NCBI GenBank assembly: GCA_963796275.1
Contig: CAWCKY010000007.1
Coordinates: 320,001-384,000, forward strand
Origin: an uncultured Acidobacteriota bacterium
GTDB taxonomy: Bacteria; Acidobacteriota; Blastocatellia; RBC074
Reading direction: 5' to 3'
Length of the DNA: 64,000 nucleotides
Shown: piece by piece, positions 1 to 64,000 of the stretch
How positions within the stretch are numbered: the stretch's first letter is position 1
Layout: every line of letters begins with the position of its first letter
Position numbers and translations under genes: made by a program
Notes under the pieces: generated by a model
What the model saw: the letters and a program-made list of their open reading frames with translations, nothing else
Told to the model about the DNA's origin: nothing
Database searches by the model: none

Positions 1-213
1 GATTTCGATCCGGCCGAGTGGCGAAAAGGACGCGATCCGCAGCTCGAGAAAGCGGTCGAAGTGGTCATGGCTGATTTGAAGAAGAAGCCTGCGCCGAAGT
101 TCAAGAAACCCGCATATCCGAATTACAATAATGGGCGCGGGCCCGCGGTCGTTTCAGGCAACGGGTCAGGCAACGGTACGAGTCGCGCCTCAAAAGGTAG
201 CGCTCAGAAATAG
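1..213 (+). CDS. C-terminal end of probable S41/tricorn-like protease (partial, begins before window)
   Basis: Frame +1 is open from base 1 to TAG at 211-213: DFDPAEWRKGRDPQLEKAVEVVM...KPAYPNY, resembling the DPQLE..A tail of tricorn-family proteases. Not in ORF track. Confidence 0.65.
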   Translation, partial: DFDPAEWRKGRDPQLEKAVEVVMADLKKKPAPKFKKPAYPNYNNGRGPAVVSGNGSGNGTSRASKGSAQK

Positions 214-223
214 AACGTCGGGG

Positions 224-260
224 GCCTGATGTGATTTCAGGTAATGAAATCACATCAGGC
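224..260. terminator. Hairpin between convergent genes, probable terminator
   Basis: Perfect 16-bp stem GCCTGATGTGATTTCA / TGAAATCACATCAGGC with 5-nt loop, 10 nt after the stop codon; no clear U-tract. Confidence 0.55.
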
Positions 261-413
261 AATCGCGCCCCCCGGAGCCGTTCGGAATCCACAGCCCTGT
301 TTTAATGAGTGCCAGCGAATTTGACTCCCAATAGCAGGCGACCGTGCCACTGAAGCGCTCCTCAATCCTCAAGCCTGCATTTCATAAGAAAAACGCATTA
401 ATCAGCACAGTCA

Positions 414-953
414 TCATTTACTTTTACTTTGGTTGATTACTGCATATTCCAACAACACGATTCCTGATTTGTTGAATACTTTATGACCGGTCAATCTCAG
501 TCCCAACGCTTCCTTTGCACCAGAAGCCGGAAGCAGAGGAATTCCATTACCAAGTAGCACTGGAATGACGGCGATTTCGACGGTATCAACATGCCCGGCA
601 TCAAGGAGACTGCGGAAGAGCGATCCACCGCCGAATAGCCAGATATCCTTACCAGATTCTTCTTTTATGGCAGTTACCCTCTCCTCCGACTTCTCAGAAA
701 TGATGTTCACGTCTGGATAATCGATCTCTCGCAATGAGTGGGAAAATACGAAGGTTCTCATACCCGGCATGCCCGCATTCCCGTCGTGTTTCATCGCTTC
801 GAAAGTTCGTCGTCCCATCAGAAGCGTGTCGAACTGTGCGAAGATCGCGCGAAAGTCGATCTCCGGATCCGTGATGATCCAATTGGTCTCGCCTTTTGGC
901 CCTGCAATGTAACCGTCGAGACTGGCAGCAACTTGATAACGAATGCGTCTCAT
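414..953 (-). CDS. Dihydrofolate reductase / RibD C-terminal domain protein
   Basis: AASLDGYIA, LLMGRRTF, IWLFGGGSL and PVLLGNGIPL motifs. Confidence 0.9.
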   Translation of the reverse strand: MRRIRYQVAASLDGYIAGPKGETNWIITDPEIDFRAIFAQFDTLLMGRRTFEAMKHDGNAGMPGMRTFVFSHSLREIDYPDVNIISEKSEERVTAIKEESGKDIWLFGGGSLFRSLLDAGHVDTVEIAVIPVLLGNGIPLLPASGAKEALGLRLTGHKVFNKSGIVLLEYAVINQSKSK

Positions 954-1145
954 AGCTTATATCTCCTGATTTTGGCAACCTTATTCATCAGCGCGCTTAG
1001 TTTTTACATATAGTAGGAGCGAAGTATAATTTCACAGAAATTTCTGCGCAATTATTTTCTACTCACGGAGGGCTTACACACGCATGACATGCGGCTTGAC
1101 TTCCGATGCGACTTGAAATTTTATGGAATAAGCATGGAAGCAGGC

Positions 1146-2321
1146 ATGAAGAAACTACTGGTCTATTCTCACGACACTTATGGCATAGGCAATATACGGC
1201 GGATGTTGGCGATTTGCCAGCATTTGCTCGAAGTGATTCCGGACCTCTCGATTCTGCTTATCACCGGCTCACCGGTCATTCACCGATTATCGCTGCCTGA
1301 AACTCTGGATTACATCAAGCTACCGGGATTGAACCGCATCGGGCGCGGGGAATACACCACCAAATATCTGAGCGCCAACGTCGCCGATGCGATTCGTCTT
1401 CGCTCCGATTTGATCCTGGCGGCAGTCGCCAATTTCAAGCCCGACCTGTTGATGGTCGATAAGAAGCCTCTGGGAGTGAAGGGCGAACTCGCTGCTACTC
1501 TCTGTTATCTGGAAGCGGAACTGCCCGAAACCAGGCAGGTCCTGATTTTGCGAGACATACTCGATAGTCCGGAAGCGATCATCAGCAATTGGGAGCGAAA
1601 CGGGCATTACGAAGCGATAGGACGCTTTTACGACCTGGTGCTGGTACTGGGCGAGAAGGCGATCTTCGATCCCGTGGTGGAATATCGCTTTCCTCGTCCG
1701 GTTGTCGACAAAACCATCTTCTGCGGTTACGTGCGGAAAGAGGTGGAGATGCAGAGCCGGGAAGAGATTCGCAAATCGATTTGTGCAAACGGGCGGCGGA
1801 GGTTGGTTTTGGTCACTGCCGGAGGCGGACAGGATGGCTATCATGTAATCGAGAATTATCTGAAAGGTATTCGGAAAGCCCCGGTCGATGGGGTACAAAG
1901 CCTGGTGGTTTGCGGTCCCGAGATGCCTCAACGACAGAGAGGCAATTTGCAGGAGCAGGCCGATGGAGATCCGCATGTGCAGTTTTACACCTTCACCGGA
2001 GAGATGGAGAGTCTGATAGCGGCTGCGGACGTCGTCATCGCAATGGCCGGGTATAACACGGTTTGCGAGATCCTTTCGCTCAACAAGCGTGCGATCGTGA
2101 TTCCCCGCGTCAGGCCGACCGAAGAGCAGTGGATACGCGCCGAAAAAATGGCGCGCCTCGGTTTATTCAAAGCTATCCACCCGGACGAGTTGACGCCCGA
2201 GCGATTGATGAGTTGTTTACATGATTCTCTCACTACGGATGGTGACGTTGCTCCAAACATCAATCTCAACGCGCTGCCGGTGGTTGCCGAACGAGTCAAA
2301 GCGCTTCTTGGTCTTTCATGA
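1146..2321 (+). CDS. Predicted glycosyltransferase (COG4671-type, GT28 C-terminal-like)
   Basis: YSHDTYGIGNIRR, LRDILD, TAGGGQDG, MAGYNTVCE and EQWIRA motifs; start placed at ATG 1146; ATGA overlap with next gene. Confidence 0.85.
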   Translation: MKKLLVYSHDTYGIGNIRRMLAICQHLLEVIPDLSILLITGSPVIHRLSLPETLDYIKLPGLNRIGRGEYTTKYLSANVADAIRLRSDLILAAVANFKPDLLMVDKKPLGVKGELAATLCYLEAELPETRQVLILRDILDSPEAIISNWERNGHYEAIGRFYDLVLVLGEKAIFDPVVEYRFPRPVVDKTIFCGYVRKEVEMQSREEIRKSICANGRRRLVLVTAGGGQDGYHVIENYLKGIRKAPVDGVQSLVVCGPEMPQRQRGNLQEQADGDPHVQFYTFTGEMESLIAAADVVIAMAGYNTVCEILSLNKRAIVIPRVRPTEEQWIRAEKMARLGLFKAIHPDELTPERLMSCLHDSLTTDGDVAPNINLNALPVVAERVKALLGLS

Positions 2322-3655
2322 AATCACATGCCCCTGAAATCGGATATATCCTGAAAGGTTATCCCCGTACATCCGAAACCTTCATCACCAACGAAATATT
2401 GCTCCTGGAGAATGAGGGGTTGAATCTGTCCATCTTCTCGCTCAAGAAGTTGGAAGGACAGAAGCTTCACGGAGTCGTCGGCAGGATCAATGCGCATGTC
2501 ACCTATTTGCCGGAAACCACGCCATCTGAAGAGCACAGCGCTGCCGTCTGGTTATGGAATAATGTGCCGAACTTTGCCGCGAGCCACTGGAAACTGTTCC
2601 TGTTGAAGCCGGCGGTTTATCTGCAAACGTTGATCGGTGTGATAGTCATGAGCTTGCGTTACCGCCCGGGCGCGTTCGCTGCACCCAACCGGACATTCAT
2701 CAAAGAATTCCTGCAGGCCGGGTTCATCGCATTGAAAGTCAAGGAGTCGGGTCGGATCCGCCATCTGCACGCTCACTTCTGCCACACCGCGACCACGGTG
2801 GCGATGCTGGCCGGCCGAATGTCTGGTGTTCCATTCAGTTTCACGGCGCACGCGAAAGACATCTATCGTCGCGATATGAATCCCGGCGAACTCTTGCAGC
2901 TGAAGATGCGTTGCGCTCGATTTATCGTGACGTGCACTAAAACCAACCGGGACTACCTGAAACCTTTTTCTACACAAGAGAAGCCTGTTCATACCATCTA
3001 TCACGGCCTCGATCTATCGCTGTTCGTTCCTTCCAGCGAGCGAGCGCAGAGCGATAAACGTGGAGATGTGCCGTTGATCCTTGCGGCCGGCCGCATGGTG
3101 GAGAAGAAAGGCTTCACCTATCTTGTGGAAGCATGCCGCCGCCTTAGAGATCAAGGTTATGAATTCAACTGCCTCATCATCGGTGGCGGAGACCCTCAAC
3201 ACACGGAAGCGATCAGCAGTTTGATAGCCAGCTTGAATCTGGAGCAGATTGTGACTCTGCAGCCGGCGGTCACGCAGGAAGAATTGAGGCGAGTTTACGA
3301 GCAGGCGACTCTTTTCACGTTGCCCTGCCAGATCACCGAGAGCGGCGACCGCGACGGCATACCTAATGTATTGGTCGAAGCGATGGCGATGGAACTTCCG
3401 GTCATTTCAACCGGCATTTCGGGCATACCCGAATTAATTGAAAATCGCGCGAACGGATTGCTGGTGCCCCAAAAGGACGCCGCCGCTCTTGCGCAAGCCA
3501 TCGGTGAATTATTGAGGGACCCGGGCACACGTCACAAATTCGGTCGGGCAGCACGCATCACGGTATGCCGGAATTTTGACGCGAGGCAAAATATTCTGGC
3601 GCTTAAAGATCTGTTCCAGGCCGCATTGGGTGCCAGGGATACCGCGGAAAAATAA
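2318..3655 (+). CDS. GT4 family glycosyltransferase (WcaL-like)
   Basis: KGYPRTSETFI, HLHAHF, FTAHAKDIY, GRMVEKKG, DRDGIPNVLVEAMA. Confidence 0.9.
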   Translation: MKSHAPEIGYILKGYPRTSETFITNEILLLENEGLNLSIFSLKKLEGQKLHGVVGRINAHVTYLPETTPSEEHSAAVWLWNNVPNFAASHWKLFLLKPAVYLQTLIGVIVMSLRYRPGAFAAPNRTFIKEFLQAGFIALKVKESGRIRHLHAHFCHTATTVAMLAGRMSGVPFSFTAHAKDIYRRDMNPGELLQLKMRCARFIVTCTKTNRDYLKPFSTQEKPVHTIYHGLDLSLFVPSSERAQSDKRGDVPLILAAGRMVEKKGFTYLVEACRRLRDQGYEFNCLIIGGGDPQHTEAISSLIASLNLEQIVTLQPAVTQEELRRVYEQATLFTLPCQITESGDRDGIPNVLVEAMAMELPVISTGISGIPELIENRANGLLVPQKDAAALAQAIGELLRDPGTRHKFGRAARITVCRNFDARQNILALKDLFQAALGARDTAEK

Positions 3656-3668
3656 GGGGACGACGCAA

Positions 3669-5117
3669 TTGCTTATCCGAGAGATCATTTCTGATGAGAA
3701 GCTTCCGCAAATGGAAACGTTGCTGAACCCGTCTCAAATGCGGGATGTCTTCGAACGGGAATTGACTGCCGCCCGCGGCAATGCCGCGAGCCTCCGAATC
3801 GATGATTGCCGGATAGCATACGCTAAGTACCGCCCGGGTAAGAACCTCCTCGTCGCTTACCGATTGAAGCTCGTCGATCTTGAAACGGGGCAAACGGGGC
3901 AAACGGGACAAACGGGTCATGCGAGGCAAACGGTTCGTACGCGCGAGCAGCTGATTAGTATTTTGGCATGCCCTGAGGAAGAAAGCGGCGAATTGTTCGC
4001 GCGCGCAAAGGAAGCGCCGCTGGCTGATACGGTCTTTGGTTTGGGTGTTTTTCACGTTCAGGCTTTGGAAGCAGTAGGATGGGTGTTTCCGAATGACCGC
4101 AAATTGACAGGATTGCCTGCTCTCATCGATTCGGATGCCCTCAAGAATCGTTTCAACCCCGAGATCGCGGCAAGAATTTTCGGTGATGCGTGGAGCGTGG
4201 TGGGATTGGAGGGTAATACGGTTCATTACGTGCCCGGGCGCGGCTGTACGGTGCGCGTGAAAGTTGATTTGCTCAGCGCGGTCAGCGGCGAATCTCAATC
4301 GTGCGTGCTTTTCGGCAAAACTTATAGTCTTGCTGAAGGCGAATCTGCATGGCGGAAGATGCGATCGTTGTGGAATGGTGATGAAAAGAGAGCGGGGCGG
4401 CTCTTGATTCCAGAACCGCTGGCGTATGATGCCGAAATAAAAACGCTCTGGCGGCGTGGTCTGGAAGGGGAGACGCTATATGAAGTTGACGCGAACGAAG
4501 CGCGCTATTACGAATTATTGGCGAGCGCCGGTTCGGCGGTGGCAGAGTTGCACGGGACGACAATTTCATCGGCGCCCCCGGTAACGGCGAGCGAAATCGT
4601 ATCGAAGCTGGAGATGTCAGCGGACCTGTTGTACAGCATAAGGCCGAGCTGCCGGGATGAGTTGCGCACGCTGATAGAGAAGTTGATCGGCGTTTCAGAA
4701 CGCATCGGAACGGGCTCAATTGCAACGTTACACGGAGACCTTCATTTGAAGAATCTTTTGGTCACTAACGGGCGAATTGCACTGCTCGATCTTGATAATC
4801 TCTCTCTGGGGGATCCCTTGCTGGACCTCGGAAGTTTTGTTGCGTCGCTTCACTATCGCGGGGTGATCGAAGGGAAGCCGCTGAACGTGATTGAATCGGT
4901 TTCCCAGCGGTTTGTTCAAGCTTATCGAGCGCATGCTGCTTGGGAGGTGTCAGAATGGGAACTCGACTGGCATATCGCAGCGGCGTTGATCTACGAGCGC
5001 GCATACCGCTGTGTGACCAGGCTGAAGGTCGATCGGATCGAAGTTCTTGATGAGATAGTCGCTCTCTCTCGGATGTACAGTTTGCGCGTATGGGATAAGG
5101 CGCGATCTTCAAAATAA
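3669..5117 (+). CDS. Aminoglycoside phosphotransferase-like kinase
   Basis: HGDLHLKN (Brenner motif) and LLDLD; probable TTG start at 3669 after AAGGGGA; contains a QTG repeat at 3882-3917. Confidence 0.8.
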   Translation: MLIREIISDEKLPQMETLLNPSQMRDVFERELTAARGNAASLRIDDCRIAYAKYRPGKNLLVAYRLKLVDLETGQTGQTGQTGHARQTVRTREQLISILACPEEESGELFARAKEAPLADTVFGLGVFHVQALEAVGWVFPNDRKLTGLPALIDSDALKNRFNPEIAARIFGDAWSVVGLEGNTVHYVPGRGCTVRVKVDLLSAVSGESQSCVLFGKTYSLAEGESAWRKMRSLWNGDEKRAGRLLIPEPLAYDAEIKTLWRRGLEGETLYEVDANEARYYELLASAGSAVAELHGTTISSAPPVTASEIVSKLEMSADLLYSIRPSCRDELRTLIEKLIGVSERIGTGSIATLHGDLHLKNLLVTNGRIALLDLDNLSLGDPLLDLGSFVASLHYRGVIEGKPLNVIESVSQRFVQAYRAHAAWEVSEWELDWHIAAALIYERAYRCVTRLKVDRIEVLDEIVALSRMYSLRVWDKARSSK

Positions 5118-5170
5118 TGGGCCGCGCCACGTTTGATTGACATTCAGTTTGGTCGTTTATTCCGCGCGTT

Positions 5171-5499
5171 AATGATCTATGAAAATAGATGCAACCACGT
5201 CATCCAGCGTAGGGGCAGATCTGTGTGTCATTTGTGTCAAGATAAGCCGTCAACTTCGTAACAGCTGGCCACCGAGCGCCAAAGTTACAGGGCTTGGCGA
5301 TTCTTGATGATGTTCCAGGGGCTACGCTTCGCTCCACCCCTGGTTATTTTATTGGCGCCCCTTTGGGGCTTAGGAGCCAGCCTTCTCCCGATCTTGACGC
5401 GCATGACCTGTGTGTCTGCCCCAGGTTCACGGATATGCAGCCCCGCGGCAGGCACAAAGGTCTGCCCCTACGTGGTTGCATCTATTTTCATAGACCATC
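5171..5499. repeat. Nested REP-like palindromic composite
   Basis: Outer inverted repeat CTATGAAAATAGATGCAACCACGT / ACGTGGTTGCATCTATTTTCATAG; GTAG-type unit GTAGGGGCAGATCTGTGTGTC with inverse GGCACAAAGGTCTGCCCCTAC; internal CCAGGGG...CCCCTGG and GCCCCTTTGGGGC hairpins. Confidence 0.7.
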
Positions 5500-5702
5500 A
5501 ACGCACAGCTAAATTCACGCCGTCGCTACGAGATGAAGAAGGTGTATATATCGTGCAAAGTTGGGCATTGACAGGCCATTGAAACGCCGGACTACATTCA
5601 TAGCGCGGCAATGCGGCGGAGGCGAAAGAGGTAATCTTGTAAAACCGATTGCCTGAAGCTCAAAAATACACGATCGCCGGTGACGCGGCTGGACAGAACG
5701 CA

Positions 5703-6869
5703 ATGAAAAAAAAGGTGATGTTTTACTGCCAGCACGTATTGGGGATGGGGCATTTCATCCGCAGTGCTGAGATCGTGCGCCGGCTCACGGGATTCGATGT
5801 CTATTTTCTCAACGGCGGTGAGATCGTCCCCGGATTCGAACTTCCCTCGACGGTAGAGACAATCAACCTGCCGCCGATCAAGGCTGACGTCGAGTTTCGT
5901 GACATTCAGGCGATTGACGGTAGATCGAGCCTGGATGAAATAAAAGCGATAAGGAAACGACGGCTCATCGATGAATATGAGCGCGTGAAACCCGAAATAT
6001 TGGTGATCGAGCTTTTCCCCTTTGGCAGGCTGAGGTTCGCGGATGAGTTGATGCCTCTGCTCGAGCGTGCCAACTCTGCCGGCACCTCGACGAAAGTCGT
6101 CTGCAGCCTGCGCGACATACTGGTGAGTAAAAAAGAGCAGCAGCAGTTCGAGGAAGACGCGTGCCGGATCGTTAACCGCTATTTCGATCTCCTGCTCGTG
6201 CACTCCGACCCGCGATTTCAGCGCCTTGAAGAGACCTTCCCGCGATACTCAGAGCTTAAATGCCCGGTCGTCTATACCGGATTCGTGAACCAAACGATTG
6301 ATGAGAACGACTCGATCGCTGACCCGCTCGATCTCCTGCCTGGCCAGAAGTCGATTTTGGTGAGCATCGGCGGCGGTAGAGTGGGAGCAGAATTGATCGA
6401 TTGCGCGATTGAAGCTGGTACCCGCCTGACTGGACGTCTTCCGCACAGGATGTTCGTCTTCACCGGGCCATACCTCCCGGAAGCGGAGTTCTTGCGGCTT
6501 AGAGCTAAGGCCGGAATCGCGCCCGGTATTAAGTTGGACCGCTATTCCGCACGGTTCATTTCGTATTTGAGGCAGGCGGACGTCTCCATCAGCATGGCAG
6601 GGTACAATACCTGCATGAACATTATTACAACGAGCCCGCGCGCCATCGTTTATCCGTTCACCGGGAATAACAACGAGGAGCAGAGTATCAGAGCGGAGAA
6701 ACTGCGCGCGCTCGGCATCGTCGATGTCATCCGCGGGCAGGACCTCAACGCCGAAACCCTGGCTGAGATGATCGTGTTCGCATTGAGTAAGCCGAAGCCA
6801 GTGCCCGGTGCACCTTTGCTCGATCTTGATGGAGCGGGCAAGACTGCCGTTGAACTGGCGAAACTTTAA
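5703..6869 (+). CDS. Second COG4671-type predicted glycosyltransferase
   Basis: YCQHVLGMGHFIRS, IELFPFGR, SLRDILV, SIGGGRVG, SMAGYNT, EQSIRA. Confidence 0.85.
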   Translation: MKKKVMFYCQHVLGMGHFIRSAEIVRRLTGFDVYFLNGGEIVPGFELPSTVETINLPPIKADVEFRDIQAIDGRSSLDEIKAIRKRRLIDEYERVKPEILVIELFPFGRLRFADELMPLLERANSAGTSTKVVCSLRDILVSKKEQQQFEEDACRIVNRYFDLLLVHSDPRFQRLEETFPRYSELKCPVVYTGFVNQTIDENDSIADPLDLLPGQKSILVSIGGGRVGAELIDCAIEAGTRLTGRLPHRMFVFTGPYLPEAEFLRLRAKAGIAPGIKLDRYSARFISYLRQADVSISMAGYNTCMNIITTSPRAIVYPFTGNNNEEQSIRAEKLRALGIVDVIRGQDLNAETLAEMIVFALSKPKPVPGAPLLDLDGAGKTAVELAKL

Positions 6870-6880
6870 AATGTAGAGCT

Positions 6881-7639
6881 GTGAAAGAAGGGTTCGCTCA
6901 ACTCGGATCGTCACTAGATCGCCTTCGGTCGGAGGAGCGCAAGCTCGATCTATTCTTCCGCGATGACGACGTCGATGAAGATGAGGATTCGCTGCGCAAA
7001 CTGCTCGGCGTCTTTTTAGATGAGGAAGCGCCGGTCAACCTTCAAATCATTCCTGACCGGCTGACGCCGGCGGCCGCTTCTCTGCTGCTGCGGCATCACG
7101 AATTGCGTCCCGATCTGTTCGGGCTCAACCAGCACGGTTGGCGGCACATCAACCATGAACGAGAGGGGCGTAAATGCGAGTTCGGCCCGAGCCGGAATTT
7201 CGACGAGCAACTCGCAGACATCGCGAACGGCAGGAGAGCTCTCGAAGAGGCTTTGGGAGCCGCGTTCACCATGGTATTCACGCCGCCGTGGAACCGGTGT
7301 ACGCCCGACACTCTGAGGGCGCTCGATCGGTTGGGCTTTCTGGGCTATTCGGGATTTCGGAGCATAGAGACGGTCAGCGGTTACAATTTTCGCGACGTCT
7401 CGGTTACGCTTGATCTCCACCGTTGGAAAAACGGCGTCGAGATGAAAAAGGTCGATGATATTGTGGCCGAATTGACGGTGCAGTTGCGCGATCATGATGC
7501 CATTGGAATCATGTTACATCACAAGGTGATGGACGAAGAGGGTTTCGAATTCTTATCGCTTCTGCTGAAGCAATTGTCTGGTTCTCGGGTGATAAACTTT
7601 CACAGTTTTCAAAGTTTATTAACATCTGCACGCGGATGA
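6881..7639 (+). CDS. Polysaccharide deacetylase family protein
   Basis: FFRDDD, QHGWRH, FTPPWN and MLHH motifs of the CE4/NodB-like fold. Confidence 0.8.
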   Translation: MKEGFAQLGSSLDRLRSEERKLDLFFRDDDVDEDEDSLRKLLGVFLDEEAPVNLQIIPDRLTPAAASLLLRHHELRPDLFGLNQHGWRHINHEREGRKCEFGPSRNFDEQLADIANGRRALEEALGAAFTMVFTPPWNRCTPDTLRALDRLGFLGYSGFRSIETVSGYNFRDVSVTLDLHRWKNGVEMKKVDDIVAELTVQLRDHDAIGIMLHHKVMDEEGFEFLSLLLKQLSGSRVINFHSFQSLLTSARG

Positions 7640-7814
7640 CTCACGACAAATCGAAAAACCGCAACAACGGAGCAAAGCCTGCCGTATCCGGCCTTCATTT
7701 ACGTCATCTGCGTCTCGCGACGTACCGCCATGTCACGCTCTGACTCCGGATCCGGATTTGGCAAGTTATCAGGGGCAGGCTTCAGTTTAGGTTTCGGCTA
7801 TAATAACAATCAGA

Positions 7815-9626
7815 GTGGTAAAACAGAGATCCATCACCTTAAAAGGAATAATCAAAGAGCATCTGCTGGAAGCCAAATGGAGCCTTTCCGCTTCGGCGCT
7901 CTGTATGCTCGGCTTCACCTTGACCGAACTGATTTCGCCATGGCCGCTGAAGATCATTTTCGATCATATTCTCCTGGATAAAAGCCTGCCGGCATCGCTC
8001 AGTTGGGTGGGCGATCTGCTGGCGCGCGGCAAGACGTTTGCCGTCGTGACGCTCTCATTGTGCATCATCCTCATCGCCTGCTTCAGGAGCGTCTTCGCAT
8101 ACTTCCACTCATTCCTCTCCTCGCGCATCGGTTACGAGATGGTATACCGGCTGCGCCGCGAGCTGTTCGCCCATCTGCAGCAACTCTCGCTGTCATTCCA
8201 TGCGCGCGCGCGCACGGGAGAATTGCTGACCAAAGTGGTAAGCGATACGAGCGCGCTGAAAGACGTGTTCGCCGAATCGGCGCTCAACTTCGCCTCACAC
8301 CTGCTAACCGTGATTGGGATGTTCATCATTATGTTCGCGCTCAACTGGCGACTGGGCCTGGTCGTGCTGGCGACGTTCCCGCTGCTCTGCTACACCCTTT
8401 TTTTTGTGTACGGCCGAATTAAGATATCCGCCAGGCGGCACCGCGAGCGGGAAGGGAACGTAGCTACGCGCGCGCTCGAAGTATTTTCGAGCGTCCATCT
8501 GGTGCGGGCGTTTGCGCGCGAGAGGCATGAGCAGGAACGCTTCGAGCAGGAGAGCAGCTACACGCTGGAGGAAGGGATCAGGACGGCGCGTCTGGAAGCG
8601 GCAGCCACGCGGGCGACGGAGATCGTCAGCGCAGCCAGCATATGCGCGGTGGTGCTCTTCGGCGCCCTGCAGGTTATCGCGGGTCGTATGCTCCCCGGAG
8701 ATGTGCTGATCTTCACCGCTTATCTGACCAGCATGTATAAACCGTTGCGGACGCTGGCGCGCATCTCAAGCCAGTTCTCGAAGGCGGCGGCGAGCGGCGA
8801 GCGGATCGCCGATATCTTCAGAACCGAATCGGAAATATACGACGATCACCAGGGGTTGCGCGCCGGCAGTCTGAGCGGCGAGATCGTCTTTCGCAATGTT
8901 TCTTTCGATTACGGCGACGGGAATTCTGTACTTCATAATATTTCGTTCAGCATCGCCCCGGGACAGCGCGCAGCATTCGTTGGGTCTTCGGGTGCTGGCA
9001 AATCGACAATCGCCAACCTGCTTCTGCGCTTTTACGAGCCCCGAAGCGGCGAGATCCTGATCGACGGAGTGGAGCTCAAGAATTACGAACGCGAATCGAT
9101 TCGGCGGCAGATCGGCGTCGTGCTGCAGGAATCGGTGCTCTTCGGGGCAACTATCGCAGAGAACATAGCCTACGGTAAGCCCGATGCGACCGATCAGGAG
9201 ATCGAGGCCGCCGCAAAAGATGCGTCCGCGCACGAATTCATTATCAGCCTGCCCGAGGGTTATGACACGATCATCGGTGAGCGCGGCGGCACGCTGTCGG
9301 GCGGGCAGCGGCAGCGCATCTGCCTCGCGCGCGCCATCATCAAACGACCATCCCTGCTCATACTCGATGAACCGACATCAGCCATCGATGCCGAATCATC
9401 CGCACTCATCGGGCAGGCCATCAACCGTCTGCAGCAAGGCAAGACCTTACTCGTCATCTCACACCAGTTCGCCGGGCTCGAAAAGTTCGATCAAATTTTT
9501 GTATTGAAAAATGGCGAGCTGATAGAAAGCGGGACACATACCCAGCTTCTAAACAGGAGAGGCTACTATTACGAACTCTGCAATCTGCAGCAGCCGATTG
9601 CCAGCGAAGAATCGTTCGCCCAGTAA
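7815..9626 (+). CDS. ABC exporter, fused TMD + NBD (MsbA-like)
   Basis: N-terminal TM helices; Walker A GSSGAGKST, LSGGQRQR, LILDEPTSA. Confidence 0.92.
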   Translation: MVKQRSITLKGIIKEHLLEAKWSLSASALCMLGFTLTELISPWPLKIIFDHILLDKSLPASLSWVGDLLARGKTFAVVTLSLCIILIACFRSVFAYFHSFLSSRIGYEMVYRLRRELFAHLQQLSLSFHARARTGELLTKVVSDTSALKDVFAESALNFASHLLTVIGMFIIMFALNWRLGLVVLATFPLLCYTLFFVYGRIKISARRHREREGNVATRALEVFSSVHLVRAFARERHEQERFEQESSYTLEEGIRTARLEAAATRATEIVSAASICAVVLFGALQVIAGRMLPGDVLIFTAYLTSMYKPLRTLARISSQFSKAAASGERIADIFRTESEIYDDHQGLRAGSLSGEIVFRNVSFDYGDGNSVLHNISFSIAPGQRAAFVGSSGAGKSTIANLLLRFYEPRSGEILIDGVELKNYERESIRRQIGVVLQESVLFGATIAENIAYGKPDATDQEIEAAAKDASAHEFIISLPEGYDTIIGERGGTLSGGQRQRICLARAIIKRPSLLILDEPTSAIDAESSALIGQAINRLQQGKTLLVISHQFAGLEKFDQIFVLKNGELIESGTHTQLLNRRGYYYELCNLQQPIASEESFAQ

Positions 9627-9659
9627 CTGACCGCGTGAGCCGCCGCCTATCCAGGCCAG

Positions 9660-9924
9660 TTCGCTGACTTCCGAAACTATTCCCGCCGCAGCGCGATTCA
9701 TGAAAGCCAGGGCTCTTGAGCCGCATTCGCGCGCGCCGTAGCGCAGGTCCTGCCAAAAGTTCCTCCATAAGCCGGATACCAGTCAGAATCTGAGACTGAT
9801 ACTCGGCACGTAATCGCCCATTCCAATAGGAGAGCTGAATGGGCACGCGGGGGAGACCTTCCTCCACATAAATCTTCCAGCGTCCAATTTTGACGAAGCC
9901 GCGGGCATCGGTCATCCGCTGGCA
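9660..9924 (-). pseudogene. Probable C-terminal remnant of an integrase/IS481-like transposase
   Basis: [45 protein letters not shown] resembles C-terminal domains of IS481-like transposases (from recall); no catalytic core; abuts a truncated permease. Confidence 0.4.
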
Positions 9925-10287
9925 TTGGGCCTCGCTGCCCTGTCGCTTGCGTCCATCGGGCTATACGGCGTGATGGCGTTCGTAGTGGCGCAACGCACGC
10001 GCGAAATCGGCGTCCGCATGGCGCTGGGCGCTGAACCGCGTGACATCCTGGCGCTGTTTCTCAATCAGGGAATGCGCCTGATCGGCGCCGGCATCCTGTT
10101 CGGCTTGCTGGGCGGCGCGGCCGTCGCGCGCTTGATGGCCGTTGTGCTGGTTGACCTGAGCCCCTTCGATCCGTTGACTTTCGGCGGCATTTCTCTCTGC
10201 CTGACCCTGGTTGCGCTGCTGGCGACCTATCTGCCCGCACGGCGCGCGACCAAAGTCGCTCCGACCATCGCATTGCGACACGACTAG
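9925..10287 (+). pseudogene. 5'-truncated FtsX/MacB-type (ADOP-like) ABC permease, last ~120 aa only
   Basis: [29 protein letters not shown]...[18 protein letters not shown] is the C-terminus of a normally ~800-aa permease; no RBS or real start. Confidence 0.8.
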
Positions 10288-10361
10288 CGGGGAGGAGTGA
10301 AACCACAGTGGATGCCCTCTTCGGCGATTACCAGGATAGGGGCTATGATTCCGGCGCTCTA

Positions 10362-11660
10362 TTACCGGGCCCAATTTACACTTTCGGCTCTCGCCTCCGG
10401 GGCGGTAATGTTTTTATACGCCTTCCCGTCTTTCATAATCACAACGAAGTTCTTCGCCGGGTCCTCTATCAGCTTGAGATTGGCGATCGGATCACCTTCC
10501 ACCAGCAGCAGGTCAGCCAAGGCGCCTTCTTCGACCACCCCCAATTTACCGGGATACGGATTGCGCATGCCAGGCAGGCACAATAATTCGCCGTTCGTGG
10601 CTGTTGCCATGGTCAGCACTTCCGGTGGATTGTACCAGCGCGTGAGCTTGACCAATTGCGCGCCCTGACGATCGGCGAGTGCTTTCGAAAACAGTATGTC
10701 GCTACCGAAGGCCGTCTTGAGCTTATACTTCTTGGCCAGTGTGTATGCGTTGTCCGTCCCCGCAAACATCTCCAATTGCTTCGCCCGGTTCGGCGAGTCG
10801 GCTGGAAAAGGAAAGGCGTCCTCATCGTTTAGGAATGGTTGAATGCTGAGCCAGATGCCCTTGTCCGCCATCAGCCTCGCGGTCGCCTCGTCCAAGAGCT
10901 GGCCGTGTTCGATGCATTTGACGCCGGCAGCAACCGCCCGCTGAATTGCGATGGACATGTACGCATGCACCGTCACATACGTGCCCCAGTTCTCCGCCGC
11001 CTCCACCGCTGCGCGCAATTCGGACTCGGTAAAGGTCGAAATGTCGAGTGGACAGTGAGGCGAAGCGATGCCCCCTCCCGCCGTCAACTTGATCTGCGAT
11101 GCGCCTAACAGAAGCTGCTCGCGCACGCGCACCCTGACCTCATCTGGGCTGTCGGCGATCATGGTGCCCCCAATCTGCTCCATGTGCGTGAGCTGGCCGC
11201 CAATTACTCTCGGCACTTCGAAGCGCTGACGAAAGTCGCCGTGCCCGCCGGTAACGGAAATCATGGCACCGGAAGGATGAATGCGCGGGCCCACGACTAT
11301 GCCCTCGTCAATGGCCCGTTTGAGCCCAAACGCGGGTCCACCCATGTCGCGCACACTAGTAAAGCCACGCATCAGCGTATTGGCGGCTTCCTGCGCTGCG
11401 AGGAGGTTGAGGTATCCGATGTCCGCGGTCATCGTCGTGTTGACCGAGGCCCCCGCCATCATCGCATGCCAGTGTGCGTCAATCAGGCCTGGCATCAGCG
11501 TCCGCCCAGCTCCATTGATAATGAGTGTATTGTCGCTTCGATCTACTGAAATCAATGCGGTCGATATTTTCTCGATCTTGTTGCCGCGTACCAGGACGTT
11601 GGTGGGCTCTGAGAGCCGCGTTGACTTGCCATCGAATACACGGACGTTCTCGAAAAGCAT
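10362..11660 (-). CDS. Metal-dependent amidohydrolase (Xaa-Pro dipeptidase-like)
   Basis: PGLIDAHWH, GFTSVRDMGG, VTVHAY, CIEHG, AFGSD, GALADLLLV. Confidence 0.9.
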   Translation of the reverse strand: MLFENVRVFDGKSTRLSEPTNVLVRGNKIEKISTALISVDRSDNTLIINGAGRTLMPGLIDAHWHAMMAGASVNTTMTADIGYLNLLAAQEAANTLMRGFTSVRDMGGPAFGLKRAIDEGIVVGPRIHPSGAMISVTGGHGDFRQRFEVPRVIGGQLTHMEQIGGTMIADSPDEVRVRVREQLLLGASQIKLTAGGGIASPHCPLDISTFTESELRAAVEAAENWGTYVTVHAYMSIAIQRAVAAGVKCIEHGQLLDEATARLMADKGIWLSIQPFLNDEDAFPFPADSPNRAKQLEMFAGTDNAYTLAKKYKLKTAFGSDILFSKALADRQGAQLVKLTRWYNPPEVLTMATATNGELLCLPGMRNPYPGKLGVVEEGALADLLLVEGDPIANLKLIEDPAKNFVVIMKDGKAYKNITAPEARAESVNWAR

Positions 11661-12273
11661 AGAATTCCTTCGAGGAGAGCATCAAATTTTAGAGAGGATT
11701 TAGCGCTGTAATTGTCAGCGTTGGGTAGCTCAGGTTAATTGCGGGAGGTTATTGTTAATTTGTAAGCTTTGACATTCGAAATTACTATTCAAAAATAATC
11801 GATTATTGTCTTTGAATCAATCGCTGGCAGCGATCCGCTCCAACGCGCTTTGCTTGGGAGAGCTGGACATCAATGTTCTGATCATCAGCGCTCCCTTTCG
11901 AACTGGCCGATTTTGCTCGACAGTTTTACCCTTTTAGCGCAACGAAACTGTAACAAAATATTGATAAGTTAGAGGCATGTTGAAGAAGTAATTGCCAGCG
12001 TGCGTTCTCTTTTCGCGTCAGTATTAGCGGCCTTAACTAGACCAGCCACCGCAATAACTCGGATCAAATGACGGAAAACTAAAAATCAGAAAAGCTGAAA
12101 CTTTCATATGTGAAGATATCATCTTATAATCTTGAAATGCATTTAAATGCTGTTTAATATAACAGCGATTTACCACACCAGGACTCTCAGGCGCTTTGTA
12201 TTGATAACTCAGTAATATATATGACAGGGCAAACGATCCCGGCTTCCCGGCTTCGCTGGAATGGAGACTCGCA

Positions 12274-12951
12274 ATGAGCAACAAAGTTCTAGATCTGATT
12301 CAACCGATATCCAAGAAAGATCAGGTTGTCGCGGCGATCAAAGATGCCATTCTTTCCGGAACGATTCATCCCGGCGATCAAATCGTTGAGAGCAGGATCG
12401 CGCAGCAGCTGGGCGCGGGAATTCCATTGGTGCGCGAGGCGCTCATCGAGTTGGAATATCAGGGGTATGTTCAGAAGACTCCATACAAGGGTACTTCGGT
12501 CACCAAGCTGAATACGAAAGACGTCGAGAAGATATTCCGGCTGCGGGTCGAGCTCGAACCCCTGGCGATCGAATGGGCGAAAGAGCACATGACTGAGGCG
12601 GACATCGCCGAGCTTCGTGCGATGGTCGAGAGGATGGAACGGGCAGCAAAGGAGCTGGATCTAAATCAATTTTACGAGAACGATCTGGCGTTCCACCGCA
12701 AGCTCTGGGCGCTTTCGGACAATTCATATCTGGCCGATGCGCTTGAACGGATAGTCGCTCCGCTCTTCGCCTTTTTCGTCATGAAGACGACGCGCCAGCG
12801 CGAGTCCTATATCGAAAGCGCGGCTTTACACGCAAAGCTCGTCGATGCGCTACCCAAAACGAACGCGTCCGGACTTCGCAAACTGATGCGCGAATCGCTC
12901 GCGGGTTGGCGTGATGATATGTTGAAATTACTCTTCCTCACAGACCAATGA
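12274..12951 (+). CDS. GntR (FadR/FCD) transcriptional regulator
   Basis: N-terminal wHTH (PLVREALIELE) and FCD domain (NDLAFHRKL). Confidence 0.9.
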   Translation: MSNKVLDLIQPISKKDQVVAAIKDAILSGTIHPGDQIVESRIAQQLGAGIPLVREALIELEYQGYVQKTPYKGTSVTKLNTKDVEKIFRLRVELEPLAIEWAKEHMTEADIAELRAMVERMERAAKELDLNQFYENDLAFHRKLWALSDNSYLADALERIVAPLFAFFVMKTTRQRESYIESAALHAKLVDALPKTNASGLRKLMRESLAGWRDDMLKLLFLTDQ

Positions 12952-12952
12952 T

Positions 12953-14446
12953 ATGACCGAGAGCGCGCTGCTTCGTGCCATTGACGTCACCAAGTCCTTT
13001 GCCGGTGTGCAGGCGTTGAGGAGCGCTTCTTTCGAGCTGCGCGCCGGCGAAGTGCACGCGCTGGTGGGGGAGAACGGCGCGGGCAAATCCACCCTCATCA
13101 AGATCATCACCGGCGCCATCGAAGCCGAGGGCGGCCAGATCATTCTCAATGGGCAGACGATCACTCACAATAACCCGCGAATCGCCCGCTCTCTGGGGAT
13201 AGCGGCGATCTATCAACAACCTGCGCTGTTCCCTGAATTGACGGTGGCGGAGAACATCGCGCTCGGGCTGGAAAGGGCGAGTCTTTGGCGCACCGTCGAT
13301 TGGAATCGCCGCCGCCGCCGTGCCAGAGAGCTGCTCACACAGGTGGGGGCGAAGATAGACCCCGATGATTATGCCGGCGACTTGACGATGCCGCAGCAGC
13401 AGCTGGTAGAGATCGCCCGCGCAGTGGGAGCGGATTCGCAAGTGCTCATCATGGATGAGCCGACGGCTTCGCTATCGGAAGGTGAGACGCAGAATCTCTA
13501 TCGCGTGATCAACGACCTCCGCGCGCGAGGCGCCGGGATCATATACATCTCACATAGACTGGAAGAATTGGCGTCGATTGCCGATCGGGTGACGGTGCTG
13601 CGCGATGGGCGTACGATCGCCACCCATCCGATACAGGTGATCAGCCGGCAGGAGCTGATTCATCTGATGGTGGGGCGCGAGCTATCCGCAGTCTTCCCCA
13701 AGAGGAAGGTTGGAATCGGCGAGGTAGTCCTCGAACTTCGCAATCTATGTTGCTCGACCTCGGGGATCAGAGATGTGAATCTCACCGTCAGGGAAGGGGA
13801 GATCGTCGGTCTCGCGGGGATGGTCGGCGCCGGACGCACGGAATTGGCGTGCGCGATTTTCGGCTTGTCTCCGGCCGATGGCGGAGAGATTCTTCTGCGC
13901 GGAAGGAGCATCACCATCGACAACCCGGCGCGAGCGATCGAAAACGGCATCGCATATGTCCCCGAGGACCGGAGGCGACACGGCGTTATTCTGGACCTGC
14001 CGATAAGCGCCAATATCACGCTCGCAACCCTCGATAGACTTGCGCATTTCGGCGCGCTCGATTTCCAGCGCGAAGTCGAGATCGCCGCCGATTACGCGAA
14101 GCGGTTTTCCATAAAGACGCCCGCGATATTCGCTCCCGCAGCTACGCTGTCGGGCGGGAATCAGCAGAAAGTCGCGCTGAGCCGATGGATGGCGACCAAA
14201 CCATCATTGTTGATTCTCGATGAACCGACTCAGGGAATCGATGTGGGCGCGAAATCGGAGATCCACCGGTTGATGGGCGATCTTGCGGCCGAGGGGATGG
14301 CGATCCTCATGATCTCTTCGGAATTGCCCGAGGTACTCGGAATGAGCGACCGCGTCGCGGTGATGCGCGGGGGGACGATAGCCGGGATACTGGATCGCGC
14401 CGAAGCGACTCAACCGGATGTTCTGGCGCTGGCGCTCGGACATTGA
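12953..14446 (+). CDS. Sugar ABC transporter ATP-binding protein (CUT2, RbsA/RhaT-like)
   Basis: GENGAGKSTL, two NBD halves, LSGGNQQK, DEPTQGIDVGAK. Confidence 0.93.
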   Translation: MTESALLRAIDVTKSFAGVQALRSASFELRAGEVHALVGENGAGKSTLIKIITGAIEAEGGQIILNGQTITHNNPRIARSLGIAAIYQQPALFPELTVAENIALGLERASLWRTVDWNRRRRRARELLTQVGAKIDPDDYAGDLTMPQQQLVEIARAVGADSQVLIMDEPTASLSEGETQNLYRVINDLRARGAGIIYISHRLEELASIADRVTVLRDGRTIATHPIQVISRQELIHLMVGRELSAVFPKRKVGIGEVVLELRNLCCSTSGIRDVNLTVREGEIVGLAGMVGAGRTELACAIFGLSPADGGEILLRGRSITIDNPARAIENGIAYVPEDRRRHGVILDLPISANITLATLDRLAHFGALDFQREVEIAADYAKRFSIKTPAIFAPAATLSGGNQQKVALSRWMATKPSLLILDEPTQGIDVGAKSEIHRLMGDLAAEGMAILMISSELPEVLGMSDRVAVMRGGTIAGILDRAEATQPDVLALALGH

Positions 14447-14540
14447 ATATGTGACGCAACCACGTGAGAGGCTGATTCCGCGCGTTTAGACAGTCGGGAA
14501 AAGCCGGATGCTGATCAAAATCCGGTGCGCGGCAGCAGAT

Positions 14541-15542
14541 ATGAGAACTGATTTCAACAAACTAAGCCGCTATAAACGCGAAATCTCCGCGGCCCTGGCA
14601 TTCGCCGCGCTGTTGATCGCTGCCGGCATTATCTCGCCTTCATTCTTCAGCGCCGGCAACCTGCGCGACCTGGTAATGAATAATACCTCGGTCCTTATCA
14701 TTGCGGTCGGAATGACGCTCGTCATTCTGTCCGGACAGATCGATATCTCTACCGGTTCGCAATTCGCCGTATGCAGCGTGATCGCCGGAGCGCTCGCAAA
14801 GTCCGGGATGCCCATGACGTTCGTCCTGCTCTGCGCGGTTGTTATCGGAGGATTCTTGGGATCGGTCAACGGATTTTTTATCGCGTACTTGCGGATGCCC
14901 GCGATCGTCGTGACGCTGGCGATGCTCGTAGCCTGGCGCGATGGATTACGTTGGATCACCGAAGGCGCATGGGTTCAGGACCTGCCGGACGACTTTCAAT
15001 GGTTCGGACTCGGGCAGGCAACCGGGCAATGGTTGATCGCCGCCATCGCTTTGCTGGTGCTTTTGTTCTTCGGTTGGGCGCTCGCGAAGTTACGAGCCGG
15101 CCGTGCGATCTATGCGACGGGATCGGATGCTGAAGCGGCCCGGCTGGCGGGCATCGAACCGCAGCGCGTCATTTTCAGCGTATTCATTCTGATGGGCGCT
15201 CTCACCGGCCTCGCTGCCATGCTCAACGCCGTGCGGTTCTCCTCGGTCCCGAGCAATGCCGGTCTCGGACTAGAACTGAAAGCGATTGCCGCGGTTGTGG
15301 TCGGGGGGACGGCGATCACTGGCGGTCGTGGCACCCTCATCGGGACTTTGATAGGCGTTGCGTTACTCGGCACCATAGGCACGGCTTTGACCTTCGCCGG
15401 CATCAATCCATTTTGGGAAAAAGCGATACAGGGAGCGATCATCCTGGCTGCGCTGGTAACCGACATCGCGCTGGGAGGCTTGAATCGGTTGAGGATCGCG
15501 AATCGCGCCTTGCAGATCGAGGAGGTTGAAAGGGTCAAGTGA
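14541..15542 (+). CDS. Sugar ABC transporter permease (RbsC/RhaP-like)
   Basis: GQIDIS, GLELKAIAAVVVGG; hydrophobic; start at ATG 14541 is uncertain. Confidence 0.88.
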   Translation: MRTDFNKLSRYKREISAALAFAALLIAAGIISPSFFSAGNLRDLVMNNTSVLIIAVGMTLVILSGQIDISTGSQFAVCSVIAGALAKSGMPMTFVLLCAVVIGGFLGSVNGFFIAYLRMPAIVVTLAMLVAWRDGLRWITEGAWVQDLPDDFQWFGLGQATGQWLIAAIALLVLLFFGWALAKLRAGRAIYATGSDAEAARLAGIEPQRVIFSVFILMGALTGLAAMLNAVRFSSVPSNAGLGLELKAIAAVVVGGTAITGGRGTLIGTLIGVALLGTIGTALTFAGINPFWEKAIQGAIILAALVTDIALGGLNRLRIANRALQIEEVERVK

Positions 15543-17695
15543 ATCCGGCTATTCCGCAATCTGCCATACGTGATCCGCAATTAGTCGCCAACTGGCGCAA
15601 GCGTATCTTTCCCAATCAGGAATGGGCTCTCCTGCTGGTGCTGTTCTTCGAATGCACCATATTCAGCATTACGGGCAGCAACTTTCTGAGTCAGGAGAAT
15701 GCATTCGAAATCACGCGATTGGGCGTAGAGATCGGGTTGTTGGCGCTGGCGCTCACGCCAATCATCATTACAGGCGGGATCGATCTCTCGGTCGGATCGA
15801 TGATGGGACTCTCGGCTGTCGTATTCGGCAGTTTGTGGCGCGATGCGCATCTGCCGCTCTCGCTGGCGATCGCCATCACGCTGCTGGTGGGTCTAATCGG
15901 AGGCGCGCTCAATGCCTTGATCATCACGCGCTTGAAACTGCCGCCCCTGATCGTCACCCTCGGCACGTTTTCGCTCTTCCGCGGCATAGCGGAGGGCGTA
16001 ACGCGCGGCATCGAAAACTATTACGGTTTTCCGCCTAACTTTCTGTTTCTCGGTCAGGGCTACATTCTAGATGTCATTCCCTCGCAATTATTTATCCTGC
16101 TAGCCGCGATCGCCGGGGTATGGTGGTTGCTTCATCGCACGATCTATGGGCGAAGCCTGTACGCGATAGGCTTCTCCGCCGAAGGTGCGCGTTACGCGGG
16201 GATACCCGTCGGGCGCAGGATATGCGTTATCTACATTCTATCGGGGATTGCCGCGAGCCTGGCGGCCGTCATCTACGTCGCGCATCTGGGACAGGCGAAG
16301 TCCGATGCTGGGACAGGCTATGAGCTGATGGCGATCACAGCAGTCGTACTCGGAGGGGCATCGATCTTCGGCGGGCGCGGCACTGTGCTGGGTTCGGTGC
16401 TGGGATTGTTTGCGATTGTGATTCTGCAAAACGGTCTTAGATTGAGCGCGATGCGCGCTGAACTGGCGGGAATACTCACCGGGTTGCTGTTGCTCATCAC
16501 AATAGCCATCGATCGCTTCACCAGGCAAAGCGCGGCGGGAGCGAGCGCAACATCGGGCGACGGGATCTCGGATGTAGATCATTTATCGCAATCAGAGGCG
16601 CGAGATCGCGCGCTCTTCGAGGAGACTGAAGTGAAGAATTCACAAGTGGCAGTATTGAGCGCCGTGATTCTGGGCGCCGCCTTGATTATAGCGGGCAGCA
16701 ATTGGGCGCTCGTGCGCTCGCTCAAACAGGAATTGGCGAATACCCGGGTCGGCGGAGAATCCGAATCGACGAAAACCGCTTCGGCGACGGGCCAGATTCA
16801 GGTAGCGATGATGCCCAAGGCGAAAGGCGATCCTTACTTCATCAGTTGCCGGCAGGGCGCAGAAGATGCTGCGCGGGAACTGGGCGTCGATCTGTTGTGG
16901 GATGGTCCGACGGATCTCGATCCGGCGAAACAGAACGAAGTAGTCGAGGCTTGGATCACGCGCGGGGTGGATGTCATCGCCGTGAGCGTGGAAAATCAGG
17001 CGGCAATCTCGACGGTGCTGCGCAAGGCCCGTGCGCGGGGCATCCACGTCATCACCTGGGATGCCGATTCGGAGAGGGACGCGCGCGACTTCCTCATCAA
17101 TCAAGCCACGCCGCAGGGGATCGGTTATACCTTGACCGATGAGGCCGCGCGGATACTCAATGGGAGAGGCGAGTTCGCCATCATCACGGCTTCCGTGAGC
17201 GCGGCCAATCAGAACCAGTGGATAAAACACATCGAAGCGAGGCTCGCCGAAAAATACCCGAATATCAAGCTCGTCACCATTAAACCGAGCGACGGAGACC
17301 GCGACCGCGCATTCGCTGAAACGCAGACGGTGCTGAAAGTATTTCCCAATGTGAAACTGATCATGGCAATTGCGGCTCCCGCCGTTCCCGGAGCTGCCGA
17401 GGCCGTCAAACAATCGGGTCGCGCGGATGTCAAGGTCACCGGATTGTCATTGCCGAATATGTGTAAGCCGTACGTGGATGCGGGTGTCATCGAGAGCATA
17501 GTTCTTTGGAACACACTCGACCTCGGTTATCTGACCGTCTATGCCGCGAAAGCGTTGAATGATGGTGAACTCAAACGGGGAGTTAAAGAGATATCGGCGG
17601 GGAGATTGGGGAAGCTCGGAGTGGAAGGGGATGAGGTGAGACTAGGCGCGCCTTTTATTTTCAATAAGGCGAATATCGGGCGATTCAATTTTTAG
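15539..17695 (+). CDS. Fused sugar ABC permease + periplasmic binding protein (RhaS/LsrB-like)
   Basis: N-terminal permease (GGIDLSVGS, GYELMAITAVVLGG) in one frame with a binding domain (MMPKAKGDPYF, ITWDAD, NQNQWI, LWNTLDLGY). Confidence 0.88.
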   Translation: MNPAIPQSAIRDPQLVANWRKRIFPNQEWALLLVLFFECTIFSITGSNFLSQENAFEITRLGVEIGLLALALTPIIITGGIDLSVGSMMGLSAVVFGSLWRDAHLPLSLAIAITLLVGLIGGALNALIITRLKLPPLIVTLGTFSLFRGIAEGVTRGIENYYGFPPNFLFLGQGYILDVIPSQLFILLAAIAGVWWLLHRTIYGRSLYAIGFSAEGARYAGIPVGRRICVIYILSGIAASLAAVIYVAHLGQAKSDAGTGYELMAITAVVLGGASIFGGRGTVLGSVLGLFAIVILQNGLRLSAMRAELAGILTGLLLLITIAIDRFTRQSAAGASATSGDGISDVDHLSQSEARDRALFEETEVKNSQVAVLSAVILGAALIIAGSNWALVRSLKQELANTRVGGESESTKTASATGQIQVAMMPKAKGDPYFISCRQGAEDAARELGVDLLWDGPTDLDPAKQNEVVEAWITRGVDVIAVSVENQAAISTVLRKARARGIHVITWDADSERDARDFLINQATPQGIGYTLTDEAARILNGRGEFAIITASVSAANQNQWIKHIEARLAEKYPNIKLVTIKPSDGDRDRAFAETQTVLKVFPNVKLIMAIAAPAVPGAAEAVKQSGRADVKVTGLSLPNMCKPYVDAGVIESIVLWNTLDLGYLTVYAAKALNDGELKRGVKEISAGRLGKLGVEGDEVRLGAPFIFNKANIGRFNF

Positions 17696-17808
17696 CGTGC
17701 CGTTCAGTGCTGCAATAAGTCGTCGGCTCTTTCCCGAGCTGGAACCTCTGCCGCCTGGTTTTTGTGCATGCGCTGTCGTGAGGGAGCAACCCTGTTACAT
17801 CGCAGACC

Positions 17809-20653
<2,845 letters not shown>

Positions 20654-20875
20654 TTAAAAGTCCTCATTAGCCAAAGGGGCATGGCGTTACTAAATTATGC
20701 TAAATATTGAAGACTAGTCAATGATGAGTTAGGAGGGAGAGCAATCAAATGGCGAATGGGAGAGCCATTACCTGGTCAGAAGGAAAATACGAAACAGGCG
20801 AAGCCAAGGGAAGATTAAAAATTTCCATTCGGATCATCTTAACGTTCGTTTCGTATTCTCTTTTCCGACTCATCA

Positions 20876-22705
20876 TTACTTCAATTCGGTCGAAATCCCT
20901 AATGGTTTGGGGAGAAGGACCTTCCAGGATGAGAGCGATTGTTTATAACCTTCAATAGCCTTCTCTTTGTTACCGAGGGCCAGGTTAACGCCTGAGAGTA
21001 GAGCGAGTGTTGAGGCCACGCGACCGCGATCTCCGACCTTCTGCCAGATCGCCAATGATTCCTCCAAATTCTCCCGCGCTTTCTCTCTATCTTTGAGAGA
21101 AGCATGAATCTCGCCCAGACTAGTGAGCGTACCGGCGATGCGAACCTGGTCGTTGAGTTCTCGCGCGACGGCCAGTGACTGTTGATAATAATTCAGTGAA
21201 ACATCCGGCTTCTCGAGGGACTTATATACCAGTCCGAGATTGCCTAGTGTAACGGCCTCGCCTCTTTTATCGGCGACGGCGCGGCGCAATTCGAGAGCCT
21301 GCGTGTAAGAATCGAGCGCGCGCGGTATGTCTTTGAGGGTGAAGTAAATCCCACCCAGGCTGTTAAGCGTGAAGCTCTCTCCCCGTTTGTCCTTGCTCAA
21401 CCGCCGAAGCGGCAGTGCTGCGAGATAATACTTCAATGCGAGTTCGGTGCGGCCGAGAGAGGCATGCAGCGCAGCGATATCGCTCAAGGTAGTCGCCTCG
21501 CTGCTACGGTCATTGATGCTGTCCCAGAGAGGCAGCGCTTTTGTATAAAACTCGAGAGCGCGCTCCTTTTGTCCGGTCGTATCGGCGACAAAACCCAGGT
21601 TGCTGATGGTGACCGCTTCACCGCGTTTATCGCCGACTGCCTGCCACAGAGGCAAAGCGCGCTGAAAGTACTCAGACGCCTCTTTGAATTGCCCGTTGCG
21701 CGCAATGAGGCTTCCCATCGCATTGAGCAGTGTAGCCTCACCAGTCTTATCGTCGCCACTTCTCAGACGCAAAACGGCCTGTTCGTAAATCTCGAGCGCT
21801 TTCTTCGCCTGTCCCTGCTCCTCGTAAACTTTACCCAGGTTGTAGAGAGCCGTCGCCTCGCCCGTGTTCGATCCCAGGTTTGTTGCCCTTATCAAGCCCG
21901 AGGTCTTTACGATCAAACGCGCCTGATTGAAATAGCTTTCGGCCTGTTTCTTCTCACCGGCGGCATTATATATGCGGCCGAGTTGCGTCAAAACCGATGT
22001 TTCGTTGCTGCGGTCTCCGGCGGCACGCCAGAGGGGTAGAGATTGCTGGTAATAATTAATCGCCATCTGGCGGTCGCCGAGGCTATCTGAAACGGCGCCG
22101 AGCTGTGTGAGCCCGTTGGCGATCTCAGCCGGGTTGCTATAGCTACCCGCCGCCCGCCAATAGCGCAAGGCGTCTTCGTATTTCATCACTGCCGACCGCA
22201 GCGAGTTGGGTGTGCCTACGGCGCGCAGACTTTCGGCCTCTTTCCATCTCTGTACGGCAATGTTGCGATACTTCTCGGGCGAAAGCGCCGGCCGGCCCGA
22301 TTCGAGACTCGCTTCGAGATACATATCGCCCGGCACGTTGATGCGGTAGGAGTATTCGTAAAAACCTTCGAGGGAAGTCCCGACGAGTTGCGGCACGATA
22401 ACGCGGAACGATTTATTGGCGAGAACTGAAAGCTCAGCCGGGATCGTCGCAGAGCGCAACCGCACTTTCTTTTTATTATTGTTATTCTTGGGCTCGGCCG
22501 TTCTGGATTGCCTGACTGCCGGACGCCCAATTTTTTCCGTCTGCATCACCGAGGCCGTTTGGCCGGATCGCTCGGTTTGCCCCGTTTGCCCCGTTTGAGC
22601 CGAGGTCGTTACGGGAAAGCAGATAAAGCAGATAATGAAGGACAGGAACAGAGGTCTGTAAGATTCTAGCACTGTTCGACCTCGATTTGCGTCATCGATG
22701 ATCAT
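20876..22705 (-). CDS. Tetratricopeptide repeat protein
   Basis: About 10 TPRs of the 'ALPLWRAAGDR..EA.TL..LG' type; hydrophobic N-terminal segment; start moved to ATG 22705 because the longer start lies in a heptamer repeat. Confidence 0.8.
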   Translation of the reverse strand: MIIDDANRGRTVLESYRPLFLSFIICFICFPVTTSAQTGQTGQTERSGQTASVMQTEKIGRPAVRQSRTAEPKNNNNKKKVRLRSATIPAELSVLANKSFRVIVPQLVGTSLEGFYEYSYRINVPGDMYLEASLESGRPALSPEKYRNIAVQRWKEAESLRAVGTPNSLRSAVMKYEDALRYWRAAGSYSNPAEIANGLTQLGAVSDSLGDRQMAINYYQQSLPLWRAAGDRSNETSVLTQLGRIYNAAGEKKQAESYFNQARLIVKTSGLIRATNLGSNTGEATALYNLGKVYEEQGQAKKALEIYEQAVLRLRSGDDKTGEATLLNAMGSLIARNGQFKEASEYFQRALPLWQAVGDKRGEAVTISNLGFVADTTGQKERALEFYTKALPLWDSINDRSSEATTLSDIAALHASLGRTELALKYYLAALPLRRLSKDKRGESFTLNSLGGIYFTLKDIPRALDSYTQALELRRAVADKRGEAVTLGNLGLVYKSLEKPDVSLNYYQQSLAVARELNDQVRIAGTLTSLGEIHASLKDREKARENLEESLAIWQKVGDRGRVASTLALLSGVNLALGNKEKAIEGYKQSLSSWKVLLPKPLGISTELK

Positions 22706-22840
22706 GTGGTTCAACGGCGTTTCTATCTTCCATTTGCCGTTTGATGATGATCGCCCTTGAATCTGGCGTGGAGAACTCAATGGTTGATATCTTCAAACGA
22801 CAAATGGAAAATCAAAATATGATTCCACCACAACACAATT

Positions 22841-22902
22841 AAGTGCGAAAAAGAACATAAGACGCAGACTTGGATTGTTTGCTTATGCGCTTTTTCGCAC
22901 TC
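22841..22902 (-). terminator. Long hairpin after the OMP gene
   Basis: AAGTGCGAAAAAG-AA-CATAAG ... CTTATG-CG-CTTTTTCGCACTT imperfect inverted repeat 22 nt after the stop codon. Confidence 0.5.
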
Positions 22903-22924
22903 TTCTCAAATCGAAGTTGGTTTG

Positions 22925-23578
22925 TTATTGCTCGCCAAGTTTCAAGATAAATCCGGTGGATGCCCGGAAATTGGCCTGATTCAACTCGGACGAAGCGCCG
23001 TTACGATTACTGAACCTGGTCAGGATGTAATCGGTTTGCAAAAGTCTTACCCCAAGTCTTGAACTGAGGTTGAGATCGACGCCACCGCCAACCACAAATG
23101 CAATACCGGAATCGGATTGATTGATGGTTGAGAGAACGCTGCTGGTGCCGGAAGCGTTCTGGACCTGCACATCCTGGCGCGCCATACCGGCCATGATGTG
23201 GAGGAACGGAGTGAATCTCTCGAATCTGCGGATCGACAGACGCGGGCCCGCCGTAACGATGTAAGCATCACGGTCCAGAAGCTGACCGTTTACCTGTGCA
23301 TCGGTGAAGTGGCCGCTGAATTCCGCCGTGATACCGAGGAAGGAATTGAGGTGGTTCGTGACCGACACGCCGAACCCGTTCAGGTCACGATCAAGTGGAG
23401 CGGTAACAGCCGACGTCGTCGTTCCCGTCGTGCTCGCCACGCTTAATCCGGTAGCATTATCTAAACGCAGATACGAATATCCGCCGAAAATTTCGACCTT
23501 GGGGATTTCATCTTGTTGAGCAGAGGCGATAACGGGCAACGCCAATAGCAGTGCCACGACTAATAGTGATTTTCGCAT
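22925..23578 (-). CDS. Outer membrane beta-barrel protein
   Basis: Signal peptide, PKVEIFGGYSY, GGGVD and amphipathic strands; strong RBS AAAGGAGG. Confidence 0.85.
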   Translation of the reverse strand: MRKSLLVVALLLALPVIASAQQDEIPKVEIFGGYSYLRLDNATGLSVASTTGTTTSAVTAPLDRDLNGFGVSVTNHLNSFLGITAEFSGHFTDAQVNGQLLDRDAYIVTAGPRLSIRRFERFTPFLHIMAGMARQDVQVQNASGTSSVLSTINQSDSGIAFVVGGGVDLNLSSRLGVRLLQTDYILTRFSNRNGASSELNQANFRASTGFILKLGEQ

Positions 23579-23980
23579 AAATTATGTTTCCTCCTTTAGT
23601 TGCCTAAAGTTCATAAGGTTATGGGGAAGTCAAATTTCGTGAAATGAGCTTTAAAACTCAGTCCTGTTTGCGACATATGCAAACAATTAGAAGGGCACGA
23701 TTAGCGATTTTTGGTTCACATCAACCTTCGCCTCTCACCTCCGCTCTGGGCTTCAGCTCTGAGCTTCGGGTCGAATGTAACCAAGTGAGTGTTTACTTAA
23801 TTCGCCACCACTCTGCGGGGATAGTGACATTTGGCACATGATAAGCTATTCGTCCCAGATTGCAACAACAAATTTCACCAGCAACTTATCCATTAGAGAT
23901 ATAGTTGTTTCTCTTCACACCCTGTAAAATCCCTAATGGATTCTCGGAAAATCGATCATTGTGAGTAACAATCACACCTT

Positions 23981-25468
23981 ATGCTACGACTCATCGTTCA
24001 AAATGGATTACTCGCCGGGCAAGAAATTAAATTCTTTGGCCGTGAAAGCCGAAACTTATCCCTCGGAAATAACCAAAATTGTGATCTATTCTTCCCTGAA
24101 AACTCCGTCTCTCCCTTCCATGCTAGAATTGTATTAGATGGCGATAATGTTCTACTCATCGATGAGGCTAGCGCCGACGGCATATTTGTAAACGGGATGA
24201 GGGTTGAGAGCGCCGGGTTGCGGGACGGAGACGTGGTCGAACTTGGGCGCGCGGGGCCTCGGCTTCTGGTATTGATTGACGGGGCTGGAGAGCCCGGGGT
24301 GCGGGGTGAGCTCGAAGTAACGCCGGTGGAGCCGACGCCGAGGGAAATAATTCGCCATACGGCAGATCACCTCGGCCTCTTTGATCCGCGTCATGATTCC
24401 GGCCGAACCCCGCATGGTGTCGAGGTCGGATGTTTATTAATGATGATATTCGCCGTTTTCGGTTTCACGGTGCTCAGCCTGACCGGCTCTCAGCTGGGGA
24501 TCGGGGTAGTTCTGATCAGCGGGTTAATCGCCTTCGCAACCGCCATCTTTTATTTAAGGATATTTCTCTGGCTCGACCGGTTCGACCCCGAACCGCCCCG
24601 GACGCTGGCGTTCGCCTTTGCTTGGGGAGCGACAATCGCGGTCTTCTTTTCGGGCATCGTCAATGATCTTTCGCAATCCTTCATCGGAGATCAGCTGACC
24701 GGAATCGTCTCCGCGCCCATCATAGAGGAGGGATGTAAAGGGCTAGGGGTGATATTGATCGCTCTCCTCTTCCGCAAGGATTTCGACAGCGTCGTCGACG
24801 GGATAGTTTATGGAGGCGTGGTGGCACTGGGGTTTGCGACGATGGAGAATATCGATTACTACGGCGTGAGCCTGGCCCACGGCGGCGCCAGCAGCCTGAT
24901 CGCGACATTCTTCATTCGCGGCGTACTGGCGCCCTTCTCGCATGTCCTCTTCACGAGCATGACGGGCATCGGGTGCGGCATCGCGCGTGAAACTCACAGC
25001 CTGCGCGTTAAACTGATAGCGACCTCGGCGGGCGTCTTGGGCGCGATGTTACTCCATGCTCTCTGGAACGCGCTGGCATCATTTGGCGGCTCGATTTTCC
25101 TGACGGGATATTTTCTGCTTCAGATGCCTCTTTTCATAGGGTTCATTGCAATCATCGCTTATCTGGTGAGGCGCGAGGGAAGGATACTCAGAAAGACGCT
25201 CGCGCCGGAGGTCGAACGCGGGTTGATCTCTCCGCAGCAGCTCGAGATCGCAATCTCGGTCTTTCGCCGGACCGAATGGCTGGCTACAGCTATCGGAAAT
25301 TCAAAACTCTTCGATGCTCGCCGCCGGTTTCTCCGCGCCGTGGCGAAACTCGGCCTCTGCCGCTGGCATCAGGCGCGCGCAGCGGAAGCCAGCAGGGATA
25401 CGGGAAGTTTGCTCCTCATCTCTAAGCTTCAGTCCGAGGTATTCATTTTGAGAGATATGGTTGGTTGA
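23981..25468 (+). CDS. FHA domain + PrsW family intramembrane protease
   Basis: N-terminal FHA-like (VSPFHARI, GIFVNG, LRDGDVVELG); PrsW motifs APIIEEGCKG, GFATMEN, HVLFT, LHALWN. Confidence 0.85.
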   Translation: MLRLIVQNGLLAGQEIKFFGRESRNLSLGNNQNCDLFFPENSVSPFHARIVLDGDNVLLIDEASADGIFVNGMRVESAGLRDGDVVELGRAGPRLLVLIDGAGEPGVRGELEVTPVEPTPREIIRHTADHLGLFDPRHDSGRTPHGVEVGCLLMMIFAVFGFTVLSLTGSQLGIGVVLISGLIAFATAIFYLRIFLWLDRFDPEPPRTLAFAFAWGATIAVFFSGIVNDLSQSFIGDQLTGIVSAPIIEEGCKGLGVILIALLFRKDFDSVVDGIVYGGVVALGFATMENIDYYGVSLAHGGASSLIATFFIRGVLAPFSHVLFTSMTGIGCGIARETHSLRVKLIATSAGVLGAMLLHALWNALASFGGSIFLTGYFLLQMPLFIGFIAIIAYLVRREGRILRKTLAPEVERGLISPQQLEIAISVFRRTEWLATAIGNSKLFDARRRFLRAVAKLGLCRWHQARAAEASRDTGSLLLISKLQSEVFILRDMVG

Positions 25469-25538
25469 TTGAGACGCGAGCGAAATAGTGCAAAATAATA
25501 GAGTCCACCAGATTGTATCGATGTTCGGCGTCAAACGC

Positions 25539-25620
25539 GATCTGTTCGGAGTTTCGCCTTCAGGCGGTCGGGAAATCATCCGAAAAAAAAGACCGCGTAA
25601 ACGCGGAACTCCAAACGATC
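25539..25620. repeat. REP-like inverted repeat pair
   Basis: GTTCGGAGTTTCGCCTTCAGGCGGTC ... GACCGCGTAAACGCGGAACTCCAAAC, an imperfect inverted pair with internal hairpins. Confidence 0.6.
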
Positions 25621-25693
25621 TGTAGTGATTATCGGTTGATCGGAAGGCTCAAAATAACAGAAGGCGAAGGCGCTTGGTGAGATAATACATCAG

Positions 25694-26461
25694 ATGAACT
25701 TCTCGGGAATTTCGGGAAAATCGTTTCTTGGCAGGTCGTTGCGCTACCCGCTCAGATTTATTCCCCGCCAGATGAAGATGCCGATCTTGCAAGGGAAGAT
25801 GAGAGGGAAGAAATGGATCGTCGGATCGAGCAACCACGGTTGCTGGCTGGGCAGCTACGAATACGAGCAGCGTATTCTCTTCGAGGATTTGGTATCTGAA
25901 GGCAGCGTCGTTTTTGACGTCGGTGCGCACGTGGGTTTTTATTCGCTCCTGGCGGCGATTCTGGTCGGAACGCGCGGGAAAGTTTATTCTTTCGAACCGC
26001 TGCCGACCAACTTACATTATTTGCAAGCGCACCTGCGTATCAATCGAATCACCAATGTAACCGTAGTCGAGAAGGCCGTGTCGGACAGCCCAGGCGAGGC
26101 GACATTTGTGGAGGAACGGAGCAGCGCTATGGGGCATTTTTCAACACATGGCTCCCTGATAGTTCCCACGGTCAGCCTCGATGATTTATTCCGGGATGGA
26201 GAGATACCATCCCCGGATTTCATCAAGATCGATGTCGAAAATGCGGCCTGGCTGGTTTTGACGGGAGCCGAGAAATTGCTGCGGAGCGCCCGGCCGACTA
26301 TCTTTCTATCCACCGACCCCCAGTCTTGGCGCCTCGAGTGCCACCAGTTTTTAGAGTCGCTCGGGTATCAACTGCGCCCCATAGATGCGACCAGTATGGA
26401 ACAAGCTGTCGAGATTCTGGCCTGCCATCCGGCGATGGCGGAAGAGCGAAATTCGAAATAA
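25694..26461 (+). CDS. FkbM family methyltransferase
   Basis: VFDVGAHVGFYS, SFEP, FIKIDVE. Confidence 0.9.
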   Translation: MNFSGISGKSFLGRSLRYPLRFIPRQMKMPILQGKMRGKKWIVGSSNHGCWLGSYEYEQRILFEDLVSEGSVVFDVGAHVGFYSLLAAILVGTRGKVYSFEPLPTNLHYLQAHLRINRITNVTVVEKAVSDSPGEATFVEERSSAMGHFSTHGSLIVPTVSLDDLFRDGEIPSPDFIKIDVENAAWLVLTGAEKLLRSARPTIFLSTDPQSWRLECHQFLESLGYQLRPIDATSMEQAVEILACHPAMAEERNSK

Positions 26462-26472
26462 ACGAAAATAAA

Positions 26473-26534
26473 AATTCAGTTTTTAGTTGCTGATCGAGAC
26501 AGCTCAGCTAAAAACTAAAAACTGAAATTAACTG
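26473..26534. repeat. Inverted heptamer tandem repeat (AAAACTG/AAAACTA family)
   Basis: TTCAGTTTTTAGTTG ... CAGCTAAAAACTAAAAACTGAAA; same family as 39295-39370. Confidence 0.6.
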
Positions 26535-26589
26535 TTCAGCCTCTTCGCCGCGTTAGCGGCGGTTGATTGTAGCCGTGGGTTTTAACCCA

Positions 26590-27980
26590 CTGGTATCTAC
26601 ACATTTCCGACGGTTAGGAATAGCCTGGCACAATGAGCCGGGCCATCTGTTTAAGGTCATTGAGGTCATAATGTTCGAGCAATTCAAGTGTCGACAAGAA
26701 ACTCCAAAACCCAGCCAACAATGCTGGTGCAGTGGGTTGCCCACGCCGAACTTGTCGACCGCTCAATCGCACCAAGAGATTGCGCAGGGTGACCGTCTGC
26801 GGATCCGTTGCGCGTTGGATGTGCCAGACTACGACACAAGCCATGGCCACCACCAACAAACGTTTGGCAATCGCCTCAGCAGTTTCCTGCTGCCACTGGT
26901 CGACTTGGAAACCATGGCTTTTAAGCAACTTGAAGTAAGATTCAATTCTCCAGCGCCAGTAGTACCATTCGGCCAGTTGCTCAGCGCTGATGCCAGCCGG
27001 CACGTTACTGAGCAAGTACCATTCAGCCGCAATCGTTTCATCGGGCAAGCGCAGTTGACAGACAATCAAGCGCAGTTCGAGCGGCTCACCTTTGATCCAT
27101 TGACGCTTGCCCCCGTCGCGCGCGCGGGGAAAGGCCGGACGATCAATGACGATGCTGGTTTCGCCCACAAACAGTTGCCCAATGAGATTGGCCGAAATCT
27201 CTACCGCTTGGCTAGCGCGCAAGGCGACCTGTGCTGCGACCTGGCTCAACGGTTGTGTCCGCTCCTGCCAAACAACTCTCTGTTCCCCGTTGGCACGTAC
27301 TTCAAACAGATGGCCTTCACTATTCCATTGACGATAGTGAAAGATCGAGTCGCCTTCCCGATCAATGATGTGGACCAGCGGCAACGACAGTTTTTGCTTC
27401 TGCGAAGCCCGCATTGTCTGGCTCACCAATCCCAGGGGCGACCAATCTCTGTGCCTCTCTTCATCAAGCGTTGTGTGCCATCCATCATTGGCCCACAGCC
27501 CAAGGCTGATCGGCGCTATCGGCGCCCCGCTCTGGTCGCTCAGCAGCAACGTGGTCGCCAGTTTGTAGCCCAAGTCGCTGCCGATTTTTTTCCGATCCTT
27601 CTTGCTCGTGTGCGTTCCGTAGCGCAGATCAGACCAGTCGTGGATCGCCAGTCCATACCGTCGACAGACAAGCGGCATCTCCCGCCGAGCTTGTTCTACC
27701 AACGGTTCGACCAGCCCCGTCAGCTTCACATTGGGGTTGGCATAAAATCGCCAGGCCGCTTGCGTGCTGGCAAACGCTTCATTAACGCTCGGCAGCGCAC
27801 GCGATCCAGCAGCTTGATTCTCGCTTGTATGGAGATGTTCATTCACCAGCCTCTCATACCGTCTTTGCAAACGGGGGTCAAATGGAGGTTTGAGGAGAAA
27901 CATTCAAAGAGCATATTCTTCGGTAGGTTTGATTGCGATAACTCTTTGCAACCAAACGCAAAAACTTGTGTAGATACCAG
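26590..27980 (-). mobile_element. IS4 family (IS50/Tn5-like) insertion sequence
   Basis: TIRs CTGGTATCTACACA (26590-26603) / TGTGTAGATACCAG (27967-27980); flanked by direct repeat TGGGTTTTAACCCA (26576-26589, 27981-27994); one end reads CTGGTATCTACACAAGT, similar to the Tn5 outside end. Confidence 0.9.
26614..27903 (-). CDS. IS4 family transposase
   Basis: IHDWS, IIDREGD and YYWRWRIESYFKLLKS (Y-x2-R-x3-E-x6-K signature). Confidence 0.92.
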   Translation of the reverse strand: MFLLKPPFDPRLQRRYERLVNEHLHTSENQAAGSRALPSVNEAFASTQAAWRFYANPNVKLTGLVEPLVEQARREMPLVCRRYGLAIHDWSDLRYGTHTSKKDRKKIGSDLGYKLATTLLLSDQSGAPIAPISLGLWANDGWHTTLDEERHRDWSPLGLVSQTMRASQKQKLSLPLVHIIDREGDSIFHYRQWNSEGHLFEVRANGEQRVVWQERTQPLSQVAAQVALRASQAVEISANLIGQLFVGETSIVIDRPAFPRARDGGKRQWIKGEPLELRLIVCQLRLPDETIAAEWYLLSNVPAGISAEQLAEWYYWRWRIESYFKLLKSHGFQVDQWQQETAEAIAKRLLVVAMACVVVWHIQRATDPQTVTLRNLLVRLSGRQVRRGQPTAPALLAGFWSFLSTLELLEHYDLNDLKQMARLIVPGYS

Positions 27981-28239
27981 TGGGTTTTAACCCACGGACG
28001 GCTTGAATGATATTCCCGCGTCGCGTCAGCGACGCCTGATTCAACCGTCGCTGACGCGACGTGAAAAAATCTATACCGCTACCGTGGGTTAAAACCCACG
28101 GCTACAATCAACCGCCGCTAACGCGGCGAAGAGGCTGAGCAGTCACAATAAAAATATATATAGGCAATTTCCCTTGGTCTTTATTTTCGTTCGGTCTCTT
28201 CCAGCATAGCGAAGCGCCCATAATAGTGAAAAATACCTA

Positions 28240-31071
<2,832 letters not shown>

Positions 31072-31213
31072 GGAGAATCCTCTCTGAAAAGCGCGATTTG
31101 GGTTTTGAGTCTTGATGCCTCTAGACAATAAACCGTGTCATTGAGGTGTAGCAATTGTGATTACGGCGGGAGCCGGAGTTTGGTTACATTTCACCATTTC
31201 AAAAGCGGGTTAA

Positions 31214-31304
31214 GGGAATGGATAATTGATAATGGATAATTGATAATTCGTATGGATTGTTGCCATGGTCTATACGAATTATCAATTATCCATTACCCAT
31301 TCCC
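31214..31304 (-). repeat. Heptamer-armed hairpin element, copy 1
   Basis: (AATGGAT/AATTGAT)n arms around a core that reads AATTCGTATAGACCATGGCAACAATCCATACGAATT on the minus strand. Confidence 0.8.
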
Positions 31305-31381
31305 AGTTGCTTTTTTGTGCCACAATTTTGTTCAATTAATAACTATGAAATATATGATAGGAGGGATCTCTGCTTCAGCGT

Positions 31382-32428
31382 GTGCGCAGCCTGGTCAATG
31401 ATTTTGGATGGAACGCGACGGCCTATCAGATCATTAATCCCGGAATTTCACATTGGTTTGCGAAAGCGGACGATGCGGTCATCGGATATGTCGAGCATCA
31501 TGGCGTTCGTCTCGTGGCGGGCGCGCCGGTCTGCGCCGGAGAGAGGCTGGCGGATGTAGTTGAGGAGTTCGAGCGCGATGCCGCGCGCAGGAAACTCAAG
31601 GTCTGTTATTTCGGAGCCGAAGCGCGGCTTGACTCCTGCCTTGCCGATTCGCGAAGGCATTCCCGGATGTGGCTCGGCGCGCAACCGGTGTGGCAGCCGA
31701 ACAGCTGGGCGGGCATCTTCGCCGGGCAGTCATCATTGCGGGCGCAACTCAATCGAGCGCGCAATAAGTCAGTATCAGTGGGCGAGTGGCCCGTCGAGCA
31801 GGCCAGCGGGCATCCTGAGTTGCGCCGTTGTTTGAGCGAATGGCTGGCGACGCGCGGATTGCCCCCGATGCATTTTCTGGTGGAGCCGCATACGCTCGAA
31901 CGGCTCTATGATCGCCGCGTTTTTGTGGCGGAGCGGAGCGGAGCGGTGATCGGATATCTCGTAAGCTCTCCCGTGCCGGTACGTAACGGCTGGTTGATCG
32001 AGCAGATCGTGCGCGGCGCAGGCGCGGTCAACGGAACCAACGAACTGCTGTTGGACGCGGCGGTGCGAGCGGCGGCGGCGAGCGGCAGCTGTTATCTCAC
32101 CCTCGGTCTGTCGCCGCTCTCAAAACGAGGAGCAACACCGTCAGATTCCAATCCGCTCTGGCTGCGGATGCTGCTGACCTGGATGCGCGCTCATGGCAGG
32201 CGATTCTATAACTTCGAAGGCGTGGATGCCTTCAAGGCGAAGTTCCAGCCAGATCGGTGGGAACCGGTCTATGCTATCGCCAATGAGCCGCGATTTTCAC
32301 CGGATATGCTGTACGCTATCGCTGCCGCTTTCACCCAGGGGCGCCCTGTGAGTGCGGTTACCATTGCTCTTTGGCGTGCGCTTCGTCAGGAAGTTGAATG
32401 GCTAGTGCAAAGAGAGATGCATATCTGA
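31382..32428 (+). CDS. DUF2156 / aminoacyl-phosphatidylglycerol synthase C-terminal-like domain protein (stand-alone)
   Basis: AGAPVC, LRAQLNRARN, TLGLSPL, FYNFEGVDAFKAKFQP.WEPVY. Confidence 0.8.
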   Translation: MRSLVNDFGWNATAYQIINPGISHWFAKADDAVIGYVEHHGVRLVAGAPVCAGERLADVVEEFERDAARRKLKVCYFGAEARLDSCLADSRRHSRMWLGAQPVWQPNSWAGIFAGQSSLRAQLNRARNKSVSVGEWPVEQASGHPELRRCLSEWLATRGLPPMHFLVEPHTLERLYDRRVFVAERSGAVIGYLVSSPVPVRNGWLIEQIVRGAGAVNGTNELLLDAAVRAAAASGSCYLTLGLSPLSKRGATPSDSNPLWLRMLLTWMRAHGRRFYNFEGVDAFKAKFQPDRWEPVYAIANEPRFSPDMLYAIAAAFTQGRPVSAVTIALWRALRQEVEWLVQREMHI

Positions 32429-32447
32429 GTTTTGAGCGAGCTGAACC

Positions 32448-33362
32448 TCACAACTTATCGGTAATTCTTGCCGGATTCCTAAACCGGATCCTTGCAGCGA
32501 TGGCCGCGGCAAAACGATCGGCGGCGCCGGCCGCGTGACCGAGGAACAGAACAGGCTCGGTGAGCTCAATCTCGATCAGGACTGGGGCGCCCTCCGGCCC
32601 GGGCAGCAGGTCTACTCTGGCGTAGAGCAATCTTTCGGGACCTCCAGGAACAGCGGCGAGTACCTGTTCCGCAAGTGCCGACTGCGCTCTGGTTGGGCGT
32701 TGGATTCGCAGGCCGGCCTCCCAGTCGTGCTGGAACCTGCGGTCTAGGCCGGTGTCCGGCCCGTCGAGAACGGCCCTCCTGCGCATCGCGTGGCTGAACG
32801 CGCCGCCAACATAGACGAGAGATGTCTCCCCTTCAGTGTCAACTCCGGCAAGATAAGGCTGCACCATCACAGTTCGTCCGGCCAGCTGCAGGCGTCTGAC
32901 GTGGTCAACGGCTAAGCCGCGCTGGCTGCCGTCGTCCAATCTATAGCGGCCCGTGTCCAGGCTGGCCAGGCTCACAGCCGGCTTAACAACCCACTCACCA
33001 TTCGTCGGGAATGTCCATGGCTGTTCCGGTTGTAACCAGATTGTTTGAACGACCGGCACCCCTGAGCCGGCGAGCTCCTGCAGATAGCGCTTGTCGGTAT
33101 TCCATTCAATCACATCTGCCGGATTCGCCAATCGGGGAACGCGATTCGCCCACGCGAGGAACTCCGAGCGCCGGTGTATGTAGTCCCAGGGACTGCGCAC
33201 GACGGTCAGGTCGAAGACAGACCAGTCGATATTCGGGTCGTCCCAGACGGCCGGCATAGCCGAGATGCCCAGTGCGGCGAGCGGATCGACCAGCAGCCTG
33301 GTGTCGGAGTCCAGCTCGGGGACCTCCCGGCACGTCACCAGCGCGATCATTGGTGTAGTCAA
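32448..33362 (-). CDS. RimK/glutathione synthetase-like ATP-grasp protein
   Basis: RSPWDY, WNTDKRYL, VVKPAVS, MVQPY, YARVD, EIELTEP. Confidence 0.85.
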   Translation of the reverse strand: MTTPMIALVTCREVPELDSDTRLLVDPLAALGISAMPAVWDDPNIDWSVFDLTVVRSPWDYIHRRSEFLAWANRVPRLANPADVIEWNTDKRYLQELAGSGVPVVQTIWLQPEQPWTFPTNGEWVVKPAVSLASLDTGRYRLDDGSQRGLAVDHVRRLQLAGRTVMVQPYLAGVDTEGETSLVYVGGAFSHAMRRRAVLDGPDTGLDRRFQHDWEAGLRIQRPTRAQSALAEQVLAAVPGGPERLLYARVDLLPGPEGAPVLIEIELTEPVLFLGHAAGAADRFAAAIAARIRFRNPARITDKL

Positions 33363-33561
33363 TCTTGAACGGTCTCCTTACCCCTGAGTATTTGTGGAAA
33401 AGGCCTAAGGTACCTTTTGCGGCTTGCTCTCGCAAGCGAAGGGAGATGGATAATTATCCTCTAGCATGAGAGTTCTCCGGACGATCTTCCACAGGATGCG
33501 AATTGTTTCTTAATCACGGGTTTCGTCCGTCACTTAAGGGTTCGCGCTGCAATGCGACATT

Positions 33562-34305
33562 TCACTCAGTGGCCCCGCTCAAGATTCCGATCGTTCGTGC
33601 GTCGAACTTATACTCGATCGGATCGATCGGCGTCATTCCCCGGTCTCTGTCGTACTCCGCCGGGACGTACTGCAGCGAACGCGATGGAGTAAGACAGGCG
33701 AAGACCATACCAACTGTCATCGGTTTCGTGCCACCGGTAAAATCCGCGATGATCTCTTCTTCGGCCAGCCCGTCGAGTTGCTCGGCATAAATCCGGTCGA
33801 CTGTTTCTTTAGTCTTGATCAAATCCCACTCTTCACTGAGCGGAACGATAGAGATCTGGACGCCGGATTTTTTGTATTCGGTGACTATCTGTGCCGCCCG
33901 CGCCTGGGCTTCCTGGGTCGCTATCAACCAGAGCCTTTTCAGCGTTTCATGATGATAGGCAATAGCCCTGTCCAGATGTGCGCGTTGGGTCAGGCTGACA
34001 AATGCGATCAGGCCTTTACGCGGCGCAGGATTGGGTTTATCGAGAAACCGGTATACGTTACGGGACGTTAGCATGGCTCGGAAGACGCCCGCCGCATAGA
34101 TCGCTGTTACTATCAAAAACAGAATCACGCTCGAAACGATAAATATCACCCAAAGTCCCACCCGTTGCTCACCGATATAGGATTTGAGCAGATCACTGGC
34201 CATATTTCCCATCACAGCCACTAAAACGGCTCCCGATAGAAATAAGATGGGGAAGCGAGGGCTGAAAAGGAGTTCGAAGGTATTGCTTGTTTTACGTTTC
34301 GACAT
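33562..34305 (-). CDS. Two-TM + CARF domain protein (Cam1-like architecture)
   Basis: Two N-terminal hydrophobic helices, then KGLIAFVS...AIAYH...LWLIAT and IIADFTGGTKPMTVG (CARF DxTGGxK motif). Confidence 0.75.
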   Translation of the reverse strand: MSKRKTSNTFELLFSPRFPILFLSGAVLVAVMGNMASDLLKSYIGEQRVGLWVIFIVSSVILFLIVTAIYAAGVFRAMLTSRNVYRFLDKPNPAPRKGLIAFVSLTQRAHLDRAIAYHHETLKRLWLIATQEAQARAAQIVTEYKKSGVQISIVPLSEEWDLIKTKETVDRIYAEQLDGLAEEEIIADFTGGTKPMTVGMVFACLTPSRSLQYVPAEYDRDRGMTPIDPIEYKFDARTIGILSGATE

Positions 34306-34361
34306 GTTTAGCTTCGAGAGTGAGCTTGCGGGTTACTCGTAACTAGAGACGATTTTTACCG

Positions 34362-36011
34362 TTATTCCATGCGCTTGATGACCGACCCATTCAACCCCGC
34401 TTTTATCGCGCCGTCTTCAAAGGCTACACGCCCGTTGATAATGACCGACCTGATCCCCTTCGCCTCGCGTCGCGGGTTTTTAAAACTCGCTCGATCATCG
34501 AGCTGGTCATGATCGAAGAGAACTATATCGGCAAATGCCCCGGGTCTGATTACGCCGCGGTCCTTCAATCCGAAAATCTGCGCTGGATAAGCGGTCATCT
34601 TGCGGACGGCCTCTTCAAGAGTGAGTGTTCTATCCTGGTCGACAAATTTGGAGATGATGCGCGGGAATGCCCCATATGCCGCCGGATGCGGCAATCCGCG
34701 ACCATAGTCTTCGGCGTCCGTACAAAAAGCGCTCAGTCGGTGGCTTGCGTATTTGGCGAGCAGGTTGCGGTCTTTGCGTTCGCCTGTGACTTCGAAGATG
34801 AGCATCGATACCTGTCCGCGTTCTTCGACGATCAGATCGGCGATCGCATCGAAAGGCGTCTTCCCCGTGAGTTCAGCAAGCTCCGCCAGGCTGCAATTCT
34901 CGTACGCCTTGTTCCGCCGGCTCTCGACGTAGCCGATATAGATCGCGTCCCAACCCGTCGCTTTGACCAGGTTGTGCGGCCAGCCGCCCGCGCGCCACGG
35001 CGGCCAGGAGGGCTTTTTGCTCGCGATCTCGGCTTCCATCCTTTTCCGCGTTTTGATGTCCTGCAATCGTTCGATCAACCGATCGACGCCGCCTTCGAGA
35101 GCCCACGGCGGATAGATCGCGATCATCATCGTGGCCGCGGCGGTGTAAGGGAACATATCGAAGCTCACTCGCACGCCTGCACGCTCGGCCTCCTCTTCCA
35201 ATGCCAGCACTCGGTCGATCTTCTGCCAGTGACCGCGCCCGACGGCTTCGTTGTGCGAATGATGGATGCGCACGCCCGTCTCACGACCGACCTCGAGCAG
35301 TTCATTCACGGCGGGGATCAATGTCTCGCTCGAACCGCGTATGTGGCTCGTATAGATGCCGCCGAATCCGGCGACGACGCGCGCGAGGTCTTTCAGTTCG
35401 TTCGTGTCCGCATACATTCCCGGGGGATAGATCAATCCGGTTGAAAGGCCGAGAGCGCCGTCTTTCATCGATCGCTCGACCATCGCCCGCATTTTTTTCA
35501 TCTGGGATTTCGACGGAGCGCCTTTCGCCAGACCCATGGCCGAGATGCGGATCGGCCCGTGCGGTGCCAGCATGGCGATGTTGAGCGTAAGACCGTTGCT
35601 CTCGAGTTGATCGAGGTATTCGCCGACCGTCCGCCAGTTCCACTCGATCTGCCGCGGCGTCATCCATGCGTTGATCGCGCGAAGCAATGCTTCGGCTTGC
35701 GAGCCGGCGAGAGGCGCGCAGCCGAGACCGCAATTGCCGATGATAGTCGTGGTGATACCCTGACCGAGTTTGCATCGCATCAATCGGGATTGCTGCTTCG
35801 GATGAAGAGGCATAATGAGATCCGCGTGTGAATGCGGATCGATAATACCGGGAATGACCGTGAGATCTTTTGCTTTGATGACCTTCCCGGCTACGCCAGG
35901 GAATTGCCCGATGGCAACTATGCGATTGTTGTTGATGGCGAGATCAGCTCGGTAGGCGGGTTGACCGGTTCCGTCAATGATCCGACCGTTTCGTATTAAA
36001 ATATCGAACAT
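34362..36011 (-). CDS. N-acyl-D-amino-acid deacylase family amidohydrolase
   Basis: PGIIDPHSH, GNCG, STGLIYPPG, SHIR, DMFPY, PHPAAYGAFPR. Confidence 0.9.
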   Translation of the reverse strand: MFDILIRNGRIIDGTGQPAYRADLAINNNRIVAIGQFPGVAGKVIKAKDLTVIPGIIDPHSHADLIMPLHPKQQSRLMRCKLGQGITTTIIGNCGLGCAPLAGSQAEALLRAINAWMTPRQIEWNWRTVGEYLDQLESNGLTLNIAMLAPHGPIRISAMGLAKGAPSKSQMKKMRAMVERSMKDGALGLSTGLIYPPGMYADTNELKDLARVVAGFGGIYTSHIRGSSETLIPAVNELLEVGRETGVRIHHSHNEAVGRGHWQKIDRVLALEEEAERAGVRVSFDMFPYTAAATMMIAIYPPWALEGGVDRLIERLQDIKTRKRMEAEIASKKPSWPPWRAGGWPHNLVKATGWDAIYIGYVESRRNKAYENCSLAELAELTGKTPFDAIADLIVEERGQVSMLIFEVTGERKDRNLLAKYASHRLSAFCTDAEDYGRGLPHPAAYGAFPRIISKFVDQDRTLTLEEAVRKMTAYPAQIFGLKDRGVIRPGAFADIVLFDHDQLDDRASFKNPRREAKGIRSVIINGRVAFEDGAIKAGLNGSVIKRME

Positions 36012-36433
36012 TCTATACTTTGGGCCTGCACCCGCTTACTAAATTTTGCGCTTCTCTTCGTTTAAACCCCCGGATGTAAGCCTGATCAGAAATCTCACAA
36101 CAGAGTGCCGAGTCAAAAACGAATAGATCTATCGAGATGTGTGAGATGTCTAAATCGATCGCTCAGATGCGGAGGCATATCTCACTTCGCCGGCAGTATC
36201 GCCGAAATCGGGTCAATCCGGCAACAATCTGGAACCTCCCGTCTCCATAGAGAAAACGGGCCACTTGTATAATCCCGTGAAATTGACTAACCTCGATGCG
36301 CAAGAGCCAATCTTCCCCCACCTTGCTCGCAAAATCGGAGTGTACAATCCTCAATCTCATTCAGCAATTTGCTCCGAATCCGCGATTTCCGACAATACTA
36401 TTTAATTGACAACAACTAAGGAGGCTACATATC

Positions 36434-39286
36434 GTGAGTGATCACTTAAGGGTGTTTAAACTAAAGGGGTGGATTTTCGCATTATGGGCTATTATTTGCG
36501 TATTGTTAGTAATAGCCGCTGATCCAACTTCCTCAACCGCTACCTTTAGCGCTTCATCGGAAGTAAGTACTTATGTCGAGTTTGAAAGTGGTCAGGTGCG
36601 CCCGCTCGCAATATCACCGGACGGTACGAAGTTGTTTGCGGTCAATACTCCCGATAATACTTTGGAGATCTTCAATATTAGCTCCAAGGGACTCGCGTTA
36701 CAGGCACGCGTCCCGGTGGGTCTCGAGCCGGTGGCAGTCGCCGCGCGCAACGATCACGAGGTCTGGGTAGTCAATCATCTGTCAGACAGCGTGAGTGTCG
36801 TGAGCCTAACGCACACGCCGCGCGTGATCCGCACTCTGCTGGTTGGCGACGAACCGCGCGATATCGTCTTCGCCGGATTCCCATCCCGCGCGTTCATCAC
36901 GACAGCGCATCGCGGCCAGCAACGCACAGACTCGTCTATTGCCGGCGTTCCCGGCGCCGGCGATCCGCAGCTCACCACGCCCGGCATCGGGCGCGCGGAC
37001 GTTTGGGTCTTCAATCCCGCCCAATTGGGGGCGGCATTCGGCGGAAGGCCCGCCAGAATTATGTCATTCTTCACCGATACGCCGCGGGCTCTGGCGGTCA
37101 GTCCCGATAAGCGAACGGTCTACGTGGCCGGGTTCAAAACCGGCAATCAGACGACAACTGTTGCCGAGGGGATGCTGTGTGAGGGTTTCGATCCGCACAC
37201 CCCATGTACATCCGAGGATGGCTCGACCAGTCCGGGCGGCAATCCGGGGCCGGCCACTAACTTCCAAGGTGCGCAAGCGCCGGAGGTCGGCCTGATCGTC
37301 AAATTCAATAACGTCACCCAGCAGTGGGAAGACGAACTGGGCCGCAACTGGAATCACGCGGTTCGCTTCAGCCTGCCAGATCATGATGTTTTCGCCGTCA
37401 ACGCCGATACGCTGACGCAGACGGCGACCTTCTCGCACGTGGGGACGACGCTGTTCAATATGGTAACGAACCCGGCGACAGGCAAGCTCTATGTCTCGAA
37501 CACAGAAGCCTTCAACCATGTCCGGTTCGAAGGCCCTGGTAATTTCGGCGGGAGCACCGTACAGGGGCACCTGGCTGAAACGCGCATCACCGTGATCTCC
37601 GATGAGACGGTCGTGCCGCGACATCTCAACAAACACATCGACTACACCAAGCTCGCGGTCGATCCGGGTTTCGACCCGACGGCCAAGAACCACAGCCTGT
37701 CGACGCCGCTCGAGATGGCGGTGACGAGCGATGGAGATACGCTCTATCTCGCGGCGTTCGGATCGAGCAAGATTGGAGTGTTCGACACGACGGCCCTGGA
37801 GAACGACACCTTCGATCCGAGAAGCATCAGCGCGAATTACATCACGGTCAGCGGCGGCGGTCCGAGCGGGATGGTGCTGGACGAGGCGAAGGGGCGGCTG
37901 TATGTGATGACTCGTTTCGACAACTCGGTGAAGGTGATCGATCTGGCATCGAAGCGGGAGATTGCTCAATCGGGGCTGCCCAATCCGGAACCGGCATCGG
38001 TGGTTGCGGGCCGGCCGCTGCTCTATGACGCGACGCGATTCTCGGGCAACGGCGAGGCGTCGTGCGCGAGCTGCCATATCTTCGGAGATATGGACGACCT
38101 CGCATGGGATCTCGGTAATCCCGATGAGGTAGTTACGAAAAACCCGATACCCATCAATTTCGGGATTCTTTTCATGCTGGGGCTGCCGACCGGGTTAGAT
38201 GCGCCGATTAACGGCACTGGTACGGTCGACGACTTCCATCCGATGAAGGGGCCGATGACGACGCAGACGCTGCGCGGCCTGCGAACCGCGGGAGCTATGC
38301 ACTGGCGCGGCGATCGCGCCAACGGGGTCTTCGGTATCGACCCGGTCGACGCCGAGCTGTCGTTCAATAACTTTCTCGTCGCGTTCGACGGTCTCATAGG
38401 GAGCCCCGGCCTGCCGTCTGCTGCCGAGATGCAGAAGTTCACCGACTTCCAGTTACAGGTCCTGCCGCCGCCCAATCCGGTGCGCCGGCTCGACAACTCC
38501 TTAACCCCATCACAGCAACGCGGCCGGGATTTCTATATCGGATCGCGACCCGCCGACGGCGTCATTATCCCCAATGTATTCGAGCTTGCATTCAGCTGTA
38601 ACGGCTGCCATGTGCTGGATCCGGGTCAGGGCTTCTTCGGTACAGGCCGCAATGCGAGTTTTGAAAACGAGACCCAGATCGTAAAGATCCCACACCTGCG
38701 TAACCAGTACGCAAAGGCGGGTATGTTTGGCCATCCGAAAGTGGACTTCTTCGACGCGCCTAATAGCGGATTTACGGGCGAACAGATCCGCGGCTTCGGC
38801 TTTTTGCACGACGGCTCGACCGATACTCTCTTCCGCTTTCTCACCGCAACCGTATTTCGCCCGAATCCAAACACCGGCTTCCCTCAGATAAACCCGGACG
38901 CTACCAGAGCAGATGTCGAGCAGTTCCTGCTCGCATTCGACAGCGATCTCGCGCCGATCGTCGGGCAACAGGTGACGTTGAGCTATGCCAATCTCCTGAC
39001 GGCAGGGCAGCGCATCGATTTGCTAATCCGAAGGGCGGAAGCGCAGTTCATTTCGAAATCGCTGGGCGGCGCGGTGCGAGAGTGTGACCTGGTGGCTAAT
39101 GTCGCGCTGGGTGGCAGCATCAGGAGATTCATCTATGATCCGGGCGCCCGGAAATTCATTTCAGAAGATGGCAGGCTCCGCCTCCCGGATATCGCATTGC
39201 GCATACTCGCGCTGGTACCGGGACAGGAGGTGACCTATACCTGCCTGCCGCCGGGATCGGGGGCGCGCATCACCGGTACCGATTAA
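36434..39286 (+). CDS. Secreted YVTN/YncE beta-propeller fused to di-heme cytochrome c (CcP/MauG-like) region
   Basis: Signal-like N-terminus; propeller repeats (VPVGLEPVAVA, LLVGDEPRDI); two CxxCH motifs (CASCH, CNGCH); HWRGDR, KIPHLRN, FLHDGS. Confidence 0.8.
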   Translation: MSDHLRVFKLKGWIFALWAIICVLLVIAADPTSSTATFSASSEVSTYVEFESGQVRPLAISPDGTKLFAVNTPDNTLEIFNISSKGLALQARVPVGLEPVAVAARNDHEVWVVNHLSDSVSVVSLTHTPRVIRTLLVGDEPRDIVFAGFPSRAFITTAHRGQQRTDSSIAGVPGAGDPQLTTPGIGRADVWVFNPAQLGAAFGGRPARIMSFFTDTPRALAVSPDKRTVYVAGFKTGNQTTTVAEGMLCEGFDPHTPCTSEDGSTSPGGNPGPATNFQGAQAPEVGLIVKFNNVTQQWEDELGRNWNHAVRFSLPDHDVFAVNADTLTQTATFSHVGTTLFNMVTNPATGKLYVSNTEAFNHVRFEGPGNFGGSTVQGHLAETRITVISDETVVPRHLNKHIDYTKLAVDPGFDPTAKNHSLSTPLEMAVTSDGDTLYLAAFGSSKIGVFDTTALENDTFDPRSISANYITVSGGGPSGMVLDEAKGRLYVMTRFDNSVKVIDLASKREIAQSGLPNPEPASVVAGRPLLYDATRFSGNGEASCASCHIFGDMDDLAWDLGNPDEVVTKNPIPINFGILFMLGLPTGLDAPINGTGTVDDFHPMKGPMTTQTLRGLRTAGAMHWRGDRANGVFGIDPVDAELSFNNFLVAFDGLIGSPGLPSAAEMQKFTDFQLQVLPPPNPVRRLDNSLTPSQQRGRDFYIGSRPADGVIIPNVFELAFSCNGCHVLDPGQGFFGTGRNASFENETQIVKIPHLRNQYAKAGMFGHPKVDFFDAPNSGFTGEQIRGFGFLHDGSTDTLFRFLTATVFRPNPNTGFPQINPDATRADVEQFLLAFDSDLAPIVGQQVTLSYANLLTAGQRIDLLIRRAEAQFISKSLGGAVRECDLVANVALGGSIRRFIYDPGARKFISEDGRLRLPDIALRILALVPGQEVTYTCLPPGSGARITGTD

Positions 39287-39294
39287 CAATAAAA

Positions 39295-39370
39295 TAGTTT
39301 TCAGTTTTCAGTTTTCAGACTTCGATAACGCAGTCAGTAACTGGAAACTGAAAACTAAAAACTGAAAACT
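39295..39370. repeat. Inverted heptamer tandem repeat between convergent genes (possible bidirectional terminator)
   Basis: (AGTTTTC)3 ... AACTGGA AACTGAA AACTAAA AACTGAA AACT. Confidence 0.7.
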
Positions 39371-39371
39371 A

Positions 39372-41198
39372 TTATTGCGGCCCGGGGGTAGCGGTAGCGA
39401 TTGGCAGCGGCTTACTTTCACTCACCCCGCTACCCTCTTTTACAATATGAAGCTGATTGATGGCGACATTAGCTAACTTATCGACCTTGCCGCTGGGCCA
39501 TTCAATATCGACCCGCTCGATCCTTTCGACCAGTCCCAGTCCGAACGTGACGGGCAGTTCGCTCTGCGAGCAGTAGCTCGATCCGCTCCGCACCATCTGC
39601 CACTGCTTTGCGCCTCCAACGGGATAGATCGTGATCTTCGCGCCGATGCCGTCACGGTTCGATTTAGCACCTATCGTTCTGAATTTGACGAAGCGGTTTT
39701 GATTGCCGCCATCGTTGCGCAGGAGATATGCCGGGCCGCCGTTGGTTGTGACCAGGATGTCCGGGTCGCCATCGTTATCGTAATCGCCATAAGCGGCACC
39801 GCGCGCAACGATCGCCCGGGCGAATGGTTTGCCGGCTTTACGCGTGACTTCGGTGAATTTCCGTTTGCCCTCGTTGCGGAATATTTGCGGGCGCTGCGCG
39901 TAGGTGATCTTCGGCTGCACTTTATTGATATCGTCGGCTACGTGGCCGTTGGCCATGAAAATATCCGGCAGCCCATCGAGATTGTAATCGAAGAAGAATG
40001 TGGCGAAGGTCAGCGAGAGCTGCGTATCGCGGCCGACATTCGATGACGGCGCTTCGTCGATGAAGAGGCCCTGGCCCTGGTTGTGGAAGATGGCGAGCAT
40101 TTCGTTGGAGAAGTTGCCGACTATTATGCTCGGATTGCCCGATCCGTCGATATCTGCAGCGTCTGTTCCCATCCCGCCCCGCGCTTTGCCTTCTTCGCTG
40201 AATGCGACTCCTGAGGTTACTGCTTCGTCGCTGAATGTCCCGTTGCCGTTGTTCTTCCAGAGTTTGTTCGGCTGCGTGTCGTTGGCGACGAATATATCCG
40301 GCCAGCCATCGCGGTTGTAATCGAGGATGGTGACACCCAGAGATTTACCGGGCGGGTCTTCGATCATCCCAGCTTTTTCCGTCACGTCGACAAATTTGCC
40401 GCCGGCATTATGATAGAGGCGGGAGTTCTGGCCTTTGTACTTTTCGGGAGTGCAGTAGCTCTTGTTCGTGCCGTCGAGTGCGCAAAATGCGTCAGTTTCC
40501 GGCGACCATTCGACATAGTTGCAGAGGTATAAATCCAGTTTTCCGTCTTTGTCATAATCGACAAATGCAGCCGACGATGAAAAATATGGGGGGCCGGCCA
40601 ATCCGGTCTTCGTCGTCGAATCGGAGAATTTGCCGTTGCCGAGGTTGCGAAACAGACGATTCTGTCCGAGCGCCGTAACGAATAGATCATCCCAGCCGTC
40701 GTTGTCGTAATCGCCTACTGCTACGCCCTGTCCATATATCTGTTTCGCCAGACCCGACTGAGATGTGACATCGCTGAAAGTTCCGTTTTGATTATTGTGA
40801 TAGAGCGCCATGAACGAACGGCGTTTTTTCGGAGCTTCTTCAAAATCCATACTGTTAATCAGAAGGATGTCCTGCCAGCCGTCATTGTCATAGTCGATGA
40901 AGGCGCAGCCGGAGCCGTTGGTCTCGGGTAGATATTTTTTACCGAACGCTCCGTTGTTGTGGCGGAAACGAATGCCGGCCTGCTGTGTGACATCGGTGAA
41001 TTCGATGGGCGTAAATTTTGCCGGGTCCAGCGGTGTTGGCGATGGTGAGGACGATGCCGGCGGTGTCGAACTGGCTACTGTCTGCGGCGGCGTCGCATTT
41101 GATTGCGCATTATTCGAGTGTTGTTGGTGGCAGGCAGTAGTGAGTATTAACAAAAAGATAGGGCAGAGCGAAAAATAACGTACAACCGTATGCATCAT
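39372..41198 (-). CDS. CRTAC1 family (FG-GAP + ASPIC/UnbV) probable lipoprotein
   Basis: Lipobox-like LTTAC; repeated DYDNDGW.D motifs; C-terminal SNRDGIGA...SSYCSQS...FGLG...WPSG. Confidence 0.88.
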   Translation of the reverse strand: MMHTVVRYFSLCPIFLLILTTACHQQHSNNAQSNATPPQTVASSTPPASSSPSPTPLDPAKFTPIEFTDVTQQAGIRFRHNNGAFGKKYLPETNGSGCAFIDYDNDGWQDILLINSMDFEEAPKKRRSFMALYHNNQNGTFSDVTSQSGLAKQIYGQGVAVGDYDNDGWDDLFVTALGQNRLFRNLGNGKFSDSTTKTGLAGPPYFSSSAAFVDYDKDGKLDLYLCNYVEWSPETDAFCALDGTNKSYCTPEKYKGQNSRLYHNAGGKFVDVTEKAGMIEDPPGKSLGVTILDYNRDGWPDIFVANDTQPNKLWKNNGNGTFSDEAVTSGVAFSEEGKARGGMGTDAADIDGSGNPSIIVGNFSNEMLAIFHNQGQGLFIDEAPSSNVGRDTQLSLTFATFFFDYNLDGLPDIFMANGHVADDINKVQPKITYAQRPQIFRNEGKRKFTEVTRKAGKPFARAIVARGAAYGDYDNDGDPDILVTTNGGPAYLLRNDGGNQNRFVKFRTIGAKSNRDGIGAKITIYPVGGAKQWQMVRSGSSYCSQSELPVTFGLGLVERIERVDIEWPSGKVDKLANVAINQLHIVKEGSGVSESKPLPIATATPGPQ

Positions 41199-41286
41199 AA
41201 ATTGTGTTATCGAGGTTAATCGAGAGACCTAGATAACTGAAGACAGTGCAATTTAAAGTTGGTTATTATCAACAGATTCTGATTGA

Positions 41287-41441
41287 CTCCGGAGGAGCCC
41301 GATGTATATAGCCTTCGATTACCCAAGTCTCACAAGCTCCGGAGGAGCGATATACAGACATTCATTCATTCATATGTCGCTCCTGCTGAGCTTGTGAGAT
41401 GTGGGAGAACGAGTTCTATAAACATCCCGCGCCGATGGCGC
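41287..41441. repeat. REP-like palindromic element
   Basis: CTCCGGAGGAG...GATGTATATAG; AAGCTCCGGAGGAGCGATAT / ATGTCGCTCCTGCTGAGCTT; CTATAAACATC inverse of the left part. Confidence 0.65.
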
Positions 41442-41542
41442 TCAGGACCGATATCGTTGATTCAATGATCTTTTATTTGCACACTCTTCAGATAACTATA
41501 ACTCAATACATCCAACCGTCTGAATGCTCCTGGCCCATTCTC

Positions 41543-42559
41543 TTATTGAATGGAGATGTTTTTGATCGACAGAGGAATGAATCTTCGATCGATCAGGTCC
41601 TTCATTTCGATCGGTCTCTCCAGGATGCCCGCCTTGAGCGCCATATCGTGAATCTGCTGCAACTCTTCATCGGTCGGCGTCAGCATTCGATAGCTTACAC
41701 GGTCAGGAGGTTGCGTCAGCACATATCGTACGACTTTTTCATCCTGGCGAAAATAGGGGGCAGCGACCCTGGCTGCTTCGATACGATGTGTCTCCGCCCA
41801 CTCGCCGCTCTCGGCAATGCTGCGCACCAGGTCGCGCATTAGATCAGGGCGCTCATTTATCAGCTTCTCGGTGGCAACCAGAACGCAGGAGATGAACCTC
41901 GGCCAGATGTCCTTGGCGTGATAGAGCACGCGACCGCTGCCGTCGAGTTCCGCCTTGGCGGCGTGAGGCTCGCCGATAAAGTATGCGTCGATGGCTCTGG
42001 CTGCCAGCGCGCCCGGCATATCGGGCGGCGGCATCTCGACGAACCTGATCTCATCTTCTTTTACGCCCTGGTTTTCCATCAGCTTGCGAATGACGAGATT
42101 TTGATTGCTGTATTTCGAGGGTATGGCAAATGTCTTCCCGCGCAGATCGCGCAGGTCTTTGGCCGGAAGGTCCTTACGCACGATAACTGTGGATCCGTCG
42201 CGATGGCCCAGATACAGTATCTTCACGGGCACGCCCTGTTCGCGCAGTTTCATGGCGAGCGGCGCGATCATAAATGTCGCCTGCAGTCGACCACCCTTAA
42301 TCGACTCGACGATCGTGGGGAAATCGGTAAATCTCATCGACTCGAACCGAGTCGTCGCGCTGGTGCGGGTCGCAAAATCCGTCACCGGACACGTGAGATG
42401 TCAGGTGACCGGCAGGAAACCCACGCTGAGTTGCTCGCGCGGACTGTCGACCCTGCTCGATGTTTGTTCTACCTGCCACGGTTTGTACCGTAGCACCCCC
42501 AATACGATGATTGCCAGGATCGTGCCAATGACGATGCGTATAATCGGTGAATGAAACAT
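41543..42559 (-). CDS. SsuA/TauA/NrtA-like ABC substrate-binding protein with in-frame TGA at 42401-42403, probable selenocysteine
   Basis: ORFs 42401..42604 and 41543..42385 share one frame, separated only by TGA: LSVGFLPVT*HLTCPVTDF; joined product is 338 aa from ATG 42559 with an N-terminal TM/signal segment. Confidence 0.8.
42371..42393 (-). promoter_or_regulatory. Candidate bacterial SECIS hairpin
   Basis: After UGA: CAUCUCA-CGU-GUCCG-[GUGA]-CGGAU-UUU-GCG; stem with a GU-starting apical loop beginning at nt 16 after the UGA. Confidence 0.55.
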
Positions 42560-42561
42560 AA

Positions 42562-42655
42562 ATAATTGATTATTGATAATTGATAATTGATAGTTGAAAT
42601 ACACTGTGGCAACAATTTAACCGAATCATCAATCATCCATTATCCATTATCAATT
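42562..42655 (+). repeat. Heptamer-armed hairpin element, copy 2
   Basis: (AATTGAT)n arms; core AGTTGAAATACACTGTGGCAACAATTTAACCGAATC; right arm encodes the ATPase C-terminus ELIMDNG*. Confidence 0.8.
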
Positions 42656-43370
42656 CTCTTTCGAGACCCAGTTCTGTCAATATTCGATGTACGGCTTCGA
42701 CGACTTCCGGATGGGTCAGGTTGCGGGGTCGCGGTTCAAACAACCGCATCTCGCTGCGGACCTTCGCCGGACGTTCGGATAAAACGATGACTCGGTCGGC
42801 CAGTTGCGCGGCCTCTTCGATGTCGTGCGTCACGAGCACCACGGTGCGCGGGTGCTCGTCCAGCATACGCGCAAGTTCCTGGCGCATGCGCAACCGCGTC
42901 AGGTAATCGAGCGCGGAGAATGGTTCGTCGAGCAGCAGGACGTCCGTGTCGCCCGCCAATGCGCGCGCGATCTCGACTCTCTGCCGCATTCCGCCAGAGA
43001 GTTTGTGCGGGTGATGATTTTCGAAACCTTCGAGCCTGATCAATGCGATGAACTCGCTCAACTGGCGTTCGATTTCACGCTCATCCTTCAGATGTCTGAG
43101 ACCCAGCGCGATGTTTTCACTTACAGTCAGCCAGGGGAAAAGCCCGTCATTTTGATAGACCATCCGCATTCTTCCGGTGCGCGTGAGCTTGCCCGAGGAT
43201 GGATCGTCGAAGCCGGAGAGCAGGTTGAGCAGGGTCGTTTTGCCGCAGCCCGACGGCCCGACGACCGCGACGAATTCACCCCGCGCGATCTCGATATCAA
43301 GCGGCAGGATCACTTCGACTGCGCCGAAACTTCGCGTTACCTTATCCAATTGAAAGATGATATCTGTCAT
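42633..43370 (-). CDS. SsuB/TauB-like ABC ATP-binding protein
   Basis: GPSGCGKTT, LSGGMRQR, LLDEPFSALD, VTHDIEEA. Confidence 0.92.
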   Translation of the reverse strand: MTDIIFQLDKVTRSFGAVEVILPLDIEIARGEFVAVVGPSGCGKTTLLNLLSGFDDPSSGKLTRTGRMRMVYQNDGLFPWLTVSENIALGLRHLKDEREIERQLSEFIALIRLEGFENHHPHKLSGGMRQRVEIARALAGDTDVLLLDEPFSALDYLTRLRMRQELARMLDEHPRTVVLVTHDIEEAAQLADRVIVLSERPAKVRSEMRLFEPRPRNLTHPEVVEAVHRILTELGLERELIMDNG

Positions 43371-43378
43371 CTCATTTA

Positions 43379-44153
43379 TTATCTCTCATATCCCCATCGC
43401 ACGCTCTCGATCTTCATCAATTGTACGAGAAGTCGGTCGATCACCACACCGATGATACCGATGACGATCATTCCGACGACGAGCAGGTCCATCCTCAGTC
43501 CATTGCGCGCATCCCAGATGGCGAATCCCAGCCCATCGCGGCCTGCTATCATCTCGGCCGCGACCACAACGAGCCACGATAGTCCGGCGGTAACCCGCAA
43601 GGTGGTGATCACCTGCGGCGATATGGCGGGCAACGTCACCTGAATGAGCAACTCGAAGCCCTCGATACCGTAATCCCGCGCTACCCGGAAATAGACATTC
43701 GGGATGCTCGCGACTGCCGAGATGGTGGCCAGGACGATCGGGAAGAATGAGCGCCATGAAGATCAGGAAGATGGCGGGTTTATCGCCGATGCCGAACCAC
43801 AGGATCGCGAACGGAATCCAGGCGAGAGGCGAGAGGTTACGAAAAAAATTGATCGCCGGAAGCATCGCAGTCCGCGCGCGCGCGCGCTGGCCGAGCCACA
43901 AGCCAAGAGGAATGCCGGCGCCGGTAGCGAGAGCGAACCCTGCGGTCACTCGGAAGAGCGAAGCGACCACGTCATTGTACAGCCGCCCGCTCCCAACCTC
44001 TTCGCGGAATCCCTTCGCCACCGAGATCGGTGACGGAAAGATCGAGTCGGGAAAGAGGCGAAGCCAGGCCAACAGCCACCAGATTGCAATAATGATCGAA
44101 GCCACCAGAAGTGGTAACAACCGAGTTCTATCGGATACTGTAGTAGAAGTCAT
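43379..44153 (-). CDS. SsuC/TauC-like ABC permease with a 1-bp frameshift near 43751
   Basis: SPLAWIPFAILWFGIG in the first frame, VVVAAEMIAG..GLGF in the second; removing one base at ATG GCG C TCA TTC restores IFMASFFPIVLAT. Confidence 0.82.
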
Positions 44154-44400
44154 CTTATCCAGCCCTTTTAATTAATAATATATATGAGGCAAAAAGGGCA
44201 AAATGAGGAAAAAATGATTTTATTTGCTTTTACTCTATTTTCCCTGTTTCTCCCTCTCTCATGCAGAAATTTTGAGTCTATTCGTAAAATTCCCTTCGAT
44301 TTACATTCATTAATAAGCGAAAATATAATTTGAGTTATTACTGGCCGGAGGGATTGCCTTCGATTAAGACGCTACCGGAAGTATTAAGAGGAAAACTCAT

Positions 44401-44643
44401 ATGACGCCTGATGAATTGATTGAAAACCAAAGAACGATGCTCAGTTTTATGGCGCGCATCGAAGCCAACCAGGGTAAGCTCGATAGCGTGATTGCCAATC
44501 AAACTACAATCATTGAGAATCAAAATTTAATCAGAGCGAACCAGGAGAAACTGGATAAGCTGTTAGCCAATCAGGAGGTAATCCAGGCAAATCAGGCCAA
44601 AATATTGGCCAATCAAGCGGAGATTATTTCCCTGCTTGGATAG
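44401..44643 (+). CDS. 80-aa coiled-coil protein with repeated (I/L)xxNQ heptads
   Basis: RBS AAGAGG before ATG; eight NQ units, mostly 7 or 10 residues apart. Confidence 0.75.
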   Translation: MTPDELIENQRTMLSFMARIEANQGKLDSVIANQTTIIENQNLIRANQEKLDKLLANQEVIQANQAKILANQAEIISLLG

Positions 44644-44746
44644 GGTTAATTCTTCAATCTCCGGATTGGTCTAATTGTATTGCTGATCGGCATGCCTAAG
44701 CGGCACTCGGCAGCTTAACAATTTACTGCCAATAATTCGTGAAGTA

Positions 44747-46090
44747 ATGATTGTAACAACTCAGCCGCGCAAGGAGCTCAAGCGACAACTCGGTCTAAGA
44801 GCGGCCACGGCAGTGGTGATCGGCGAGGTGATCGCCGTCGGCATCTTTCTCACCCCGGCCGGCATGGCGAAATCGCTCGGTTCTCCCATGTGGTTACTAA
44901 TAGTTTGGTTGGTGATGGGATTGATGGCTCTTTGCGGTGCGCTCTGTTATGGCGAGCTGGCCGCGCGTTTTCCCGAAGCGGGTGGAGGTTATGTTTACCT
45001 GCGCGAGGCTTACGGGCAGAAATTGGCATTTCTATATGGCTGGAAATGTTTTCTGGTAATGGATCCGGGAATCACGGCTGCACTGGCGGTCGGACTTTCC
45101 GGTTATCTAAGCTATCTCGTCACCCTCCCGCCCTTTGGCATAAAGTTATTCATCGTCGGAATAATCTGTGCGATTGCAGTCGTGAATATTTACGGTGTGC
45201 GGCTCGGATCTCGGTTGATGCAGTGTATTACAGCGGTCAAACTCGGCTCGCTGGCGCTAATCGTATTGTGGGCGGTTATTTCAAGACCCGGTAGCATGTC
45301 ACATTTCACGCCATTCCTCTCTCAGCGAACGGGCTCCGAGCCTCTGGTTACTGCCCTCGCGGGTGCCCTGGTAGCCGGGTTCTTCTCATTCGGCGGCTGG
45401 TGGGACCTGAGCAAGCTCGGGGGTGAGGTTCGCGATCCCGTGCACACCTTACCGCGCGCGATGGCCATCGGCGTGCTGGCTGTAACCGCCGTTTATGTAC
45501 TGACCAGCGCAGTCTTCCTATACCTCGTTCCATTGGAGCGCGTAACTTCGGGTGAGACGTTCGCGGCGCAGGCTGGCGAGGCGCTTTTCGGCTCCGCCGG
45601 CGGATGGGTCTTTTCGCTCATCGTGATAGTGTCGATTTTTGGCAGCCTGGCCGGCTTTATGATGGCGGCGCCGCGCGTCTACTACGCGATGGCTCGTGAC
45701 GGAGTTTTTTTCGACTTCGTCTCCGCCGTACATCCGCGCTTCGGCACGCCCGTGCGCGCGATAGTCTTGCAGGTCGTGATGGCGCTGCTACTGGTAACGT
45801 TGGGCACTTTCGAAAATATCATAGCTTACTTCATCTTTGTGACAGTGCTCTTCATCGGTCTTACCGTCGCCGCTGTTTTCATCCTGCGCCGTCGCCACGG
45901 TAATTTATCGCAATACCGCATCGTCGGTTATCCGTTGACGCCGTCATTTTTTCTGCTACTGGTGACAATCCTCCTGGTTCTGCTCGGCGCTAACAGTACC
46001 CGACAGGCCGTACTCGGGTTGGGGGTAGTTGCTCTGGGGGTGCCTGTTTATCATCTGTTTTTTCAGCGGCAGTCACGTACCGACGAATGA
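44747..46090 (+). CDS. APC family amino acid permease (LAT/SteT-like)
   Basis: GIFLTP, CYGELAARFPEAGGGYVYLREAYG, FSFGGW, PRVYYAMARDG, HPRFGTP. Confidence 0.9.
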   Translation: MIVTTQPRKELKRQLGLRAATAVVIGEVIAVGIFLTPAGMAKSLGSPMWLLIVWLVMGLMALCGALCYGELAARFPEAGGGYVYLREAYGQKLAFLYGWKCFLVMDPGITAALAVGLSGYLSYLVTLPPFGIKLFIVGIICAIAVVNIYGVRLGSRLMQCITAVKLGSLALIVLWAVISRPGSMSHFTPFLSQRTGSEPLVTALAGALVAGFFSFGGWWDLSKLGGEVRDPVHTLPRAMAIGVLAVTAVYVLTSAVFLYLVPLERVTSGETFAAQAGEALFGSAGGWVFSLIVIVSIFGSLAGFMMAAPRVYYAMARDGVFFDFVSAVHPRFGTPVRAIVLQVVMALLLVTLGTFENIIAYFIFVTVLFIGLTVAAVFILRRRHGNLSQYRIVGYPLTPSFFLLLVTILLVLLGANSTRQAVLGLGVVALGVPVYHLFFQRQSRTDE

Positions 46091-46231
46091 GCTTAGAAAT
46101 TATACCGGAGGATTAAGTGCGCTTGCGGGCGGCCGGGTTTGATGATAGAGGGATATGGCAGATCACACTCAATGCCTCGTGTTCAGTAACATAAACGCCT
46201 CGCCGGCGCTTCGGGAATGGGCCGCGAATGA
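46087..46231 (+). pseudogene. Decayed remnant of an AhpD/CMD-like peroxidase-related gene
   Basis: 46117 onward reads VRLRAAGFDDRGIWQITLNAS and, with two 1-bp corrections, (W)FSNIN(R)LAGASGMGRE*, resembling the 'LRAxGFDDxxIxQIxxxASWFNYINRxAxxLG' C-terminus of AhpD-like proteins; ATGA coupling at 46087. Confidence 0.6.
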
Positions 46232-46252
46232 TGGCCCGCGATAAATTGGAGA

Positions 46253-49200
46253 ATGATCACGAACAAATTCCAGATTTCAATCCTCAAATTTGAGATAACA
46301 CTCATCCTGATACTAGCCGTCACACTGGCAGGTTGTAACGGCAGGGGAAACCTTCCCGATCCCTCCTCGAGAGAATATCGCGATGCCGTCTCGGCCTTCT
46401 ATGTCGGTTTGGGCGCTTTGCAGGCGACCGACGATATACGCGCTAAGCAACGGCTCACGCGATTCACCGAGCTCGCACCGGGGGAGCCGGCCGGTTGGGT
46501 AAATCTGGGTGTACTTGCGCTGAGGCAGCAGGAGTTCGACGCGGCATATGAAAACCTCGAAAAGGCGCGCGCGATAGTCCCCGATGACAGCCGCATCGAG
46601 GGGATGCTCGGCCTGGTCGAAACGAAGCGCGGCAGATTTGCCGAAGCGATCGCGCATCTGCGCAAGGCGGTCGAGCTCGACCAGAAGAATTTGAAGGCGA
46701 TCTATGGGCTCGCGCAGGAGATCGAGCGGCAGGGCGCTGAGAACAGCGAAGTGGAAGTGCAGAATTTGATCGAGAAGATCCTACAAGTCCAGCCTGACAA
46801 TCTGGCGGCGCAGCTTGAATCGATTCGCATTGCCGCGAAACGCGGCGACGCAGAAACGGCTAAGCGAATCGTCGGGGGCATCGGCCAGAAGGCATCGGAC
46901 TGGCCACCGGAGATCGTTGCACAATTGAATGCATTGCAGGCGGCTGTCAATGGCCCGAATGTGCGGGCCGCCGCAACCCAGGTGGCTTTTTTGCGAAATG
47001 TTCTGGTGCGCTTACCCGATTATCGCCAAAGTCTGGCGGCGATCAGAAATCCGACCGAAGAGACGGGCGAACCGTTTGATAGGTTTTTGAAGTTGGCCTC
47101 GCCGAAGCTCGAGGCTGCCCCGCCGGATGAGGGATTAGCTTTCAACGCAGAGCCGATTGATGCCGGTGAAGGGAAGTGGGCCATGGTCGGAGCGATAACG
47201 CTCGACAGCGATGGCCCGCCTGTGGCCTTCACCGTCGATCAGCGAAATGTGCGAATAGGCGGCCAGTCGCTCACATTTCCGACCGGCGGAGAGATGATTA
47301 ATTCGAATGCGGTGGCGGGGATCGATTACGACTACGATTTCAAAACCGACCTGGCGGCGGCTGGCAGAGGCGGTTTCAAGCTCTACCGTCAGGAATCCCG
47401 CGATAAATTTATCGATGTTACGGCCCGGATGGGTTTGCCGCCGGCGCTGACGAACGCCGCTTATGACGGCGTATGGGCGGCGGATATCGACCTCGATGGA
47501 GATCTCGATATCGTGCTCGGTGCTGTCGCCGGCCAGCCGCCTGTGTTCAGGAATAACGGCGACGGAACGTTCAAGGAGTTGCGGCCATTCGCCGGGAGCG
47601 AAGGGCTGCGTGGCTTCGTCTATGCGGACTTTGATGGCGACGGCGATCCGGACGCGGCTCTGCTCGATGCCAATGCAAGATTGAAATTTTTCAGCAATGA
47701 ACGGCTCGGAGTTTTTCGCGAACGGGCCTTGCCGCCAAACATCGAGTCGATCAGCGCCCTTGACGTGGCTGACATAAACGGCGATGGCGTTCTAGATCTG
47801 CTTCTGCTGGATTTCAACCTGGCGGTGAAGCGTATCTCCGACAAAGGCGCGGGTGAAGGATGGGAGATAGTTGATGTCTTTGGGAGGCAAGCGGATGGCG
47901 CCACCGTGCCTCCGTCGCCGGGTTCGGTGAAGCTAGTCTCGGGCGATTTCGATAACAACGGATTGCTGGACCTGGCATTCGGCGGATTTATCTGGCTCAA
48001 CGGATCACCAGGAAAGAACCCGCGCCGGATCGATACGGGAAATACGACCGCCACTTCCTCGGCGGATCTAACCGGAGACGGGCGTCTCGATTTGCTGGCG
48101 ATGAATGCGGAGCGACGGCCGGTCAGACTCATCAACCGGGGCACTAAGGACTACCACTGGCAAGTCATCCGCCCGCGCGCCGCCAAATCCACAGGCGACC
48201 AGCGCATCAACTCATTCGGCATCGGTGGGGAGATCGAAATCCGCGCCGGACTGCTCTTCCAGAAACAGGTCATCGATTCTCCTCTGGTTCATTTCGGTTT
48301 GGGCGAGCAAACGCAGACTGACGTTGCGCGCTTCATCTGGCCGAACGGTTCCATTCAGGGCGAATTCGAATTGAAAGCCGATCAGGCGGTGCTGGCCGAG
48401 CAGCGATTGAAGGGCTCGTGTCCATGGCTCTTCGCCTGGAATGGCAGGTCGATGGAGTTCGTCAAGGACTGCGCGCCCTGGAGTCCGGCATTGGGTCTGA
48501 ACATAAACGCGCAGGTTACCGCCGGCATACAACAGACTGAAGAATGGATGAAGATTCGCGGCGACCAGCTCGCGCCACGCGATGGGTATTACGATCTGCG
48601 CGTCACCGCGGAATTGTGGGAGACCTACTATATCGATCATTATTCGCTCGTTGTGGTAGATCATCCGGCAGAAACTGAAATTTTCGCCGATGAGCGTTTC
48701 TCCATCCCTCCGCCCGAATTGAAACTCTACGCGACATCCAGACCCAGACCTTTCAGCCGGGCCGTCGATGACAACGGGCAGGATGTGACCGCCGTGGTCG
48801 GTGCATTGGACGAGAAATACCTCGATACATTCGGGCGCGGGCGCTATCAGGGGCTAACGCGCGATCACTACGTCGAACTCGCATTGCCCGATGAGGCTCC
48901 GCGCGCGGGCCGCCTTTGGTTGATCGCGCATGGTTTCGTGCATCCGACCGATACCACCGTCAATATGGCGATGAGCCAGCCCTACGATTACGTCCCCCCG
49001 AAAGGGCTGAGCCTCGAAGCGCCCGATGGCAAGGGCGGGTGGCGCGTCGTCGACCCCAACATCGGCTTTCCCGCGGGCAAGAAGAAGACGATGCTCATCG
49101 ATTTGACGAAAGTCATGACGCTCGACTCGCCGCGCCGCATTCGCCTGCGAACGAATATGGAGGTCTACTGGGATAAGCTGGAATGGGCGGAGGGCCTGCC

Positions 49201-49717
49201 GGAAGCGCAATTCAAAACGCAACGGTTCAATGCCGAAACGGCAGAGTTGCGTTTTCGCGGATACTCGGTGGTGGCGAGGGCCGACGATTCATCGCCTGAG
49301 TTGCCCGATTACAACCGGCTGGAATTCACCGGGCAGAAGTGGCGCGATATGATCGGTTACTTTACTCGTTACGGGGATATCCGCGAGTTGCTCGAAAAAG
49401 TCGATGACCGGATGGTATTCACCAATGCAGGCGATGAAGTGAGATTGCGCTTCAAAGCAGTGGCTGATCCGCCTGCCGGCTGGACGCGCGATTACGTGAT
49501 GATCGGTAACGGCTGGATCAAAGATGGTGATTACAATTCGACTTTCTCGAAGACGGTTCTGCCATTGCCCGATGCGAAGATGCGGGAATACACTAAACCT
49601 CCCTCGCGTTTGGAAGATGATCCGGTCTATCAGCGCCACGCACGCGACTGGCAGGAGTTTCATACACGATATGTGTCGCCAGATCGGTTCCGGAACGCGA
49701 TGAAACCATTAGATTAA
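46253..49717 (+). CDS. TPR + FG-GAP/CRTAC1 + ASPIC-UnbV large probable lipoprotein
   Basis: Lipobox LAGC; N-terminal TPRs; DxDxDGDxD repeats; HFGLG...WPNG; C-terminal extension starting KGSCPWLFAWNG. Confidence 0.85.
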   Translation: MITNKFQISILKFEITLILILAVTLAGCNGRGNLPDPSSREYRDAVSAFYVGLGALQATDDIRAKQRLTRFTELAPGEPAGWVNLGVLALRQQEFDAAYENLEKARAIVPDDSRIEGMLGLVETKRGRFAEAIAHLRKAVELDQKNLKAIYGLAQEIERQGAENSEVEVQNLIEKILQVQPDNLAAQLESIRIAAKRGDAETAKRIVGGIGQKASDWPPEIVAQLNALQAAVNGPNVRAAATQVAFLRNVLVRLPDYRQSLAAIRNPTEETGEPFDRFLKLASPKLEAAPPDEGLAFNAEPIDAGEGKWAMVGAITLDSDGPPVAFTVDQRNVRIGGQSLTFPTGGEMINSNAVAGIDYDYDFKTDLAAAGRGGFKLYRQESRDKFIDVTARMGLPPALTNAAYDGVWAADIDLDGDLDIVLGAVAGQPPVFRNNGDGTFKELRPFAGSEGLRGFVYADFDGDGDPDAALLDANARLKFFSNERLGVFRERALPPNIESISALDVADINGDGVLDLLLLDFNLAVKRISDKGAGEGWEIVDVFGRQADGATVPPSPGSVKLVSGDFDNNGLLDLAFGGFIWLNGSPGKNPRRIDTGNTTATSSADLTGDGRLDLLAMNAERRPVRLINRGTKDYHWQVIRPRAAKSTGDQRINSFGIGGEIEIRAGLLFQKQVIDSPLVHFGLGEQTQTDVARFIWPNGSIQGEFELKADQAVLAEQRLKGSCPWLFAWNGRSMEFVKDCAPWSPALGLNINAQVTAGIQQTEEWMKIRGDQLAPRDGYYDLRVTAELWETYYIDHYSLVVVDHPAETEIFADERFSIPPPELKLYATSRPRPFSRAVDDNGQDVTAVVGALDEKYLDTFGRGRYQGLTRDHYVELALPDEAPRAGRLWLIAHGFVHPTDTTVNMAMSQPYDYVPPKGLSLEAPDGKGGWRVVDPNIGFPAGKKKTMLIDLTKVMTLDSPRRIRLRTNMEVYWDKLEWAEGLPEAQFKTQRFNAETAELRFRGYSVVARADDSSPELPDYNRLEFTGQKWRDMIGYFTRYGDIRELLEKVDDRMVFTNAGDEVRLRFKAVADPPAGWTRDYVMIGNGWIKDGDYNSTFSKTVLPLPDAKMREYTKPPSRLEDDPVYQRHARDWQEFHTRYVSPDRFRNAMKPLD

Positions 49718-49810
49718 TGGATAATTGATAATGGATAATTGATAATTCGTATAAACTGAGGCAACAATCTAACCGAATTATCAATTATCAATTATCCAAT
49801 TATCTATTCC
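49715..49810 (+). repeat. Heptamer-armed hairpin element, copy 3
   Basis: (AATGGAT AATTGAT)2, core AATTCGTATAAACTGAGGCAACAATCTAACCGAATT, (AATTATC)n. Confidence 0.85.
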
Positions 49811-49818
49811 CCATATAT

Positions 49819-51615
49819 ATGAATAATCGCATCACACGAATCGTACTGATAATTTTCTTTATCGCGCTGCTGGCCACGCCGCTCATCATCAAGCAGCTGA
49901 ACGCGCGTAACGAAATAGCCCGGTCTTCAATTGATCCGGCCACCGCGCTGTCTCGCTACGGGTTTTATATGGAAGAGTCGGCGAAATCCGCCGGCATAGA
50001 GTTTAATCATCAGGCGCCGACCTTCGATGCGAAGCTCAGTCATATAATGACGCAGGTCGCAGTCGTCGGCGCGGCCGTCTCGGTGGTGGATTTCGATCGT
50101 GATGGCTGGAACGACTTTTACGTCACCAACAGCGGCGAAGGCAGCAGGAACGCGCTTTATCGCAACCTGGGCAAAGGCGTATTCAAAGATGTCGCGGGAG
50201 AAGCCGGGGTGGCCGAGCTGAACAGCCGCGAGCTGGGGGTTTCGATGGGCGCGGTGTGGGGTGATTACGATAACGATGGATACGAGGACCTGTTCTTATA
50301 CCGCTGGGGGCGGCCCGAGTTGTTTCACAACGCCGAGGGGAAGCGGTTTACGCGAGTGACGGAGGCGGCTGGATTTCCCCAATGGATCAACGCCGGCACC
50401 GCCATCTGGTTCGATTACGACCGCGACGGAAAGCTCGATCTGTTCATCGGCGGCTACTATTCCGAAAAGGTAGACCTCTGGCGGCTCACGGACACCAAAA
50501 TGATGCCCGAGAGCTTCGAGTATGCGAACAACGGCGGTCGCAAATATCTTTACCGCAATCTGGGCGGGGGGAAGTTTGAAGAAGTGGGAGAGAAGTTAGG
50601 CCTCAAATCGACACGCTGGTCGTTCGCGGCGGTCGCGGCCGATCTGCGGGGCACGGGTTATCCCGATCTCTTCGTCGCCAACGATTACGGCGTCTCTGAA
50701 CTGTTCTTCAACGACGGCGGAAAGCGATTTCGCGAAGTGGGAGGAGCGACGGGAGTAGGTTATTCGCCGAAGAGCGGAATGAATGCGAGCGTGGGTGATG
50801 TTTTGAACCGCGGCCATTTTGCCATCTATGTTTCGAACATCAGCGAAGAGGGAATACTGCTGCAGGGCAACAATCTCTGGGTACCGCGTGAGGGAACTTC
50901 GGGCGACGATATCAAATACGACAACCTGGCGCGTGATATGGGCGTCGAGCTGGGGAAATGGAGTTTCGGCGCGCAATTTGGCGATTTGAATAATGACGGC
51001 AAGCTCGACCTCTATTTGGTCAACGGGTATGTTTCGGCTGACCGCGACAACACCTACTGGTACGATTTCTCGAAAGTAGCCGGCGGTAACAAATCTATTA
51101 TCTCCGATGCGAAGAACTGGCCGCCGATGGATGGCCGGAGCCTCGCCGGTTACCAGCAGAAGCGCGTGTGGATCAACGACGGTGCGGGAAAATTCAACGA
51201 GGTAGCGCAGGCCGTAGGCGTGACCGATGTATACGATGGACGCTCGGTTGCGCTGGCGGATTTCGGCAATCGCGGCGTGCTCGATGCCGTGACAGCGAAC
51301 CAGCGCGGGCCGGTGCTCTATTATCGCAACACGGTCGATCCTGGAAATAATTGGATAGACCTCGAGCTTGAAGGAACGACCAGCAACCGGAGCGCCATTG
51401 GCGCCCAGGTGCGCGTTTTTTGGAATGGGCAGACGCAGATTCAGGAAGTCGCAGGCGGCAGCGGGTTCTGCGCGCAGAATCAACGCCGATTACATTTCGG
51501 CCTGGGCAAGGGGGCGCAGCTCGAGAAGGTTGAGATTCGCTGGCCGTCGGGTAAAATACAGACTCTTTCCGCCCTTGAGCTAAACAAAGTCCATCGTTTG
51601 AAGGAGCCGGTGTAG
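49819..51615 (+). CDS. CRTAC1 family / UnbV-like protein
   Basis: DFDRDGW, GDYDNDG, PESFEYANNGG, WSFGAQFGDLNNDG; C-terminal ASPIC-UnbV (SNRSAIGA...GFCAQN...HFGLG...WPSG). Confidence 0.88.
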   Translation: MNNRITRIVLIIFFIALLATPLIIKQLNARNEIARSSIDPATALSRYGFYMEESAKSAGIEFNHQAPTFDAKLSHIMTQVAVVGAAVSVVDFDRDGWNDFYVTNSGEGSRNALYRNLGKGVFKDVAGEAGVAELNSRELGVSMGAVWGDYDNDGYEDLFLYRWGRPELFHNAEGKRFTRVTEAAGFPQWINAGTAIWFDYDRDGKLDLFIGGYYSEKVDLWRLTDTKMMPESFEYANNGGRKYLYRNLGGGKFEEVGEKLGLKSTRWSFAAVAADLRGTGYPDLFVANDYGVSELFFNDGGKRFREVGGATGVGYSPKSGMNASVGDVLNRGHFAIYVSNISEEGILLQGNNLWVPREGTSGDDIKYDNLARDMGVELGKWSFGAQFGDLNNDGKLDLYLVNGYVSADRDNTYWYDFSKVAGGNKSIISDAKNWPPMDGRSLAGYQQKRVWINDGAGKFNEVAQAVGVTDVYDGRSVALADFGNRGVLDAVTANQRGPVLYYRNTVDPGNNWIDLELEGTTSNRSAIGAQVRVFWNGQTQIQEVAGGSGFCAQNQRRLHFGLGKGAQLEKVEIRWPSGKIQTLSALELNKVHRLKEPV

Positions 51616-51619
51616 GAGT

Positions 51620-52474
51620 ATGACACCAGAAGTCAGTGCATCAACGGCGGCGCCACACGCGCCGTATTCGACCCTGATCAGGGCGTTCAAGAAGTTCTTC
51701 AGTTTCGAGAATCGTTATCTAGCGCCGGCGCTGGTGACGGTAATCCTGCTCATAGGTCAACTCACCTTCGGATTTCTGGAGAGCTATTGGAAGACTGCGC
51801 TCGCGATCGCTACGGCGATTGGGCTCGAATTTCTACTGGGCCGCCTCTTCTGGGGCAAGTGGCCTCATCCGGCGAGCGCTTACATCTCCGGCATCAGCGT
51901 CGGGATGCTGGTGCGGTCGCCCGCGATCTGGCCTTATGCGCTGTGCAGTTTGATATCGATCACCTCGAAATATGTCCTGCGCGTAAAGGACCGTCACATC
52001 TGGAATCCATCGAATTTCGGCATTTGCGCCATGTTGTTCCTGGCCCCTTTCAGCGTGGCGGGTCTGAGCATTCAGTGGGGCAACGAGCTCTGGCCAATGG
52101 CGGTTGTCTGGGCGCTGGGATCCGTCATCATCTATCGTCTCAAACGATTTCACATCTGCGCGACTTACGTCATCTCGTTTATCGCCCTTGCGTATGTGCG
52201 CAGTATATTTACGGGCCACCCGTTCCTGGCGGAAGTAGCGCCGATCACCGGCCCGATGTATCAGCTCTTCGTTTTCTTTATGATCACCGATCCGAAGACG
52301 ACGGTGCAGAGCAAATGGGGGCAATGTGTGGTGGCATTCTGCGTCGCGCTTGCTGAAATGGTCCTGCGGCTGAATCAGAGTGTACACGCGCCCTACTACG
52401 CGCTCTTCATAGTCGGGCCGGCGGCGAACCTGATCGAGATAATGTGGAAATCGCGCAAGAATCGCGCGCGGTGA
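51620..52474 (+). CDS. RnfD/NqrB-like (UnbU-like) integral membrane protein
   Basis: SAYISG, SKYVLR...HIWNPSNFG, FFMITDPKT. Confidence 0.8.
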   Translation: MTPEVSASTAAPHAPYSTLIRAFKKFFSFENRYLAPALVTVILLIGQLTFGFLESYWKTALAIATAIGLEFLLGRLFWGKWPHPASAYISGISVGMLVRSPAIWPYALCSLISITSKYVLRVKDRHIWNPSNFGICAMLFLAPFSVAGLSIQWGNELWPMAVVWALGSVIIYRLKRFHICATYVISFIALAYVRSIFTGHPFLAEVAPITGPMYQLFVFFMITDPKTTVQSKWGQCVVAFCVALAEMVLRLNQSVHAPYYALFIVGPAANLIEIMWKSRKNRAR

Positions 52475-52480
52475 GACCTG

Positions 52481-52590
52481 GAAGGCATAAAAATCAGTAC
52501 CGCTAGCAGTAGCGAGCGAGTATTCGGCCAAGCAGATATACGGTAGGAACCTCGCTCGCTACCGCTCGCGGTACTGATTTTTTATGCTTC
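52481..52590. repeat. REP-like inverted repeat / possible terminator
   Basis: GCATAAAAATCAGTACCGCTAGCAGTAGCGAGCGAG ... CTCGCTCGCTACCGCTCGCGGTACTGATTTTTTATGC. Confidence 0.7.
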
Positions 52591-52625
52591 CATAAATCGA
52601 TCGCCGTTAAATAAGGAGAACTCGC

Positions 52626-53699
52626 ATGATCGTTACCGGAGGTGCTGGTTTCATCGGAGCCAACTTCGTGAATCGGGTGCTCGCCCATACGGATTCGAAG
52701 ATCGTCATCATCGATAAGCTCACTTACGCGGGCAACCTCGCCAACCTTGAAGAATCGCTCAAGGACCCGCGCGTCCATTTTATCCAAGCCGACATCGCCG
52801 ATTATGATGCGATCGACGCGGTCTTCCGCGAACGCCAGCCACTTGCGCTCGTTAATTTCGCCGCCGAAAGCCACGTCGACCGATCGATCGACGACCCGAG
52901 TCCGTTCATCGAGACCAATATCGTCGGTACCTTTGTGCTTCTCGAAGTCGCGCGCCGGTACTTTGCGAATTTGAAAGACGATGCGAGGCGCGCCTTCCGC
53001 TTCCTGCACGTCTCGACCGATGAGGTGTACGGCACCTTGGGCGAGGCAGGCGCGTTCTGCGAAACAACTCCTTATGCTCCGAACTCACCTTATGCGGCTT
53101 CCAAGGCTTCTGCGGATCATCTCGTGCGCGCCTATCATGAGACGTACGGCCTGCCCGCGATCGTCACCAACTGTTCGAACAATTACGGTCCTTACCAGTT
53201 CCCGGAGAAACTGATTCCTTTGATGGTCCTCAACGCGATCGAAGGCAAGCCGCTTCCCATTTACGGAGACGGCGGAAATGTGCGCGATTGGCTCTATGTC
53301 GAGGACCACTGTGCGGGCGTTCTGCTCGCATTACGAAATGGCAAGCCGGGAGAGAAGTACAACATCGGCGGCGGCAATGAACGCACGAACCTACAGATCG
53401 TCGATCTCATTTGCGGGGAGATCGAAAAGCTCTTACCTGCTGCTGATAATTCCCTCTTGAGCGGGCAGGGTAAGAGTAGTTATTTCGAGTTGAAGTCTTT
53501 CGTATCCGATCGACCCGGGCACGACCGTCGTTATGCGATCGATGCGGCGAAGATCCGCCATGATCTGGGCTGGACGCCTGCCTACGATTTTGAATCGGGA
53601 TTGGCCAGAACAATTGACTGGTACTGCAAGAATCGCGCGTGGTGTAAGAACGCGTTGACAGGCAAGTATGAACGGGAACGGCTAGGACTGAGTAATTGA
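52626..53699 (+). CDS. rfbB: dTDP-glucose 4,6-dehydratase
   Basis: TGGAGFIG, DKLTYAGN, AAESHVDRSI, HVSTDEVYG, YAASKA, DRPGHDRRY; RBS AAGGAG. Confidence 0.96.
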   Translation: MIVTGGAGFIGANFVNRVLAHTDSKIVIIDKLTYAGNLANLEESLKDPRVHFIQADIADYDAIDAVFRERQPLALVNFAAESHVDRSIDDPSPFIETNIVGTFVLLEVARRYFANLKDDARRAFRFLHVSTDEVYGTLGEAGAFCETTPYAPNSPYAASKASADHLVRAYHETYGLPAIVTNCSNNYGPYQFPEKLIPLMVLNAIEGKPLPIYGDGGNVRDWLYVEDHCAGVLLALRNGKPGEKYNIGGGNERTNLQIVDLICGEIEKLLPAADNSLLSGQGKSSYFELKSFVSDRPGHDRRYAIDAAKIRHDLGWTPAYDFESGLARTIDWYCKNRAWCKNALTGKYERERLGLSN

Positions 53700-53799
53700 T
53701 AATGGATAATTGATAATGGATAATTCGTAAATACTGTAGCAACAATTTATCCGATAAATCAATTATCAATTACCCATTATCAATTATCAATTATCAATT
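53693..53799 (+). repeat. Heptamer-armed hairpin element, copy 4
   Basis: Left arm supplies the rfbB stop codon; core AATTCGTAAATACTGTAGCAACAATTTATCCGATAA; right arm abuts the rfbA ATG. Confidence 0.85.
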
Positions 53800-54675
53800 A
53801 TGAAAGGTATTATCCTCGCGGGTGGTTCAGGCACGCGGCTCTATCCGATAACCATGGCGGTCAGCAAGCAATTGCTGCCCGTATACGACAAACCGATGAT
53901 CTATTACCCGCTCTCGACCTTGATGTTGGCGGGTATTCGCGAAATCCTGATCATCACAACCCCGCAGGATCAAGCGCAATTTAAGCGCTTGCTCGCTGAT
54001 GGCTCGCAATTCGGTCTGCGCCTCGATTATGGTGTGCAACCCAGCCCGGACGGATTGGCCCAGGCATTCATTATCGGTCGTGAGTTTGTAGGAGCCGATA
54101 ATGTAGCGCTCATACTGGGCGACAATATTTTTTACGGTCACGGATTACCTGATGATTTGCGCCGGGCGGCGGAGCGCAGCGCAGGCGCCACTGTCTTCGC
54201 CTACCAGGTTCGCGATCCCGAGCGATACGGCGTAGTCGAATTCGATGAGAACTCCCGCGCCATCAGCCTGGAGGAAAAACCGCAGAAGCCGCGATCGCAT
54301 TGGGCGGTAACGGGGCTGTATTTCTATGACAATCGGGTCATTGAGATCGCGCGCGATCTGAAACCTTCCGCCCGCGGTGAACTCGAGATCACAGATGTCA
54401 ATCGCATTTATCTAGGATGGAACGCGCTGCACGTTGAGAAGTTCGGCCGTGGCATCGCGTGGTTGGATACTGGAACGCATGAATCATTGCAGCAGGCGTC
54501 CAGTTTCATTCAAGTCCTGCAGGAGCGGCAGGGGCTGATGGCTTCCTGTCTGGAGGAGATCGCTTACAAGATGGGGTATATTACGGCGAGCGATGTCATG
54601 CGGATCGCCGAGCCGATGAAAAAGAACGAATATGGGCAATACTTGCTAAGCATGCTTGAACAGGAGGGAGAGTGA
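53800..54675 (+). CDS. rfbA: Glucose-1-phosphate thymidylyltransferase
   Basis: [45 protein letters not shown]. Confidence 0.97.
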
Positions 54676-55253
54676 AGTTCATTCCGACCGAATTGCCGGG
54701 CGTGATAATTGTCGAGCCGCAAGTCTACCGGGACGAACGCGGATTCTTTCTCGAAACGTATCAGAGGGAGGAGTATTGCGCGGGTGATATCAATGCGGTT
54801 TTCGTTCAGGACAATCATTCGCGATCGGTACGCGGCACGCTGCGAGGGCTGCACGCGCAGCTGCACCGCCCGCAAGGGAAATTGATCAGAGTGATAGAGG
54901 GCGAGGTCTTTGATGTGGCGGTCGACATCCGCCGCGGCTCGCCAACATTCGGTCACTGGATCGGCGTCTGGCTTTCGTCGGAGAACTTCAGACAGCTATA
55001 CGTCCCACCGGGATTCGCCCACGGGTTTTGTGTGGCGAGCGAGATCGCGCAGGTCGAATATAAATGCAGCGACTATTACGATCCGGCGAGCGAAATCAGC
55101 GTGCAATGGAACGATCCGGAGATCGGTATTCAGTGGCCGAATGATCTGGTTGCCACGCCCATACTCTCGAAGAAAGATATAGCGGCCAAACCATTGCGCG
55201 AGCTGATGGATGTATTGCCGCAATTTGATAACGAGTCGCGTAGCGGCGACTGA
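54672..55253 (+). CDS. rfbC: dTDP-4-dehydrorhamnose 3,5-epimerase
   Basis: [30 protein letters not shown]. Confidence 0.96.
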
Positions 55254-55314
55254 TCATAGACAGGCCTTAGTGGTTTTGGCTACGCGGCTGGAATAGTAAC
55301 GGGACAAGCTCCAT

Positions 55315-55617
55315 ATGAGCGAAGCAAATAGCAGCGAGATGACAATGGATGACTGGCGTCGCAGGATTGATGCGATCGATCTGCAGTTGGTCGAACTCTT
55401 CAATGAGCGAACAAAGTGTGCCATCGAGATCGGCCACATCAAAAAACGGCTCGGGCTGGAGATATACTCGCCCGGGCGCGAAGCCCAGGTCCTCGCCAAT
55501 GTCACCGCGGCCAATGCAGGCCCGCTCGATGCGGAAGCGATCAGGCGATTGTTCGAACGTGTTATCGACGAAGCGCGGCGCATCGAGAGGATTGAAGCGG
55601 AGAAAAATGAAATATGA
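55315..55617 (+). CDS. Chorismate mutase (AroQ class)
   Basis: WRRRIDAIDLQLVELFNER...IGHIK...REAQVL. Confidence 0.88.
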   Translation: MSEANSSEMTMDDWRRRIDAIDLQLVELFNERTKCAIEIGHIKKRLGLEIYSPGREAQVLANVTAANAGPLDAEAIRRLFERVIDEARRIERIEAEKNEI

Positions 55618-56620
55618 TCATTGTGATGGAAGAGAATGCGACCGAAGAGCAGATCGTCAAAGTGGTGGATCGCCTGGTCAACCTCGGATTCGATATTCAT
55701 CGGTCTACTGGCGCGCGCTATACGATCCTCGGCGCAGTCGGGTCGCGCCTCGCGGATACCCTCTCACTGGAATTGCTCGAGGGCGTGAATCAAGTCGTGC
55801 GCGTGAGCTCCTCATACAAGCTCGCAGCGCGCGCCTTCAATCCGGCTGGAACATCGATCAAAGTCAATGACATCACAATCGGCGACGATCGGGTCGTCGT
55901 CATGGCCGGTCCCGGAGTCGTCGAAAGCCGGGAACAGATAGAAATAATAGCCGGTGCGCTGGCCGGGCATGGCGTGCAGGTATTGTGCGGCGGCGCGTTC
56001 AGATCGAGTGCCGATCCCTTCGGATTCCAAGGGTTGGGAGAAGAGGGCTTGCGCCTTTTGCGTGAAGTCGCAGACAACTATCACATGCTCACAGTCTCCG
56101 AGGTCACGGACGGGGCGCAGCTCAACCTCTTCACCAAATTCGTCGATCTCATCCAGGTAGGCGCACGCAACATGCAAAACTTTCCGTTGCTCAAGGAGCT
56201 GTCGAAAATCGACAAACCTGTCATCCTCACGCGCGGCGCGTCGTCGACGATCGAAGAGACGCTGATGTCGGCGGACTACCTCATGACCGGGGGCAATCAT
56301 CAAGTGATCATCTGCGAAAGCGGCATCCGGACGTTCGAAACCTACACCAGCCGCACGCTGGACGTCTCCGCCATCCCAGTCTTTAAAAAACTCTCGCACT
56401 TGCCGGTCATCGCCGACCCGTGTCGCGGCACAGGCAGGCGCGACAAGGCCCCGCCGATGGCCCGCGCAGTTGTTGCAGCGGGGGCCGACGGATTGCTCAT
56501 CGAAGTCCATCACGATCCGGAGCGCGCGCTCTGCGATGCGGCGCAATCGCTCACGCTCGAGCAGTTTCATCTTCTGGCCGGGCAGTTGCGCTTGACCGCT
56601 GCGGCGGTGGAGAGATCTCT

Positions 56621-56624
<4 letters not shown>
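55614..56624 (+). CDS. Type I-beta DAHP synthase homologue with N-terminal ferredoxin-like domain; catalytic motifs degenerate
   Basis: Overall aroF-like (QVGARNMQNF, GIRTFE, GADGLLIEVH) but AGPC>AGPG, RGGAFKPRT>CGGAFRSSA, LKRG>LTRG, DPSH>DPCR. Confidence 0.85.
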
Positions 56625-57520
<896 letters not shown>

Positions 57521-57562
57521 CCTCGAACCGATACTCCAATAGAAAACGTAGGGGGACATAAG

Positions 57563-58525
57563 ATGAGTCTGCCGGAACGGTTGCCTAACTTCGCTGAATT
57601 ACCAATCAAACCAGATTATCCGCCGCATTCCGCCTGGGGCGTATTCGGCGATGATGATCAAATCGGTACCTTGAATCTGCTTACTCCTGAACGCGTGACC
57701 GCAGCCGCTCGGCTGGTGCAAACGGGAGAGGTCTTCGCCTTGAACTGGGAATTGGAAAAGCCGTATCCGCCGTTATTCAACCGGGGGACGATGGCCCACA
57801 CGATCAACCGGCGGCGCAAGAACGTATTCGATGACGTTTACGATAATTTCAACACGCAATCGTCATCGCAATGGGATGGCCTGAGGCATTACGGACACCG
57901 GCATTATGGATTTTACAACGGCGTGACCGAATCGCAGATCAGCGGCACAGGGGAACCGCGCAACGGGATCGAACATTGGGCGCGGCGTGGTATCGCAGGG
58001 CGGGGCGTCCTTATAGATTTTCAGCGGTTTGCAGCACACAGCGGGATTCCGTTTGCCCCGGGTGAGCGCTACGGTATCACCGCTGAGCAATTGCAGGCGG
58101 CGGCGGATTGGCAGGGGACTCGCTTTCAACCAGGGGATATCCTGATTATGCGCACGGGATGGATCGAATGGTACAACTCATTGAATGAAGAACAGAGAAC
58201 ACAACTCGCGCAACCCGGCGCATTGCAGGTAGGCGGTTTGGAGCAATGTGAAGATTCATTGCGTTTTCTCTGGGACAATCATTTCGCTGCGATCGCGAGT
58301 GACAATCCTCCGTTTGAAGCCGTTCCGCCCGCCGATCCGGAAGAAGGACTGATGCACGGGACGATCATCGGTTTGTGGGGGATGCCCATCGGCGAGATGT
58401 TCCAGTTGGATCCGCTGGCTGCCGCCTGCGTTGCCGATCGACGCTACGAGTTCTTTTTAACCGCCGCGCCGCTCAATAAACTCGGGGGCGTCGCCTCGCC
58501 GCCGAATGCATTGGCGATCAAATGA
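57563..58525 (+). CDS. Cyclase family protein (kynurenine formamidase-like)
   Basis: WGVFGDDDQIGTLN, QSSSQWDGLRH, GIAGRGVLID, IGEMF, GGVASPPNALAI. Confidence 0.88.
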   Translation: MSLPERLPNFAELPIKPDYPPHSAWGVFGDDDQIGTLNLLTPERVTAAARLVQTGEVFALNWELEKPYPPLFNRGTMAHTINRRRKNVFDDVYDNFNTQSSSQWDGLRHYGHRHYGFYNGVTESQISGTGEPRNGIEHWARRGIAGRGVLIDFQRFAAHSGIPFAPGERYGITAEQLQAAADWQGTRFQPGDILIMRTGWIEWYNSLNEEQRTQLAQPGALQVGGLEQCEDSLRFLWDNHFAAIASDNPPFEAVPPADPEEGLMHGTIIGLWGMPIGEMFQLDPLAAACVADRRYEFFLTAAPLNKLGGVASPPNALAIK

Positions 58526-58630
58526 ATTGATAATTGATAATTGATAGTTCGTATACAATGAGGCAACAATTTATACGGACTATCAACTATCAGCTATTAA
58601 CTCTCAACTACCTAACTATCAACTATCAAC
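58525..58630 (+). repeat. Heptamer-armed hairpin element, copy 5 (right arm joined to an IS remnant)
   Basis: (AATTGAT)n, core AGTTCGTATACAATGAGGCAACAATTTATACGGACT, (AACTATC)n. Confidence 0.8.
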
Positions 58631-59620
58631 GCGCGGGGCGAGTTGGGCGCCCTCGCTTCATACGCAACGAGTCAAACCCAGTCAGAGCGCCGTGGATGTC
58701 GCAGTAAGGCAAGCCAGTTGGATCGCCGAGCAGCTGACGGCAGAGACGAGCCCCGAGATAGCTCTGGACGGCAGCTATGGCAATCTCAAATTCTTTCGTG
58801 GGATACGCGGCGTGAGAAGTTTTGCGACGGCCCGAATGCGAAATGATAGGGCGCTCTACCAAATCCCGCAGACACCCGCTGAAGGCGAACCGATGAAGCC
58901 TGGACGTCCACCCAAATATGGCCAGGAATTCCGCTTCGCTGACCCCCAGACTTGGCCGACACCGGATGAAGTCCTCGAGTTTGAAAACGCGCAATATGGG
59001 CGTGTCCGTCTGCAATTGTGGTCAACCTTACGATTCCGGACGAAAAAGAATGAGATTGTTGATATCCCCGCCGTTGTCCGCTCGCAGATTCATTTGGAGA
59101 GGGACCAGCCGCCCGCACCGCATTGGTACGGAGTACATAATGGGACGACAGAAGAGACCACTCTGGGTCGCGTCTTTGAGTGCATCACGCATCGTTGGCC
59201 GATAGAGCCCGCCAACCGATTTCGCAAAGAAAGACTCTACGCCGAGCTGCCGAAAGTGCGACAAGCCGAGGCCAGCGATCTCTGGCTTCAGCTTCTACAA
59301 GTCATCGAGTGGCAACTTTACCTCTGGCATCCGGCGGCGAATGATGCTCATCTGCCGTGGCAAAAGCCTCTTGCTCTCGAGCAATTGACGCCCGGCAGAG
59401 TGATCCGCTCGCTGAGTGAGAATTTAAAACGAGTAGGCACGCCGGTTTCGGCTGTGCTACCACGAGGAAAATCTCCAGGCTGGCCTTCAGGCCGAGTCCG
59501 GACAGCGCCAACGACCTACCTTCTTGAGTCGATGAAGCGTAAAAAGGCGCTAGAAATGTCAAAGAACGAATGAAACAAATGAAATGTTGAACGAAAGTAG
59601 CTCTTTTCAACCTGATGGAT
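58631..59620 (+). mobile_element. 5'-truncated IS701-like (DDE_5-type) element, copy 1
   Basis: Transposase C-terminal part (IALDGSYG, GRPPKYG, HRWPIEPANRFRK) ending at 59573; right end ...CTTTTCAACCTGATGG(AT). Confidence 0.75.
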
Positions 59621-60642
59621 AGTCAGGTTTTGGGAGTCGCTTTCGTCAAGCAGCGCGGGGCGAGTTGGGCGCCCTCGCTTCATACGCAACGAGTCAAACC
59701 CAGTCAGAGCGCCGTGGATGTCGCAGTAAGGCAAGCCAGTTGGATCGCCGAGCAGCTGACGGCAGAGACGAGCCCCGAGATAGCTCTGGACGGCAGCTAT
59801 GGCAATCTCAAATTCTTTCGTGGGATACGCGGCGTGAGAAGTTTTGCGACGGCCCGAATGCGAAATGATAGGGTGCTCTACCAAATCCCGCAGACACCCG
59901 CTGAAGGCGAACCGATGAAGCCTGGACGTCCACCCAAATATGGCCAGGAATTCCGCTTCGCTGACCCCCAGACTTGGCCGACACCGGATGAAGTCCTCGA
60001 GTTTGAAAACGCGCAATATGGGCGTGTCCGTCTGCAATTGTGGTCAACCTTACGATTCCGGACGAAAAAGAATGAGATTGTTGATATCCCCGCCGTTGTC
60101 CGCTCGCAGATTCATTTGGAGAGGGACCAGCCGCCCGCACCGCATTGGTACGGAGTACATAATGGGACGACAGAAGAGACCACTCTGGGTCGCGTCTTTG
60201 AGTGCATCACGCATCGTTGGCCGATAGAGCCCGCCAACCGATTTCGCAAAGAAAGACTCTACGCCGAGCTGCCGAAAGTGCGACAAGCCGAGGCCAGCGA
60301 TCTCTGGCTTCAGCTTCTACAAGTCATCGAGTGGCAACTTTACCTCTGGCATCCGGCGGCGAATGATGCTCATCTGCCGTGGCAAAAGCCTCTTGCTCTC
60401 GAGCAATTGACGCCCGGCAGAGTGATCCGCTCGCTGAGTGAGAATTTAAAACGAGTAGGCACGCCGGTTTCGGCTGTGCTACCACGAGGAAAATCTCCAG
60501 GCTGGCCTTCAGGCCGAGTCCGGACAGCGCCAACGACCTACCTTCTTGAGTCGATGAAGCGTAAAAAGGCGCTAGAAATGTCAAAGAACGAATGAAACAA
60601 ATGAAATGTTGAACGAAAGTAGCTCTTTTCAACCTGATGGAT
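59621..60642 (+). mobile_element. 5'-truncated IS701-like element, copy 2 (32 bp longer at the 5' end)
   Basis: 59653-60642 repeats 58631-59620 (offset 1022); only difference noticed is C58852/T59874 (RALY vs RVLY); same right end. Confidence 0.75.
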
Positions 60643-60815
60643 TATCAATTTGGTCTTTTTCGGAAGAATGTTGTATTCTTGGCCGAACTCAATATTCAAT
60701 CTGCAATCAAAGTAATAGATGAAGTGAGCGCTACTTCAATGGCGCATGCCAGTCTGGCAAAACCAATATTCACTTCCTGATGACTGTGTTGTCTGCACTG
60801 CAAGGTAAGAGGAAA

Positions 60816-63800
60816 ATGATGCTCGACCAAGTCTTCACAATCTTGCGGAATCGGAAGCGATGTATTCGCTGCGGCAAAATTGCTTTCGCGCTGCTCGTCT
60901 GCATCGTTGCGATGAGCATTGCCGGTTATAACCGGGCCATCGGTATAACCGAAGAGAACCGGGTGCAATCCAACCCAAAGGCGATATTTCAACAATATTG
61001 CCTGATGTGTCATAGCAACTCTGCGTCCAAGGCGGGAATCAACCTCGAACAAATGACCGCGCAGTTTTCAATCGCCGAAAATTTTCAACATTGGGAGAAG
61101 GTTGCGGCGGCCATTGAGCAGAAGCTCATGCCGCCCAAGGCTATGCCTCAGCCGACCGATGAGGAACGCGGTCAGGCTATAGCGTGGATCCAGACGGAGC
61201 TGAGTACTTACGCGAATAAACACGACGGCGATCCCGGACAGGTCACCATCCGGCGGCTGACCAGCGGCGAGTACGCATACACGATCAAAGATTTGACCGG
61301 CCTTGATCTGAAACTCGGGATCGACTCCACGAGCGATTCAGCAGGCGGAGAGGGGTTTACCAATTTCGGTGACGTCCAATTCATGCAGGATGCCAATCTC
61401 GAGCGTTACCTCGAGGCGGCCAAGGTCATCGCAGATCACGCCGTTATCGGATCCGGGCCCCTCGAATTTTTTTCGCATCCGGGCAAGACCGGCTTCGAAC
61501 TTTCGGCGATCGCGCGCATCCGAGATATTTATACCGCCAACGGCTTACGAACAGTCTCAGCCGAAGGCGGCAGGCCGTTCGGATTGGAGAAGTATGGGAA
61601 GGCTTTGTACGTCGCCTGGCGATATAGGCACCGCGCAGCGCTGGGTGAGGCCAATATAACTTTGAAGGATTTGGCTGATGGCGAGGGCATTACTGCGCGC
61701 TTCGCCCAGCACATATGGCAGGTGGTGAATAAATCTGCGCCAGGTTATCCCGCATCAGAAGTGGTTTCGCGGTGGCGAAAGTTGCCGGCTCCCGTTGCCG
61801 GAAAAGACGATGCCGGCAAAGAAACGGAAATCGCTGCGGTGCGTTCCGGATGCGACGATATACAGAAATATCTGATCACCTGGCCGAGCTGGCTGTTCGC
61901 GCGGGGCGACCTGGCAGCTGGCGGCGCGGGTGACGAGAGCCCGCTCGAATTCAGCGACCGTACGCTCAAAGTCAAGCCCATTCATCGCTTCGCCTACGTC
62001 AGAGGCGGCGGCCGTGGTCCGGTCCAGCCGGGCCCCGCGAAAATTTATTTGAATGTCGCTCCAGTCAATCCCGCGATGGGTGAGAAGCCCGTTGTCATCT
62101 GGCGGAACCTCACCATCGGTTTCCGCCCTCTTAAGCCGCGCGTGCAAGTGAAGGCCGGGGAATCTGCAGTGGTCCTGGCAGAAGATGCGCAAGCTTTGGC
62201 CAACCTGCGGCGCGGAATTCTCCCGCCCGGGCAGAGACAAGCCCTGAGGGCGGTGGTGAATGAAGAGACCGCCAGGGTACTCAAGTTCGGGAAGAGCCCG
62301 GACGGCACTTCTATCGGCCCAGACGATTTTGCGACGGAAGGGTCGTTAATGTTCGAGGTGCCGATGCCTGAAGGGCCGGGCCGATTTAGCTTGAACCTGC
62401 AGGTCAACGCTGAGCTTGGCGGAAATCGTAATCAGGTCGTCCGCATAGTGATCTCTGACCGAGCAGATGGGATGACCAGGGGACAGCCAACGCGCGCGCT
62501 CCTGGGAGACATGAAGAGCCCGGCCTATCGAGCCTTCAAGGCCGGTGTGATGGAATTCGCCTCGCTCCTGCCGCCGAATTCGCACGGTGAACCCGCGCCG
62601 GCGGATAAGGATCCGGTCCCAGATCCGTTCGACAATACTTACAATGTTCCCGAACACGACGAGTTCATTCAAAAAGTTAAATATCATCGGGACGACCGAT
62701 TTCTGGTAGAGAACCTGATCGATGAGACCACTCGTAAGCGGCTCGATCACGCCTGGAATGATCTTTATGCTTCATTCGAATACCACGATAATTACCTGCG
62801 GCTGCTCGGAAAACATTTCGCATATGACCTGAAGGAGCGGGGAATCGCGGACATGGACAAATCTCGGATCGATGCTTTGCCCGCCGAGATGAGAAAGTAT
62901 GTGCGTCCTTTACGCGCCCATTACGACGCAGTGCTCGCCGCGCAGAAAGCTGCCCGGCCGGAGCATGTTTTGGACTGCCTGGAGTTTGCGGCTCAGGCAT
63001 GGCGCCATCCTCTGACTGAAAACGAGAAGGTGAGCCTGAGGTCGTTTTATGAGAAAACAATCACAGCTGATCCCGATCATCCGAAAGCGATCCGGGCGCT
63101 GTTGGCCCGAATAATGATCGCGCCTCAATTCCTTTATCGCGTCGAACAGGGGGCGGGAGCATCTCACGCCATACCGGCATCGACCAGGGTGGAGGAGGAA
63201 AAGACAGTCAGAGCGCTCTCGGATTGGGAGGTGGCCGGCCGCCTAAGTTATTTTCTCTGGTCTTCCATCCCCGATGCCGAACTGAGGCGCGCGGCTGGAG
63301 CTGGGGAGTTGAGCACAACTGATGGGATCAAGGCACAGGTGCAGCGGATGCTGGCCGACCCGAAGGCGCGGCGGATGGCGACGGAATTTTTCGGCCAGTG
63401 GCTCGGCTTCTATCATTTTGACGACTATAAGGGCGTCGACACGAGCCGCTTTCCCGAGTTCACGGATGCGGTGAAAGATGCCATGTATGACGAGGCGGTC
63501 TCGTTCTTCGAGCACGTGATCCGCAAAGGCCGACCGATCAGCGAGATTCTTTTCGCCGACTACACCTTCCTGAACAAAGACCTGGCCAGATTTTATGGAG
63601 TGAAGAAGGAGCTCGGTGAAAATGCGGAACTGGTAGAGGGAGCGGGAACTTTTCACAGGGGCGGCCTGTTGCGCCTGGGGGCTGTCTTGACGGCTACATC
63701 CGCGCCACTGCGGACCAGTCCGGTGAAACGCGGCGACTGGGTTTTGCGTCGTGTATTGGGGACCGCGGTGCCGCCTCCGCCAGCCGATGCCGGATCGATC

Positions 63801-64000
63801 CCGGCGGATGACAAGTTATTTGGTGGCTTATCTGTGAAAGCGCGGCTGGAGAAGCACAAGCGGATTGCATCGTGTGCTAACTGCCATACCCGCATCGATC
63901 CGTTCGGATTTTCGCTGGAGCATTACGATCCGACCGGGCGCTGGCGCGATCGATATACCGACGGAAAAGATATCGATGACGTGGCGGAGATGAGGGATAA
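60816..64000 (+). CDS. Large planctomycete-type cytochrome c / DUF1592-DUF1588 domain protein (partial, runs off the window)
   Basis: ATG 60816 after AAGAGG; hydrophobic leader; [46 protein letters not shown] all in one frame; absent from the ORF track because there is no stop in the window. Confidence 0.85.

Follow-up and report, generated by a model that had tools for sequence, protein, structure and literature searches.

A PKS-free CRTAC1/UnbU gene module and its optional accessory cassettes in Acidobacteriota and other bacteria

Related systems

Families of the E4 (UnbV) and E5 (UnbU) type have so far been known solely from enediyne antibiotic clusters, in which their role is unexplained. 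The three extra genes of the enediyne PKS cassette are of unknown function, at least in the account given in PMC9992847. The minimal cassette comprises E3, E4, E5, the polyketide synthase PKSE and a thioesterase. The locus described here lies in a 64-kb stretch of DNA (the window) and encodes what is probably the same family pair, a protein with FG-GAP and UnbV_ASPIC domains beside an RnfD-like membrane protein. Close homologs are named by JGI 'enediyne biosynthesis protein E4' and, for many of the 120 closest UnbU homologs, 'enediyne biosynthesis protein E5'. In contrast to the minimal cassette, the module has no PKSE or thioesterase nearby, has three genes of the CRTAC1 type instead of one, TPR repeats being encoded in one of the three, is flanked by other accessory cassettes and is hosted by Acidobacteriota, Planctomycetota and Verrucomicrobiia. 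It was compared over the best 80 of 593 confirmed matches, a sample in which relatives of the window are over-represented; individual loci are designated by L numbers.

The absence of a PKS from the locus, part of the original prediction, was borne out, none being detected among the 44 window ORFs scanned with Pfam. The genes could still belong to a cryptic enediyne-like pathway whose PKS is encoded elsewhere in the genome, as the JGI names would suggest, and we consider this very improbable. A trio of Asn-synthase-like, radical-SAM-like and FAD-oxidoreductase genes does occur near 13 loci (best 80 of 593), but its FAD protein lacks the halogenase motif WxWxIP. Within 10 kb of the 80 loci, ORFs reaching 1300 aa are limited to five TPR-CRTAC1 genes and a 1591-aa ORF in L069 without a Pfam match. 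Moreover, the family is of very large size, with 2668 clusters at 50% identity, and the host phyla are not known for enediynes.

A second relative of UnbU is found in the RnfD and NqrB subunits of the Rnf and Na+-NQR complexes, with which it has its fold in common (TM about 0.6-0.7). The AF2 model of UnbU (pLDDT 74.6) finds its best PDB matches in RnfD and NqrB, the top 15 Foldseek hits all being RnfD/NqrB chains (E 5e-6 to 7e-4, TMq 0.59-0.70), and the Pfam model NQR2_RnfD_RnfE is matched above its cut-off (35.8 bits, cut-off 27.7). The C-terminal FFM(I)TDP-type motif of RnfD aligns with UnbU, within a sequence alignment that covers the C-terminal third only (residues 169-280, E 0.023). RnfD and NqrB carry FMN covalently bound to the Thr or Ser of an SGAT-type motif. 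No such motif was recognised in the UnbU alignments, and no other Rnf (A, B, C, E, G) or Nqr (A, C-F) subunit was found among the scanned window ORFs or the recurrent neighbour families. The predicted partner of UnbU is, unlike in these complexes, a periplasmic propeller.

The accessory ABC importer of the window resembles the selenocysteine-assisted organometallic (SAO) system SaoA/SaoP/SaoX/SaoB (Haft and Gwadz), which is also NitT/TauT-like and whose binding protein has Sec or a conserved Cys at the presumed ligand site. SAO hosts are exclusively anaerobic as far as the account in 10.1101/2022.07.06.499078 goes, whereas hosts of the window type are soil Acidobacteriota. The putative Sec of the window binding protein lies in a different motif, LPVT-U-HLTCP, the permease is devoid of Sec and the neighbouring genes differ. 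Identity with SAO was rejected on the equivalog cut-offs (SaoX 64.6 vs 300, SaoP 80.8 vs 295, SaoA 189.3 vs 360).

A conserved core of CRTAC1 proteins and UnbU

ORF calling together with Pfam and NCBIfam searches of the 64-kb window recovered every gene that had been listed for the two arms of the locus, with its coordinates and strand. Core gene 1 (46253..49717, + strand) encodes a 1154-aa lipoprotein with TPR, FG-GAP and UnbV_ASPIC domains (Pfam), in whose sequence the lipobox LAGC is seen. It is followed on the same strand by a CRTAC1-type beta-propeller of 598 aa anchored by an N-terminal helix (49819..51615, Pfam; 'E4' in JGI) and by UnbU/E5, a multi-pass membrane protein of 284 aa with the RnfD/NqrB fold (51620..52474). 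A third CRTAC1-type protein, a lipoprotein of 608 aa (FG-GAP_3 190 bits, UnbV_ASPIC 71 bits, Pfam), is encoded on the opposite strand at 39372..41198. All three CRTAC1 proteins exceed the Pfam cut-offs, with FG-GAP repeats followed by a C-terminal UnbV_ASPIC domain.

The CRTAC1/UnbU arm, proposed to be independent of any PKS, is very probably a real module, and a widely conserved one whose order is largely kept over the best 80 of 593 loci. The succession TPR-CRTAC1, anchored CRTAC1, UnbU/E5 is near-universal in this sample, which spans Acidobacteriota, Planctomycetota, Verrucomicrobiia and one Casimicrobiaceae. The anchored CRTAC1 lies immediately 5' of UnbU in 78 of the 80 loci, its stop overlapping the UnbU start by 4 nt in many of them. 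TPR-CRTAC1 is found upstream in 73/80; where 5.6 kb or more of upstream sequence is available (67 loci), 65 have it. The third CRTAC1 immediately follows UnbU in 51/80, and its orthologs (at least 50% identity) are present in 55/80. In the window this core member has shifted from its usual place and lies last in the ABC operon, where it follows the binding-protein gene as it does in L004. The window core is intact. Behind the core, rmlB/A/C genes are found in the window and L010, and rmlB alone in L001 and L002.

UnbU is about 70% identical between phyla, and many of its polar residues are invariant (His, Arg, Asp, Gln, Trp). Alignments of the core proteins from the loci showed neither a conserved CxxC nor a conserved metal motif: the anchored CRTAC1 (CRTAC1_R) lacks an invariant Cys, while one conserved Cys pair is present in the third CRTAC1 and a single Cys in the TPR protein. 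The original description of a module that binds, redox-processes and imports its substrate was a surmise.

Predicted CRTAC1-UnbU complex and folds

Modelling of the 49819 product together with the 51620 product, suggested as a check in the original prediction, gave a complex that scored 0.81 (0.80-0.82 between runs) and passed its controls, the best of three scoring 0.01. At least 85% of the contacts agree between runs and the partner pLDDT is 79-80. The calibration mark used for such models is reached by 116 of 157 solved complexes and by 2 of 215 mismatched pairs, these counts being rough since our own alignments were used. Natural fusions of UnbU with an FG-GAP/UnbV protein were also found (P0244, 822 aa; P0359, 881 aa; P0372, 607 aa). 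The modelling supports binding of the anchored CRTAC1 to UnbU; the propeller would dock on the outer face of the membrane protein to form the working unit.

The AF2 model of the 49819 product (pLDDT 84.6) has murine CRTAC1 as its top PDB match (9etn_A, E 8e-30, TMq 0.68, TMt 0.73, 17% identity). In contrast to mammalian CRTAC1, the bacterial propeller has an N-terminal helix anchor that is predicted to pack against UnbU. Further matches include the rhamnogalacturonan lyase YesW and aldos-2-ulose dehydratase, along with integrin heads, a heparin sensor and fungal lectins that bind GlcNAc. These folds would suit a core acting as a cell-surface or glycan device devoid of any redox or metal role, with lectin- or lyase-like propellers and UnbU as a channel or anchor. 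The resemblance of the UnbU model to urea/ammonia channels (TM about 0.4-0.46), the lack of a conserved redox Cys motif in the core proteins and the rml genes of the window, L010, L001 and L002 agree with such a device. We regard it as improbable: no more than 4 of the 80 loci (best 80 of 593) have rml genes behind the core, the invariant polar residues of UnbU at about 70% identity look more like those of an enzyme than of a passive pore, and both recurrent accessory cassettes hold redox, thiol or metal-type proteins.

Accessory genes in the window

The importer genes are located on the - strand. The ATPase (42633..43370, 245 aa) matches ABC_tran with 109 bits (Pfam). The permease (43379..44153) is split over two frames, its N-terminal and C-terminal halves being encoded in different ones. 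Alignment to L004 and L003 reveals one surplus base in TTCATGGCGCTCATTC, within 43740-43760; this insertion was absent from the earlier description of the locus. The permease matches the SaoP, TauC and SsuC models over residues 9-138 only, whereas its orthologs in other loci are encoded in a single frame. The frameshift may be an assembly error. As the window stands, a complete NitT/TauT importer made of binding protein, ATPase and intact permease was not found in it, the permease being frameshifted.

On the + strand, an APC-superfamily amino-acid permease of 447 aa (44747..46090; AA_permease_2 180 bits, Pfam) has the L-type amino acid transporter as its nearest NCBIfam model (233 bits, under cut-off). 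AhpD-like proteins of TIGR01926 are known selenoproteins, as listed in a review (PMC13188914). The original prediction had noticed the remnant of such a gene behind the APC permease, and this remnant is real. The window reads VRLRAAGFDDRGIWQITLNAS at 46117-46194 (+ strand) and matches RLRSVGFDDKGILQITLIAS of L001, where the corresponding place holds an intact AhpD-like gene of 188 aa that ends in this sequence. Only this C-terminal stub of about 25 codons remains in the window. The intact L001 protein (111 bits, cut-off 81.8) and its orthologs exceed the TIGR01926 cut-off, and the full CMD/AhpD domain with CxxU...H is present in L001 and 8 further close orthologs. Intact loci carry the CxxU form, a point that the original prediction had asked to have checked, TGA occupying the U position in 9/9 close orthologs and in 4 more distant ones.

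With its permease frameshifted and only a stub left of the AhpD-like gene, the importer arm probably does not work in the window. Judging from sequence, the accessory arm of the window looks to be decaying.

An in-frame UGA in the binding protein

The binding protein (41543..42559, - strand) is a membrane-anchored protein of the NitT/TauT type, 338 aa long when read through a UGA codon (NMT1_2 93.7 bits, Pfam). Its nearest named families are SsuA, TauA and SaoX (NCBIfam), the SsuA_fam score of 130 bits being under the cut-off of 163.5. The UGA originally reported in this gene was confirmed as an in-frame TGA at 42401-42403, in the motif GFLPVT-U-HLTCPV. The same codon is TGA in L004, L065 and L007 and TGT or TGC in 7 other loci. 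LPVT[C/U]HLTCP is otherwise invariant among the binding proteins of the loci, and LPVTCHLTCP is found in 117 of 120 database homologs. The C/U-x3-C motif is invariant at the start of the binding domain, the window TGA occupying its first position. Single alignments to L004 and L065 cross the stop in frame with 76-79% identity, so that an in-frame UGA stands opposite the Cys of orthologs with both flanks conserved.

A perfect hairpin, CGACUCG-GUU-CGAGUCG, lies at 42338..42354 (- strand), 49-65 nt 3' of the UGA, and is a candidate SECIS part. All three closely related TGA forms (the window, L004 and L065) share it, and it is missing from the 7 Cys forms; in L007, a 9-bp stem topped by a GUA loop spans +16 to +36 from the UGA. 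The TGA-form hairpin is farther from the UGA than in typical bacterial SECIS elements. It has no match in Rfam, and the sequences are too few for covariation. No tRNA genes were found in the 64-kb window, in which genes of the Sec machinery (selA, selB, selD, tRNA-Sec) are not seen either.

The UGA very probably encodes selenocysteine, and the binding protein might then represent an ABC selenoprotein family not listed before. Alternatively, the TGA could be a plain nonsense mutation reflecting the same decay as the permease frameshift. Its operon is indeed frameshifted, a neighbouring gene is deleted, Rfam recognises no SECIS and gene callers annotate a 280-aa protein that begins past the stop. 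This reading is nevertheless quite unlikely. The TGA recurs at the same codon in three operons whose permeases are in one frame, Cys is found in the remaining 7/7 loci and nearly all database homologs, conservation continues in frame on both sides of the stop and the hairpin is restricted to TGA forms. Additionally, the lineage has a second TGA-bearing family, the AhpD-like one, in the same neighbourhoods.

Linkage of the accessory cassettes to the core

The original prediction depended on the ABC arm and the core being linked in other genomes, and such linkage was observed. Among the best 80 of 593 loci, the ABC arm lies beside the core in 13 by a strict criterion; L001 is a 14th strong case, in which the contig ends within the arm and shows no more of it than part of the permease, and linkage is weaker in 3 further loci. 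ATPase orthologs of 61-77% identity adjoin the core in 12 loci of this sample. The claim that the ABC, APC and AhpD genes are fixed parts of the module did not hold, as they are optional: 37/80 loci have another cassette and 27/80 have neither. The core can thus do without the ABC arm, which 63 of the 80 loci lack. The link between ABC arm and core is optional and confined to certain lineages, nearly all ABC-bearing loci being labelled Acidobacteriota, Blastocatellia or Pyrinomonadaceae. A NitT/TauT-type importer is thus a recurrent neighbour of the core in Blastocatellia-like acidobacteria.

The second recurrent neighbour is the amino-acid permease directly followed by the AhpD-like CxxU selenoprotein gene (L001, L005, L021, L022, L053, L063, L075). 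No mention of this pair near a CRTAC1/UnbU core was found in those parts of the literature that were accessible.

The core may be real while its accessory genes (ABC importer, APC-AhpD pair and the N/Q protein described below) are independent neighbours, kept by shared ancestry in Blastocatellia-like lineages rather than by a common function, as an organosulfur/organoselenium uptake and thiol-redox set. This is a serious possibility, less probable than the explanation preferred below. It agrees with the near-restriction of the 14 strong and 3 weak cases to Acidobacteriota-type hosts, with the SsuA, TauA and SaoX affinities of the binding protein, with a sulfur-transferase-like and Rid fusion adjoining the binding protein in L014, and with the window itself, whose core is intact despite a frameshifted permease and the deletion of the AhpD-like gene. 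The APC-AhpD pair is also often several kb from the core (L021, L022, L024, L063). However, the adjacency of ABC arm and core outlasts at least three rearrangements (divergent-upstream, co-directional downstream and reversed downstream), whereas most other flanking ORFs vary by locus and belong to single-member families. In L014, L033, L044 and L065, UnbU is immediately succeeded by the ABC genes, encoded in the same direction, and the third core CRTAC1 ends the ABC operon in the window and L004. On balance, a functional link between ABC arm and core is somewhat favoured.

Alternative cassettes and candidate ligand

The other cassette, present in 37 of the best 80 of 593 loci, encodes a NapH-like Fe-S protein, a YtkA-like protein (YtkA domain 51 bits) and two unknowns. 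The NapH/MauN-like match has 37.6 bits, far under the cut-off of 213. A secreted family of 207 aa shows an invariant Ala-His then x-GPP after the signal peptide, and its mature end is predicted to begin with the invariant His. This family and the His-rich membrane family have no relatives in PDB or Pfam. ABC-bearing and NapH-bearing loci do not overlap (0/80, Fisher p about 1e-5), a split that follows lineage and is not an independent test.

In L007, a distant ABC variant, a Sco1/SenC-PCuAC copper-chaperone fusion is encoded inside the operon (SCO1-SenC 147 bits, PCuAC 90 bits). The sulfur-transferase-like and Rid fusion of L014 and the nearest named families of the binding protein, which bind sulfonates and taurine, point instead to an organosulfur substrate. 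Our best guess is that the module deals, within the cell envelope, with a thiophilic ligand (one that binds sulfur or selenium), which may be copper. Identification of the ligand as copper or another soft metal is tentative. The copper reading draws on a single distant locus (L007), the weak NapH match and a motif reading.

The best explanation, which comes close to an even chance, is a PKS-free envelope module with recurrent accessory cassettes that serve a thiophilic ligand, the window arm being in decay. The cassettes would feed or service the CRTAC1-UnbU unit with this ligand, for which copper would be the leading candidate; in other lineages, NapH-like Fe-S, YtkA-like, His-rich membrane and secreted invariant-His proteins preceding the core may play this part. 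More speculatively, the UnbV/UnbU pair of enediyne clusters would have been borrowed from a far older and much more widespread envelope machine, a membrane enzyme complex in which CRTAC1 propellers sit on an RnfD-fold protein and which would employ a soft metal, perhaps copper, for oxidative chemistry at the membrane surface. Such a machine would be serviced, depending on the lineage, by a Cys/Sec ABC importer or by an Fe-S/His-brace-like metal cassette. If this is true, studies of non-producers would reveal the role of E4/E5 in enediyne biosynthesis.

N/Q-repeat protein and promoter region

The first gene of the right arm (44401..44643, + strand) encodes an N/Q heptad-repeat protein of 80 aa, a probable coiled coil with no Pfam or NCBIfam match. 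Its Atlas matches are hypothetical Acidobacteriota clusters only. The protein recurs near the core, with tblastn matches of at least 50 bits in 15/80 loci (best 80 of 593), 11 of them ABC-bearing, and the same repeat forms the N-terminus of a sigma-54 activator in L001 and L044. This activator is absent from the window and present in L001. The divergent promoter region (44300..44358, + strand) contains a sigma-54-like site at 44342-44358, TGGCCGGAGGGATTGCC, compared with TGGCTAAGGGATTGCT in L001, the window having one extra spacer base. Upstream, at 44300-44329, lies a sigma-70-like site, TTTACA-18-TATAAT, with 11/12 matches.

Organization of the locus

The two divergent arms predicted around 44154-44400 are borne out by the ORF list, Pfam and NCBIfam. 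The left arm lies on the minus strand and comprises an ABC permease (43379-44153, an ORF call split over two frames), an ABC ATPase (42633-43370, assigned with Pfam and NCBIfam), an NMT1_2/SsuA-like binding protein (41543-42559, with a TGA in its reading frame at 42401-42403) and a CRTAC1-type protein (39372-41198, assigned with Pfam). The right arm, on the plus strand, begins with an N/Q heptad protein of 80 aa (44401-44643) and an APC permease (44747-46090). Between the APC and TPR genes, the spacer holds an AhpD-like gene stub (46117-46194), which is followed by a TPR, FG-GAP and UnbV_ASPIC protein (TPR-CRTAC1, 46253-49717), a second CRTAC1-type protein of 598 aa (anchored CRTAC1, 49819-51615) and the NQR2_RnfD_RnfE protein UnbU of 284 aa (51620-52474). 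The stub is a genuine remnant, as had been proposed: its sequence agrees with the C-terminal end of a complete AhpD-like gene (188 aa) that occupies this position in L001, the closest related locus. The damage to the permease gene had gone unnoticed. Compared with the orthologs of the related loci L003 and L004, TTCATGGCGCTCATTC (43740-43760) has one base more, which splits the gene over two frames and may be either a true mutation or an assembly error.

Conservation of the CRTAC1/UnbU core

UnbU has more than 8000 database homologs at ~70% identity, many of which carry the JGI name 'enediyne biosynthesis protein E5'. For the 598-aa CRTAC1, homologs bear the names 'E4' or 'CRTAC1 family protein'. 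When 1.84 billion representative proteins were searched with a UnbU profile, 2668 clusters (50% identity) matched at E <=1e-3. The genomic context was surveyed by scanning one genome per species with the UnbU alignment. Of the 593 confirmed matches, the closest 80 were kept with flanks of at most 10 kb, and all counts refer to these loci (designated L001 and onwards). They span several Acidobacteriota orders, Planctomycetota, Verrucomicrobiia and one member of the Casimicrobiaceae; L043 belongs to a culturable planctomycete, Stieleria tagensis.

Gene content was counted by tblastn of the window proteins against the 80 loci. The anchored CRTAC1 gene lies directly upstream of UnbU in 78/80 loci (75/76 of those with at least 2 kb of upstream flank), and the two genes overlap by 4 nt in many of them. 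TPR-CRTAC1 is found upstream in 73/80 (65/67 with at least 5.6 kb of upstream flank). The left-arm CRTAC1 has an ortholog (at least 50% identity) in 55/80 loci, and this gene directly follows UnbU in 51/80 (53/74 and 49/74, respectively, with at least 2.8 kb of downstream flank). Judged by gene order, the left-arm CRTAC1 of the window is a displaced fourth core gene, because its orthologs directly follow UnbU in those 51 loci. The same displacement is seen in L004.

The claim that this arm is independent of any polyketide synthase (PKS) is upheld. None was detected among the 44 window ORFs scanned, and within 10 kb the 80 loci contain no PKS-sized ORF besides the TPR-CRTAC1 genes and one exception of size in L069, a 1591-aa ORF without a Pfam match. 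The window pair corresponds to E4/E5 of the enediyne cassette by family and by source names, but the defining feature of that cassette is its adjacency to PKSE, which the window module lacks. A 2023 paper (PMC9992847) still treats the three genes that accompany the PKS in this cassette as being of unknown function. No description of a PKS-free CRTAC1/UnbU module was found in the literature covered, largely freely accessible main texts, and a search of the CRTAC1 structure literature listed nothing on bacterial operons.

Predicted complex of CRTAC1 and UnbU

The AF2 model of UnbU (pLDDT 74.6) matches RnfD and NqrB chains (E 5e-6 to 7e-4, TMq 0.59-0.70), the sequence itself aligning to RnfD over the C-terminal third only. 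UnbU thus shares the RnfD fold, but partner subunits of Rnf and Nqr were found neither among the window ORFs scanned nor among the recurrent neighbour families. In the model of the 598-aa CRTAC1 (pLDDT 84.6), a propeller is accompanied by a long helix at the N-terminus, and the structure that matches best is murine CRTAC1 (9etn_A, E 8e-30).

Modelling of a complex between the 49819 and 51620 products, suggested in the original prediction, gave a score of 0.81 (three runs, 0.80-0.82) against 0.01 for the best control. Partner pLDDT was 79-80 (at least 79), and at least 85% of the contacts agreed between runs. Of 157 solved complexes, 116 attain the calibration mark for this score, as do 2 of 215 mismatched pairs; these counts are only rough here because the analysis used its own alignments. 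To our knowledge no complex of the CRTAC1-UnbU kind has been solved, and a pass through a memorised structure therefore seems unlikely. The predicted interface has two elements: the N-terminal helix of the propeller protein (residues 3-28) would pack against UnbU helices, and invariant propeller loops (231-235, 343-350 and 414-436) would touch invariant loops of UnbU (141-157 and 198-213).

Single-chain proteins joining UnbU to FG-GAP/UnbV_ASPIC domains occur among the matches of the profile search (P0244, P0359 and P0372). Such fusions support a joint function of the two partners; they are metagenome gene calls, so that some may be gene-calling artefacts. Two further predicted single chains with UnbU and FG-GAP/UnbV_ASPIC domains are P0249 and P0268, likewise metagenome gene calls. 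The E4/E5 pair is thus a large family that is also found without any PKS, with a predicted complex and natural fusions. Its PKS-free form offers a route to function in organisms without a complicating toxic product.

Accessory cassettes

ATPase or permease orthologs (at least 60-75% identity) adjoin the core in 13/80 loci, to which are added L001, with a permease fragment at the contig end, and three loci with more distant ABC versions beside the core (L007, L058 and L077). The arm takes three arrangements: upstream of the TPR gene and divergent from it, which is the window's own order (L003, L004, L005, L013, L018, L028, L031 and L070), immediately behind UnbU in the same orientation (L014, L033, L044 and L065, as well as the distant form of L007), or downstream and reversed (L051). 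The other ORFs flanking the core mostly belong to single-member families. Given these three arrangements and the scarcity of other recurrent neighbours, the ABC and CRTAC1/UnbU arms are considered linked in other genomes, as originally predicted. The ABC arm as part of the module is upheld in its recurrence beside the core, but it is optional, and so is the APC-AhpD pair. A different cassette lies directly upstream of the TPR gene in 37/80 loci and 27/80 carry neither.

This alternative cassette encodes four proteins: a membrane protein of 204 aa that is rich in His, a protein with a YtkA domain, an Fe-S membrane protein of 497 aa resembling NapH/MauN, and a secreted protein of 207 aa. The 64-kb window holds no copy of any of these families. 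The ABC and NapH-type cassettes never occur together (0/80 loci; Fisher p ~1e-5), a pattern that follows lineage and is hence no independent test. The secreted 207-aa family (L036 15632-16255 and 17 other loci, alignment A4) is C-terminally anchored, and AH-GPP is invariant where its cleavage is predicted. In the His-rich family (L064 1407-2021 and 19 other loci, alignment A5), the motifs HWGEH and WHHxEH are invariant and the C-terminus bears a CxC. The two always co-occur upstream of the core; neither has Pfam or NCBIfam relatives, and PDB profile searches gave chance matches only.

Probable selenocysteine in the binding protein and the AhpD-like protein

The stop codon position of the binding protein is also TGA in L004, L065 and L007, and TGT or TGC in seven other loci, with L033 and L044 among these Cys forms. 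Alignments to L004 and L065 cover residues 1-338 and pass through the stop. LPVTCHLTCP is present in 117 of the 120 top-ranking database homologs; the remaining three, which include the window's own protein, are 280-aa gene calls that begin just past the stop. A hairpin (CGACUCG-GUU-CGAGUCG, +49 to +65) is perfect in the three close TGA forms and possible in no Cys form; in L007, a 9-bp stem capped by a GUA loop lies at +16 to +36. An Rfam search around the UGA (E <=10) returned nothing meaningful.

The binding protein is a candidate for a further selenoprotein family, new among those of ABC importers, with its putative selenocysteine at the presumed ligand site and hosts from aerobic soil phyla. 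The accessible part of a 2026 review names only SaoX and SaoB among ABC binding-protein selenoproteins (PMC13188914), and no description of the present family was found in the literature covered, again mostly open main texts. Membership of the importer in the selenocysteine-assisted organometallic (SAO) system was rejected, as the binding protein scores 64.6 bits against a SaoX cut-off of 300; what the window importer shares with the SAO transporter is no more than the general idea.

For the AhpD-like gene, which lies next to the APC permease, the prospect of intact loci with a CxxU form was confirmed: TGA stands at CxxU in 9/9 close orthologs and in four more distant ones, and TGC occurs in seven rows of paralogs that are more distant. 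By its score (111 bits, cut-off 81.8), the L001 protein belongs to TIGR01926, a family already listed as a selenoprotein in the review (PMC13188914). Two families of selenoproteins, the binding protein being a candidate one, recur in the surroundings of a single module.

Possible ligands of the module

The accessory cassettes would supply the core with a thiophilic ligand, and as two lineage-specific sets they provide testable hints on the substrate of the module, either copper or an organosulfur/organoselenium compound. Hints of copper are a SCO1/SenC-PCuAC fusion in the ABC operon of L007 (147 and 90 bits), the YtkA domain and the weakly matched NapH-like Fe-S membrane protein of the alternative cassette, the Ala-His, followed by x-GPP, that is invariant in the 207-aa family where its signal peptide is predicted to be cleaved, and the C/U-x3-C motif in the binding protein. 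The kinship of the binding protein to SsuA and TauA, a fusion of a sulfur-transferase-like protein with Rid in L014, and the CxxU oxidoreductase hint at an organosulfur or organoselenium compound. A conserved redox Cys motif was not found in the core proteins. A metal as the ligand is therefore rather doubtful, and an envelope module with optional thiol/selenol-based supply lines falls just short of an even chance.

The L007 fusion of copper-chaperone domains (11982-12983, plus strand) is flanked by the TGA-bearing binding protein on one side and the permease on the other, in the distant ABC operon that sits directly after UnbU. No second copy was detected by tblastn in the 79 other loci or the window.

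Other neighbours and regulation

The N/Q protein has matches of at least 50 bits in 15/80 loci, 11 of them ABC-bearing, and often directly follows UnbU. A sigma-54 activator in L001 and L044 opens with the same N/Q repeat as the 80-aa protein; the window encodes no such activator. The sigma-54-type promoter of L001 is well spaced, and its window counterpart has one extra spacer base. This degenerate site in the divergent promoter region was recognised by eye and not by the consensus scan, which gave 13 matches in the window, fewer than the shuffle mean of 25.6, and none in that region. Between the promoter and the N/Q gene of L001, a near-perfect inverted repeat of ~170 nt (1840-2010) may serve a regulatory role as a structure or represent a mobile element of palindromic type.

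Beside the module, 13/80 loci carry a trio made up of a PP-loop protein resembling Asn synthase, a radical-SAM protein resembling RaSEA and a FAD oxidoreductase: L014, L033, L044 and L065 (~+3.7 to +8 kb from UnbU), and L030, L032, L035, L046, L051, L053, L057, L064 and L077. It has no copy within the 64-kb window. WxWxIP is the flavin halogenase motif; it is absent from the FAD protein, for which this assignment was rejected.

Remainder of the window

The rest of the window holds housekeeping and envelope genes unrelated to the module. Judging by the names under which close homologs are recorded, the host belongs to the Blastocatellia (Acidobacteriota). A tRNA scan found none, and Rfam at gathering scores gave no match over the whole window. 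Immediately 3' of UnbU lie the dTDP-rhamnose genes rmlB, rmlA and rmlC (52626-55253, plus strand); rmlB also lies 3' of UnbU in L001 and L002, rmlB/A/C are found ~3.4 kb downstream in L010, and the 76 other loci lack them. The remaining features described here are all on the plus strand. A 950-aa protein (36434-39286) combines YVTN/lactonase-type propeller repeats with a di-haem CCP/MauG-like segment and weakly matches hydrazine synthase beta (41.7 bits, cut-off 560). It forms a single-member family and is not kept beside the module in other loci. Within a sugar-type ABC operon, a 718-aa ORF (15539-17695) is an unusual permease-binding-protein fusion, with a BPD_transp_2 permease domain (55-321) joined to a Peripla_BP_4 binding domain (422-677). 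Two adjacent ORFs of 293 and 326 aa (58692-60595) each match the DDE_5 transposase domain only in part; as they belong to one family, they probably represent copies of an insertion sequence that have decayed or been duplicated. Finally, a large open-ended ORF (60780-63998) carries PSD3, PSD4, PSD5 and PSCyt3 domains of planctomycete type and a cytochrome c domain in an acidobacterial context.

Follow-up and report, generated by a model that had tools for sequence, protein, structure and literature searches.

The window, a stretch of 64,000 nucleotides from an uncultured Acidobacteriota bacterium, contained on its minus strand a three-gene importer of the NitT/TauT type, composed of a permease, an ATPase, and a substrate-binding protein (SBP), with both partner genes directly upstream of the SBP gene. 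The ATP-binding subunit (positions 42633–43370) matched the Pfam family ABC_tran with 109.2 bits and ended in a TGA stop codon (42635–42633). The permease gene (43379–44153), recognized by BPD_transp_1 on its 3′ part, was split by one extra base near 43751, and its halves were otherwise open. When its DNA was aligned with that of the orthologue in L017, one 1-nt gap was observed, and three-frame translation showed this to be the sole lesion. The contigs of relatives from three sequencing runs (X2, X4, and X5) were without the extra base, and the near-identical run X1 covered neither 43751 nor the rest of 43502–43776, so that the insertion is given here as assembled. The neighbouring genes within ~8 kb encoded FG-GAP/ASPIC proteins, an amidohydrolase, a lactonase-like protein, and an amino-acid permease, and no CODH gene was found near the SBP locus.

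The SBP gene occupied the minus strand from 42559 to 41543 as a single frame of 338 codons, with an ATG start and a TAA end at 41545–41543. Translation with TGA as selenocysteine (Sec, U), Pfam, AF2, and Foldseek assigned it as a complete selenoprotein gene for an NMT1_2/SsuA-like SBP. The in-frame TGA was codon 53 (42403–42401; TCA on the plus strand), and the surrounding minus-strand letters, GGT TTC CTG CCG GTC ACC TGA CAT CTC ACG TGT CCG GTG, encoded GFLPVT-U-HLTCPV exactly as quoted in an earlier reading of this DNA made from the sequence only. Under translation table 11, the gene was split into two ORFs, one at 42604–42401 (67 aa, shortened to 52 aa if counted from the ATG at 42559) and one of 280 aa, which began at an internal GTG (42385) located 6 codons past the TGA. 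Public gene calls for the family were cut at the same TGA, giving 280-aa products (P0034, P0101, and P0115) without the anchor, β-strand 1, and the key motif. Elsewhere UGA was an ordinary stop codon, as in the adjacent ATPase gene and in 7 of 24 SBP genes.

The sequence-only reading had proposed a selenoprotein SBP that has a U-x-x-x-C motif and is concealed in two ORFs, and had named a Cys or TGA at this column of homologues as a check. All 17 full-length homologues in alignment A1 had Cys at the codon-53 column. An orthologue was present in 23 of the 87 genomes of the same bacterial family, and the column was TGC or TGT in 14 of these and TGA in 9. The nine TGA-type genomes spanned five genera, and their orthologues shared 76–86% protein identity, with frames otherwise open. 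Among 401 sampled genomes of the phylum, five further TGA-type genes were found with the TGA at the same column; these belonged to a subfamily with 43–46% identity, in which the 15 loci containing the motif were divided into 5 TGA and 10 TGY, the five TGA genomes coming from three other families. In Verrucomicrobiota and Planctomycetota, a sister subfamily had TGC or TGT in 80 of 80 loci, with the motif PVTCHLTCPVT. Truncated database proteins that start at M/V-T-D were also considered as a possible marker for Sec outside the phylum, and this was rejected, the P0170 subfamily having Cys in 80 of 80 loci.

An IUPAC scan for V-T-U-H-L-[T/A]-C-P-V-T-D matched at least 119 further genome records. 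All 80 Sec-pattern loci that were fetched had TGA at the column and at least 50 open codons upstream, and the downstream frame contained at least 272 open codons in 75 of them, the remaining five being cut by the end of the locus. In the 23 orthologues of the family and in the 80 loci found by the pattern, the parts on either side of the TGA shared one frame and were conserved together. In a maximum-likelihood tree, the Sec and Cys forms were interspersed; six changes between them were needed, and at least two of these were forced by well-supported branches. The Cys gene L018 was nested among Sec genes and still kept both of the hairpins described below. A check of reads at the codon had likewise been named, and the contigs of the near-identical strain and of relatives showed no change at the TGA among the matches listed.

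The region past the TGA was conserved at the nucleotide level in a manner confined to the TGA-type genes. Within 66 nt, 11 of 66 positions varied among the nine Sec-type genes, compared with 32 of 66 among the 14 Cys-type genes, and 47/66 and 31/66 positions varied in the flanks. The pairwise synonymous difference among the Sec-type genes (n = 9) was 0.13, 0.08, and 0.17 in windows of 15 codons that began 0, 5, and 10 codons past the U and 0.29–0.61 elsewhere in these genes, whereas it was 0.39–0.40 in the same three windows of the Cys-type genes (n = 13). The collapse of synonymous variation thus extended over ~20 codons past the TGA and was seen only in the TGA-type genes.

Constraint and folding defined an RNA element at nucleotides +3 to +65, counted from the U of UGA (42338–42400), which consisted of a 7-nt spacer and two hairpins and is a probable selenocysteine insertion element (SECIS). 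Hairpin 1 (+10 to +47; 42356–42393) was composed of three stacked stems, CGUGY/RCRCG, GGUS/SACC, and a top helix of 3–4 bp, with a variable apical loop. Hairpin 2 (+49 to +65; 42338–42354), CGACUCG-GUU-CGAGUCG, had a 7-bp stem closed by a GUU triloop and was invariant among the Sec-type genes of the subfamily. The two-hairpin fold was formed in 9/9 Sec-type genes (−24.4 to −30.6 kcal/mol) but in only 3/14 Cys-type genes. All 12 pairs of hairpin 1 were formed in seven of the nine Sec-type genes and 11 in the other two, and the RNAalifold structure was accompanied by compensatory changes: pair 20–38 was GC in 8 and CG in 12 of 21 distinct Sec-type sequences, and further changes were present at pair 17–41 (CG in one) and pair 23–35. 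The seven pairs of hairpin 2 were complete in 9/9 Sec-type genes versus 2/14 Cys-type genes, and each pair was kept in 20–21 of the 21 distinct Sec-type sequences.

The sequence-only reading had placed the element in a smaller hairpin, GUCCG-GUGA-CGGAU. This hairpin exists (+13 to +26; 42377–42390; −5.9 kcal/mol), and the distance from the codon to the start of its loop is 16 nt, as stated there. However, it competes with hairpin 1, and all five of its pairs were formed in 1 of the 21 distinct Sec-type sequences. The expectation of a conserved structure past the UGA in TGA-type genes was thus borne out, whereas the particular hairpin proposed was not the conserved element.

The bacterial SECIS model calls for a G at the first or second loop position and for a loop that begins 16–37 nt after the UGA. 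The element of the SBP gene did not clearly fit this canonical model. The loop of hairpin 1 started at +25 with A-U in the best fold, and the GUU loop of hairpin 2 started at +56, 53 nt past the codon. The fdhF-type SECIS of Escherichia coli and the elements of fdhA and selD likewise have a stem-loop ~10 nt past the UGA and a GU-containing triloop on a G-C-rich stem. In the same genome, the loop was GUC at +22 in fdhA and GUU at +36 in selD, and the SECIS candidate of selD shared the G-GUU-C loop of hairpin 2. Unlike a canonical SECIS with its spacing of 16–37 nt, however, the GUU hairpin of the SBP gene sits behind a 38-nt covarying hairpin. The 66-nt element is a probable SECIS, with one of the two hairpins as the candidate SelB site. 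The covarying hairpin and the invariant GUU hairpin would together direct decoding of the UGA, and in a bipartite SECIS the 38-nt hairpin may act as a structured spacer that presents the GUU-triloop hairpin for insertion. An Rfam search of the region matched no SECIS family, and sub-threshold miRNA-like Rfam matches reflected long hairpins in intergenic regions. In the 43–46% subfamily (group B), no common structure was found, with RNAalifold energies of −2.1 to −2.5 kcal/mol and −0.01 kcal/mol for 49 sequences. Group C showed a different two-hairpin arrangement. A genome-wide scan for new selenoproteins by TGA and a GGUU[CU] hairpin gave 22 matches, essentially noise except for the SBP gene, and missed selD owing to the stem threshold.

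The genome contained all four genes of the selenocysteine machinery, whose presence had been named as a further check. The products of selA, selB, and selD scored 559.8, 335.9, and 358.7 bits, respectively, each over the curated cut-off, and tRNA-Sec (selC) was detected by ARAGORN and by Rfam at 62.6 bits (threshold 47). The selD gene itself was Sec-containing, with an in-frame TGA in the motif CAGUASK, and fdhA had one in-frame TGA of the Sec type. In the ARAGORN listing, the tRNA-Sec was the sole tRNA with a UCA anticodon. The selA gene was present in 14/14 of the tested genomes with a TGA-type gene, in 82/87 genomes of the family, and in 13/15 Cys-type genomes from other parts of the phylum; the two genomes without selA (G294 and G184, both 99% complete) carried the Cys form. 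Because selA occurred in 82 of 87 family genomes, the machinery is necessary yet non-discriminating, and co-occurrence of selA was rejected as a discriminator between Sec-type and Cys-type genomes.

The Cys column, the recurrence of the TGA, the constraint and covariation of the RNA, and the selenocysteine machinery together led to the reading of codon 53 as Sec. The apparent stop codon that splits the SBP gene almost certainly encodes selenocysteine and is not a product of decay; the actual insertion of selenium at this codon is what we infer from these data. With high probability, 42559–41543 is an intact selenoprotein gene, whose UGA is read by SelA, SelB, SelC, and SelD via the downstream RNA element, and whose product is a probable extracytoplasmic SBP with Sec most likely a ligand of a thiophilic metal.

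Decay had been raised as a caveat by the sequence-only reading, in which the TGA would be a nonsense mutation and the SBP gene a pseudogene like its frameshifted neighbour. The 1-nt insertion in the permease of the same operon is real in the assembly, and the public gene calls do stop at the TGA. The same TGA, however, recurred in 9/23 orthologues and in the at least 119 further records with frames open on both sides, the synonymous sites past it were under extra rather than relaxed constraint, the column was Cys in all other homologues examined, and the permease had a single lesion, which makes decay extremely unlikely. It is less far-fetched, though still unlikely, that the Sec gene is sound and the locus was newly inactivated in this strain, leaving the SBP without a working transporter. 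The extra base relative to the L017 orthologue and the three runs of relatives without it are in accordance with such an event. On the other side, the assembly of 9.46 Mb in 7 contigs was taken to be built from long reads, a kind of assembly in which single-base indels readily arise, the base itself is unverified by run X1, and both halves of the permease were otherwise intact and conserved.

The UGA could also be read as Cys, Trp, or another residue by a suppressor or allo-tRNA. Unusual tRNAs that may be missense or nonsense suppressors are described for Acidobacteria in the available text of one report (PMC5389517), and the homologous residue is Cys. This account is nevertheless very improbable, as the only UCA-anticodon tRNA was tRNA-Sec, TGA was the ordinary stop of the adjoining ATPase gene, a conserved covarying structure just past the codon is a hallmark of SelB-dependent decoding, and every tested carrier had selA. 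Least probable of all is a pair of genes, of which the first would encode a short membrane peptide terminated at the TGA and the second a cytoplasmic SsuA-like protein of 280 aa starting at the internal GTG. Gene callers yield exactly this product, and the GTG lies 6 codons past the TGA; but such a protein would be without β-strand 1 and the conserved GFLPVT(C/U)HLTCP motif, the GTG is the Val of the conserved PVTD, and the two parts always shared one frame and were co-conserved.

The read-through selenoprotein matched Pfam NMT1_2 (PF13379) with 97.9 bits (cut-off, 24.7), and its AF2 model had a pLDDT of 94.2. In the predicted fold, a hydrophobic helix (residues 5–24; 42488–42547) and the first β-strand (residues 42–48) were both contributed by the part upstream of the TGA, in agreement with the earlier suggestion that this part supplies the export signal and the first strand. 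The helix, assigned by AF2 and DSSP and kept in the aligned homologues, is a probable uncleaved signal anchor; with the topology deduced in this way, the SBP is probably membrane-anchored and extracytoplasmic. Foldseek matched the model to 3un6, SsuA, TauA, and NrtA with a probability of 1.00, which corresponds to the type II binding-protein fold. The best match was 3un6, with TM values of 0.75/0.87 and 24% identity, and it was also the best match by sequence (E = 2.4e-30).

The Sec codon (42401–42403), identified by the Cys/TGA column of homologues, was located at the C-terminal end of β-strand 1. The Sec residue in the motif U-H-L-T-C-P would lie at the mouth of the binding cleft. Residue U53 was aligned with a His of 3un6. 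Among 45 diverse relatives, column 53 was Asp in 17, Cys in 13, and His in 11, and the same relatives had His at column 119 in 40, Glu at 197 in 40, and Cys at 225 in 37. Of the positions equivalent to the proposed metal ligands of 3UN6-like proteins (53, 119, 224, and 225), His119 and Cys225 were conserved and position 224 was Ser. According to the available text of PMC13592312, the models of 3UN6-like SBPs include a metal bound by two Cys and one or two His. Sec53 is therefore, judged from the alignment, probably a metal- or ligand-site residue, in view of the Asp/Cys/His column, the adjacent conserved His119, Glu197, and Cys225, and zinc-bound 3UN6. The alignment and the published model suggest that Sec53 most likely serves as a first-shell ligand for a thiophilic metal bound in the cleft, and this metal may be the cargo itself or a cofactor holding the cargo.

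Covalent or soft-metal capture by Sec and Cys had been proposed earlier, and such capture may take place, as it would fit zinc-bound 3UN6 and the Asp/Cys/His column. A bolder variant, in which the Sec-Cys pair would capture selenium or sulfur species covalently and the operon would be a specific chalcogen importer, found no support. A dedicated selenium importer was considered and rejected, the SBP being present in 23/87 family genomes and selA in 82/87.

Sec-containing binding proteins in print were, as far as found, SaoB, SaoX, and BtuF only, according to the available text of a review (PMC13188914). SaoX and SaoB are likewise SBPs of ABC importers with Sec or Cys in the predicted cleft, and their genes are split at the TGA by gene callers, as described in the available text of Haft & Gwadz (bioRxiv 10.1101/2022.07.06.499078). 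By the same text, SaoX is also related to SsuA/NMT1-type SBPs, the structures 2X26 and 4NMY named there were among the fold matches of the present SBP, and the carriers of SAO are exclusively anaerobic. The possibility left by the sequence-only reading that the SBP belongs to one of these reported families was not confirmed: the SaoX model (NF040735), whose cut-off is 300 bits, scored it at 64.6 bits, and the SaoB model (NF040727) gave no match at E up to 0.01. The motif past strand 1 was U-H-L-T-C-P, in contrast to the CU/CC motifs of SaoX and SaoB, and the nine-gene SAO neighbourhood (SaoL, SaoP, SaoE, and others) was absent around the SBP locus. The carriers of the present family were soil Acidobacteriota and Myxococcota, which we take to be aerobic, unlike the anaerobic carriers of SAO.

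SsuA, TauA, and NrtA (PDB codes 2X26, 6SSY, and 2G29) shared the fold class and the NitT/TauT transporter family, with a BPD_transp_1 permease and an ABC_tran ATPase. However, these fold matches were only 13–20% identical to the SBP, and the ligands of proteins of this type are oxyanions or sulfonates, bound with neither Cys nor Sec. The SsuA_fam model (TIGR01728) scored the SBP at 130 bits, below its curated cut-off of 163.5, and three Sec-type relatives at 114–149 bits. No NCBIfam model covered the SBP family. The selenoprotein family was not found in the literature searched; Haft & Tolstoy 2025 (mSystems) lay outside this search and could describe it.

The closest known protein, 3UN6, is the ligand-binding component of a Staphylococcus aureus ABC import system with zinc bound, and 3UN6-like SBPs adjoin clade B CO dehydrogenases (PMC6344411 and PMC13592312, in their available text). 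The SBP and 3UN6 had a common framework of G-x-L-P-[IV]-T-x, L-G-H-x-x-G, I-P-x-x-x-S, E-P, and C-V-L-V. The two differed in that 3UN6 has His where the SBP has Sec and is without the second Cys of U-x-x-x-C. For the 3UN6-like group, too, a Cys/His metal site is proposed and the substrate is posed as a question, and the available text of the two papers (PMC6344411 and PMC13592312) does not mention selenocysteine.

Selenocysteine is rare in transport proteins, and the present family extends it to an exported protein of common soil bacteria, at what is probably a metal site. A wider joint reading can be put forward tentatively, and as a whole it is somewhat doubtful: an uncatalogued family of extracytoplasmic selenoprotein SBPs, widespread in soil bacteria and present in at least 119 species-level genomes, most of them Acidobacteriota and Myxococcota, with cultured carriers by record title such as Myxococcus sp. 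RHSTA-1-4 and Archangium gephyra; in it, Sec would bind a thiophilic metal of the cleft as a first-shell ligand and the SECIS would be bipartite, with the 38-nt hairpin as a spacer presenting the GUU hairpin. The many natural Sec/Cys pairs, which include near-identical genes, make the value of selenium over sulfur in ligand binding directly testable. The truncation of family members to 280 aa by gene callers is accompanied by the absence of the family from current catalogues, as far as these were searched. The two-hairpin element, with one covarying and one invariant hairpin, provides a clean system for the study of SelB recognition outside the enterobacterial model, and if the bipartite SECIS is true, the GUU loop at +56 falls outside the window scanned by current bacterial SECIS search models. 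Should the extra base in the permease gene prove genuine, this strain may carry an inactive transporter. The ligand question of the 3UN6-like group also bears on the clade B CO dehydrogenases, as set out in the available text of PMC13592312.

The binding-protein gene contained a single 338-codon frame on the minus strand, from an ATG at 42559 to a TAA at 41545–41543, with a TGA at 42403–42401 (codon 53) as its sole interruption. The local sequence quoted in the sequence-only reading, GGT TTC CTG CCG GTC ACC TGA CAT CTC ACG TGT CCG GTG, was matched exactly and translated to GFLPVT-U-HLTCPV. The two-ORF appearance described there was reproduced under the standard code, as a short upstream ORF and a 280-aa ORF from an internal GTG. 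The read-through protein matched the Pfam families NMT1_2 (97.9 bits; cut-off 24.7) and NMT1. The operon order was permease (44153–43379, minus strand, BPD_transp_1), ATPase (43370–42633, minus strand) and binding protein, and because the permease and ABC ATPase genes lay directly upstream on the same strand, the locus was assigned as a three-gene NitT/TauT-type importer. The TGA at codon 53 is very probably a genuine selenocysteine (Sec) codon in a new selenoprotein family, which is new within the known Sec-containing ABC binding proteins.

The proposal that homologues carry Cys or TGA at this column was borne out. In an alignment of 20 sequences, Cys was found in 17 of 17 full-length homologues (…PVT-C-HLTCPV…; 78–86% identical), and two database proteins 97–98% identical were gene calls starting at the same internal Val. 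Within the window's own bacterial family, an orthologue was found in 23 of 87 genomes. The column was TGA in 9 of these 23 (Sec-type; 5 genera, 76–86% protein identity) and TGC or TGT in the other 14 (Cys-type), and a 50%-identical paralogue carried TGT. A phylum sample of 401 genomes gave 21 genomes with a match; these included a second subfamily (43–46% identical; motif YIPVT-[C/U]-HLACPVTDY), of whose 15 loci 5 had TGA in this column. When a degenerate DNA pattern for V-T-U-H-L-[T/A]-C-P-V-T-D was scanned over one-genome-per-species contigs, at least 119 stretches matched. Among the matches listed, 80 loci were examined; 17 belonged to the window's subfamily, 49 to the second subfamily and 14 to a third (…PVTDWINK…). 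All 80 had at least 50 open codons before the TGA, and 75 had at least 272 after it, with the remaining 5 reaching the locus end. In a sister subfamily from Verrucomicrobiota and Planctomycetota, Cys was found in 80 of 80 loci.

By record label, which calls for caution as a source of taxonomy, the pattern matches were mostly Acidobacteriota (Thermoanaerobaculia, Blastocatellia, and Holophagae), with a minority of Myxococcota (among them cultured strains of Myxococcus and Archangium) and a few Planctomycetota, Armatimonadota, and others. The family occurs widely among soil members of the Acidobacteriota and Myxococcota. Two metagenome-assembled loci, L161 and L163, were labelled 'uncultured Heliobacteriaceae', yet their 70-nt Sec-codon regions were identical to those of acidobacterial family loci (L032 and L034/L036, of the window's family), and these labels look wrong.

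The genome contained selA, selB, selC, and selD, the genes that the sequence-only reading had proposed to look for. The profile scores of selA (559.8 bits), selB (335.9 bits), and selD (358.7 bits) all exceeded the curated cut-offs, and tRNA-Sec was detected by both ARAGORN and Rfam. The selD gene (G000:C7:302299–303228, ~17 kb before the window start) was itself a selenoprotein gene with the motif CAGUASK, followed by a post-UGA hairpin, CCCAG-GUU-CUGGG, with its loop at +36 (counted from the U of UGA). The formate dehydrogenase alpha subunit gene also had one in-frame TGA. TGA was otherwise an ordinary stop, as at the end of the adjoining ATPase gene.

The RNA following the Sec codon was strongly constrained. 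Pairs drawn from the 9 Sec-type orthologues had a synonymous difference of 0.29–0.61 along the gene, which dropped to 0.13, 0.08, and 0.17 in the 15-codon windows that begin 0, 5, and 10 codons past the UGA; in 13 Cys-type genes, a count that excludes a partial gene and the paralogue, these windows gave 0.39–0.40. From the UGA to +65, 11 of 66 positions were variable in Sec-type genes, whereas 32 of 66 were variable in Cys-type genes; the flanking 66-nt stretches of Sec-type genes had 47 and 31 variable positions. On folding, the conserved stretch formed two hairpins, hairpin 1 at +10 to +47 with three stacked stems and hairpin 2 at +49 to +65 (CGACUCG-GUU-CGAGUCG). The expectation of a conserved downstream hairpin in TGA-type genes was thus upheld, since the two-hairpin fold was present in 9 of 9 Sec-type genes (−24.4 to −30.6 kcal/mol, nt +3 to +68) and was kept in only 3 of 14 Cys-type genes (L018, L028, and L035). 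The particular hairpin put forward earlier, GUCCG-GUGA-CGGAU, did not hold as the conserved element. It occurs in the window (−5.9 kcal/mol), where it overlaps hairpin 1, but all five pairs were found in just 1 of 21 distinct Sec-type sequences; in other Sec-type genes U14 was replaced by C and further pairs were broken.

These 21 sequences were obtained by adding 17 same-subfamily Sec-type genes from other records. In hairpin 1, pair 20–38 was G-C in 8 and C-G in 12, its partners being the third position of a Val codon and an Arg codon that changed from CGC to AGG or CGG. Pair 17–41 was C-G in one sequence, and pair 23–35 of the top helix changed from G-C to C-G in three. This covariation indicates that the structure of hairpin 1, not its sequence, is under selection. 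Hairpin 2 was sequence-invariant, with each pair kept in 20 or 21 of the 21. The two-hairpin insertion element was unusually well supported, and Rfam contained no family matching it.

Either hairpin may act as the SECIS. Hairpin 1 occupies the position where a bacterial SECIS is expected. In a bipartite arrangement, hairpin 2 would be the SelB-binding hairpin and hairpin 1 would be a structured spacer placing it near the ribosome. The bipartite arrangement was favoured, with roughly an even chance of being correct, because hairpin 1 covaries, hairpin 2 is invariant with a GUU triloop closed by G-C, and the loops in the source genome's selD (G-GUU-C) and fdhA (A-GUC-U, at +22) are similar. Loci of the third subfamily (among L141–L211, for example L159, L197, and L206; PVT-U-HLTCPVTDWINK) had their own structure downstream of the Sec codon, a long hairpin at ~+14 to +56 (CCCCG…/…CGGGG, inner stem CCGACUGG/CCAGUCGG) followed by GGGUUC-UAY-GAACCC, suggesting that SECIS elements may have arisen independently within a single protein family.

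Sec and Cys forms were interspersed on the protein tree (27 rows). The best tree implied six Sec/Cys changes, at least two of which were forced by well-supported branches, and L018, one of the three Cys-type genes retaining both hairpins, was nested among Sec-type genes. Because Sec-type genes across the tree share one nearly identical RNA element, the simplest history would start from an ancestral Sec gene, with Sec replaced by Cys repeatedly and the hairpins decaying afterwards. At the locus itself, soil-run contigs 99% alike (run X1) covered the TGA site, and neither these nor second-run contigs (~90% alike) had a change at 42401–42403 among the differences listed, which weakly backs the TGA. 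The permease gene was split into two frames by one extra base near 43751 (43745–43760, minus strand, in ATGGCGCTCATTC) relative to the orthologue in L017, a homologous locus; both halves were otherwise open and conserved. The extra base was absent from relatives' contigs in three runs, X1, the only near-identical run, having no cover there, and it is due either to a very recent mutation or to an error in assembly. Neither possibility bears on the TGA, an ancestral feature shared with relatives. Elsewhere in the genome (G000:C6:1279509–1280234), the match to an EF-Tu/SelB-like GTPase was broken into three parts and enclosed one TGA. The region is a disrupted second tuf-like copy or else the product of assembly indel errors, and it bears on the trust placed in single-base frameshifts of this assembly.

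The AlphaFold2 model was confident (pLDDT 94.2) and consisted of an N-terminal helix (residues 5–24), a linker, and a two-lobed binding-protein fold, with residue 53 at the end of strand 1, immediately ahead of helix 56–63. In other subfamilies basic residues were located on the N side of the N-terminal helix, which suggests an N-in, C-out anchor with the domain facing the periplasm, as the binding protein of an importer must. Among solved structures the closest relative, in both sequence (E 2.4e-30) and fold (TM 0.75/0.87), was 3UN6, an ABC ligand-binding component from Staphylococcus aureus that was crystallised with zinc; in the HMMER alignment, one of its His residues was paired with Sec53. 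Structures of SsuA, TauA, NrtA/CmpA, ThiY-like proteins, and PqqT came next. Among 45 diverse relatives (24–86% identity), column 53 was Asp in 17, Cys in 13 (7 of these being the query or close relatives), and His in 11. Column 54 was His in 31, column 119 His in 40, column 197 Glu in 40, column 224 Cys in 21, Ser in 13, and Asp in 8, and column 225 Cys in 37. The residues of these six columns were located at C-terminal strand ends in the model, and would be placed by its secondary structure at the ligand-binding region. A lead comes from the likeness of U-x-x-x-C-P to C-x-x-x-C-P, the copper motif found in Sco proteins. Two papers (PMC6344411, PMC13592312) place 3UN6-like binding proteins beside clade B CO dehydrogenases and propose that two Cys together with one or two His coordinate a metal, the transported substrate not being known. 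From this proposed site, the kinship with 3UN6, and the column residues, Sec53 may plausibly ligate a thiophilic metal or the cargo in the cleft, with some of His54, Cys57, His119, and Cys225 as putative partners.

A review of prokaryotic selenoproteins (PMC13188914), in the covered passages of its family table, gives SaoX (UxP), SaoB (CUxxT), and BtuF (CxxU) as Sec-containing binding proteins; the terms NMT1, PF13379, PF09084, sulfonate, NitT, periplasmic, solute-binding, and UxxxC do not appear in it. The window protein scored 64.6 bits with the SaoX model, whose cut-off is 300, and was not matched by the SaoB model. No NCBIfam model reached its cut-off for the window protein or one member of each Sec-type subfamily, and the main texts of the BSepDB and deep-Sep papers did not mention such a protein. 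The family may have been described in Haft & Tolstoy 2025, which lies outside the literature covered.

The spacer between the ATPase and binding-protein genes (42560–42660) was AT-rich with heptamer-like repeats (ATAATTG/ATCCATT), and X1 had an additional ATCCATT unit at 42634. A 28-nt inverted repeat (42564–42591/42628–42655, 86% complementary) overlapped the 3′ end of the ATPase gene. Word depth spiked at 42501–42682 in three other runs (X2, X4, and X5), which suggests a common low-complexity sequence. Nested imperfect inverted repeats were located at 41230–41498, within the 345 nt that separate the binding-protein gene from an FG-GAP/ASPIC gene, with 61-nt inner arms (41294–41354/41373–41433, 75%) and 29-nt outer arms (41230–41258/41470–41498, 79%). 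They may represent a palindromic or MITE-like element or a large terminator, and may be what the sequence-only reading called a gene remnant. Large FG-GAP/UnbV_ASPIC repeat proteins were encoded around the transporter at 39372–41198, 46253–49717, and 49819–51615. As judged from large ORFs with similar sequence ends, the place of the FG-GAP/ASPIC gene downstream of the binding-protein gene was apparently kept in 3 of 5 related loci (L017, L020, and L022).
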